Below are positions 1 to 64,000 of a stretch of DNA of 64,000 nucleotides, in pieces. The position numbers were made by a program, and so were the translations under genes. Below the pieces are notes generated by a model, which was not told where the DNA came from, made no database searches, and worked only from the letters and a program-made list of their open reading frames with translations. Every line of letters begins with the position of its first letter. Positions within the stretch are counted from its first letter, which is position 1. This stretch comes from Obrimoposthia wandeli (lineage: Eukaryota), in NCBI GenBank assembly GCA_977020255.1, contig CDROCS010006029.1, forward strand, positions 62,001 through 126,000, read 5' to 3'.

Positions 1-60
1 TACAAATAAAATTGAAAATTTCTCATAATTTACTTACGTATTAGTTTCTGGAAAAGTAAC

Positions 61-1760
61 TCACATTTTCCTGTGAATTATGAATTTGTATGATTCAGTA
101 GCTTATCTGTAAATGAAAGCCGAGTTTAATTTATCGCTGTTGTGCATTTTTGAGTAAAGCGGCCATTGTTGGAAACTGATAACTAACAAAACCGATTCTC
201 AATTTGGCAGTGAATGTGTGCACACGAGTCACGGATTTCGAATAATAATCCAGAGTATATAATGCCGGTAGTGGATCAGCAATTATAATCACAATCCACA
301 GTAAGAGTATCCGAAAATGAGTGCCATGAACCTGAAGCGTGAAGATGCCAAGATCGCAGACTCCGACATGACCAGAAAGATGCAAATGGACGCCATCGAC
401 ATGGCGCTTTATGCTTACAAGAAGTATGGCGTAGAGAAGGACATCGCCGCTCATCTCAAGAAGGAGTTTGACAGCAAGTACCAATCCAAATGGCATGCAA
501 TTGTGGGCAAGAACTTTGGAAGGTACTTGACTTTATCTGCATTTATTTTTTTATTATACACGTAAAATATTAATACTAAATCAATACTTGGTTAGGTAAT
601 TAAAATATATGTCAAACATTAGAAATATCGAATGTGAATCATTGTTAATTAAGAGGATTCATTTTATCAGTAAATTGAATTCTAATTAAAATAAATCATG
701 AAATGTTAACATAATTTTGATAATTTATTATTAATTGTTCAATTTCATTAGTCAGTATTTTTATACGGTACATTTTATTTTAATGTATTGTAAACTTGTC
801 TAAAACAGTTAATAAATATGAACTAATATTGGTCAAAAAGCAAATATACTTAAAAACTTCGAAAAATAATGAATTCGATTATTTGTATTTCTATATGTAG
901 TGTTAACACATTAATTATTGTTGATGTCTATGTAATAAACCTACATTAGCGCTCATTGAATTCTTTCATTTTTACAGCTATGTCAGCCACGAGAAGACCT
1001 GCTTCATTTACTTCTTCCTTGGCCAAGTCGGCATATTGCTCTTCAAGTCCGGATGCTAATATGAAAGCTGTGAAACTTTCCTGTGAAATAAATTGCTTTT
1101 GATGATCTTATATTGTTTTGTGTACATTTATTTAAAGTAGTAATATTTAAAGTAGTTAAATAACGCACATATTGCTCATTATTTTGAAATATTTATTTTA
1201 ATCTTATTGGTACAAACAATTATTACCAATGCGGGGCAATAATCTCAACATGGATATTTATTTAATTATTTTTATTTGTTAATAATATTAAATCAATGAC
1301 GACTTTATATTTGCAAAGTTCCAGAAACGGATGACTAAATTAAAACAGTTAATTGAATAGACTATGTTTATATTCCTGGTCAAGGACAATTTGAAGACCT
1401 AAGTGCAAAAATTAAATTCGATAAAAATACAGTAAAGTAAAAGAAATGGGAATTGTTGAAAATATGCCAAAGTTCATTCGCTCAAAAATGGAATTTATTG
1501 ATCCCAGGTGATTTTGCTGACTATTTTAGTCAGAGTCAACTTAGAAAAACAGAAGAATTAAAGTGAGATACACCGAAACAGCAACACAGATAGGCAGAGT
1601 CAGCAATGGGGAATGACAAGAAGCCTTAAGATTGGGAGAGCAGAAAAAAAATCAGTTTTGGAGAAGAGCTCGTTGAGCTAATCAGAGATCAATTGATCAG
1701 CATTACAAAAAGGAACAACATAGATGAATTGCTACATTAATAAAGAAAAACGAGAAAAAT
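61..1760 (+). repeat. Segmental duplication unit containing the LC8 gene; other copies at about 8530-10118 (inverted) and 10124-11412 (direct)
   Basis: Direct sequence match of upstream region, intron and 3' flank between the three loci. The distal flank (about 1300-1760 vs 8530-8990) is visibly more diverged than the gene body. Confidence 0.92.
317..1059 (+). CDS. DYNLL: Dynein light chain LC8 family protein, copy 1 (exons 317-522, 978-1059; 95 aa)
   Basis: Exon 1 encodes ...[29 protein letters not shown] donor at 523, tttacAG acceptor ending 977. Exon 2 completes [27 protein letters not shown], matching the LC8 C-terminus. Confidence 0.95.
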
Positions 1761-2799
1761 CACTACGACACATTCGGACAAACCCGACGTCAGATGAAAT
1801 CATTTCATTTCAAATAGAATCATTCTTATAAATTTAATTGGGATCATTTTATGAAAATAAGACTGTAAATCGAAGTCATTTTTACAAGTTAAGATTTTAA
1901 CTTTCATAGATTTAAACATTGTATCGGTCTATATCGGCCTTGTTGTCAAATACCATAAAATCACTGACATGTAATTTAATTTTGAGTTTGAACGTGAAAT
2001 AATATATTTTAAAATTATAATATTTATAAAATAAATATATATTACAAAAAATAATTTGAACTTAGAAAATAGAACTTTAATAATATTAACGTAAAAAGTT
2101 ATATTGACATGAAAATATAGTAAAACTTTTTAAATAGTATATCTTACATGCATAATTGTATTTTTTTTTTCCTAAAACAGTTTCATTCGAATTTTTGACT
2201 ATTCAAGAGTATTTAACAAAATTTAATTTGATTTTTTTAGTTCAAATTTTCTAAGTTTGAACAAGTATTTAACAAGCCCATTTTTGATCTTAAATAGCGT
2301 CTTCAAATATAAATCCTGTTAAATAAATAAATTATTGGTGCATTTTATAGCATTATAGTTTTGGTCTTATTGGGCTTCAAATATTAAAAAAAAACCATTC
2401 ACATAGATAAATGACTTTGTTGGGGTTTCTATATGAAACTGTTTTCTAATATAGAACCTCTGAATGGAGGGCCCCAACGTGAGTTCTATAGAAGCAGGAC
2501 TTGTAGATGTTTGTGGCCTACTTAAGTGTTATGCTTGCCTGTCTCTAATTTTATCTGAAGGTTTGTTATTTCTAAATTTGAAGGTCGATAACAACGCTAT
2601 CTAGTTGTAGGAAATCGTTTATTACTAAACACACTAATTTAAACACGTTCTAATTACGTTCTAAAAATAACAATACTATTCCTAAGACTTTCACAAAGTC
2701 TCTACACAAGTGGGAATGAACCACGTATCAATTTTATTTTAGGGTTGGTTGGTTACTAGAGTATTTACTCTAAAATGTGACAAGGTTAAAGTAATAGGT

Positions 2800-3040
2800 T
2801 TTTGGAGAGCTGGTTGCTCTAAAAATAGGGAATGAGTTTAGAGAGCTTGTTGCTCTAAAAATAGGAGTAGTTTAGAGAGCTGGTGCTCTAAAATATGGGT
2901 AGAATATGGGACAGTTAATGCAAAATGTGGGACAATTATATGAAAAATATGGGCAAGTTAATTCAAAATGTGGGACAATTATATGAAAAATATGGGACAA
3001 GTTAATTCAGAATACGGGACAATTATATGAAAAATGGGGA
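2800..3040. repeat. Two short tandem arrays: 3x (T)TAGAGAGCTKGTTGCTCTAAAA hairpin units, then 3x ~43-bp TGGGACAATTATATGAAAAA units
   Basis: GACAATTATA recurs at 2931, 2974 and 3018; AGAGC..GCTCT units at about 2806, 2842 and 2876. Confidence 0.85.
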
Positions 3041-3143
3041 AATTATATATTCTACTTTTCTGCTCACAGTATTAGCAGTATCTTCACGAATTTTTGTTCA
3101 GTACAAATTCAACGAACGCTTTTAATTCTTAACGACTTTTCAT

Positions 3144-3622
3144 TTTCACGCTTTTTACTTTTAACTCAATCTCTAATTCTCAATACTTTCACGCTTTTAC
3201 TTTTTACTCAATCTCTAATTCTCAATACTTTCACGCTTTTACTTTTTACTCAATCTCAAATTCTCAATACTTTCACGCTTTTACTTTTTACTCAATCTCA
3301 AATTCTCAATACTTTCACGCTTTTACTTTTTAACTCAATCTATAATTCTCAATACTTTCACGCTTTTACTTTTTAACTCAATCTCTAATTCTCAATACTT
3401 TCACGCTTTTACTTTTTAACTCAATCTCTAATTCTCAATACTTTCACGCTTTTACTTTTTAACTCAATCTCTAATTCTCAATACTTTCACGCTTTTACTT
3501 TTTAACTCAATCTCTAATTCTCAATACTTTCACACTTTTACTTTTTACTCAATCTCAAATTCTCAATACTTTCACGCTTTTACTTTTTAACTCAATCTCT
3601 AATTCTCAATACTTTCACGCTT
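3144..3622. repeat. Minisatellite, about 11 copies of a 42/43-bp unit (TTTCACGCTTTTACTTTTT(A)ACTCAATCTCTAATTCTCAATAC)
   Basis: CACGC (once CACAC) anchor at 3147, 3190, 3232, 3274, 3316, 3359, 3402, 3445, 3488, 3531, 3573, 3616. Confidence 0.97.
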
Positions 3623-4615
3623 GGCTCTTACCTCCTCCGAATAACCTCAGATGTCGGCCGAACGTTCTGCTCGGTACTCGTTTGATGTGCTGTGGTCGCA
3701 CTGTTCGGTTCTCGTCCTAGGTGACGATTCTGACAGTATCTCCTCGACTGGATTGGCTGCTCTGCTCCTCGTTTTTAGTTGGTCTCTTGGTTGGTCTACG
3801 GATTCGGTTTCAGACTCGATCTCCAATATTTCTTATGTCAGCAGAACGTTCTGCTCGGTTCTCGTTTTTAGTTGTGCTGTTTGGAATAATCGAGTAAGTT
3901 CACTTTTCAATTATTTAGTTTTACCTTCTTCTTCTTTTTCGCTTCTATCTCCAATTAGCTTCGGTGCACGGATTTTATCGACGAGTCTTATATTCTAATT
4001 TTCTGGCGCTCACTTCTGGATTTCTCAAATTTCTATGTGGTAAATTCCACTCTGTTTCTTCGCTCAATTTCTGTGTGGCAATTTCCCCTCTGCTTTTCTT
4101 GCACGAGCTCAAATCGCAGGCCGTTTTCCTGTAACACGATTAATTTATATGTAATTAGCTAAGTGCTTCTTATCGAATCCTGGACGGCTGGTTGAATTCC
4201 CAGCGGTTCTTCTCGATCTACGGCTCCAATACCTGGAAAATTGTATAAATTTGCACTTAATATAAGTGCTCTTACTTCTAGACAGAGCAGACAGAGGCAG
4301 CTTTGATTGTTGCGATATTCTTCTTTCCTTCTTAATTTTTTCTTTTATTGAGTTTTCTTCTTCTAATCAATTTTTCAGTACTTTTCTAACTTCTTTTTTG
4401 GGGCCTTTTGGTAAAGTTTAAAATCCCTTAAATATTCACACACTACACATGACCTTTGTGGTCCTAATATTTTCCCAATAGTTTTATTTTTATAATTTTA
4501 TAATTAATTTTATATTAATTATAACCTTGCTTTCAAGGATTTTTATTTTAATATAAAAATGATTAATTATTTTAATTTTATCAAAACCTAATCCTAACAA
4601 CTTTAATAATGAAAT

Positions 4616-4915
4616 TGTTGGGGTTTTCTTTCAAACTTTTAGAATCCTACTACAGAGGTCCCCAATGTGAGTTCTGTAGCGATAGGGCTTACATATGGAT
4701 GTGGCCTGACTGTTCTAATTTCTGAAGTTTTTTGTGATTTGTTAAAGAGTATGTTTACAGGATAACGTAATTTTTTTTAAAACTATAGTTGCGTTGTGTG
4801 AGGCTGAATTGATAAGCCGGTTAGGCCTAATATGATTTTAGTTTCACAAATAGTCTGGCAAAGCCAAACCATAAATAGGCAAAATCAAGCCGGACTCAAT
4901 CAGTATCGACGGTCT
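4616..4915 (+). mobile_element. Second TGTTGG-family LTR-like fragment
   Basis: Colinear homology with the reverse complement of about 46670-47001 (shared blocks include GAG(A)TATGTTTA, AAAACTAT, AGCCGGTTAG, AAATARGCAAAA). Confidence 0.65.
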
Positions 4916-5373
4916 ATTTTCGTCACAAGACTTTGCATTTTAGTAAATTCCATTATTTTAATTATGAAGAGGTAAATAAATTTGAACCTATTTATATAAA
5001 TTTGAAATATTTTTAATCCAATCACATTCAAGTAAATAATATATTTTTAATTATCAAATGAGAGTTTATAATTTAAAAAATCTGTAACTAATCTTTGCAT
5101 TTCTAAATAAATAGATTTTAAACTTATGTTTTTGAAATTAAAGTAAATAAATTTAAAGACATGTAGAATTATATTATTCCTAAATAATCTGATCACATTC
5201 AAATAAGTTATGTATAATTTTATTTTTCAAATAAGACTTCATATTTTAATAAATCTATAACTTATGATTGTATTTTAATATCACTAAATTTCGTAATAAA
5301 AAATCTAAATTTTTTTAGTTATTTTTTGAAATTAATATAAATTTTTTTTTAATAAAAAACAAAACACGTAAAA

Positions 5374-6640
5374 TTATTTTTTATGAATTATATTGTTTCT
5401 AAAACACTTCACAAAGTCTTCATTGGGATTATCCTCATCGATATCCTTTCGACTGAGAGGTATAGGAGTAAACGGCACTGACTCCTTATATTTCTTTGGT
5501 CGGCCTGGCTTCTTTTTCGGCTGCACCGGTTGCTGTGCAGCAATTGTCGTTCCCTGAGGTTTTGGCAGAAGTTGCCGCAACTTTTTAGAGGAGGTGCAGC
5601 CAATGTCGATGACTCGACGAAGAGGTTGTAGGTTTTGTAGCTTTCCTCTTCAGCGGAGCTTTATTCAGTTTCTCCTCCATCTCACGTTGTAGCTGATGTG
5701 AGACGGCATCCTGCTGCCCTCGCGAATCTGGAAGCATTGCCGGTTGCGGAGTATCCAGTTCCGCCAGAAATTCATCCAATCCAGCTTCATCCCTCTTCAA
5801 ATTCTGGCTGGCTGTTGGCAAAATTTCTCCCCATGTCTCCTCAATTATCTGAACTGGTTCCTGCAACAATAAGACATTAATAAAAGTTTAAAAAATTAAA
5901 ATTAATTAAAAATTTACCTCAATAATAGGATAAGGAACTTTTTCCTGCCGCTCCATCGATACCTCGGTAGAATTGAACAGACAGGATTCACCTTTTTAGA
6001 GCACCTCGTCTTCCGTTGCCCGCTTCATTCGTCTCTGTGGGAAAGGAGAAATGTTTCCCCACGTTTCCTCAGTTAATTGTATTGGTTCTTGCAAAAAACA
6101 TCAATAAAATTGAAACATATAAATAATTTACCTCTATAACGGGAAGGTTTGTCTTATTCAACAACTTAACCTTCTTCCGGTGGACTGTCTGGGTTTTGAC
6201 CCGATTTCTTCGTGGTTTCCTAACCACCGCCTACTTCCTACCAACGGGTAGTTTAAGAGTTGCCTCCTCCATAACTTCCTCCACCAAGTCGGCTTCCTAT
6301 GTGAATAATTAAAATTATTATATAATTTTAAATAATTTACCTTTATATTATCCGGAGTCGCTATGTATTGGTGCTCACTTCTTAGCTCCTCCTGGCTGCA
6401 TTGACTCGTCAAGCACTGTGGTTCTATCAGCCTCTCCACCGTGGTCACTGACAGTGTCTAATCGAGTTGAGGTTTCTGAAAATGAAATTTAAAAAACATT
6501 TGAAATAAATTAAGTCTAACCTCATTCGAATCCTGACTAATATATTGCTGTTTATATTGCTCGTCGGGCCACCGCGGGCCCGAAAAGCACGCCTTGGCTC
6601 TTAGTTGGCTTCACAGGCACTTCCTCACTCTGTGGGAGCA
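5374..6640 (-). pseudogene. Degenerate multi-exon gene with an AT-hook (KKKPGRPKK), adjacent to a Polinton-type terminus
   Basis: Four ~43-58-bp introns with GT donors and AG acceptors, one acceptor mutated. Exons about 6341-6475, 6132-6296, 5918-6088 and 5374-5860. Internal stops and a frameshift near 5585. The 5' region 6550-6725 matches the 42160-42430 region of the Polinton derivative. Confidence 0.7.
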
Positions 6641-7019
6641 CTATGAGATTTTCAATTTTAAAGAGTGTTAAATGTGGATAATTGGTTTTTTGGGTGTTGG
6701 GATGGTAGGGGAAGATAGAAAAACACGTATACGTTAAAATATATAATTTATAAAGTCATATATAGAGATTCAGTGGCAGTGGTATGGCACGGTCGGCACA
6801 TGTGCAGATAAATTGGTGAATTTCAGAAGGTAAATGATAAGCCAGAAATCACAGGGACCTGCTCGAATTCGCTCTTAATAGAAGTCAAGTATCCCATTCG
6901 CTTAATTTTCCAATTTCATTTCCCCACCTTGACCACCTACCATTTACCGCCAGTAAACTGCACTTGTGCAGTTGAAAGGTATATACACATCTCAGGACAT
7001 GTATAGATTTTTTTCACTA

Positions 7020-7139
7020 CACACACAGGCACGAAATTTCACTCTACACACACAAAACGACATGCACGGATTGAAAGGACAGTGGTAGCTCCCCTCGTGG
7101 GGGGAGGGGGGTGGATTAGACCGGACTAATCCACCTACT
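7020..7139. mobile_element. Polinton/Maverick terminal inverted repeat, family A (ends ...CCACCTACT)
   Basis: Matches the TIRs at 40262 and 42516, which flank a pPolB fragment and carry a 6-bp TSD. 5'-AG...CT-3' termini are typical of Polintons. Confidence 0.8.
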
Positions 7140-7199
7140 GACAGAGATATACTAATTTTATTGGCGTATTTGTCAGTCAACATTCTCAAGTTAGCCAGA

Positions 7200-7615
7200 A
7201 GTCAAAGACAAGGTGATGGCATCTTAATTTGGGGAATGTTCGATGGTTTTGGTCATTTACGTATACATGTTGCTGGAAATCAATTAAAAGCTAAGAAATA
7301 TGTCAAAATGTTAAAGGAAAAAAGTCACACCTAGTGTAAGAAATGTGGATTATGATATTATCTATCAACATGAAAATGTATTGATACATACATCAACAAT
7401 TACAAAAAGATTATCTGATAAATAAAAACATTCATAATATCCAAAGGCCAGCTATTAATTCAGATCTTAACTCGATCAAGCATTTATGAGGAATTTTATG
7501 TTTCATGGTATATGGAAGTAATCAGCAATATAAAGATAAAGTGCTTTCACATCGATCACAATCGATTACTGCTTACTGTTATAAAAAGAGAAGGTGGATC
7601 GACAAAATATGAGTT
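7200..7615 (+). mobile_element. Tc1-like transposase remnant
   Basis: Translated fragments GDGILIWGMF, PAINSDLNSIKHL*GIL..VY and RLLTVIKREGGSTKY resemble the Tc1 motifs WPxxSPDLNPIENLW and VIxxxGGxTKY. Confidence 0.75.
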
Positions 7616-8430
7616 TGTTTAATCTACCGTATTTTATTGTTTTGATTTTTTATTGAAGTAAATGTGCTCTAATTTTTATGTTACATTAAATTTCATTAAT
7701 TTTAATAAAACAGACTTGTAACTTATTATAACTACCATCATTATGATTAGATTTTTCCCATTTAATAAATTTGTTCAATACTAAGTTCTAAATAAAAAGA
7801 TATATCAAAAGAAGTATTTTTTTAGATATTGATGTTATAAACTGCATATGTATGTATACATCTGATAGAGGGCGCTAAGATTTCATAAAGTACTGATAAA
7901 ATAGCAAAAAGAAACCGATAGAAAGAAAATCTAGTTTACAATTAAGTACAATTAAACAAACACTATAAACCAAAATCAATAAAAAATTGTTTATTTCACA
8001 GAAAAGCAACTCTCATCTTATCATCCTGACCTAAAGAGCAACATACCAACTTAACCCATTAAGAAATAAATGAAACTGATATTCTCATGAATTACGTAGC
8101 TGCAATGAAATAGTATAAATATTCTAATTTGAATTCAGAATAAAAGCACAATAACTACTTCAAAGGCATATAACAAATTCATAATATATGTAATCATTCA
8201 CATGTTAAGAATTCGTGTAAATATTTAATCATAGTAAATGCATTTAATCATCTTTTGAACAATTCGTTTCTCATAGTGAAGCATTCAAATATTCACAATA
8301 CTTGTTAGTCTAGTAAAATATATAACAATTAAACACAATTAAAAGTTACATTATTTAAAATCCAGTGCCAATAATATTTGTAAGTACCCTTCATAAAGTA
8401 AACACATATTTCATAAATAAATCAAAATAA

Positions 8431-8508
8431 CTTCCGAAGTTCTTTCCCACAAATGCGTGTCACTTTGGTAGATACTTGCTGTCAAACTCCTTCTTCAGAT
8501 GAGCGGCG
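8431..8508 (-). pseudogene. LC8 dynein light chain pseudogene fragment
   Basis: Reverse complement reads [24 protein letters not shown] (W to stop). 5' part missing; more diverged than the three intact copies. Confidence 0.85.
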
Positions 8509-9238
8509 TAAAGAGCCTTCTCGTTTCATCTCTTGATAATTTATCTTATTTTTTATTTGTGTAGCAATTTATCGATGTTGTCTCTTTTCGTAATGCTAGT
8601 GAATTGATCTCTGAGTGCTCTTCTTTCAAGCTCTTCTCTTAAACTGATATTGCTCTGCTCTCCCAATCTTCTGGCTTCTTGTCATCCTCCACTGCTGACT
8701 CTGCCTATCTGTGTTGCTGTGTCGGTGTATCTCACTATAACTCTTCTGTTTTTCTAAGTTGACTCTGACTAAAATAGTCAGCAACATCACCTGGGATCAA
8801 TAAATTCCATTTTTTGAGCTAATGAACTTTACCATAATTTCCACAATTCCCATTTCTTTTACTTTACTGTATTTTTATCTAATTTAATTTTTGAATTTAG
8901 TCTTCAAATTGCCCTTGACCAGGACTATAAACATAGTCAATTCAATTAACTGTTTTAATTTAGTCGTCCGTTTCTGGAAATTTGCAAATATAAAGTCGTC
9001 GTTGATTTAATATTATTAACTATTAAAAATAATTAAATAAATATCCATGTTGAGATTATTGCCCCGCATTGGTAATAATTGTTTGTACCAATAAGATTAA
9101 AATAAATATTTCAAAATAGTGAGCAATATGTGCGTTATTTTAATACTTTAAATATTACTACTTTAAATAAATGTACACAAAACAATATAAGATCATCAAA
9201 AGCAATTTATTTCACAGGAAAGTTTCACAGCTTTCATA

Positions 9239-9981
9239 TTAGCATCCGGACTTGAAGAGCAATATGCCGACTTGGCCAAGGAAGAAGTAAATGAAGCAGG
9301 TCTTCTCGTGGCTGACATAGCTGTAAAAATGAAAGAATTCAATGAGCGCTAATGTAGGTTTATTACATAGACATCAACAATAATTAATGTGTTAACACTA
9401 CATATAGAAATACAAATAATCGAATTCATTATTTTTCGAAGTTTTTAAGTATATTTGCTTTTTGACCAATATTAGTTCATATTTATTAACTGTTTTAGAC
9501 AAGTTTACAATACATTAAAATAAAATGTACCGTATAAAAATACTGACTAATGAAATTGAATAATTAATAATAAATTATCAAAATTATGTTAACATTTCAT
9601 GATTTATTTTAATTAGAATTCAATTTACTGATAAAATGAATCCTCTTAATTAACAATGATTCACATTCGATATTTCTAATGTTTGACATATATTTTAATT
9701 ACCTAACCAAGTATTGATTTAGTATTAATATTTTACGTGTATAATAAAAAAATAAATGCAGATAAAGTCAAGTACCTTCCAAAGTTCTTGCCCACAATTG
9801 CATGCCATTTGGATTGGTACTTGCTGTCAAACTCCTTCTTGAGATGAGCGGCGATGTCCTTCTCTACGCCGTACTTCTTGTAAGCGTAAAGTGCCATGTC
9901 GATGGCTTCCATTTGCATCTTTCTGGTCATGTCGGAGTCTGCGATCTTGGCATCTTCACGCTTCAGGTTCATGGCACTCAT
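9239..9981 (-). CDS. DYNLL: Dynein light chain LC8 family protein, copy 2 (exons 9981-9776, 9320-9239)
   Basis: Near-identical inverted copy with intact ORF and the same intron. Confidence 0.95.
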
Positions 9982-10380
9982 TTTCGGATACTCTTACTGT
10001 GGATTGTGATTATAATTGCTGATCCACTACCGGCATTATATACTCTGGATTATTATTCGAAATCCGTGACTCGTGTGCACACATTCACTGCCAAATTGAG
10101 AATCGGTTTTGTTAGTTATTAAATTCACATTTTCCTGTGAATTATGAATTTGTATGATCCAGTAGCTTATCTGTAAATGAAAGCCGAGTTTAATTTATCG
10201 CTGTTGTGCATTTCTGAGTAAAGCGGCCATTGTTGGAAACTGATAACTAGCAAAACCGATTCTCAATTTGGCAGTGAATGTGTGCACACGAGTCACGGAA
10301 TTCGAATAATAATCCAGAGTATATAATGCCGGTAGTGGATCAGCAATTATAATCACAATCCACAGTAAGAGTATCCGAAA

Positions 10381-11123
10381 ATGAGTGCCATGAACCTGAA
10401 GCGTGAAGATGCCAAGATCGCAGACTCCGACATGACCAGAAAGATGCAAATGGAAGCCATCGACATGGCACTTTACGCTTACAAGAAGTACGGCGTAGAG
10501 AAGGACATCGCCGCTCATCTCAAGAAGGAGTTTGACAGCAAGTACCAATCCAAATGGCATGCAATTGTGGGCAAGAACTTTGGAAGGTACTTGACTTTAT
10601 CTGCATTTATTTTTTTATTATACACGTAAAATATTAATACTAAATCAATACTTGGTTAGGTAATTAAAATATATGTCAAACATTAGAAATATCGAATGTG
10701 AATCATTGTTAATTAAGAGGATTCATTTTATCAGTAAATTGAATTCTAATTAAAATAAATCATGAAATGTTAACATAATTTTGATAATTTATTATTAATT
10801 GTTCAATTTCATTAGTCAGTATTTTTATACGGTACATTTTATTTTAATGTATTGTAAACTTGTCTAAAACAGTTAATAAATATGAACTAATATTTGTCAA
10901 AAAGCAAATATACTTAAAAACTTCAAAAAATAATGAATTTGATTATTTGTATTTCTATATGTAGTGTTAACACATTAATTATTGTTGATGTCTATGTAAT
11001 AAACCTACATTAGCGCTCATTGAATTCTTTCATTTTTACAGCTATGTCAGCCACGAGAAGACCTGCTTCATTTACTTCTTCCTTGGCCAAGTCGGCATAT
11101 TGCTCTTCAAGTCCGGATGCTAA
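10381..11123 (+). CDS. DYNLL: Dynein light chain LC8 family protein, copy 3 (exons 10381-10586, 11042-11123)
   Basis: Intact ORF and splice sites; divergently oriented to copy 2, ATGs about 400 bp apart. Confidence 0.95.
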
Positions 11124-11430
11124 TATGAAAGCTGTGAAACTTTCCTGTGAAATAAATTGCTTTTGATGATCTTATATTGTTTTGTGTACATTTATTTAAA
11201 GTCATAATATTTAAACTAGTAAAATAACCCACATAATGCTCATTATTTTGAAATATTTATTTTATTCTTATTGGTACATGCAATTATTACATTTATAGGG
11301 AATAATCTCAACAACCTTTTTATTTAATTTTTTAAGATTATAATATTAAATCAACGACGACTTTATATTTGCAAAGGTCCAGAAACGGACGACTAAATTA
11401 AAACAGTTAATTAAATTATTACATTTACAG

Positions 11431-11715
11431 TATCTCTTTGACTAATATTTGAGCTATTGTATCAGCTTTTTGGTTAGTCATTGCATAAGCTTTGACTCAT
11501 CTCGTTATATAATTTGTGAAAAAATTGTTTCCTTTTGTTGATCCCCTTAGTGGTCTAAGTATAAAGTATATATGAATAAATTTCATTACGGCTAACGGCA
11601 TTAGTTTTAGTGGCACTTTCGTTATCTGATCGGTATCTTTCCGAGTCAGACATACACGTTTTACATCAGTTTCCATAGCATCTTAATAATAGGATTTTGC
11701 GTAAGTTAAAATATT
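11431..11715 (-). mobile_element. Gypsy-type LTR retrotransposon integrase fragment
   Basis: Translates to CLTRK..KVPLKLMPL..FIHI..LRPLRGSTKGN..VKAYAMTNQKADTIAQILVKE, the region from the zinc-finger end into the rve core. Confidence 0.7.
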
Positions 11716-11969
11716 TACTATAATTAATTAAATATTTTGAGTTGATTAAAAATTTTTGCTTAATTTTTGTTTATTAAAAAATTGCACTTCAATATCATAT
11801 TGTTACAAGTTTTGTTATAAAATTAAAATTCGGTTGATGTTTGCGTTTTAAACTATTTTTTTTAATACATTAATAAAAAACCCTCAACCCTTCATAACCC
11901 TTCTCAGCCAGCCCCTTGAGGTGTGGCAAGCCACACTTATGATATTACATAACCACGTACTGTATGATG

Positions 11970-12064
11970 CAATCACTTGGTGAGGTGCGCACACATTCAC
12001 TTCCGGTTGGTGTGCGCACATAGGGAGGGGGTAAAGTGGGCTAGACTCCATCCTTCCACCTACT
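11970..12064. mobile_element. Solo Polinton-type terminus, family B (CTAGACTCCATCCTTCCACCTACT)
   Basis: Last 24 bp differ by one base from the end of the 41036-41597 element. Contains the GTGCGCACAC...GTGTGCGCAC inverted repeat. Confidence 0.7.
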
Positions 12065-12521
12065 CTATCCTACGGTAGTTTTCTGTGTAAATTGACTAAA
12101 CATGTAATATTTGCGATGGTGAGATATTGGATTAAAAAAGGATGCTCACTTCTAACTAAGTTACTAGTAATTGATAAAGATTGCAGAAAAACGTCAGAAT
12201 TTAATAGTCAGCTGAATTACAACTATTTTTCTCTCATGTTCTCCAGACATTTCGTAAAGAATTACGCCAGAAAGCAAAACTGCAGTCGAAGCAATTTCAC
12301 AAAATTACCTCATGCTAAATGTGAAGTTAAACTTGCTATCTTATTTCAAATTTTTGGTTGTTATAAGTTATGAAAGTATAAATAATGTTATTAAAAAGTG
12401 ACATTAAACTTATGATCACTATCGACATATTTCCTTCATTAACACGACAAACAATCAAACTCAATCTTACACTTTATCAAGATGTATTGTTTGGAAAATA
12501 TAATTTCAGTATTCACTATAG

Positions 12522-12830
12522 CAGGGGTTCCTAAACATCTTTGGCCGCGGAACTCTTTGGTATTATTTTAAAAATATTGGAACCCTTACATTTTTAAAAA
12601 TTCTTAAAACCATAAAGTGAAGAATTAAATTTAATTATATAGAAAAATGAATATAAAATTTAAAGTTAAACTAATGAAGTATTTATTAAGTAGTTATAGT
12701 GCGAGTAACGTAAATGCCATTTCTTTTTTAATTAAATTTCGGCTCGCGGAACCCTGCTTTTGTTTACAGAACTTTAGGGTTCCGCGAGAGGTGAACAGGG
12801 ATTCTCGTAGGAGGTTGATAATCAAATTCC
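12522..12830. mobile_element. Degenerate hAT-type MITE
   Basis: Starts CAGGGGTTCCTAAAC with internal GCGGAAC/GGTTCCGCG motifs. Right TIR and TSD not recognisable. Confidence 0.45.
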
Positions 12831-15014
12831 ACCTAAATTGTGGCACTTTCGATGAATTAAATAATTTAATAGAGTCCCAGATCGGATTAATCAATTAATT
12901 TAAAACGCATAATGACAGCTCATCCAAATAACAACAAAAAACGCTATTTGAACATTAAAAATCTGAGATGGGTAACTGTCGATAGTTAAATTTTAAATGA
13001 AAACCCTGCGATTCTAATGCAAACAAAATCAGTATATAAGCGGTATTTTCTGCTTACGACTAAAATGATAGATTTTGCTTCGGATTGCTTAGAAACGTAA
13101 AATGAAAAATACTAATAAAAATTTGTTTTAAATTTAAGTAAATGTCAAATTAATTTTATTTACCATTTTTATTTGAACTCCAGTTTAATCACTTATATCG
13201 TTAATTAAGTTGTTCATTTTATTAATCAAACTTTTGCTGTATCTGGTGAAGCGAGTGGTTAGAAGTACTGGAGTTGAAATTTCCTCAGCTTATTCTCAAA
13301 CTTTACATGGATGCAAGGTGTGGCCTTCTTCTTTGAAGTCGCATGATTTGATACTAATGCCTAGTGGGACATTTCAAATAAGTAGAACTGACAATATCGG
13401 ATAAACCAGAGTCCCTCGTGTGCTGACTCATATAATAACTTATGACAATCAGTTGAATATTGGCTTCAGCAACAGTCTAAATATAACAAGAATATAAATT
13501 AAAGCAAATACATCTGTAGCACTAAAATTAATTTCTGTGCGAATTTTGAATTTTTTACCCATCAACTCTTCTTCAACAATTCTCTGAAAACTTCAAAGGA
13601 TTGCATTGGATTCCCAATACTTGGTATGTTCATTTTGTTTTCTTCTTTTAACTGGTATTGATGAACTAAACATTAACTCAACATTTAAAACTTGAAAATT
13701 TTCATTTAAAATTTCGCAAACAAATTCATTTAAAGGGGGGAACATGAAAGGCATGTGAATACTGTAGCTGGATCCCATCATTAGATCGGTTAAGAATAGA
13801 TTTGCCTAATTAAACACCAGTTTCAAATCTGGGCTCTAAATGAACCTCAATTCAATACCATAAAGCGTTTAATTACTGGGAGGAAGCCCCAGCAATATCG
13901 ACGAGCATACAGCCCGTCAAATATACATTTCCTGTCAATGCGATCTTAAATCAAATATCCTTTAATAGTTTAGACATTTTTGTTTTATCTCAACAAACTT
14001 TCATCCCTGATTCTCGGAATCATATTTTAATTATTTTAATCCATAGAAAAGGAAAATTACCATGACAATTAAATTTAAACAACTTTTAATAATCTTAATA
14101 AACGTGTTATCTCTTTGCCTTCTCAAAATTGGAAACGCTAAAAGACAGGTAGGACTTTCTTGGCCAAGACGATATAGATACATTTCCTGGAGAAACATTG
14201 CATCGTTCACGAGTCCAATGATGTACAGAGCTTTAGAAAAATGAACTGAGTTATTTAATCAGAAGCCAGAAATATCCAACCGAATATATGTTCATGAAAT
14301 CCCTGAAAACTGGAAAAATCTGGTGTTTGTAGAATCTACTCTTTTAAATTATGTCAACAAAGGAAAACTTAACTGGCGATTACGGCGAAATAAATGTAGT
14401 GACGAGTGATACGAGTGAAGCGGTAAATTCAGCAATTGATACAAAATGATTTGAAGAAAATTTATTAGAAAATAAATCCATTGTTGATAAAGTATTTGAA
14501 CTTGCAAAGGTGAAACAATTATAAGGCGGAAGATACGCAGCGTTCAGCATTATAGTTAGAAATGCATTGAGGCATGATGGAAAACAATGTCAGCAAAGAT
14601 AAGATGACTGATCTTTTTATTATTTATTCCCATACCCAAGACGGCCTCCAACTGCTCCAATTTCATATCTTTGGGGTTTGTCGGGTTTTCCTCCTCCCGT
14701 CAATCACTTTAGGAGTTGTTTGGTCCCCACTCCCATCATAACCTTCAGTGGCAATAACCACGCTTCTGCTACCATATTGCTTTCGACTTGTCATATTTAA
14801 ACCACAAAAAATGATAATTTTCTTTGCCGAAGTCTAAAAATACACAATCACTTTTCTTCTAAAAAACAAATAAAACCTCTTCAAAACTTCCAGCTTCTCT
14901 CTGTCTCTTATATACTGCTGCCACTTCAAAATAATCCATTCAAAATTGATTGTTTTTTAAATGAATAATATAGCCCGCGATGGCTAAAAACTAGATGAAT
15001 TACGTTTTTCCAAT

Positions 15015-15130
15015 ATTTGAAGTTAATGAAAAGGTGCTTGTTAAAAATGTCCCAATAAAAAGAAGCAATATCGACCAGTATGAAGGCCCATATAGAATAA
15101 TATGATTCTTGAGTCCATGACAGTTGATAT
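15015..15130 (+). mobile_element. Gypsy integrase C-terminal GPY/F-motif fragment
   Basis: FEVNEKVLVKNVP..DQYEGPYRII. Confidence 0.6.
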
Positions 15131-15189
15131 ATTTGATAATTTGTTATATTTGATTATAATTTTCAACTAATTCATTAACAACATTTTCG

Positions 15190-15420
15190 TCTTCAGTAAT
15201 AACAGCAGCTATAATGATCAGCAAAATTATATTTTCAGCAATAACAATAAAATACTGATCAGTTAAAATTCTGTTTTAATCAGTAACCACAATAACAATG
15301 GTCAGCAATAATTTAGATTTTCTGTAATAACAGCAATAATTATGGTCAGTAATATTCTCTGTTTTCTGTAATAACAGTAATAAATATGATCAGCAATAAT
15401 TCTTCTTTTCTGTAGCAATT
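15190..15420. repeat. Degenerate tandem array, about 6 units of 41-45 bp
   Basis: TC(A/T)G(T/C)AATAAC..GRTCAG units at about 15193, 15235, 15280, 15321, 15365 and 15409. Confidence 0.75.
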
Positions 15421-16229
15421 TAAAAAAGTACTTTTAGAAATTATATCAAAGCTCTCTATGCCAAACAATTTTATATTCATTTTTCTATCATAAGTGACAT
15501 TACATAAATTTGCAGACACACACGTAAATCGGCACCACTACACAGATAGAAGCAGTAAAATAAAATGTGTGTATGTGGTGCACTTAAAATTGGATAGGCA
15601 GAAAAATAGATAGAGGATGCAGTTATATCTTCTCTGTTATCTCCTACTTCGCGGGCAATTTTTCTACCACAAAGCACAAATTAAAAACTGGACATCACTG
15701 ACAAAAATCGCTGTTCAACTATGGGCACTTGATAAATTGATTTAAATTTAAATTGGAATATTTTAATTCCTAACACAGTTATCAATTCAGTTTCCAAGAG
15801 GAATCTTTCCCAAGAGAATCGAATGGCTGAATAAGTGCAAGCTTGAATAGTGAAGGGTAGAGTAATGTATTTAGAAGCCGGAAATATACTATCGAGAATA
15901 TTTGTTCATTAAATTCCTGTATACATGAACAAATCTTCCGTCAGTAGAAGCTGTAGACATTTGTATTTAGACCTGCCTATCGACATTTTAAAAGATTAAG
16001 CACTACTATAAAAGTCAACCAACTGCTGTGTGAAGCGCAATTGAGAAAGGAGTGAACAGAAATTTAGGTGAGATTAGTGTGAGATGTGTATTTACTATGG
16101 CGATCTAAAGTTGCGCTTAAACATCACAAGATGATTTAATATTTTATTTTTAATCATTTATTCATTTAAGTACTATGCTTACAAAATTAATTTTTTTTTA
16201 ATTAATCGCTTTCAGAACAAAACATTTCT

Positions 16230-17854
16230 ATTTCTTATTATGTAAAAGAATTAGGTATGTTTCCACATTTGACGGCAAAAATTTGCGGTCGTTTGATAAC
16301 AATTTGCTCAACATTGAAAAACTCCGTTCCACCGATGCAGATGTTGGTTGACATAACTGCAGAAGCTCGTACCATGACAGTGAAATCTCACCTAGATTCA
16401 TCGTAATATCGTTGAAACCGTTATTCTTGATGATCCGAGAATTTGCATATGTTCAAATATTGCAAGGGTCTTCATCGAAGTTTAAAGAATGGAGATCAGC
16501 CCAAGCTTCCCGAATGCTGTAAATAGTTGACTCGCATTTGACTACTAATTTTGTCAAGCATTCATAACATCTTTTAATATGAAGCAGATTGCGAGGAAGG
16601 TTCGCTGCATTGACATATGAAATCGCATGGCTGATTATGCGTCCATCACCTTCCTAGTGGCCTACAACTGTCTTAACAAATGGCCAATTATCGGAATAGT
16701 AAAATGAAGCTTCTAGCCACGATGCCCAGCGAGTGGGAATAGGTTGTGGAGGATAACCTATGGAAGAAAACTCTTATCGACAGCGCTTGCATTTCACAGT
16801 GGCCGCTTTAACTCTGTCAATAAGTTCATCAACCCTTGAGAATAATGCTCGGACCTTTTCAGCACAATTGTGAATCAAATCAGCAATGCACGTTACATGG
16901 AATAACCTCGGATAAATGTGCTTAAGTGCCAGACCAGCTGCTGTCATGCAACGAGCAGCGTCGGTTAATAGAAGAACAAAGTTAAATCTATTCGATTTTA
17001 TTTGCTTTAACAACATCAACAGCGTGGATAATTGTAAATTGGTTGCATTTTTCATTTAGCGGTGTACACTTCAATAAATATGTTTTTTTTCTAGTGTGTC
17101 AAGGCGGCCAACGAGTATAGTTAAATATTTGTTACCGTTAAGGTCACTTTCATCAACTACAAGAAGAAAAAAGAAGCTTCAGATATTAAAGAATGTACTC
17201 GCAAAGTATCTTATTCTGCTAGAGAAGGTACATACGTTCGACAGGTAGTCACCGAAGGAAGTGATTGTCCCAAAGATAAGAAAAACTCTCGTAGCTCATT
17301 GTTGTGCAACTTATGTAATGGGATATCAGCTGCAAGCCATTCCCGTATTAGTCTCTTATTGAAATCGCATTGCTTACCTGCAGTCGAACTAGAAGGCATG
17401 AATGTTTGTATAGATGTGCCACTGCAAATTTGAAGTTCTTTGACATGCTTCGATGAACGGAGATCAGACGCGATGATTTGGTTACATAATTGACATAAAA
17501 TCTCCTTTTGGTATTACAATAAATTCTTTGGGATGGTCCTTCGCATATTTTTGGACTTTTGATATTTTGGAAAACGATGTACGAGGCATTTGAAAATTCT
17601 TGGTAAGTGAGTAAATAAGTGATTAAAACTTACTTAAATGTGAAATGGATTTATAAAATGTATTTGATATAGATTAAATAGAAAGAATAGTAAGCCGTTA
17701 AGAATAGATAATATGGTCGAATAGAAGTCGCAAAGGTTGCACTTATTTTCAAAAGTTGCAAAAGTTGCATTAATAAATCGGTTATGAAGTTGTATCATAA
17801 GCTTCCTAAGACGATTTTAGAAAGGAGGAAAAAAGTTGCATTTTGTTTGCCCTG
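16230..17854 (-). mobile_element. hAT-superfamily transposon, near-full-length degenerate transposase
   Basis: LLLTDAARCMTAAG..LFHVTCIADLIHNCAEKVR (hAT catalytic region with CxxH-like motif) and C-terminal MLSKLLSNDRKF. Terminus CAGGGCAAACAA at 17854. Confidence 0.75.
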
Positions 17855-18143
17855 GTATTTACTGTTTTACATGCAGAAATTGAATTAAAAAGAGTCGGAA
17901 GTATAGTCCTAGTCAAAGACATAAATTAAAAATCCGTAAAAAATAAACGACAAAATCAATTAATGTCAGGCAGTATAACTGTTAGTCACCTGAAAATCCA
18001 AAATTCCAGCAGCACTCATAGGCTGATGGATAAATAGAAGAATCAGAAAAACTTCTGCCAACAGTTTCTGATTAAACAATTCCAAGGGAATTTCAAAGAA
18101 TTGAAATAAATTAAGAGGCGAGCCGAAGTTTAAGGTTTAGAGG

Positions 18144-18420
18144 ATGTCCTCTGGAGGTTCAAATATAAGTTTGTTATTAAGATCACGTGGGTATAAACTG
18201 ATCAAAGGCAGTTTCACTAAAGAACTTTATTCTGAGTTCAAAGTAGAGCTTTGCCGTCATATGGGTCCTTCATCGAGGCAGTACCTTGTTCATGACAATA
18301 CATGCTCAGAATATCAGGTTTTAAATTTGCCTCCATGTTCTCATTTTCTAAACTCGCTTGAATTGGTATTTTTCATGTGGAACTCATACAAGGAAACCAA
18401 TGAATGGTTCACACATACAT
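18144..18420 (+). mobile_element. IS630/Tc1-like DDE transposase remnant
   Basis: LVHDN...VLNLPPCSHFLNSLELVFFMW resembles MDN...LPPYSPxLNPIExxFxxW. Confidence 0.6.
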
Positions 18421-18819
18421 GGCAGAGCAACGTCTCAAAGAATGGAGAAAATAAAGAGGACCAAGACATTTCTAAAGATCGGAATAAGGACCTCAATAAG
18501 CGTGGAAATGTTAGCGAAAAGAATGAATTTAGAAAATATATATGAAAATTAATTATAGCGTCGAAAATTTTGTGAATAAATTGTTTGTCTTTCTACTCAA
18601 TATTTTAATTAATCTTCGCATAAATACCAAAATTTCACATCTAAAGTTCTTAAAATTAATATTAAAAATTGTGATATTTTATAGATTTACTCGGTTAAAC
18701 AAAGCTAGATTTCATTGACACACAAAGCTCTCTGAGTTATGTTTGATGTATTACCCACCTTTATTAGAGAGCCTGCCTCACATTTTTGCACGTGCTTCCG
18801 TTGAAAAAGGCAATTTGTC

Positions 18820-19000
18820 ATGCAACTCCCTCGACAATGATTTCACCAACTTTACATATTTGCTAAATAATTGGCCTGCTCAGCCGTTGACCTGTTAGGG
18901 ATAGAGAACTTGTGGAATTCGCTTAACTATTTAAAATGCGCAATCCACGAACAATAGAATTATTATGGATATTTAACCAAGAATGTAATACCATCATAGA
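18820..19000 (+). mobile_element. Tc1 transposase remnant
   Basis: Frameshifted NWPAQ / DLLGIENLW, matching the WPAQSPDLNPIENLW motif. Confidence 0.55.
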
Positions 19001-19687
19001 CGAACGATTTATAAATAAACAGTATCGGTAGGCAAAACTTCTAAAGTTTTGCTTCCAACTAATCTTATCTTAAAACCATTTTTATCTCAATTGACCTGAA
19101 ATATGTTGAAATTTGGTACAGGGGAAAATATATTCACTGATTTTTATCATATTGAAAATTGATTAAATTACTACCATTAGTCTTACAAATGATATAATTG
19201 AATAAAATTAATATACATAGTTTTTTGTTTTCTCGGTTTTATTTTAAATAAAGGTAGTAAGGTTAAAATCTTTTGTGAATATAATATAAGAAATTACCTT
19301 TAGAAAAGGGAAAGACATTTTTACAATATAGTTCTTCATTATCTTAGTTGATTTCTAAGGTTTCAAATTTGATAAGTACGCTTCGTGAGCGCTTTGGATC
19401 CTGAAGTAGTTTGTATTACTATTCACTTATCAAAAAGTTACAATGGTATCTAAATTAAATAAAACTATATTTCAACATTAGTTTTAAGATAAATTTAACT
19501 TTCAGACATTAAATAAAAATTAAACAAAATAACTGAGCCAAAATGATTTCTTGACGTTTTATTAATTACATCAGTGAACACAATGTCAACTTTATCAATG
19601 TTATAATAGGATAAAAAGATCAAGACAAAATTCCAATATACATGAAAACAGTAATTTCACCAATAATACGGTTGAATCTCAACAAAA

Positions 19688-19909
19688 TTATTGATAATAT
19701 AATTCTAGATTCATACCGTCGTGAATTTCATAATCATCCAGACTGATATGATCTTTAAAAACCGTATACCATTTCTTTAAAACAATCTTTTCGGGCCTTG
19801 TTCCTGTTTGAGCGGCAATTAACTTCTTTAAATCACCAATTTTGTCTTCTGCGTTACATTTAACTCTAACTTTTTTACCAAGACGGTCGTTGATAATAAT
19901 TTCAATCAT
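19688..19909 (-). CDS. UBL5: Ubiquitin-like protein 5 (Hub1), intronless, 73 aa
   Basis: [67 protein letters not shown] is the canonical UBL5 sequence. Confidence 0.97.
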
Positions 19910-20599
19910 ATTTACTTTATTTATACACAAAATAGTTATTTTTAAAACTTTAATATTGTTATATATGTATAATTAGTCGGTATATTACTAGCAAATGACA
20001 ACAGTATGTTTGCTAATAAGAAATACAATATTCATAGAAATAAAAAACTAAACTAATGTTATGTAGATATTTCATGTATGATTTACATGGGTTCAACATT
20101 CGATTTTAAAAGAGAAATTAAATCAATGTATACAAAAAACTGTAAACAAGTGTTGATATGACGTATATTTGAAAAGGTAAAAAATATTACCTTAATACTA
20201 CCTTAGAATAACTATTTAAAATTCTTTTCGATATAAATTATCTTTTAATTTCTAAAGTTTAAAGCTTTAGTATACTTTTTATTAAATAACTCAGTTTATT
20301 CTAATTTAAACAAACATTATTTGATAGCAGTATTTAAACTACGAAATATAGATAATTATCAAATTAATAATACATATTCACGATTTATATATATTCGAAA
20401 TTAAAACATTAAAATCTTTATAACTATATAGAACTTTTTTTATATAAAAAATGACAGAAAAAAAATTATATAAAAATATTAGCATTAATAAATTATTAAA
20501 TAAATTACAATTTACTTTACTAATTCTAATTGTAAAATATGTATGTACTAAGGTTAGTTTCTGAAATATGACACATAAGGAAATAGGCCTGATTTGCTT

Positions 20600-21172
20600 G
20601 GTTACTTGATGTCAATTGTATGCAATAGATAACAAAATATTTTGTGAATGATATGGTTCGAAATTTCAAGACAAATAATGCAGAATTATCGCGAAAGTTG
20701 TGTCAGAAATTTAGATGGTACAAATAGTAGTTTAAGAATGACTCATTACTAATGAAGACGAAAATTTAAACATCAGTATCGCATCAGAACTTCTGTCAGC
20801 CCCCTCAACAACAATAGCAGTTGAAAGATCCTTCTCTATTCTTGGAAAAATTATTACAAAGGATAGGAGATTTTCAGCCAGTTCGGTTAAACAGTACATG
20901 ATGCTGTACTACAATACATCATTAAACTAGTGTTGAATGGCTTATTTTTGTATAGATTTTTATTTTGTATAGTTTATTTAAATAACATCATAACTTTTTT
21001 GCAAAGATATACAGAAAAGTGTGTATATTTCGCATAAAAATGCATATTTTTTCTGCATATTTTTGGAAAAAAATGTGCATATTTCGCATAAAAATGCATA
21101 TTTTTCTGCATATTTTTGGAAAAAAATGTGCATATTTCGCATAAAAATATGCGCATAATATTGGTTGCCCTA
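20600..21172 (+). mobile_element. hAT transposon 3' end with subterminal TGCATATTT repeats
   Basis: ELLSAPSTTIAVERSFSILGKIITKDRRF (hAT dimerisation domain), then ~52-bp repeats at 21030-21150 and terminus TTGGTTGCCCTA, similar to the 17854 TIR. Confidence 0.75.
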
Positions 21173-21482
21173 CTCATTAGTAATAGCTCTATTTTACGTT
21201 TCATATGAGGGGTTGGTTATTTTTTATGAGGTACGTAACAAATTTAAAAGGTTTGTTTATGTCCATTAAAAATTAATTAATATGTTAAATCAGTCTTTCC
21301 TTATAAAAATAGAAAACAAATTCATTTGGATACGGCAAAAGTGTTAAGGAAATAAAATTAACTGACAAAAAAATGAAAATGGATTTAAGAAAAACTATCT
21401 AAGTTCAAGACTGTATAACTGAATTTAATATTAAAATTACTATCATTTTGGGAAAATATTAGTTGGATAAACGTAATTTGAC

Positions 21483-22715
21483 TAGTTTTAAGCCATTGTG
21501 GGCTATAATAATTATTTTGTCAAGGTCGATATTGTATTGATCGTTAGCCTGGAAGCAGCTTTTTGCCATTTAGATGGACTGGGATTGTCTGAAGCCTCTC
21601 GACTATATAGGAAACTAAGAGACGCTATCAAAGTGAAATTTTATAGTTATTTTAGATTTTGTTTATAGAATACAAAGTTCGAAAAAATCTTGTTATTTTA
21701 ATATATGATGAATAAAAAGTATAAATAATATATATTTTGTTATTAAAGAAGGCAGTAATACGAAACTGAAAAATGAGTGGCTGAAGACATGTTTCAAGTC
21801 TGGAAAGAAACATTATTTAGACCAAAGTTTTGGTTTAAAATCGATACATTTCAATGTCATGGAAAGCAGTTTGAGAGATGAAGTTATGTGGTAAATGCTT
21901 GTGAAAAGGTCACTTAGGGAAATGATTGTGGGCGCTCCAAGATGTGTAGACATGAATTTAAATAATAAAAGAGTTATGATGATGCAACATTTGTGGTTTA
22001 AGTAGAAGTGACACAATAGAACAAGGAGTGATGGTGTTGCAAACGGTACCGGTTATATTAGAAAGTACATGAAGAGCTTTTACAGGAAGACATTCGATTG
22101 GAAGAGCAAGTGAGAAAGTTTTGGGAAATAGAAGAACTGATTTTGCCATTTGAGCGGCAGACGATTAATGATAAGAAAGTTATAGATAAAACACTCGAGA
22201 CAATTAAGGTGTTAAATGGAAGATATATGGTAGGAATACCATGGAAACAGGATCAGAAAAACATCTTAACTTATGAAGAAATGGCTAGAACTCGGTTATA
22301 TGGAATTGAACGTAGACTTAATAAAGAAATACAAATAAAAAAGTAATACATATCATTGATAGAAAATCAAATCAAAAAAAGTTATGTTCGAAAAATCGAT
22401 GAGGAAGAAAGGAAAGATACAAGTGGCTGATTTCGCATTTTCCATTAATAAGAATACGCTGACTTTTTAATTTTAATTAGTTTTAAGCCATTGCGGGTTG
22501 GTATAATTATTTTTGCCAAGATCAAATTTGTATCGATCGGTGGCCTGAATCAGCATGCTGCCATTTGTATTGGCCATGATTGCCTGAAGCTTCTCGTCTA
22601 CATTAGATGCTAAGAGGCTATAAGAGGCTAATAGAAATTTTATCGTTATTTTTATGTTTTATTTATAGAATACAAAGTTCAAGAAGATTTTGTTATTTTG
22701 ATATATGATGAATAA
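21483..22715 (+). mobile_element. BEL/Pao retrotransposon pol fragment between two diverged ~235-bp direct repeats
   Basis: 22098-22460 encodes VRKFWEIEE..GRYMVGIPWK..ARTRLYGIERRL, a BEL/Pao signature. Repeats at 21483-21715 and 22478-22715. Confidence 0.7.
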
Positions 22716-23459
22716 GGAGAAACAATATTAGTTCTAAATAAAAATTGTTTGCTATAAATTACCTATTGATATTATTTAAAGGTATTTCAAAATAAAAGTT
22801 AGGATACCTTAAAAACAGTGATGCTAACATTTATATGTAAGTATTGATATCAGGCAACACTGAATCGCATTTCATTTAAAGTCAATCTATATCTTGCTTT
22901 AGTACCAGTATCTTACTGAAGCAGATTGTAAGATTTTTAAGAATATTTAGTTATATTATGACAAAAAAAATCTAAACGATCTACAAGTGATCTACTATCC
23001 CAAGTAAATGACAGAGCTGTTACTCAAAATAAGTTTCAAAATGAAATCTCCTTACTTGAAACGGAAATAACTCGTTATACAACATATGAGAAGTTAAAAG
23101 TAACAACATTTAGGCAACAACCATTTTGTAGCTTAAATTTCTGATTCTGATTCTGATTTTTTAAGGTCAACGAAAATTCACATAAAGGGAAAAAGCATAG
23201 GAGTTAGCGACATCCAGCATCAGCAACACCAAGGTAATTCGAGTGTTGATCTGATCATGATTTACTATTCGTAGGACTTTAAACTAATCCAACCATTCGG
23301 TCTGCACCCGAATCAAGATAATCAGTATATAAGGAAAACAGTTAAATATTGATTGCAGTAAATTAATGTTGAACAATTTTTTAGGTGACGTTATCAAGAA
23401 GTAACGAGGAATTTTAATACGTGATCACTGAACGAATTTGAAGACGAAACTTGAACGAA

Positions 23460-25310
23460 ATTTGAAGAAAAGGATAAGGATTTAAAATTCAGAGATTGGG
23501 CAAAATGCATACCCGTGGAATTCAGGGTGTATGCTGATTTTGAGTCAATTCTAGCATTGCACGATCAGTATGAGAGTATTCACCCACCGGCTTCGGCAGG
23601 ACTACTATTCTTAGGCCCCAATATTACACAGTATCATAAAGTGTCCGGCCCAAATTGTATTTTAGATTTTATGTTAAAATTAGAAGAATTAGGAACTACA
23701 ATTGTCAAACCATGGTATGATCGTAATGCTCATCAAGCAATGATACACCTATAACTGAATTTGAGGGGATAAGTCTTCAAGACTATAATGAGGTTCATAC
23801 ATTTTGGGAGAATAATTGTCGAAATCTTCTAGATTATATGCTTTTTTATATGAAGTTAGACATTTATCCTTTAGCTGATGTGTTTGAGTCCTTTCATGTA
23901 AAATCTTTAGCAGAAGATGGGCTAGATCCCATGCATTTCTTTAGTTTAACTGGTCTTTCATGGGCAACGACAATAAAAACTCTTAATATTAATATCGAGT
24001 TACTGCAAAATCCCACAATGTATCAAATGTATGATTATGGTATACGCAGTGGAATGACTTTTGTCAACAAACATCATGTTGTCAAAAATCAATCCACGGA
24101 GATTCTGTACATCGTCATTAATAATTTGTATGGGTGGGCGCTTACTCAACCTCTACCTCATGCCAACTTTAAGTGGCTTTATGATGAGGAAGAGTTGAAT
24201 AAGTTGATGACAGCTTTGGCTACTGTTGATACAGTTTCATCAAACGTCGGCTATTTGGTTGAGGTTGACTTAAAAAGCACTCCCAATGTGCATGATAAAT
24301 TAGATGATCTTCCAATAGCACCTGTTCATCAATGTCTACCTAAATCAAAGGTTAAGAAATTATTGTTAATACATGATGACAAGTTGAATTATGTGGTGCA
24401 TTGGCGGCTTCTTCAATTCTACTTAAAGTTGGGAGCGAAAGTCACTTGAATTCATCGTGCTATAAGCTTTAGTCAAAACTTTGTGTTTAAAGACTATATT
24501 GAGAATAATTCTAAAAAACGTAATTTGGCCACTAGCAAATTCGATCAGGATTTTTACAAGTTAAAAAGTAATAGTCTCTTTGGAAAAACGGTAGAGGACT
24601 TGCGGAAACGTATTTGTCTACGGTTTTGCAATGATGAGCGTAAACAAATAACATATACTAGCAAGTACAACTTCAAGCGTAGTTTTACAATTGCAGATGA
24701 CTTGGTAGCAGTGTTATTAGGAAAACAGAGTATTTGTCTCGATCGACCGAGTTATATAGGTCAAACGGTTTTAGACATTTTCTAAACTCAGAATGTACGA
24801 GCTTTAATACATAGAATTAGAGAAATATCGACAAGAATTCAATTGTGAGTTCAAATTCACAGCTGGGGCCACTGACTCTTTCTTTTTAGAATGTAGGAAT
24901 GTAAGTTTAGATAATCAATTATTACCGGCCATGTTTTAAGGATAACTTACTTGACACCCATAAATATCTCGTTAACCATCCTCTAAACTCTATGAGTTTA
25001 AAGGATAGTATCGGGAAATTTAAGGAGTAAAGCGAGGGACAGGTTTCGTATGATGATTGTATCTCCTACTCCCTAAATGCTACAGTTTACATGCATATAA
25101 TAATACATATTCAATGTGAGCATAGGGTGTGGGAAGAAACAATCTTACACATGAGGCCTACCCGAATATGATACTGGGTGTATTGAAAGCGTTGAGCAAA
25201 CTAGATTTATTTCAAGAGCCCATCAACTGTATTCCCATAAATCAACAAAATCGCTTTGAGTAGTAATGACGACAAGCGCTTTCGGGTAGAAAAGAACGCT
25301 AGCCTGGACA
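23460..25310 (+). pseudogene. Protein-primed family B DNA polymerase (pPolB), disrupted
   Basis: Motifs VYADFESIL, KLDIYPLADVFE, INNLYGWALTQPLP, KSNSLFGKTVE.LRKR, RPSYIG, GATDSF (from GDTDS), IGKFKE, LLPKCYS and LSSNDDKRF. Stops, frameshifts and an internal deletion near 23750. Confidence 0.92.
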
Positions 25311-25570
25311 CTTCCGAATTTAAACGGTTTTCATTTTTTGATTTTTTTTTTGTTTAGTTTTTTAAAATTTTAGATCCCTATGGCACCTTGACTCTAACTT
25401 TTTGTTATTTCAATACTTTTTAAGTTGGGCTTTATCTTTGCTGACAGATCTTGTTGTGATATTGTTTTTAATAAATGTATTAAAAAAAATTGTCTTATGT
25501 CTTTTATTATTTTATCTTTTTATTTAAATTTTGTAGGGTTTTAAAAAAAATCAAAATAAAACATTTATTA

Positions 25571-25915
25571 TTATAACACATTAATTGTTTTGCAACGATA
25601 ACCATAAAATACATAAATGTCCACAGTTTCTCGTCGCAGGATCCTGATATTGTATCTTGTTGTAAAATACTCTTCTTCGTCCTTTTTGAATAATCGAAAC
25701 AAGTTTGTGTGGATAATACATTGCAAGTAGATCAAATAATGTATTGTCCACTCTCTAATATAAATAGCTATCCAATGTTCTCCTGGTAAATTCGAAGTAT
25801 GAGTATTGATAATGTAACCTCCAGATTGAAAAAATGGAATCATATCAATAGGATAAACTCCATTGAATTTATCACCAATGACCTTCTCTGCTGATTCTTG
25901 TACTTGTACTGAACT
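25571..25915 (-). pseudogene. Adenain-like (adenovirus-type) cysteine maturation protease
   Basis: FNGVYPIDMIP..IINTHTSNLPGEHWIAIY and, after a frameshift, IQYQDPATRNCGHLC. Confidence 0.85.
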
Positions 25916-25961
25916 AAATAAAAATTAATAAATATAAATTTAAAATACTTCTTTCTTCATT

Positions 25962-27112
25962 TTATAATATGACAGTTCTGTTTTTATTGATTTGTATTTC
26001 CGAATCAAATACTCCGTAAATAAGCACCGTAGTAGAATGTGTTAAAGCTGCATTGAACTTAATTTCTAGTCGTAAATTTCTTTCCTTTGGTAGTTGGCAT
26101 TGGTTTATATCAAAGTCTTGTGCCAAAACAAATGTGAAGACCGGACAGCTACATTAAAACTCAGTGAAAAAAATACCAGTGTTTATATTTTTATCTAGTT
26201 GACCCAAATATCGAATAATAGATTGAGTATAAGCCAAAACATAAGCGTTACCTTCGAAATCTGTTTTATATGTTTCGCGATAATCAGTATTTCTTGAAAG
26301 TGTCACTGAACCTACATGAAGATTGTCAAATTGAGTTGCACCTGTCGTATAATTTCCTAGATACTTTGCAGTTTTTTGAAAAGAAATTAAAACGAATTTC
26401 GGTAATCTTACATGACCAAAATTTTTATCCTTATTAAAAGCTTGTGTACCCGTACCTAAAGAATAAGATATAAGTTTAGTTTCTCTAATAGGATAACAAG
26501 CATTGTTTTTTTCCATTCCTATATTATGTGCCATTAAAACTGATTGCTCGGTTTTAACTCTTCGAACTTATAATTTTGCATCCAAAATATCAAGACTAGG
26601 TTTTAGAACGTCTGTGCTAATCAAAGAAAAATCCCCTTAATTACGTTTCAAACGAAGATGTACATTAACACCGGGAATTAAATATTTCGGTTGTTCAAAG
26701 AAATTCAATCTCATAGACCCACACATTTCGTAAGCCTTACATTTTGCAATCCATTCTTTGCGAGTTGCATCCGTTTTATCATATCCAATGGTTGCAAATT
26801 AGTATTTTGAGTATCATTACTATAATTCAATAGACTTTCAATCAAAGCCTTATGAGCATAGGAAGAATTTCCACCTTCAATTTTGACATTATTAAGAGTA
26901 ACAATGGCATCACTAAATAAAGAATTAAAGAGATAATTTACAGGTGTTACATCTGCATTTTCATCTAAATTAGTACCATTAAATTCTAAATCGGTTAAAG
27001 TGGTTCCTGAAACTGAGTTAACTAGGAATATTTCTTCAAAGGAAGCATTATCTACAACTACTTGTGGAAGGGGTTTATCAAAAATACACAATTCGGTTTT
27101 GGCGCAACTCAT
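25962..27112 (-). pseudogene. Polinton major capsid protein (double jelly-roll), frameshifted
   Basis: N-terminal MSCAKTELCIFDKP; internal YAHKALIESLLNYS and ETKLISYSL..LPKFVLISF; C-terminal FTFVL..NLRLEIKFNAAL..IYGVFDSEIQI. Confidence 0.85.
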
Positions 27113-27199
27113 TTTGCAAATATTGTTCCTTCAACTGTCTTACGTTTGTTTATATTGATTTTTTGCTTCTTTTTACATTTAAATCCACTACTTTTTTTA

Positions 27200-27490
27200 T
27201 TGGCTTTTATTTGATTTACGTTTTCTAATCAAATTAGCAACTTCAGGTAAAACATTATCAAGTTCATCAAGTGCATGCTTCTTAAAAGTTGGTATTAGTT
27301 TATTGTCATTAGATGAAAGGTAGTTCTTTCCTAATTTTCATACAAATCGCCCGAGTCTCTTTAAAAGAGGAAAGGCAAATCTACCTAATGTTCTAAGCCA
27401 GCCAGATCCATATTGTTTACCAACAAAATATGGTAATTCTCCACCTTGTTGGCTTTGACTATAAACTTCAATTATTGCCGGATTCGCCAT
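27200..27490 (-). pseudogene. Small Polinton virion/core-like protein (QxGG..YFVG..GSGWLRTLGRFAFPLLKR motif)
   Basis: Glycine-rich then amphipathic motif typical of the small gene next to MCP in Polintons; one internal stop. Confidence 0.6.
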
Positions 27491-27494
27491 TTTT

Positions 27495-28365
27495 TTATTG
27501 TATTGTTAAACTTGTCTTGGTTCCGTACGTGAAATCTATTAGTTGTCCGGAATCATCTCTAATATTTACTTCAATATTGTTTATAGAAAAGAGAGCAACT
27601 GGAAGATACATTGGTTGATCTATACACATACCGATAACGTCCCCATCTTTAGTTTGATTTTTAGATATCCATATTGTTCTCAGCGAGTTTATCATCAAAT
27701 GAAACCCGTTTTATATTGCTCTTTATTGTAAACGTAAATTTTCTATTTTTTAATGTCACACATTTATTCAAATATTCACTACATTTCTTCTGTATTAATT
27801 TACATAAATTCACTTCACTATATATTTTATAATCTTTTGAAAACATTTTCAGTTCCACTACATCCTTTGGTCTCGTTTCAAGTAACAACACTTTTGCTAC
27901 TCTACCAAGAACATTTCTAACCGATTAAGATGAGACAATATCCAATCTCTTCATACCTACTACATGTTCACTACCAAAACCGAATTGAAGAGCTTATATT
28001 AAAGATTAAAATGTCAATTGAATAAGTTGAATATATTTTAATTGATTTTTAAATCTGAATTTGTTATTTTCATATATTACTTTCACTTCTTTATCTAGAC
28101 AATTGTAATAGAATTTTCCTTTACTATCAAACCCGATCACAACTTCAGTTGTTTTTTCATGATAAAATTCTTTTGTAAACGAAATATGTGAGTTTTTTCT
28201 GATAGTAATTGGAGAATAATAAAAAGAAAATTCTGTTAAAGCCGCTTCCCCTTCTCCTTGGAGATTTATAGGATTTTCCCAATCGATAATAAAGCTACTA
28301 GCGTCATTATTTGGTTGAGTCTTCGGGCATATGTTACTAGGTAAAACCATATACATAGACTTCAT
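27495..28365 (-). pseudogene. Polinton minor capsid (penton) protein, frameshifted
   Basis: MYMVLPSN..PNNDASSF..PINLQGE.EAALTEF at the N-terminus and YLPV..INNIEVNIRDDSGQLIDF at the C-terminus. Confidence 0.85.
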
Positions 28366-28448
28366 ATTATATTAGATGCTGATATCCAAGTTGGGTTTGA
28401 ATAACCATGCCATTTAACAAAGTATTGTTTATGTTTTGAAATAATTGT

Positions 28449-28778
28449 TTATGAACGTGTTGCAGCTATAATACTACTGATAATTGAAGCAACAACTGGA
28501 ATAACAGCCCCTATGAAACCACCATTCTGTTTAAGAATAATATTTCATTTCCTTTTTTTACTTTTTACATTAGCAATATATAGAAGAGTTTTTCTATATT
28601 TCTTTAATACATTTTTCCGTTTTCCAACTTTTACTCGACCCAAAACTATATTATACAAAACTTCCAATAAATAATCTACAACAAAAGATGGAAATGCTTT
28701 AAGAATAATCATTCTCTTATGAGAAGAGGCTTTGACCAAAGCTTTAAAATAGGGTATGATTATTTGTATTTTCTTCAT
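28449..28778 (-). pseudogene. Small basic Polinton protein ending in QNGGFIGAVIPVVASII
   Basis: LLEVLYNIVLG..LKKYRKTL.. followed by a frameshifted QxGGF hydrophobic tail, as in the conserved small Polinton gene near the penton. Confidence 0.6.
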
Positions 28779-29949
28779 TTAAAAAAAAGTTTAATTTGAA
28801 TATTGTTTATATTCGAAGCCATTTAAGTTTTCTTTTCTAACTACAGATTTGATTAATTATTCACTTCTTTTTTCTTAAGGATTTTTTTTGAATTCTTTGA
28901 TTTCACTTTACGTTTACGTTTCACTATCAACTTCTTAAAAGGCATTGCAAATTTATTTTTTATAATTGTTCTCTATTTGTTTATAAACAGTTACTCCCTA
29001 AAAAACAATTTTCATTAAGAAATAAAATTCTGATAGAACTGAAATTTGGCAAGCAAGTTGTGATCGATGTCTGGCCACCATTTCCAAAGTTTCATCCACT
29101 AATATTATAAACTTCCGGATACATTCTCCCGCAAAGCCGGTTTGACCAGCATTTATACATTTCTGAAACTACATATTATTAATAATAAACCATCAAATTA
29201 TCTATGTATTCACGGAGTCTTTTGAAGTGATTTTCAAAAAGGTAAAAAATGATTTTAACGCTTTGGCCATTACCCACAAAGAATACTTCGTTCATTGTTA
29301 ATATTTTATTTAAATAACATTTTCAAAATATCTTGTTCTCGGTAAGATTTAAGAATCGTTTTATTTATATTTTACTTTTTTAGCTATTTAGGATTATTAT
29401 TTCTTCAGCAAATTATAGCTTCATTATACATACATATTGAAAGTTGTTTTTGTTAATAGTAAACATAACAACATTTTTAAACTCATTTTAAACAATCTAT
29501 TTACGCAACAATTTATCAAACATGGATCGGAATTTGTTTAATCAATTTAGAGAACAGTTCAACAAATATTTACAAAAAATATATATAAATCTCGACCATA
29601 ATGAATCCAGATGTCTGCGAATAAAGATGAGTTCAATTTCTTAGAGGAATCATTTTATATCAAGATTCATAATATCAATAGTCTGTTTATTTTTCGATTT
29701 GAAAAATTAAAATTTAAAGTAATTATCAGGATTTGTTTATGAATTATAAGATTTAACAGACTCTTGTTAATATGTTCTTCTGTGAAAATGAAAATATGTT
29801 TAAAAAATATGGTATTTTAAAATTTCGATTTTTACGATAATTGGAAATAAAACTTTGATTGATTTACGTTTAAACAAACTAAAACATTTATTATACTAAA
29901 CTTATTTACATTTACACAAATTTTAAATTTATATAAATTATTATTTATA

Positions 29950-32100
29950 TTAATACTTTTATATTTGCAAATATTGCATGTAAACTTGATGTTGTCCAGG
30001 TCAACTTCATCATTGACTCCACAGCAGTCCTGGTGGAGCCATACATTACAGTTGTCACGGGCAATTTGTTAATATGCGATTTTTTTTAATATAATTTTTT
30101 AAAATTTAAATTAACATACCCATTTGTCGACATTAGTGCTGGTTCTGGAACTCTGTCGCTTTGCCCATATGGTGCAAAATCCTCTATGAGGACTGTTCGG
30201 ATTTTCTGTTTTGAAATGAAATTTGAAAAAATTGAAAAAACATTTCAATAATGTACATAAATATATGTCAATCTTAAACTTACCAGAAGCCGCAACTAAT
30301 ACGTCGGCTATTTGATTCCTAAGTAAGGTCATGGACTTCTCATTTGTCGAAAAAATCAAATGTTCTCCTATCATCAAACGCCGTAATAACTGAATGTAAA
30401 AAACGTTATATGAAACATATTTATTTGATTACTTTACAAATTATTATCCCACAACTGACGGAATCTGTATACTCTGCAGCAATCTGCAGCATACTTTACA
30501 CCAGTAAAAGTCCTGCGATATAATATGTCATTCATGTTCTTCATTGGGAATATAATCAAGTATACCTCAAATTTGACAGATAAGTTTGACATCTGTAATT
30601 CTTTTCACCCAATGGATCCACAAAAATCACTTTCGTTGCTTCATTGTCAATTAGTAGCCCTGTCCAGTGTCCCCCTTCGTTGACAGCAGCCAAAATCTTT
30701 CGTGCATTGTTGATTTGCGGAAGAGTCTAAAATTTTTTAAAAGTCAATAAATTTCCTAAATTATTTTAAAAATGGAGCAAATTCCTTTAAAATATAAATT
30801 AAATATACAACCTTCAGTCGATCTTCAGAATTTCGCATATCTGCACTCACGAGAATCTGTGTAGCCGTAACAGAATACAATATATGATCATTGGAACCCA
30901 AAATTGTGCTAAGATATGCTTCTATAGCCTGAATATGAAAATCGAAGTAAGTGAATTCGTAAAATAAGTTCATTAAAATTTGAAAAAAAAACACTTACAT
31001 ATACGTAAATTCATCCAGTACCAATCAATTGTGCATAGCTTGAATATGGTACCGCGTAGCCATTTACTAAATAACGGATATAAATATCTCGTGCACTCAA
31101 ATCAAGGCCCTCATTTTGTATCAATGTAACACCTGAAATACAAGGAACAAATGTAATGATCTTATTTTTATACATTTACTGTTACTTGCATAAATTATAC
31201 TCAAACATTTAACATATACGAATCTTTGTTTTCAGTATGCAAAGAAGATTGAATTTCATATTTCATATTGTTTCTGTAAACGTTTTCTTTGATTGAATCT
31301 GCCATAAAAAATACAAAATTAATTCAATAAGTTGTTTATTATATACGAAAGGCTTTACTAAAATTCAAATATTGTAATAACAAATAAGCGCAACATTTAC
31401 TGAAACTGTTATACATCATAATAAAAATACTGCTGACGTTTGACTTGGAATGAATTTGTGATAGACTCGAAAGCTGGCTGCATGTAGTTTGATCATCTTC
31501 GTTTATTCTATTTTTGTCGCAAAGGCTTGAGAATTTTTGATTTCCTTCTTACTTTTAAATTTTGGGAAAAGATGACATAGTGAAAGTACATATCGGAATT
31601 GTTGCTTCTCCAAAAAACAAGCTCCATTAATGATGCACAAAGCTCATATGCCTCATCTTGACTTCTTAATATTCAAAGAACATTAGCTTACACCTGCTGT
31701 CTCTGCTTGAATTGTTATCAAGACTGATTAATAGTCCTTTGGTCGTCACAATTCAGTTTCGTACACGCGGCTGACATTCCCTGCCATTCGAAGTGCTAAG
31801 CATAACAAAGCTACATCATTTGATCATCTAGCTGATCATAAAAATATTCATCTGAAGAGACTACGCGCACTGACTATGGATTGCCTAAACCAGTTCGTTT
31901 CATTATTTGTGATGCAGGGGATGATAAAACTATACTCTAAAACTATGCACTTTGTTATGGAACAATTTCATTGAGACCATCTTGGTGTATTGTTTGTTAT
32001 AACACTTGATCCAGGTCAAAGCACTTTTGATAGGGTTTGACACTTTGGCAAATGAATTAGCTGGATTCGTTCTTTCTCATGACAAGTTCGATACATATTT
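29950..32100 (-). pseudogene. Spliced Ulp1-like (C48) protease + PHD finger, probably the 3' part of a Mutator-superfamily (Rehavkus/NOF-like) transposon
   Basis: Short GT-AG introns. Exons give AIEAYLSTIL, VNEGGHWTGLLID..FVDPLG, TDSVSCGIIICK, then FCTI..DKW/..DNCNVWLHQDCCGV..FTCNIC (PHD). Degraded upstream coding sequence at 31200-32100. Confidence 0.7.
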
Positions 32101-32939
32101 AAACAGTTAATTTAAACTGTTAATTTAAACAGAATACTGAAGCCTGTAAAATTCTTTACAAAATATAGATCAATGTCATTATTGAGAAATATCCAGTACA
32201 CATAACTTACGAAGAGATTATTTCTGATTTGGAATATACAACTTTTGAGTGGAGAAACTGTCACATACAAGAAAGTCTAAAATACAAATGATTTAATGGA
32301 ACCTTCTGCATTGTTGAGGCACTAAGCAAAGTTCATATTTTAATTGTGTTGTAAAACTGTTTGACATAAATTCGTTGTTTTCTTAAAGATTCAACTATCA
32401 AGACTTTTAATTGTCATTTAAGGAGACAATATTTTGCTTTTGTTTTTAATTTTGATACATTTGATATAGACAAATAATTTTGATTCGAGTAATTGCACGA
32501 CAGAAAGAAGACATAAATGACTGAGTAGTATGAATAGTTAGAAAAAAAGTTAACCAAAGAAAGATATTATAAAGCATTACACGGGTGGGTTAAAAAAATT
32601 ACTAAAGCAAGCTTAAAAAAATAATTTTATTCAACAGAAATAACAGTTTTGAGTGAACCTCATCTTTCTGAGACTTTTATATAATTTCTATCAATTTGAG
32701 TGCAATCAGTAAAAAATCGAAGAAAAAAACAACTCATTCTTTTATTTAGTATTTTAGGTATTATTTTATTTAGTTTAAGACAATTTGATATTTGTGATAA
32801 TGTAAATTGTTAAAGATATACTAATATAAAACAGTAATATAATTTTTTTATTTTTCAAATACGTTCATGGACTTCAAATCACAACAGTACACACAAAGAA
32901 AGGATAAATCAATATATTAGGAGTTTGGAACAAGTTCTA

Positions 32940-35900
32940 TTACTTCTTCTTCTTCTTGCCCTTTGCCGAAGCCGATGCCGACTTCTTGCCACTTTTCTTC
33001 TTGCTAGCTGGTCGATTGAAAGACTCCACGAGGTGTTTAGCGAAGTCTGAGTAGGAGACTTTACCGTCTGTGCTGACTTTGGCATCTCGCATGAACTCCT
33101 TGACTTCAGTATCTTCTAACGGCTCTCCAAGATTAGCGAGAGCAGACCGAAGCTCAGACTCGTCAATGAGTCCACTGTCCTTGGGATCGAACTGCTGTAC
33201 GGTTAATAGTGAATGTCACAAGAGGTTCATTCACAAACTTTAAATATATACGATGTGTGGCTTTTTTCATTGAAGTTGCGCCATTTAATACGAATGCCTA
33301 ATGGGTCATTTTTGAAGAACCCATTTTGCCAGTTTTACAATGTGAATTCGATGAAGAAAACAGTTGTACAGAGGTTACTTTTGTTCTTAAAGTTGTCTAA
33401 TGATGTTTGTGAAACTTTCAATAAAATCTGGAAGATCTACTTTACCAACATGACTTTCAAAATGTTTCCTGTACTCAGTTGTTAGTTTAGATATATTAAA
33501 GCTCCCAATCACTGTCCAGTGATCATCAATCCAGTGTCCTAAACCACCAACGCATCTCTTATGGTACCGTTCGTCTAAGAACAGTATTTAAACAATCAAT
33601 TTAGGAAGCTCTTAGGTTCTAACTGCATACATAATTTGAGATATTTAATAAAAGCCGATGTCAGTTTTAAAGAAATTGCAAAAGAAATTCAGAATAACAT
33701 TAGAAAAAATGTTTATATAGAACCAATTAAATCTTAAGTGTTATTTGTAGAATGGAATGATTTGGTGAATTCCAGGTGAAACGTCATCTATTTAATGATT
33801 ATATACTTAATTTAGTCGCAAACAAGATACAATGGAGCGAAATCGATATTAGAGAAGGAATGAGTTTCCATTGACGATGAAAGTATTTCAAAACTCAATT
33901 TCTCATTAATTTCTAAAATCTAAAAAATATATTTAAGAACTGAATCTGGCAAAGACTGTAGTTCTAATATTGCAACTCAAAGATTAAAGTGAGCTCTGAT
34001 TCAATGGACTATAAAAGAATGGATTTTTTTTTCTTGTTTTCCTAATTGAAACGCGTTTTACATTTTGATTTCTTTTTCAATTTCTTTCCTCTTATCACTA
34101 ACTTGATCCGTTTATTTTCATCAAAGTGAACGTAATAATGATAATAAAACTGTCGCTATATTATTTGGAAAAAAATCATACATGTTGGTAAATATATTTT
34201 TAATCTTCAAAGTAAAATTCAGAATATTGGTTGCGTCCTCAATGAAAACTCTACAATGAATTGTCAAATTAATAAAGTGATAAGAACAAGCAACAGTAAT
34301 ATCAAGAAGACATATTGAATGATAAATTAATTTACTACTGAGATAACTACAATGCTAACACATGGAATTTTTACGTCAAGGCTTGATTTTCAGAATTCTT
34401 TACTGTTCCAGTTTATCAATTAAATCGTTTGCAAATCTTTGAAACACAGCTGTTAGATTTGTTTTCAAATAAGGAGACGTGTAGGTACAAGTAAAGATTT
34501 AATAAAGTGTCATTGGCTACTGATCAATTATCTAAAAGTGCATTCGCTCACAAAACCCTAAATATTTATACGATCTTCTTTAGCCTAGGACAACGGGCAT
34601 GTGTGTGTATCTTAGGACCAACGACGATGGTAAGTAATACTCAAATAACAAACAAAGGGATGGACTATTTGAAATTTATTCTCCAAATCTTTACAACAAT
34701 CTACGATATGAGAAGAAATACGATAATGACGTACTCAAAATTTGCACAGTATTTTGCTTTCTCAGAATTTGCCCCAGAAATGTGACATGAAACTTTACAA
34801 ATTTATAAAAGTTTAATTCAATTGAAATATTTGAGAATAACATGTAATCTTTGAAGTTGTTTTGCATTTCCAATATTGAAATATAATAATGATTACTAGA
34901 GACAAATATACATTTATTGTTGTTTTTATTTAAAAATATTAGATATTTAAAATATTCCTACTAAATATAAACTTAGAATAGTTTAATTTACTTTTTTACA
35001 CAAATTAACACTTGGCATTAATCAAAGATAACGGAGCAAATTCCACAAACCTGAAAAGCTTCATCAATCATGGCATAAAGCTGTTCTCGTGACTTTGTGA
35101 ATTGTTTCATCAAAACTTGAAAATCGTCATGGTTAATACGCGGTTCATCTATAAATGTTAATTTAAATAAAATATGATTCACATTTCATCACCAAAATCG
35201 TAATGATCATGCATAATTCAAAGACGCATTCAAAAATTGTTTTACATAATATCTGACACTGACACTTGTTTGTACATAACGTTTTAGGCTTGAACTAGAC
35301 GTCACAAAAACTCTTCATAATATTTTTTAAATAGGAAAGATTTTAATATTTAAAGTTTTAAAAGTATTTATATTCTTACAATTTATTATGTTAAAAGGCA
35401 GTTTGTCACAAATCTTTGCACAGTACATCTCAAATATGAAATTTACCTGTTTTAGTCGAACAATATTTGTTGTTAAATTTCATTGCCTGAGTCAGATAAT
35501 TTGAAATTTCCTTCTATATTAGTAAATTCTTTAAAAAACTTTGTTTTCCAATATCTATGCTTTTCCAAAAATGCTTGTAACTATTAAATTAAATATTTGA
35601 CAAAATTTAGCTACTGACAATTATAATTCCTATTCTTCCTCAGCATATTTAAGTAAGGCTTTCAGGAGGGATAGCTCAGTGATAGAATGTTCGACTTGCA
35701 AGTAGTGATACCCATGATTCAATTATTGGTAGGGGTAACTAGTTTTCTCCCTTGCATAACATAAAAACAACGATAAATACCCATTAACAAAATAGCACAT
35801 TTATAGATTAAATGTTTTAAAAATATTTCACTTCGTCAGGATTTTGAGGTATTGACATGGATAGAAAACACATTTTATCAACAAAATAACAACTTAAGGG

Positions 35901-38900
35901 ATATTTAATGTGTGCACAAAAATGAAAATATTATCTAACTCGAATATAAATGAAAGGTGCATAGTTGGATTCGTCTTTTTGTGATGCCTCAAATGACGTT
36001 TTCTCCCAGTTTGTGTAATGTATGTAGTGTCGGAAAGTGACCATTTGTAGACAAAATCAATTAAATTATTAAACGTTCTTCAGACAATATGTAGATCGAA
36101 TTTAATTTTGTCATTAGCGTGATGCAAAAAGATCCCCTGAAACTTATTTTAATTACATACAAAAACTCATGTATCGTTGTGTATTTGAGTTTAATTATGA
36201 AATGTGCTTTCATAACGTGATCCAGCATTCTTGCTGAGCCACTTTCTGTTTGTGGAGATTGGCTAATTGGCCAATTCGGGGTTGGAGTTAATTATTGTTG
36301 CACCTTGGAGTGCTTGTTATTGTGTCTGGCTAAATAAATAAAATAGCCAGACATTGTGTGATAAAGAAGGTTTTGATTTTGTGTGAAACAGTCAATGTTG
36401 TATTTTTGTTTGTTTGTTGACACATACAGTTTAATATTTAGTGTTATAGTACAACGAAGAATATATAAAAAAACAAACTTCCAATGGCCTTTAGCAGACA
36501 ATCCGATTCCGAATGAACATCTCAGAAAGCAATGGATAGTAGATCTAAACTAACTTTAATGAACCTGTACATAAATTTGAAAAGATTTAATGTTTACCAA
36601 CACTGTGTAATTAAAAGATTTGGAAAAATAAAACTTGTTCTAATCAAAAGTGTAAGATCATGTCAAGTAAGATACTGATTTCCTGAAAAAGGTGAAATCA
36701 TATATACTGTATTTGATGTCTGGTTGATGGGACAGTACATAGTGAACTAATAGCGTCAGAGTACAGGGGACATGTAAAACCTTTGTTGAAAAATTATAAA
36801 GCTTATGAACCAGTAGAATATTTCAGAACATATTTAGATAGCCAATGGTTGCATTCATTGTTTCTGAAACCCAAAACTTTATTGAGCAAGGATTTTACTT
36901 AACTAAAATTTATTTGTTCTAGTATTTGGACTTTTTCTGGGTCTGGGTCTGGTAGATACACCAAACGAACAGTCACATTGAGAAAATGTCACCAAGGTTG
37001 CTCAAGCTCTGCTGTAACGACAAGAAATTGTGTTGTTGTTGTGTAAAGTGTAACCACGACCTCTGTATTGTAATCAACCGGAATTAATTTGCCTAGTATT
37101 GCTTGTGGGTATTTCAATAAATGGACGTTGCGGGTTTCAACATTAATTTCCCTCTTTAGAAAGACAGCACAACATTCCAGGCCTAAATTTTGATCAAACA
37201 CGATTACCATATTTTATTTCTGAAATTATTTAATTAAAATATTGAATACATTTCTACAATTATCCACAAACTAGACATGCTACATACTTGGGAACAGCTT
37301 GCAGGGCTCCTCAAAATTACACACACATCTTAATGAAGGAGTTGGTATTTAGCAGATTTCCTCAAAAAGATTTGAAATAAAGCTACAATCTCTGATTCAT
37401 GTCATCATTATTGCATTTATAAACTTTGGAAGGAAATCATTTAAACAACAAAAGAAATACCAATACAATTATTGATAAAATTAACTTTATATCAATGGAT
37501 CATTGAAAATGTGTTTCCCTGAAGTTGAAACATTTTTAAATCTACTTTTAAAATGTAAAATTAACCTCTCTCTAACATCCATAGATATGTTTCGGAAAGA
37601 TCTTGTGAATATTAGTTTCAAGACCTCGATATTCACAACTTGTCGCTTCATGTCACCCCGAAATCAAAAATAAAATGAATTCATGTTGAGTTATCTTGAC
37701 GGGTAATTGATTGTACCATCTCAACAGATCCGTTGCCAGTAAATTGTAGCTGTACCATTAGGGGGTACACCTTCTGGCATAAGCAAAGGTCTCTTTCTTT
37801 AAACTCTAGTTCTGCACGTTCTGTAATTGTGGGAGTAACCAGTTTTGTAACACAACGGAACAAGTCTCTTCAGTTAGGGTTTCGTTGCCAAAACACAGTT
37901 CAATAATGACACAAAACAAAACTGCAACCCATACTGTTGCTTTCTCGGAAAAAAAGTAGAATTTCTAAACTATGCGAATTTGCTGTCCTCATATCACTCT
38001 AGTAATCACAATTCTAACATGTCCTCTGCAAATGATAAGCAACAAGGGATATCTTCTTCGTGAAGCTTTTGGACGCCTAGAGAATGATATGGGATATTGA
38101 AACGTGGTCAGAATTTATTTTCTTTATTGCTTGTCTCGTAGGGATTGTTGTAATATTTTTAAAAATATTAACTATCTTTATCTAATTTTCCAAACTTATA
38201 CATGAACGGGGACCACTACTTCCCCTTCTTTGACCAATCACTGTACAAAACATTTACAGGAATTCATAGAATAGAACAATAAGTAGAAATTTTCGTACCT
38301 CTTCTGCATCTGTTTTCTTCGAAAAATAATTGGGCTTCAGTTGCATTTATTCCAAGACGCTATTAAAATTCTAACTTTTTATGAAAATTATTAGACACAA
38401 TAGATTCCAGAATACGATATATATTTAAATAATCAATTTTATGCTAATTAATAATTATTAAAATTTTTAGTGATAAACGATAGCGGGAAAAGTTAGGCTT
38501 TTATATTTGTAGATTTCAGCACTGTACATAACAAAAATGTTGCGAATAATTATGAAATACCCTGTATAATAGAACATAGAACATATATGTAAGCATTTCT
38601 TCTAAAATCAACTCTCGAGAGAAATACAACAAAATATAGCTGAAAGGGAAATGACTACAATACTTTATAACAGCCAAAGTTAGGGTTAATGTTTAATTAT
38701 TAATCATAATACAAATGTATATGAATGTGGATGTTGTCTGTGCGTGCAGAAAATAATTTCAACTCCACATGTTCTTTACATCAAATGTCAACATTGTGTA
38801 CTAATATTCGCTACAGTTTTAGGGGACAGTTACATGGAATAAACGTAAACTTCACTTACTCTGAAGCTGCGTTTTCTTCATCGCAAAACTGTCTACAAAG

Positions 38901-41900
38901 ACAAACTGATAAAAGCTCTGCAGTTTAGATAGAGTTGGCTCAGGTTTGTTTGTATTCTTATTAGTTTGTGAATTGTTAAATTATTGTACTATTGCCACTT
39001 TTAATTCCATTAAATGTGCAAGCAGAGTTTAACGAATTTATATTTCAAAACTCGACTTGCGCTATAAACGAAAAATTTCGAGTAGTTTTTATACGGACTT
39101 CTTCTGCATAAATATTCTTAACAGCCTTCCAAAATATAACTCGAAATTAATCTTTTACATGTTTCTTTGGTTACAAAAATTAAATAGAATAAAAATAATT
39201 ACATTTATATTTCCATGACATACATTAAGCATCTCTCTTAAATATGTTTAAAATTGGGGTCGATCCTCTATTGGATCACTGGGTCTTAATTGAGTTACTA
39301 TTTAAAATTATTTTAAAATGTTTACATTTTCAAAATAAATCCCTTAATCATAACAGATTATTTTGTAAGTGAACATTTAAATTCGACACATATTATTCAA
39401 ATTTTCATAATATCTTAAATATTATTTTCATTTTTTTAATAACTCCGAAATATTGATATTTTTTCTGATAATAAATGAAAATTATTATAATTACCTTAAT
39501 TAATAAAATAAACCTTTCGTTAAATTTATTCTGAAATATTTTCAGTTTCAAAATTTTATTTACACGGAAATTAAATACATTTTTTTGAATTTTGAAAATA
39601 TGAAATTTCAGTTTCGATCTTATGAAAATAGATTTTTTTTTGAAAAATCCTTTCAATGTTATAAGTTAATAAGTTAACCAACGGTACAGTTTAGATGCTG
39701 TAACATTTTCAATTTACATTGCAAAACAGTTATTCAGAGGGCGACTGGTAGTCTTGCAGTTTATGGTAATAAAGGTGTTTACTGTTACTAATTCTAATAA
39801 TTGTATGAATTCGAAAAGAAACTGGCTCAAAAGCGTGAGCAATAGTCTCTAAAGGTTCCATGAAGCATGAATTGTGTAAAGCAGCAAAAATGCTCATTCA
39901 GTGTATAGCCAACATCCAATAGGTTTGAGTTTGGTGTTTGGTCTCTGACTAACATTCCCTGAAACCGTCTAAGACCATCTACTTCAATTCCTAGCATGAA
40001 ATAAAATAACTTGATTAACTTACCTCCAGGTCGATCCTCATTTATGCAGCTCTTGACGATGGTGCTAATTTCCTCTTCAGTGGGACACTGACCATTTAGT
40101 CTCAGAGCGTACCCAATTTGGGCAGCGGGAATCCAGTTACGCTTATGTGTGTCCAGTGAGGAGAATATCTCATTGTAAACTGAATATTCACATTATTTTT
40201 ACAAAGTTTTACAGTATTGAATAATTTTTTTGTCGGGTCAGGGTTTTTGTTAATTAAAAATAGTAGGTGGATGTGTCCGGTCTAATTCACACACCTCCCC
40301 CGGGAGGCTACCACTATCCTTTAAAACCGTGCATGAGTGTGGAGAGAAATTTCGTGTATGTGTGTGGAGTGAAATTTTAAAAAAAATTGAAAATCAACGA
40401 ATGGGGGGAGAGGGGTTTCAGACATATATAAAGAAGAATTTACAGAATACAATTCTAGTCTAATGAATTTCTAATTTCTAACAAAGACATGAATCTAATT
40501 GGTTAATATAACTAAAGCATATGTTTTGATAGGACTAAATCCATATTAAAAATCAAAATTAATTGGAAGACATATCATTCAATTATAATAGGTTTGCAAG
40601 ATAATTACAAGAAATGTGCAATAAAAAAGTAGGTTCAGACATATATAAAGAAGAATTTACAAAATACAATTTTAGTCTAATGAAACTCGTAAATATAAAT
40701 TATAAAGGTATAATAAAATATGATGTTTCGTACTTACCATCAATCAATGGAAGTCGAGACAATATGTGAAAAGGTTTGACAATTTCACAGTTGATATTTT
40801 CCCCACAGGTTAGTTTTTATTTTATTTTCATATTGAATTCTTTTAGGAAATTGTTGTATTATGGGATGCAAAATACCAATGCTTGGGTTCAATTTACCAT
40901 TTGGAATTCGAATCACTGCAATACAATCAATCACAATTTCGACTAATCTAGGGAAACAAATAAATATTTTTAAAATTGCAGAGAAAATGAAAGAAAAATG
41001 CATGTTTGAACCAGAAAATTTTCCTGCTCTCAGTTAGTAGATAGAAGGATGGAGTCTAGATCACATACCCCCTCGCGAAAAAGGTCGAACTCAGTTTTGA
41101 GTTGTCTCACCATAGGGGTGGGGGTCAAGTGATCTAGTCTCCACCCTTCTTATGGTCGACCAACATACATAATGATCATGGTCGGTTATAGATGAAAGGG
41201 TCAGAGTCAGTTTTGACTTGAAGGTTTTAAGGTATGGTCATGACCATCTATGATCGGCCAACATACCCAAGGGGTTGTGGTCGTCCATAGATAAAAGGGT
41301 CAGGCAGAGTTTTGATTTGAAGGTTTTAAGGTATGGTCATGACCGTCTAGGGTTGGCCATCCCATCTAAAGGGTTATGGTCGTCCATAGACGGGCATGAC
41401 CATACCTTAAAACCTTCAAGTCAAAACTGACTCTGCCCCTTTCATCTATCACCGACCATGACCCTTGGGTATGTTGGTCGACCATTAGAAGGGTGGAGAC
41501 TAGATCACTTGACCCCCCCCCCTATGGTGAGACAACTCAAAACTGAGTTCGACATTTTCACGGGGTAAGTGATCTAGACTCCATCCTTCTACCTACTGAC
41601 GTTTGATGAAACTGTATCAACAGTAGCCAAATTTGTCATCAATCTATTCAACTCTTCCTCATCACAAACCCACTTAAAGTTGGCATGAGGTAGAGGTTGA
41701 GTAAGCGCCCACCCATACAAATTATTAATGTCGATGTACAGAATCTCCGAGGATTGACTTTTGACAACATGATGTTTGTTGTCAAAAGTCAATCCACCGC
41801 GTATACCATAATCAAACATTTGATACATCGCGGGATCTTGCAGTAACTCGATTGCCGTTGCCCATGAAATACCAGGTAAACTAAAGAAATGCATGGGATC

Positions 41901-42995
41901 TAGCCCATCTTCTGTTAAAGATTTAACATGAAAGGACTCAAACACATCAGCTAAAAGATAAATGTCTAACTTCATATAATAAAGCATATAATCTAGAAGA
42001 TTTTGACAATTATTCTCCCAAAATGTACGGGCCTCATTATAGTGTTAAAGAGTTATACCCTCAAATTCAGTTATGGTGGGATTTCTGTGGTATTTTCTAA
42101 ATCTGCGAAGGTTTTCTCAAATTTATACGGAAAAATCTATAGGCCATCTAAGGGCCAACACGTGCTCTTCGGGCCTGCAGTGGCCTGACGAGCAATACAT
42201 ATATACAGGGTTAAATGCATGACCAATTACACAGTCAGTGTTCCCAGCTTCGGTTAATGATAAGGAGACTTAAGGAGACACTGCAGGCCCGAAGAGCACG
42301 CGTTGGCCCTTAGATGGCCTCTCAGGCACTTCCTCACTCTGTGGGAGCACTATGAGATTTTCAATTTTAAAGGGTGTTAAATGTGGTTAATTAGTTTTTA
42401 GGGTGTTGGTTGGAAGCGAGATAGAACAAATCACTTCACACACATGCACAGTTTTAAAGGACAGTGGTAGCCCCCCGGTGGAGGGGTGTGAATTAGACCG
42501 GACTCATCCACTTACTAAAAATAAATAAATTTTATTGAAAAAAAAATTTAATTATTGATGTTTTAAATTATTCAATAAATGTAATAGTGCTTAGAAAATG
42601 TAATTAATAAATACATAAATATATAATAAAAATGCAGATAATATTGAAAAAAGTTTATCTTTATAGTTATTTGATGATATTTATTTTAAATGTTTATGCT
42701 GTGAAAAGCCTTTGAACACCCATTAAAGTTTCAACATAATTTTAAAATTCAATCTGTAACTTTATTTACAATTTTGTTGTATTTATAACTTTACACAGAT
42801 TTCAGTCGAAATAAAATAGATGAACAAATTCAACAATACAAGTAAAAAGCTAACTTTTCTCTTCTTCACGGGTGAACGTTATTTTCTGTAAATGAAAGTT
42901 CCAAAGATCGTTAAAAGTTCAATAAAATATTAACCAACTTCTTCGTCGTCACCTTCATTTTCCTTGTTAGTAGTTGTATTTTCTTCATCAGACAT
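32940..42995 (-). CDS. Calmodulin/myosin-light-chain-like EF-hand protein with Lys-rich tail (exons 42995-42935, 40179-40024, 35148-35051, 33194-32940; about 189 aa)
   Basis: Phase-compatible GT-AG exons give ..YNEIFSSLDTHKRNWI..IGYALRLNGQCPTEEEI..EAFQQFDPKDSGLIDESELRSALANLGEPL..GKVSYSDF..KKKSGKK..GKKKKK*. Exon 1 is the least certain. Confidence 0.85.
35665..35737 (+). pseudogene. tRNA-derived sequence (tRNA-Ala TGC-like pseudogene or SINE head)
   Basis: Box A-like TAGCTCAGTGATAGA, CT-TGC-AA anticodon loop, degenerate box B (TGATTCAATT); acceptor stem does not pair. Confidence 0.45.
37580..38564 (-). mobile_element. Mariner-like (DD37D/DD41D-type) transposon remnant
   Basis: PYHSLGVQKLHEED..FAEDML; KATVWVAV..TLTEET..LQNWLLPQL; frameshifted PEGVPPN. 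TA-flanked terminus CAGGGTATTTCAT at 38564. Confidence 0.65.
41036..41597. mobile_element. 562-bp fold-back element made of family-B Polinton termini
   Basis: ~215-bp inverted arms (41036-41252, 41385-41597), roughly 90% identical by eye, ending AGTAG...CTACT; no matching TSD. Confidence 0.8.
41598..42120 (-). pseudogene. Second pPolB fragment
   Basis: MKLDIYLLADVFE..DINNLYGWALTQPLPHANFKW, clearly homologous to about 23750-24250; ends exactly at the family-B terminus. Confidence 0.9.
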
Positions 42996-43889
42996 AGCAA
43001 CTTGCTGCGTTTATTCAAATGTTTTCCCAATTAATCTTTCAGTCAACAGTACACATTACTGAACAATGACAAAAAAACTCATTGATTACACGAGTTATTT
43101 TTTGTATTGTAATTACTTATTGTAATTACTTAACACTGACTGCGTGTATGCAATGGAATTAATGCTGGTGTGCTATTGTGTATCGTATTGAACGAAAGAT
43201 ACACACTTACTACTATAATGTACACGGGCTGTTGTTTGACACACATCTGACATAGTTGAAACCTGTTGTCAAGGTGAAAAAGTTGTTTAATTGTAGTGCA
43301 AGGTTGTTGCAAGAACATTAGAGCAATTAAAAGATAATGTAAAAACCAGTTACTGTCACAGACTCTGGGTCGTTTTGCTGTTTTATCCCAATTCTTCACT
43401 TATTATTTGCTAACTTTGATTCGATTGCTCAGCAAACAAATAAATGGGTTTCATTTTTAAAGACTTAACTAAATTTTAAATTTGCAAAATCTATTGTCTT
43501 AACAATAAAATTAATTTGTGCAACAGTTAGCTCTTCCAGACCAAGACAAAGGTTAACAATGTACGAGAAATTTTATTAAATGCAAGTTCCGAAAAATTGA
43601 CTGCTTGTGTGATCGTTGCTTATTAGTTGTAAGTTATTTTCAAAAATATGTATGACTACGTTTTATTTATTAATGAAACACACCAATTAATTAATTTAAA
43701 GTATGAAATGTGAAATTTAAAAACTTGGTATCACACAGAAGTATTCAGAGATCATTTTGATCAGATTTCAGAGAAAGCTCTAAGAAAGAAAATGAAATAT
43801 ATAAATTTATTGATGTAAATATAATTAATATATTAAGTTAATCGATAATGAATTAACCCATTATTGTCTGTACGCATGATATCCTACAC

Positions 43890-44144
43890 CAGCGGTTCCC
43901 AAACTTTCTGGTGCGGTGACCCCTTGATAACATTTGCCAAGTTGCGGTGACCCCAAGGATAAAATAATTTATGGGTTAATTGACTATTATAATTAGAAAA
44001 TAGTGATATTACCGCGAGAATACAACACAAGGACATTCCGTATCATAAAACAACTTTTTAAAAGGCCTTGCTGCCTTAGGCGACTCCAGGCAAATTGTCA
44101 GGCGACCCCAGTTATGGTCGCGACCCACAGGTTGGGAACCGCTG
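43890..44144. mobile_element. hAT MITE (255 bp), 8-bp TSD TCCTACAC
   Basis: TIRs CAGCGGTTCCCAAAC / GGTTGGGAACCGCTG; TSD at 43882-43889 and 44145-44152. Confidence 0.93.
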
Positions 44145-45829
44145 TCCTACACAAAGAAACATTAATGAAGACAACACATAAATTAATATGAACAGTATTT
44201 AAAAAAGAGTTTCAAATTTGTCGGTAAACATATTATTAATTTATAAAGTTACGTCCTCGATGAAAATATTACTATGAAAATTTAAATTAATATAGGGATT
44301 AGATAATGTAACAGTAATATAAAAATATTTATCCAAAAAGAAAATACCTTACTACGGAGATAATTATAGTGCTAACACATACTATTATTACAATAAGACT
44401 TGATTTTCAAAATCTTCCTTGTTTAATATTCCAGCTTATCCTTTAAATAGCTTAGAAACAAAAAAAAACAAATCTGTCAGAATTATATTCAAGAAAAGAA
44501 AATGCAAGTACAAGTGAACATTTAATGAAGCTTCATTGGCTAGAATCCAGGCGGTTGTAGTGAGCATGTATATTTGTCTTAGAAGCAACGATGATGTCTA
44601 AAGGTTTGTTAAGAAATTCTCAAACAACAAACAAAGTGATGGAAGATTGGAAATTTACTGTTTCCCGAGCTTATCGACTTTGAAACCTTGTATTTGTATG
44701 AATGATATCCAATATTTGCCTTTAGGCATCTTTTCAGCAAAAATGTCATAAGCAAAATATCCATTGAGACGTATTGAGATATTCCATAGTTCTTCATCTA
44801 AAATTGGAACACTCAAATAACCTAGGTTATCTCTAAAAGCCGGAATGAGATCAGTTTCAAACTGGAAAGAATTTCCTTCGTATACATAATCAGGTATGTA
44901 AAATCCCAAAATATTTTTCAATTGATCAATTTCAGATGTAGTTAAAATTTCAATTAGATATTTATTTTCATCGAATTCTTAACTCGTATAATTTGATATA
45001 TCTTTAATATATTACATGGTTTTCCTTTTCAAATTCTTTTCGGATAATAAATTTTTCTTAAGTATCTCAGAATATGATCCATTCTAAAATAAAGAAACTG
45101 ATTAAAATAACAATGTTTATAAAAAGCATATGAGATACAAATATTATGAAATAGAAATAAATAAAACTGATTAAAATTTATTACATGAAAAATGAAAGAA
45201 ACATGATAAAAGAAATAATTAAAATATAGGGAAATAACATTCAATTTCCCAAGAGCGTAATTTACCCAACGAATATAGAAGTATATCATGCAAATCATAT
45301 CCTTTGATATTATAAAACACAATGGGAATGCGTGGTGTTCAGGGAGTCGACGACCAAGGTTACAGAGGTTACACGCCGCTCAAGGGTATCATCCGTAATA
45401 TTATCGTGGTCCCTGACTGACTTAGAATCTACACACAAAAAACACACGTTATACTAGATTTAAAATTGACCCAGTCTGCAGTCATAATCATTACTTGATG
45501 AGCATTATCTTCAAACCACGGTTTGATGGTTTTTGTTTCTAATTTCTCTAATTTTAACATAAAATCAAAAAAAACAATTTAAATCGGAAAATTCATGATA
45601 GTCTGTTAATGATATTGAGGTCTAAGAATAATAGTCATGTCAATTCCAGTAGTTAAATACTGTCATGCTGGTCGTGCAAAACTAAAATGGATTCAAAATC
45701 AGCATACACCCTAAATGTATTTGCACAATCCCTAAAATGTATATCCTTATTTTTCGGTATGCTATATAACATATTGTCCTCAAATTAAAATATCTTAAAT
45801 AAAAACTATGTTTTAAAATAAATTGAGAC

Positions 45830-47001
45830 TCTGAAGAGGTTACGAAATGAGTATAAATGCGAAGGAACAATGTCAAAAGAAGGCTGAGGAAATTAGTTTA
45901 CAAAGTAATTCGAAGTAAAGAACAGAAAACAAGCTTAATTCCGAACATTGTCGAAATTCCGATCTGCAGCTGCCGAAGAAAGGACCATATCTGGTCATAC
46001 ACTAGCGTACAGACAATGATAAACCAAAATCAGCAACAAACCTGAACGCAGTGGAATCATCGAAACTGCAAAGTAGCAATTGAAACACAGTACCGTTCAC
46101 AGAAGCACAAATCGTACAAAGAAATCATAGTAAATATTCGGAAGAAGAAGACAAGAAGAAGAAAAGTATTGTGAAAAACAGATAGGATTGACACAGCTAG
46201 GACAACGGATTAGCGAACCGAATCGGTAAGAAAAGTAATTGATAATCTTGTGAATAAATTGTGTTACATTAAGAAAAGTAATTGAAGATCTTAAATTCGC
46301 TTTGAAAAGTGAAATAGAACAGACAAATGGAAATAGATTATTCCGACAAAATTGGAGAAGTTAAAGATGTCCTGGTTCTGAACGTAGAGGGTGTCGCCGC
46401 TGGAAAGTTAATATGATCGAATTGTGAATTCTATGCTAGAGGATTAGTGTAACCCATTTTTGTAAAAGTCTTTTTCTTTTGTAATTCTAATACATTGTTT
46501 CAAGTGACACGCAGAGCATTAACTTAATCTTTAAAAGGGAATTCCCCCGAGTTTGGATAAAGCCACATTGAGAATGACTAACATCTAGGCCGGCCGAGAG
46601 CCAACCCACGTGACGGTGATCCAAGCCCTGGTATACTCAGGGGATTTCTAAGCCCTGATAAATTTAGAGGAGAATCGTCAACATCGATTGATTCCAGCTT
46701 AGTTTTGCTTATTTTAGGTCGTGTGCATCACAGACCCTTTTTGAATATAAAATCTAAATTGATCTAACCGGCTCGTACAGTCCTACAAAACACAATAATA
46801 GTTTTAGGGACCATCCAGTTATCCTAAACATATTCTCTGTACTCAATACAAACAGCAGAATTAGGAAACCGTCAGATAAGTGAGACAAACCTTCATAGAA
46901 TTGAGAATGGGTAGGCCACATCCATATGTGAGCCCTGTCGCTACAGAACTCACTTTGGGGGCCTCCATATGAGGATTCTAGTTTAAAAGAAAATTCCAAC
47001 A
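45830..47001 (-). mobile_element. Third TGTTGG-family LTR-like copy; far boundary uncertain
   Basis: Reverse complement begins TGTTGGAATTTTC at 47001 and aligns with 4616-4915. Confidence 0.6.
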
Positions 47002-49063
47002 CTTTGATTAACTTAGTTGATTTCTTTGATTTTTTTTCAAATATTCTGTTGCTTTATTATTATTATTATCTTGTTTACATTCTGTGGAGATTTATTTTAT
47101 TGACTGGAGAATTGAAATCATTTATTTAATTGTCCACGTAAAATTATTTGATTTTTGTTAATGCTGTGTTGTGTAATTAGTGTATAAAACTACACTTTGA
47201 AATAGATGCACGAGTTAAAAATCAAACGTTCAGCTTTCTGTAATATCAGTTAGAAACCCTTTGTAGAATTGACTGGAAATATGTTTACGGCAATTTCTGA
47301 AGTCAACAAGTCAAACATCGTTAAAAGATATACTATTATGATTAACAACGAATTAACATGAACATGATAATAATATAAAAATGTTATATAAAAGTAAAAA
47401 TAATAATGATACATGAGCCAGTTATGAAATTGTATATATACGATTTCAGGACACGTAATAATGTATCCTAAATGTGTAATAGTGTAAGACAAATTAATAA
47501 ATTTTATTTTACAATTAGTAAGGATTATTTTTATTCTAATTCATTAATCTGCAAGTAAAATTAATTTCGATTTATCTGTCGAATTTATTTTTAAGTTATT
47601 CTAAACGTTTTAAATTCACTTTAAAATTGTACACACGGTCTTCAAGTGTTTTCTAATTAAAAAAATCACTGCCATTAATCAGTACTGAAATTTTGGCTTT
47701 ACAGTTCGGGAAGAAATTAAAAAAGAAATTTCATATACATATATCAGAAATATCATTTTAAAAAATATACAGATATGAGATAGTACATTGTATACACAAA
47801 CTTTACAAAAACTGGAACTACATTATGTTGAGTACTATAATAAAAAGTAAAAAAGAATAACTATACTCATTGTTAAAATATTTTTTATATTACTCCAACT
47901 TTTACAGAGTATCTTTATGGGGATGATTGAGATGGAACCTTAATAAACAGCTCCAATTAACGTATTATTCATAGGTGTGCTGTTTGGTTTGTATTTTTAT
48001 CAAATTTAAAAATCATGCTTACGATATGAAATAGTACATACTAAAAACAACTTAAAGAAGATTTTAACAAAATAATATAATGTGCCTAATATTCCTTTAT
48101 TTAGATCTCATATTACAGAAACTTTCAAAATAAAAATGACGAATTGTCAAGTTAATTTCTAGGAATGAAAATTATTACTGAAAATTACTTAAATACTGTC
48201 ATTAACAACTGAAATATCCTTATTAGAATGTTTTCAGTTGATATAATTTTTTGTATAAAACCTAAATAAACAAATAAAATTACAAATTTGCTCTGTGTAC
48301 ATTTACTAATGATAGAATAATTCTACAGATTATTTTTGCTACGCAACTTGTAATATAAATTTCAAATATTAAAGAAAAAAATTTCTAGCTTATATTTCTC
48401 AGCATTGCAATTCATATTTTGTTCGTGATTATTTTTTAAAATTTAAATTCCGACAATAAATTATTTCTGATTTGAAAATTAAATATTCTTTTAAATCAGA
48501 GATAATACAATTTAAATTACACATACAGAAAATATTGCACTTGAAAAACACTCTTGTCTGAATGCTACTTTAAACATGTCAAAATGCATAAAAATCCTTG
48601 TAACTATATTAAACATTTGTAGAAACATGAGGTAGATTTGGTTTTTGGAATTTATATTTTAGCATAAAAAGAATAAATAAAAGTACTCTCTTCTACTACT
48701 TTCAGTTGAAATCAGTAAAGTATATTTTAAACAAACATCAAATATTGAGGGAAATATTTAATTATCTGAATAAACTTTAATCGAATGTAATAATATACTG
48801 TAAAACATTTCAAAAAATTTAACAAATATTTGGCTTATAGAATCTCAAATTTTTGACTTGCTCATAGATGACTTGACAAAATATGTAACATTTTTTTAAA
48901 AATTGTAGACAATAACAATTCTGAAATAGTAGATTTTGAATAAAAGTGCAAGTTAGCCAAATAAATACAATTTTAGGCGAACTTTATGTATAAATAGCAA
49001 AATTTCGATTACGAACAGTCACAGAAAGTATGTCACACCAATTTCTAAGGACACTGAAGTAGT

Positions 49064-52000
49064 TCAGAAGTATTCTAAAGTCCTGGCTGTATTGGGTCCT
49101 GTGAGTGGAGGAGGCTGAGAGTTGGAAGCGGGACTGGATGCGTTGCTATGGCTACATTGATGTCTTGACGACACAGAAGATGATGTGGTCTTTCGGCTCT
49201 TGGAGCGGATAAGATTCTCACGGCACTGGAACAGCTGAGTCTCAGTGTAGCGGTCCTTGAAGTCGTTCAGAAACTGAAGAACCGGTGCATCCAGCTTGAA
49301 GCTGTAGGATCTGAAAGATGCAAGATGATACTTTGAGGTGATTATGGACTTAGTTATTCTAAACAAAGCCTCCACCATCTTTATAGGAAGTTTTTTTATC
49401 TTCAAATAATAGTTTAATGCCATGTTCTATTTTATTTAACTTGTATTAATACAGCTTGAAAACACAATTCTAGTTTTAATATTCAGTGATCTCTACGTGA
49501 AAATGAAGAGCTACAGCAACTGTTTCCTCTTCAACTTGCCATGTTTTTTGATTATAGCAATTTTTCTTCATTGTGATAAGAAGTGCCCAGTATAGTGTCA
49601 TCTTTGTGTTCCAAATATAAAGCAAGTCATAGTACAGAACAATGTCAAGAGTAAATCTAATCTCATACGACATTTAAAATAGCCTCCACAAAAAAGAGTT
49701 CGATGACTACGACAACTGTAAGAGGAATTCACTCATTCTACCTTGTTCAACTTCAAACTGTAACCGTAACGAATAAGTGGAAATTGAGAGCTTCAATTTT
49801 TCGGAGAGAGTTCCTGTTACATAGCCTTGAAAAACGCTATCTTGATAACTGCAACTGTTATGGATTCCAGAAATAACACTTTCATGCGAAGTTTCGGAGT
49901 TTTTTTTCGAGAAGTTTCTGCTGCAAGAAATAATAGGCCAAAATATTAAAGAAAACACCCAGCCCTTGCTCAAGAAAATTTATCTGCCACTTTCTGATTT
50001 TTCTCAAAAAAATACTTGAGCAAAAACCAATGACAAGCATAGTAAGATACATAAAATAAAATAAATATTTCGCCTTTCCAACAATTTTACTAAATATATC
50101 TTTAAAAGTCAATATTCATTTTAATTTTTTTCAATACAAACATGAAAAATTCGACATTACACCTAGTATTTGTGGGTTGTTTTTGAGTAAAACACTCCCC
50201 GATATCATTAAAATTCCTAAAGTAATAAGAGCAAGTTGATGTCACATGCAACCAATTAAATAGCTATTTAGAATTAGGTGAGACTAGACGTTGGGGTTAC
50301 TCACAAATATCGTTACGCAAAAATCCGGGTTTTACAGATCTATTATTAGTTTGGCACCTGGCAAAATAGAACATCGAACTCCACAGATTTGAATTATTAT
50401 TTCAACTTAAAAATACAATCTAAAAATACGCACACACCTTAATTTTTCATTTATTTCTGATAGCAGCCAAACTGCCAGCCACATCGCCACCATCATCAAC
50501 AAACCCAATTCCCGCAATCTAGTAAATAACCCCTCCAGCAAAATCAATGCGGATGAAAGAAACCCAGGCCCAATGTCAAAACATCTGACCTCACGTCAGA
50601 ACACATGCTATATATCGTAAAACAACATCAAACATTCCTTTCTTTCATAACGTCGAAAAAGTACAGTTTTTAATTTTCTCGTTTTAATCGCTGAACAACA
50701 TACTTCAGAACCTGAATAAAGGTTGGTGTTTCAATTAATTACTAATGATTCTGTATATAAATCGTATAATGTACATCAGTATGGTAAAGATATGGTTTAT
50801 CACACATAGTCAGTTCGCTTACCAAAAAACCCACTAAATCATGTGATCTTAATAAAGAAAGCCACTCAAAGCTGTTGGAAGTTTGAGAATTAGTTGAGGA
50901 TTTTACATCCCCAGTACTTCTATTCATTCGTTTAACCAGATACAACTACGCTTCAAATGTCAGCTATCTTGAGAGAAACTTCAGTGGGAACATGTGACTA
51001 GATGGTTTGATTAGCAAAATTATTATATGACTTTAACCATATATTTATCCATTTTGATTTTCTGACAATCTCTATTTTTCGTCAACTTTCTTATTCATTA
51101 TTTTTCAAAATGAAATGCTAGTCCATATTTGGCCACTGTATGTTGAATGTTGACATGTTGAATTTCAAATTAAGAAACTGAACCCCAAGTAATTATTTTG
51201 AAAAATATAATCAATTAATATTAATCAGAAAAAGTGCAGATATTTTCGAGATAGGAATTTTTAACAAATAAATATAAAATCAGTTAATTTCAGAGTAGCA
51301 AAAATGAAATAACTTAAAAATACTGAATAACAATAAATTAAAGTAAGACACTTGAAGATATGCGTTACAAAATAGGAGAAATTAGCGCTTACAGACGGGA
51401 GCAGAAGGGAGAAGTTGAATTTATTTTAATTAAAACGTATGAATCTATTTTCAATTACCGATTAAACAGATATTTCATGGAACTTTCCATTTTTCAAAAG
51501 GAGTTATTAAAAGCGTCACCAGTTCCCAATTTATTGCCACTCTCGCAGTCGCGCAGAAGAGTATCATAAAAATACCACCACACCAGCAACTCGAAACAGG
51601 AAGACCGAAATGAAGCGAGTCTCGCTAGACCCACTCTCTATCACTCAATCACCGAATCGATGCCACAATTGATTGATCAAACAATAAAGACAAATACAAA
51701 TTACTATGAATTTTGTCTGACTTGAGCTCATCATCAGCTTAACTATTTTCCCATTTAACCAAGAGTCGGCAGCCTTTTAAATAAAGCCAGTCATTTATAG
51801 GAATATCTTCAAGGGATTTATTTGAATGTGCATTTAGTAAATTATATTTTATTATAATATGGCACAATTATTATGTTAAGGTGATTATTATATGAACAAC
51901 CTATTACACAATAAAATGTTTAATATATACATATGGGAACTCTACGGATATTTTACTCCCATTAACCTCTTTATAAAAACAGGATTTTTAACTATTTCAA

Positions 52001-54040
52001 GAATCACGTCAATGTTGAAGACTACTCTAATGGTATAATTTCATTAATACCATCGATATTTTTAATGAGAAAAATAGTCCCAGCTGTTACATTGATATAA
52101 ATGTTACCTTCATTGGTGGCATTTTTAACAAGATAAATCAAAAGTATTTAAAATTTTAACTGAATTTTATATTCTTAAATTATAAATAAACATGTTATCA
52201 GTCTTCAAAATTTTGGATTCCGTTGATAATTAAGAAAATATCATTAATTAAAAATGCTGAAAAAAGTAATTCAAAAATTCTCATTGATCAATCAGACAAC
52301 GAATTGTTCTAAATGCACGTTAGTGTTGATTGTTGGCCAATTGGCTATTATTTATGTGTGCTGTGGTAAGTATCCTTGGGTATGTTGATCATTTCTGGTT
52401 GTAGTGTGTTGTAGTTTAATAAGAATATTAGTGAAGACTTGTTACACATTTTTAATATTTATAGCCGGACTGCGCTCTTACAAGGGTGCAATAATGTTTA
52501 AATAAATACTATATAATTTTAGAATTTGGATTACATAGGAATGCTTATGAAAACTAAATTTATGACGGGTTTGAAAAAAGTGCATTTCTTCCATGAATCA
52601 ATGATACAAATTTTCACTCTTATTTCAATAATTTAAACTTCGAGTTTCAGTAAATATTTTAAAATGACATTTTTCGACTTACTCAAATTTCTACACATAC
52701 AAGGGAATGTTTTCGACTCGAAAGAATAATTTATTTTAGTTTTATAAGAACTTCTATATATTTTTATTGGTCTATCTGTATTAAGAACCAATAAATTAAT
52801 GTAAAATTTATATATATATATATATATATAAATATATATTAATTTGTTTGAATCTTTTAAAATTATTAAACTTGTTTAATAAAAATTCAAATAAAATTTA
52901 TTGTAGTAAATACAATTTTAAAAATTAACTATATTTACACATAAACACATGATTAAGTTTAACTAATTTTATTATTATTTTTCTCTAATATATGTTAAAT
53001 TAACTATAATTAAAAACAGTATTAGGTTCATATTAATAGTTATTTTTAATTTTTTTTCTATAGTGAACTTATTAATAAACTGAAATATATATTATAAATT
53101 GGAAAGTTTTAAAAAAAATAATATATTATTATTTTAATTAATAATTCTAAAAACAATTTTGAAATAATTTGAATTATATTATATTTGATACAGTTTCTAA
53201 ACTTAATCACCATATTAATTTAACATAAAATTATGTTTAAATTTGTACATTAATAACTTTTAACTTTACGGAGAAGTTCTTATAAAATTAAAATTTTGTT
53301 TGAATATAAAATATATTGGTCAGTTTGAGTCAAAAACGTTCCCTTGACTCTGACTAGTTCACTAAGTTAATGTGATTTCTGTTGCTGCATTTGCTTCACC
53401 AGTATTTCAATTTGAGGAAGATTTTCAACAATGCACAAATCTGATCGTATTCAATATTGAAAAGGGTGGATAGATAAATATTGTTAAAGATTCAATACAA
53501 ACCGCAGATCCTACCAACGATGTAAATTCAACTTTACCAATTTAAATAAAAGAAAATTGCACAATCAGTGTGAAAAATACGCGCTCATGACCACAGGAAA
53601 AATCTTCAACATTTGACACCAACAATTTGGAAATGAGGCTTGTTAAAATACGAGTTAATTGTTAGGGTTTTCTATGTTATGATAATTTTGTAGAGCTACA
53701 GGTTCGTCAGTTTGAGGTTTAATTTTAAGATATTGGAAACAATTATTATTACAAATCGTAAGAATTACCGTTTTTCCTGTGGTAGTTGCATCTTCCGGAT
53801 GAAGAACTGAATGACAATGAAGTAGTTCCACATCTTTTTGAAGTTGACCATCTCCATAACTGCACCAGAAGAGGAGGGAGAAGCAGCCTTGACGAAGCTG
53901 GGCATGATTTCATTGAGACGCGTCAGGTGGGAGAAGATGTCAGCTAGAAGAGGGATGAAGGGCGGCTCTGCAAGCTGCACCGCCTCTAGATACTGCCGCT
54001 TGTTGGAGAGTGACATGAAGTCCGACTCTTCAGTCAGATG
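49064..54040 (-). CDS. RasGEF (CDC25-domain) protein, 3' exons 54040-53769 and 49310-49064; upstream exons not resolved
   Basis: NKRQYLEAVQLAEPPFIPLLADIFSHLTRLNEIMPS..MVNFKKM matches the CDC25 PPxIPFL..DL..N/E..INFxK region. Phase-2 splice CG|A joins the last exon. Confidence 0.8.
52809..52830. repeat. (TA)n microsatellite
   Basis: About 11 consecutive TA units. Confidence 0.9.
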
Positions 54041-55264
54041 CTGCAATGGTGGTGATTTACTACTTGCTTTTGTCAATAACTTAAATTCACGACATGTTTA
54101 CGGAATAAAATCTAATTATTACCCAATAGGTAGCGACCTTTATACTTCTAGTAGTCACTAATAGTCATATTTGAGAGGTACATAAAAATGGGGGAAAACT
54201 ATTTCTCAAGTAGTTTTAAATTTATGAAATTTTTAATATAATACACTATTTTTATTCGTACATAAAAGGAATTTTTGATTATATGATATGTCAAGTAAGT
54301 ATATTTGAGTCTAAACTGTCGAAGTTTTCACTAAACCATCTTTCAATGATAAGTTCCACTGACCAATAAATTAATATGATTATCTTAATCTTTGAAAAAT
54401 ATCGAGCACATCCTTCCTAACGATCCTTTAACTTAACAGTATAGAGTAAAGACAATTTCACTTGTAAAATATACACCAAAATGTTGTACTTCTTGCGCTC
54501 AAATTAAACGCACGTTTGAAACACACTACTTGGTTTGTTTATTTTGATATAAAAACCCTGAGGGGTAAAATCGATTAAATTTGACTGTTAATAAATGCAA
54601 TTGTCATCAAACAAGAAGTGTTGGCGCTAGGCGTTTATGACAGGCAGTGCATAGAGAGTACATCAAAATTGTAGGTAATGCGCCCAAAAATTAAACATGT
54701 ATCTCTACACAATACACAATACAGTAAACACAGTGAACATGTTTATTATGATTATATTGATGCAAGTCGTACTTGTTCTAAAACAAAATCTCGAACAGTA
54801 TCCTGCTTTATTTCATATAGCGTATGTACTTTTAAATTGCTTCAGAGATTATACGTTGTCATTGTTGGTTAATTGAATAAATTCATTCGTATACTTGTTT
54901 CTACAATGATCTATATTAGAACTTTTGAATTATATTAATTATGTGGCAAAATTTGACTGACTGTAAAACCAGATTTGCTAAAAGTCGGGATTTATGGAAC
55001 ATAATGCAAGATATAGCTTAATTATGAACAAAAAAAGGTTTTTCTTGCTCAATTCTAACTTCTGTCGCGAGATTTTTGAAACACAAAATAAGGTAATACG
55101 TGACATTCAAAAAGTGAATGCTCAAAAGAATGTGAAAAGATTATTGAATTGTAAAATCAAAATATCATACCATGAATAATAATGTAAATCGAGATGAAAT
55201 TTTAATCTAATATCATATCGATGTATTTTATTCTAATTAAATAGAGGTTATCATCCATCTATTT

Positions 55265-56312
55265 CAGGGGTGGGAAAACTACGGCCCGCAGGCCGCATGC
55301 CAAAGGTTTTTATGTGGCCCGCCAAGTTATATACGCATGTTATTTTGGGACAAAAAGAAATTGTGAAGAAATTGAATAAATGATGATCTTGAGATTTTTT
55401 ATTTTTTATTTTTGAAATTTTTTTAATGTTATAAACTCTTTTCTTTTAACTTTTGTTGAAATTTAAATTGATGTTAAAATAATTTAAATTGATCTCGTTA
55501 TTTTATTTGTTTATTTGCTCATGAAATATACCTGGAAGTGAAAGTCTTTCAATTGAAACTTAAACTTTTAGCCAAGCAGCTGAATGAGCAAAACTTTGTT
55601 CATTTTCCTCTGTTGAAAACACGAGCGGTTACACAAGCATTATCAGACAAGTACTGTTCCCAGATGATGGCTTTAAAAGAGGAATTTATCAGAAGATTTG
55701 CTGATTTCAAGGCAATTGAAGGACAGTTCGATTTGCTCAGCTCACCTTTTACCTGTGACATTGAAACAGCTACTGAAGAACTGCAGATGGAACTGATTGA
55801 TTTACAAGCTGACAACTCTTTAAAGAGGATGTTTGAAAGTAAAACACTGGTCGAGTTTTATGCATCTCTGTCCTCAGAAAAATTTCAAACTCTGAAGAAA
55901 TTTGCAAGAAAGATGTTTGTGTTGTATGCATCAACTTACATTTGTGAGCAGACTTTCTCCATAATGAAAGTTAACAAGTCAAAGAACAGATCTCTTCTCA
56001 CCGATTCAAATCTTCAGTCAGTGTTAAGGATCAGCACAACCAACTTGACACCTGATTTTAACAAACTGGTAAAAGACTGCAGTCAGATGCATCATTCTCA
56101 TTGACATTGTTCTGTTACTTATTGAGTTACTTTGTTTTTCAAATAAATGTGCTTCATGTGAAGTTTCTACTTTAAAATATTAATAAAAAAAAATTTATAT
56201 ATTTTTCTTTAAAAACCTTTTTATTTCATTTTAACTAAATATACTATGCGGCCCTTTAAATTTTTGAAATTTCTGAATGTGGCCCTTGAACTGAAAAGTT
56301 TGCCCACCCCTG
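55265..56312 (+). mobile_element. Internally deleted hAT (Charlie/SPIN-like) element, 1048 bp, 8-bp TSD ATCTATTT; open 188-codon C-terminal transposase frame at 55538-56104
   Basis: TIRs CAGGGGTGGGAAAACT / AGTTTGCCCACCCCTG; TSD at 55257-55264 and 56313-56320. ORF contains YASTYICEQTFSIMK..KSKNRSLLTDSNL..LRI. Confidence 0.93.
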
Positions 56313-59300
56313 ATCTATTTAAATTTTTTGAGCTTTTAGATTTTTTTGAAATTCCAAAGCTCTATTGAGAAATCTTTTAAATAACCCTGCGTAACAAGTA
56401 ATAACTTTTATTATACCCTTTTAACAAAATATTAGATAATCAATGTCGGTTTTCAATGTCAGAATTTCAATGCATCTTTATACTAGCCTTAATGAATCAA
56501 ATTTTGTACCTACATTATTCATTCATTAATATTTATATTATATGTAAAACAATTTTATATTAGAAAAAATACATAGAATTTGGCATGGATCGGAACAAAA
56601 AGCGTTTTTTATGACTATAAATTAGGTCATGCGGACGTGGAAGCATTCAGAAATATAAATATATCGTTTTGGTGAAGGTTTTGTTAATGAAAGACCACAC
56701 GAAGATGGGTTGAACAGTTTATCACACATTATTAGCTCTAACTGGTTTTCATATTTTCAAACCTAAATGTATAGCTTGTAATGAAATTTTATTTAAAATA
56801 ATTGCTTGTAGATTTTAAGATATCGATATGATCAGAAATCACAAATTTATACACAACAGAACGAATCGAGATATATATCAGACAGTATAACGTGTATTTA
56901 GTTGAAACCATTAATTATTCGGTAAGATTTGTTACGAAAACATAATTGTATTGGTTTCAAATGTATTTCATTGTTGCAAACGTAAGCCAAGTATTTAAAC
57001 GCCCGTACAAAGTCATTTAACTGACCATGACTTAATAACAAAGGTCCTCAAGACATCGGAATTTCATCGCCTGTATCCGTAATATTATTACCTCTTCAGT
57101 AGCTACCTCTAATTTAGAAAATTTACAAAAAATGGTAAACATTTAATCAGATAGGGATAAAAATAATACAAATGCCGTTTCAGACATAAAAAATATAATA
57201 TTTCTTATGTTGATGTTATAGTGCGTTAAAGTTACTTTTGACGCAATCGGAATTTAAAACTATTCCTAATAATACAATGAAAATATAATAAGTTTTTCAA
57301 TCAAGTAAAGAGGACCCTTCGAATAAAAGTGTGAAATATTAGAATATTAAGCTTTGTTCAAAAAATAATTTTTGTTTCGCTAAATAATTTCGCAGCATTT
57401 GTAATATTTTGGCTTAATAATATATCTAGTTATTGAATGTTACAACATTTTAAAATACAACACTATTCCCAAACTTTTACAATGTTAATGAGTCACGTAC
57501 GGTTAATCATGAAGATTTATATATTTTAGAGTTAATTGAATTAGAGGCGGCATTGAATGTCAAAAACCCCATGTTCTGTATTTCTTTAGCATCGCAAATG
57601 TCACGCATAAATCTCAATTAAATACAGCTAGTTACAAATCAAATAGAAATAGTCAAATTTCTTGCAATTTACACCTAAATGAACTTGTAACTTTCGCAGC
57701 ATTCAAATATCATTGATGCTCAATTGACCTACACAAAGAATTTATTTCTATAATGCGTGTACTAGAAACTTTCGATGAACAATGCCGAATTAGTAGGGTG
57801 CCTACAAAACCATAAAAAATGACTTATATATTGCCTCATTGAGTGTACTGTTGTTGTTTTTGTATTTAATTCATGCCCACTGTATGCTCATCCCCTGGTG
57901 CGGGTGCACTTTTGCTGTGCAATCCCGAGCACATATTTTTCAATTGAGAATGATACAATAATTTCTGAACTACTATTTTGCAAACTATTATTGTGTGAAA
58001 ATTAGGGTGTGACACGGGTCTCTAAAACCATTGAGCGTTTATATTTATATTATATATCTTACTTAGGAACTTTGAATATGAACAAAATATTATTTTTTCT
58101 TTTGTACTGACAGCAGAAAGTAAATAAAGAATAATTACGTATTATTAAACTTTCTTTAAATATTCTAAAAATAAAATTAAACCCAAAGATAAATAATTTT
58201 CATTTTCAATTATTTGGATTTTACTTAGAATTTTAATTTGGAAATGAAATATTATCATTATTAGAGGTTCTTTAACAGATGTTTATCGTGTAGGAATCAT
58301 TCGTAGACAGAAGATACTATTATTAATATTTTAACAAAATTACAAGATTTATATGCAAAGTTTGAGTCAATATAAATAGCAATAAAGACTTAAAAGTAAA
58401 AATAAAAACTATAGAAAGATACGAAGAAATTTAAAAAAATAATAACACAAAGAATCACTCCTGTAATTCATCTTTAATAATAGCAGAAATTCAGTTATAG
58501 TTATGTCCAAAATGTTTCAAATATTTAAGCATGGCAAAAGTTATAAGTTAGAAGAACATAAAAAGTTTGTTGAAATGATAAATGATGATTATAACTAAAG
58601 AATGGCCGGTGTGCCAAAACCCAATACCAAAAAGAGATAAAGGAAGATAGTTTTTAAAAACTAGCTTTCTTTATCTCTCTTTGTCTTTTGCATCCAGATT
58701 CAAATCCGTATTAGAAATTTAGAATTTCATATAAATGCTCGAGATTTTTAACAATACAGAATATAAAAACAGTGAGCTGAAGAGGCATCTACAAGATAGA
58801 GATATTATCGACAAAGAAAAAGAAAGACAAAAATTGAACTAAAGCGTCACGATATGAAAGTACAAACATTATTATTTAATAGTTATTTTAATTTTCAAAT
58901 ATATTATGAAACCTGATTTTTTTTAATGATTTTTAAATAACTGTTGCTATTGAAATTTAAACTTGATTGAGTGGAATAATATATTAATATAAACTAGATT
59001 AAATATTTATTTTATAAATGCAAGCGAACCTTCGAAAATTCCTTTAAAAAGAATAGTGCAGCCTACCAAACATATTCCGTTACAAGTGACATTCTCAGTA
59101 AACATGTGAGATTTTATAATTTTTATGTATGTTGTATGTTTAAATATTGCTCAAAACATCAAATTCTGAAGTGAAAAAATGTTTAAGAATTTACCTATGT
59201 TTGTTGAAATTGTGAATAAGTACATTGTGTAATGATTAATCGCCTTACTTCTTCTAACAGAGCACGAAACAAAGAACAAAACTTTCTTAAGTTTAGCAGA

Positions 59301-59880
59301 ATTGACACTTGGTAGAGGAAAAAGTCACATATTTGCTACAACTGAGCGGGTAGACAATTTCAGAGTTAGAAGTCGAAAGCATCGTAAGTTTAGCATTCCT
59401 GTCAACATATAATCTTTAAATAAAAGAAAAAATTTGTGAATTCGAAGAATTCAGAGGTTTTTACCACGTTAGGCAAGATAAACCAAACAGAGGTTCCTTA
59501 CGTTTCTCAATCGCATGATCTTACACTTTCTCACCTCATTTCTCGAAGAGGCAAATGATAATTATCAGTAGTTTATAGTGTCCGGGGGGCTCTGTTCCTT
59601 TGACCCAGTACCAACACTATAGACCTTAAAAACGTTTAAATGTAGTCAGAATGTCATAAAAGTACTCAAAATTACTCATCAAGTCTCAAAATCGCGCATA
59701 CTAACTCAAGGCAATAGTCCCCCGAGTTTGGTGGTCAAGGAACCAATGTTTCTATGTTTATTTGGCGAGAAAAAAAAATTGTAGAAATTTTCAATTCAAG
59801 TGGTAGAGTTTGATCGTATAAAAGGAATTTAGAATAAGGAAAGGAATGGGGTCTTTTTTCTAAGTAATTGATATAATTAC

Positions 59881-60005
59881 GAAAAAGAATCTTCTCAACA
59901 ACGTGGGTCAGTTGGTAATGTAACTTCAAAGAATTAATGGCAGACCGGGTGAATTTTGTGTTTTTATTACAAGCATCGGATCTGCAGCCACATAACTCGT
60001 CGAAT
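59881..60005 (-). CDS. Possible upstream exon of the RasGEF gene
   Basis: tttAG acceptor, open frame FDELCG..SAINSLKLHYQLTHVVEKILF (weakly like the CDC25 EL..SPNI..FN.LS.WV..IL segment), GTAATT donor. Confidence 0.3.
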
Positions 60006-60499
60006 CTAAATATGAATGCAATTTCTTGGGCGATTTGAAAGACACGTATATAAGAAAGCTACAAATGAACATTACAACACTAAAACTTTATATTTCAGAA
60101 GAATTCCAAGCAATTTATACAAGACAATTCTAACATGTATTCCCGATACGCATTCGAGGCTGAAAAAAGAAATAGTTAATGTTTAAAACATTTATGATCA
60201 CTTAAAGATGTAAATAAATCAGATTTTGTTTTGGTTCTTGACTACTTCTAAATAGAAGTAAGATTTGCATTATTACGAATATAATTATTTCTGCTTAATA
60301 AATGAAGATTGGATATGTTATTTATTCCTGAAGACGTGTAAAATTCTCATTTAACGTAATATAAAACTACTTTTCTCAAATATGTTTTATATTAATTAAC
60401 GTAAAATGCAGACTATATTATGCAGTTGTGTATAATGAACACCTTCAGAATTTTATTAAATCATCACGTTACATTAACACGCTATAATTATCATCCGAG

Positions 60500-60700
60500 T
60501 TATTATCATTGGTGTCAAAGGTAAAAAAAAACATTAAAATTATCACTACTGGTTCGGAAAGATCAATTTTTTCAGATATTCTTTGTGTCAGCAGATGGTG
60601 GAAAACTGCCTCCAACTGTTATTTTCAAAAAAAGAATACACCCAAAGAAAACGTTCCTCAAGGAATTATCAACAGATTGCAAATAGACTGTTGATGCGTG
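60500..60700 (+). mobile_element. pogo/Tigger-like DDE transposase remnant
   Basis: KNIKIITTGSERSIF..LCVS / ADGGKLPPTVIFK (frameshifted). Confidence 0.7.
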
Positions 60701-60758
60701 AAAAGATGCAGTGGCTACCTATGAAATGTTAAAATCATTGATAGTCCAATCAACTATG

Positions 60759-60889
60759 ACACAATATGGTCCAAGTCTTTCCCCGATATTTTCAAATTAT
60801 TTTTTCGTGTCCCCTGAGACTCCCACCAAGTTATCTCAGCGCCCCCAATTCAGTTGAAACTGTTTTGACAGACTTGGACCATATTGTGT
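60759..60889. mobile_element. 131-bp MITE-like element with 20-bp perfect TIRs
   Basis: ACACAATATGGTCCAAGTCT (60759-60778) and AGACTTGGACCATATTGTGT (60870-60889). Confidence 0.8.
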
Positions 60890-60894
60890 AGGCA

Positions 60895-63680
60895 CAATTT
60901 TTCAAAATATAAAAATAACAAAATGTCAATTTTTAAAAATCTCAAAAATCCCAAAATTAATATTTTTTTAATTTTCCAAAAAAGATGAAAACTATTAATT
61001 TATCCAAAAAATATATTTTTCTAATTTTAAAAATTAATAAAATTAATAATACGAATTTTTCTCTCTCTCCTTGTCAAATTGACAATAGGCAGCAAAATAC
61101 AATTTGACCTGAATGGTAAGCTAGCAATGATATTTTACCTTCTAATAATTATATATTTTCCAAATTTTCCAATTTACAAGAGCCTCTTTTCAGCAATTAT
61201 CAAATTATTCATTAAAAATCTCGTGTGCTATCCTCAAACACTGACTTTATCCACTACTCCAAATTTTATATTCAATATTTAATTCATGCTATAATGCGAA
61301 TAAAAATATTTTTTAGGAGAATAATCTCGAAGTACTTGTTTATTCATTTTTGTATTTGAAGGTATTGACAATTGTCATAATAATCATAAGTTTATTTACC
61401 ATCAAGTAATACATCAGCAGTAGTTAGTAGTATGTGTAGACAGCTATTTGTTTGACCTTGATTATTATGTGTGGTCGAGTTATACATAAAACCTACTCAC
61501 AAAATTTATTTTGATCACTATTGTAGATTAATTTGCATTGATAATTTTTTGCTCCTGGATTATCTGTAATACCGATTTGAAGAAATACAATTTTTGAATA
61601 CCTGGATTTTCTTTCTGAATTTTCTATAACAATCTAAAGTTGATCAATATCAACCCATTTAAAAGACAATAATCTTATTTAACTCGAACTATTATTTCAC
61701 ATTTATTTTTATTTGGATTATTATTTCATCTTCAATTGAATTCTATAATTGGTTTACATTTTTACAGTTGACATTTTCTTACCAATTTTTTCAATCAATT
61801 TAAAATATTTAATATTTTTTAATATGAAAAAACTTCAGAGAACATATTCCGAGGAAATTAAAATATCCTCTGTTGATAATTTAAAAGTACTTTTAATTTA
61901 TATTAAAAATATATTTATTGCTGAAGGCAATTAAACAATTTTTAATAGTTTTAATATCAAAGAAAACATGCATAAGGCTAAACAAGAAAGTAGGAAAAGA
62001 AAATTAACGAAAACAATCTGAAAAAAATTGAAATTGAGACTTATTTAAAAATCATGTTGTAGATAACTTAAGCTTTCTAGATTCTTATTTACCTGATGAA
62101 AGAGATGAAATTCTCAAAAATTGAAAATATTTATTAAAATCGAAAATATTAGTTATAAAAATATAATTAGAAATAAAATATATATTGGAAATATTTTATT
62201 TAAACTGAAAAATTAATTCGATGACTTAACATTTTTCTGCTTTATTTAAACCAGAATATTGCAAAAATAAGTAAATCAGAATATTATTAGCAATAAATTT
62301 GTTTAAATTAAGTTTAAAATTTTCTAACGTTGCATATTTTCCTATACCCTTACGATGTTGAAAATTAATTTTAACATGATTGAAAAAATTGTATCTAAAG
62401 ATACTAACTTTTGGAAAATAATATAATATTCTGTGTGTCTGTGAATATATTTTATGTTTCAAAGTCCCACGTCTGGAACTCTGTTTCTTAGCAACAAATA
62501 TATGTTTTTGATGTTGCTTTTTTAAACTTTTCAATTATGTTTTAGATATGAAATTCCAAATGAGTAATAAATAGCACATTTTTCATTTAAATTTTTAATA
62601 AATGGAAAGTGCAAATATTTCATTTTCAGATAAGTCAAAAATTAACCTTAATCACAATAAACACTTTTCACGCGAAAAAAATGATGTTCTAAGAATTTAT
62701 CCAACGTCAAGATCTATTGCCAATCATAATAAATCAGGAGATCTTGTCTTTCAATCTCAAATTTATAATCCTCTAGATATTTGTAATGCTAGATTACATA
62801 TAATCTAATTTATTTTGGAGCTGCTGGAACTGAAGCAAAACTTTTTACCATTTAACTTCATATTCCTGAATTGAGTTTAAGCTGAGATAAAGCTTCTAGA
62901 AAGACTAAATTTTAACAAACCTATTCATGTAGATTATCTAAATAGAATTTGTACAACACTTCGCATTGGAGTTGGCTCAACAATTTCAGTTCCGCTTGCA
63001 AATCTTGCATATAAACCTAAATATTCTAGTTCGATTTAAGGATACAGCAATTTCTTTAGTGAAAAATAATTCACTTTTTCTTCAATTTTCATCAATTTCT
63101 AATACAGCCATTCCTCCAGTAACAACAACAAACTGTATAAGGTCAATTCAAATTCAATGGAATAATACTTATTATCCTAAAAACAAAATGGAATTTAATA
63201 TTAAACCAAATGAGAATCTATTTCCTTATCAAGAATATATAAATATTTGTAAGGCTTTTAAAACTCAACCATAACTAAGCTTTCAATATTCAAAAAAATT
63301 GTATTCAATATTTTGTATAGATGTTTCAGATAACGATAATCGTCTGGAGATCAATAATGTTGACGTAACTCTTCATGTTACAAAAGAATCAGAGTTTAAA
63401 GCAAAGCTATATTGCCTAGTTCTCGAGGAGAAGAAAATCGAAATGAGATTTTAAAAATATATATAAAGCACAAAATGTCAATCTTTAAAAATCTCAAAAA
63501 TCCCAAAAATAATAATTTCCAATTTCCCAAAAAATAATTTTTTTTATATTAATCCAAAAAAATCTATGTTTCTTTTTTAAAAATTAATAATACGAATACT
63601 GCTCTCTCTCGTCAAAGTAACAATAGGCAGCAAAATACACTTGCCCTGAATGGCAAGTTAGCAATAACATTTTACCTTTC
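60895..63680 (+). repeat. Pair of diverged ~240-bp direct repeats (about 60895-61140 and 63450-63680)
   Basis: Shared blocks AAAATGTCAAT.TTTAAAAATCTCAAAAATCCCAAAA and GTCAAA.T.ACAATAGGCAGCAAAATACA.TTG.CCTGAATGG. Confidence 0.8.
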
Positions 63681-64000
63681 CATGAACATTTTTTGATGAT
63701 TTTTTTAACGACTATTACAATTCGGCAACCACAATTGACAGTATTAACGAAATAACACCCACAAAGACACGTTCTTACCGAAACCAAAAGGGCACAGTTT
63801 TTCCATATAAAGAAGCCCAGAGGGTTAAATCCATTGACTGTCCATTCAACTATGGCGATGTAGAGTGGAATGATGACGATTACGATAAAAGCGATATTTG
63901 TGAAATAGTCACTGCCTTTTTATAAGTAGTGGTGCCATTTAAAATATGCGATATTGAGGATTCTTTCTGAATCTTCTGTGTATAATGCGCATGTTATTTT

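Follow-up and report, generated by a model that had tools for sequence, protein, structure and literature searches.

A 2,255-bp single-copy remnant of a Polinton in a predicted intron of Obrimoposthia wandeli, and a preferred right-end breakpoint in its family

Results

The locus

The stretch of O. wandeli DNA analysed here (the window, 64 kb) contains an element of 2,255 bp, bounded by family-A-type Polinton termini at 40262 (plus strand) and 42516 (minus strand), within the predicted intron of a calmodulin-like EF-hand gene. The features of the locus are as follows.

42939–42995, 42855–42885 and 40024–40179, minus strand: predicted exons of the EF-hand gene
40180–42854, minus strand: predicted host intron, phase 1, of the calmodulin-like EF-hand gene, with matching GT/AG borders and an EF-hand-like protein
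40256–40261, no strand: left 6-bp target-site duplication (TSD), AAAAAT
40262–40418, plus strand: family-A left end (TIR 40262–40347 and subterminal sequence up to a G-rich tract), matching the left end of L009
40417–40467, plus strand: templated insertion of 51 bp in the left deletion junction, copied from 40634–40684 with 2 mismatches
40471–41035, plus strand: family-A DNA holding the 5' part of the TBP-like gene and the region upstream of it (reference 1484–2052), cut by the B element
41036–41597, no strand: fold-back of a family-B Polinton comprising the two ends of a single B insertion (arms 41036–41376 and 41377–41597)
41598–42137, minus strand: internal fragment of family-A pPolB (reference 9163–9723)
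42141–42271, minus strand: local inversion of family-A DNA, spanning an older deletion junction at about 42208–42211
42272–42278, plus strand: short filler at the right breakpoint of the inversion, repeating adjacent letters
42279–42516, plus strand: family-A right end (TIR 42431–42516)
42517–42522, no strand: right 6-bp TSD, AAAAAT

The earlier note had placed the element in a host intron, and the gene model agrees with this, predicting a phase-1 intron with GT/AG borders that would measure about 0.41 kb without the element. The DNA flanking the element is single-copy in the 1.35-Gb genome. In a single sample, contigs were continuous over both element borders at a depth of 46–48; no empty-site joint was present among the joints listed for this sample (310 more lie outside them), and no junction-spanning piece of bridging length was found among the sample contigs at 99% likeness. 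Elsewhere in the window, other repeats occupied 172–1415, 8883–10126 and 10236–11290 (1.2-kb inverted repeats at 98% and a near-perfect fold-back of 1,055 bp that has a 109-nt spacer), and an ORF with a hAT dimerisation domain (PF05699) lay at 55493–56104.

The parent family

Elements of the parent family A are 14.7–16.8 kb long and carry TIRs, a 6-bp TSD, an rve integrase, pPolB and an A32-like ATPase. Their TIRs, about 90–110 bp in length, begin with an AGT-type repeat, a terminal motif that marks Polinton/Maverick elements. One copy, C2100, served as a ruler only, to give reference positions. It encodes pPolB (PF03175, E = 9.6e-9), an integrase (PF00665, E = 1.5e-12), a TBP-like gene (PF00352, E = 7e-12) and a packaging ATPase whose match to Pox_A32 (E = 8e-5) fell just under the curated cut-off; its putative capsid and protease ORFs fitted by size and position only and had no Pfam match. 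In family A, a CATATATA box is located about 110–230 nt upstream of the TBP-like gene (window 40837–41035; L115:1887–2318). A first look returned 21,235 candidates for the whole element and 1,207–8,722 for its parts, figures that are not copy numbers.

Additional family-A fragments were present in the window at 4913–7139 (right end), 23470–28999 (pPolB-to-integrase block) and 44745–45782 (left-end genes). At L205:7201–9611, a 2,411-bp TSD-bounded derivative of family A sits within another A copy, and the host copy is continuous across the TSD.

Termini and target-site duplication

Both family-A TIRs of the 2,255-bp element are flanked by AAAAAT, at 40256–40261 and 42517–42522, as the earlier note had reported. 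The probability of such a pair by chance was 0.0006–0.015 depending on counting: 0.0006 and 0.004 from the local composition of 200-nt and 40-nt flanks, respectively, and 0.015 from the frequency of AAAAAT in the right flank. Ten A copies were followed outward from their left ends, and in two of the four near-full-length copies with both termini in range (16,817 and 14,733 bp) the 6-bp TSD was exact. The 6-bp TSD is a signature of family A, found on long and minimal copies alike. The two TIRs differ at 10 of 86 nt, and each lies within the six best matches of the other without being its best; a variant found in only 5 of 149 distinct TIRs is carried on both ends. Very likely, the AAAAAT duplication is real and both ends derive from a single insertion.

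Interior anatomy

Read against the ruler, the left half of the element consists of the left end to about position 156, a 51-bp copy of 1649–1699, reference 1484–2052 and the 562-bp B fold-back; the right half consists of 9163–9723, an inverted block (9719 to about 9787 joined to right-end sequence) and the last 238 bp. Parent DNA was missing in three deletions of about 1.3, 7.1 and 6.7 kb, about 15 kb in total. The first lies at the left deletion junction, where the templated insertion is found, and the third at about 42208–42211, where the right side of the junction coincides with a breakpoint hotspot of the family (see below). Since the inversion spans this right-hand junction, the 6.7-kb deletion occurred earlier than the inversion. 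Bases 42279–42320 are repeated in inverted orientation at 42141–42182 with 1 mismatch in 42, and an inversion accompanied by such a duplication and by filler looks like a template switch.

The earlier note had listed a pPolB scrap, a nested fold-back, the 5' stub of an AT-hook gene and unrelated DNA as the interior content. The first two were confirmed: the pPolB fragment matched PF03175 (E = 1e-4, below the curated cut-off), and the fold-back lies at 41036–41597. The other two were not, as every internal piece traces to the parent or to family B and none is unrelated; 40471–41035 is family-A sequence and 42141–42271 is inverted family-A DNA. The gene fragment is TBP-like (PF00352, E = 7e-6, above the cut-off), whereas the sole AT-hook-like motif of the window is at 5517 and none is coded in the right-end piece.

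The junction duplications (templated insertion and inverted repeat) contained 3 differences in 93 nt. In trees of the TBP and pPolB segments, the branch of the element was 0.038–0.051 against medians of 0.015–0.025, and in the right-end segment it was short (0.025 against 0.040). As judged from these branch lengths, which are biased toward best matches, the element appears to be relatively old among the copies sampled in two of the three segments.

The family-B fold-back

The B fold-back stands in exactly for about 7.1 kb of family A that holds the ATPase, the integrase, the predicted capsid/protease region and the 3' part of pPolB. Its two arms were mutual nearest neighbours among 49 ends (7.9% divergent, against at least 10.2%), so recombination between two separate B insertions is disfavoured. 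A B insertion with its own TSD was rejected, as the flanks (TCAGTT and GACGTT) differ and correspond to parent positions separated by 7.1 kb; where both ends of a B copy were located, a 6-bp TSD within 1 mismatch was present in 3 of 3 cases (10 loci examined). Because each B terminus adjoins A sequence exactly and the two points of contact are separated by 7.1 kb in the parent, the loss was likely made by the B integrase, through two-site integration or an adjacent deletion. No second two-armed B fold-back was found in the best 40 of 4,388 candidates.

B-type ends were often located inside or against A sequence (L049, L052, L100, L104, L208), and targeting of A by B is possible. L208 contains a 1.0-kb B-type mini-element without a TSD, and L284 and L285 carry tandem B termini on the same strand, spaced 112 bp apart in L284.

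Search for further copies of the unit

Mobilisation of the unit in trans, as proposed in the earlier note, would be expected to leave further copies elsewhere that share its internal junctions. None was found in the top-40 lists or in 298 loci, a search that was exhaustive for exact patterns alone. The left junction had no second copy among the best 40 of 1,207 candidates, and the right junction occurred once genome-wide, both exactly and with up to 2 mismatches. Both junctions directly tested are unique in these searches, the outcome that the earlier note had linked with deletion after insertion, and the 2,255-bp unit is not amplified. It is the single-copy remnant of a 15–17-kb family-A Polinton and, taken alone, is ordinary. 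The sole near-match to the right junction, C2457, breaks 11–13 nt away and lacks a TSD; such a near-match is expected because of the family hotspot. Common ancestry with C2457 was rejected, as closer relatives were present in each of three segments (C2457 ranked 23 of 39, 60 of 62 and 45 of 70).

The 298 family-A loci (redundant loci included; a few hundred sampled out of thousands) yielded 114 distinct junctions from deletions measuring 150 nt or more, with a median deletion of 775 bp. By BLAST borders, 53 of these overlapped, 48 contained filler and 13 were blunt. Junction sharing between unlinked copies was not clear in any case among the 114; four pairs lay within 12 nt, of which one fell inside one locus, another on one contig, and the remaining two differ in junction sequence. 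Hotspot junctions are mostly outside the 114, the ruler copy being of another right-end subfamily, and were inspected by eye. The traits of abortive gap repair are present, namely kept ends and TSD, and unique junctions with microhomology or filler.

A breakpoint hotspot near the right end

The hotspot is a 31-nt interval about 280 nt (260–300 nt) from the right terminus. When 39 right ends were chosen independently, through an anchor placed 68 nt to the right, 12 broke within this interval (−5 to +25). The others broke in the 63 nt to its right (7), at 26–100 (1), at 101–200 (5) or past 200 (14), and three of the seven on the right combine a small downstream deletion with a break at the hotspot. 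In a second set, 20 of 38 copies lost homology at most 25 nt from the hotspot point, a proportion that is biased, the query having begun at the hotspot, and that includes two duplicate rows and some breaks that are short local deletions. Breakpoints elsewhere in the element were spread over its whole length.

The right-hand junction of the 2,255-bp element falls at the hotspot and directly adjoins the left side of the TGTATATATG motif, which is similar to the CATATATA box that precedes the TBP-like gene. A strong hairpin as the cause of the hotspot found no support, since folding of the 3' region was modest (z = −1.2 to −2.1, one window +1.4). Nor did an origin of the junctions by splicing, since the breaks scatter across about 25 nt and are not located at an AG.

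Two copies, L210 and L222, carry an A terminus directly against the hotspot, an arrangement that duplicates the last ~300 bp in tandem and may represent integration into the hotspot. Three deletion junctions (L092, L094, L217) fell within 15 nt at reference 1777–1791, just upstream of the TBP-like ORF; this may be a second hotspot in a region for which the sampling was enriched.

Minimal elements

An exact pattern joining the left TIR to the hotspot motif had 20 matches genome-wide, at 19 distinct sites. The reversed control pattern had none genome-wide, nor had control joins about 110 nt downstream or 35 nt upstream of the hotspot. A right TIR completed 17 of the 20 into minimal elements of 286–367 bp, whose TSDs were exact over 6 bp in 12 and within 1 mismatch in 16. 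All left breaks were in or just past the C-rich tract of the TIR, so that about 16.5 kb was deleted at 19 distinct sites while ~33–55 nt of the left end was spared. Including the 2,255-bp element, 26 distinct TSD-bounded derivatives of 286–8,964 bp were recovered, and TSD-paired short copies made up 6 of 38 in one set and 4 of 39 in the independently anchored set.

The minimal elements did not cluster when 84 right ends were placed on a tree (19 changes, against 19.8 with shuffled labels), although this tree was star-like, with 6 of 80 branches starred and bootstrap not settled, and could hide small clades. The only identical pair, L267/L276, has identical flanks too; L261 and L277 have low-complexity junctions 1 nt apart, and one subfamily variant was present in 7 of 22 minimal elements against 2 of 30 intact ends. 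The satellite or defective tier suggested in the earlier note therefore holds in part: short TSD-bounded derivatives exist and are non-random, but they are one-off deletions and no amplified satellite was seen.

Discussion

Family A has repeatedly undergone deletions, each a one-off that spares both ends, and a single right breakpoint is strongly preferred. We favour, with a probability of roughly one half, the reading that the 2,255-bp element was cut down in place by repeated interrupted repair synthesis, one stop of which fell at the family-wide hotspot. DNA synthesis from the right end would stall shortly after passing a GC-rich stretch and a TATA-like box, and the free 3' end would rejoin further left by short homology or filler; rejoining that favoured the C-rich tract of the left TIR would give the minimal elements of about 0.3 kb. 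By analogy with P-element deletions, this synthesis may belong to gap repair by the host once the integrated element has been excised or broken, and the shrunken products would be dead ends, rarely or never mobilised again. The hotspot, the kept ends and the lack of clonal spread were counted for repair in place, which is favoured because the element carries at least five serial changes without relatives holding a subset of them and is a relatively old copy in two of three segments.

Alternatively, though less probably, the defective genomes were made before integration: a protein-primed polymerase on a free linear copy would drop off about 280 nt in and jump left, and a helper integrase would insert each product once, so that the 2,255-bp unit, or most of it, was inserted already shrunken. 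The breakpoints are sharply one-sided and both termini of the minimal elements are exact to the base, as this account would have it, and the template-switch-like inversion with its 42-bp inverted duplication fits as well. Moreover, the rearrangements could predate integration, since neither the junction duplications nor the B arms can be dated apart from the insertion. However, the unit requires at least five serial events with no relatives sharing a subset of junctions, and the unlinked loci show no clear junction sharing. In the form that Polintons shed a cloud of defective genomes by a fixed mechanism, with synthesis that begins at the right terminus giving out at a defined site about 280 nt inward and a helper integrating minimal products of ~40 nt of left TIR and ~280 nt of right end, the idea is tentative.

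Ordinary post-insertion decay by host double-strand-break repair, with the hotspot explained by the fragility of a promoter-like site or by sampling, seems improbable. The spread of the other internal breakpoints along the whole element and the median deletion of 775 bp are what decay would give, and an intron location could favour shrinkage, but the hotspot persists with an independent anchor and is absent at two control positions, and losses of about 16.5 kb that spare the TSD but only ~33–55 nt at the left end recur at 19 distinct sites. Least credible is mobilisation in trans of a clonal tier of satellites or MITEs, in which deleted masters would have been amplified and their junctions would have diverged later by slippage in the C-rich tract: the minimal elements are alike in size and have TSDs, a few low-complexity junctions lie 1 nt apart (L261/L277) and one variant is enriched (7/22 against 2/30), but they are unclustered on the tree, the only identical pair shares its flanks, and the tested junctions of the 2,255-bp unit are unique.

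With its TIRs, 6-bp TSD, integrase, pPolB and ATPase, family A resembles Polinton/Maverick elements, for which the accessible text of previous studies gives TSDs of 5–8 bp (10.1101/2023.08.22.554363) and describes mostly defective copies, fossils with stops and frameshifts, in numbers up to a few hundred (PMC8097293, 10.1101/2023.08.22.554363, PMC3014272). One of these three papers, on the anole, states in its available portion that nonautonomous copies are apparently absent. Family A differs from the Polintons described in those excerpts in its thousands of candidate copies, its derivatives down to 286 bp and its breakpoint hotspot. A Maverick expansion is indicated for Dugesia in 10.64898/2025.12.11.693146, and the comparison also took in related work (PMC6431247, PMC4779613, 10.1101/2024.01.15.575659, 10.1101/2025.02.07.637071).

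The 2,255-bp unit and the minimal elements share with MITEs that they are short, non-coding and bounded by TIRs and TSDs as in the autonomous partner, but no amplified master was found among them: the unit is single-copy, and the minimal elements are polyphyletic with different junctions. Termini are kept and the interior is lost in the defective-interfering genomes of linear DNA viruses; the family-A derivatives are similar in this respect and in the template-switch-like inversion, but are known as integrated copies alone. Abortive gap repair is also familiar from Ac/Ds. In P elements, according to the portion of the source available, unique internal deletions arise from interrupted gap repair with mostly random breakpoints, and deleted elements can be mobilised again (10.1101/729889). 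Family A is like them, as far as that portion describes them, in its kept ends and TSD, unique internal deletions and filler at junctions, and unlike them in its fixed breakpoint and in that no re-mobilisation was seen; Polinton excision was not observed here. With P-element breakpoints described as mostly random, something further must account for the fixed position on the right.

Among the papers listed by full-text literature searches, supplements aside, none described a breakpoint hotspot of Polintons or TSD-bounded Polinton mini-elements of about 0.3 kb. Kapitonov and Jurka (2006) and Repbase reportedly include non-autonomous Polintons, and short Polinton derivatives as such may therefore not be new; what may be new here is the hotspot and the tier of minimal elements.

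To our knowledge, the exit of Polintons from chromosomes and their entry into them have so far been a model, never observed. The recurrent one-sided breakpoint and the many TSD-bounded copies of about 0.3 kb with both termini kept are a fossil record of that entry or exit. Derivatives that arose in place would argue that Polintons are excised or broken and that the gaps are then repaired, much as for cut-and-paste transposons; with an origin before integration, they would define both the minimal cis signals and a tier of defective genomes. Should the minimal elements prove to be helper-integrated, the minimal cis-acting unit for Polinton replication and integration could be mapped from them, and they would represent a defective-interfering-like tier of an animal virus-like transposon.
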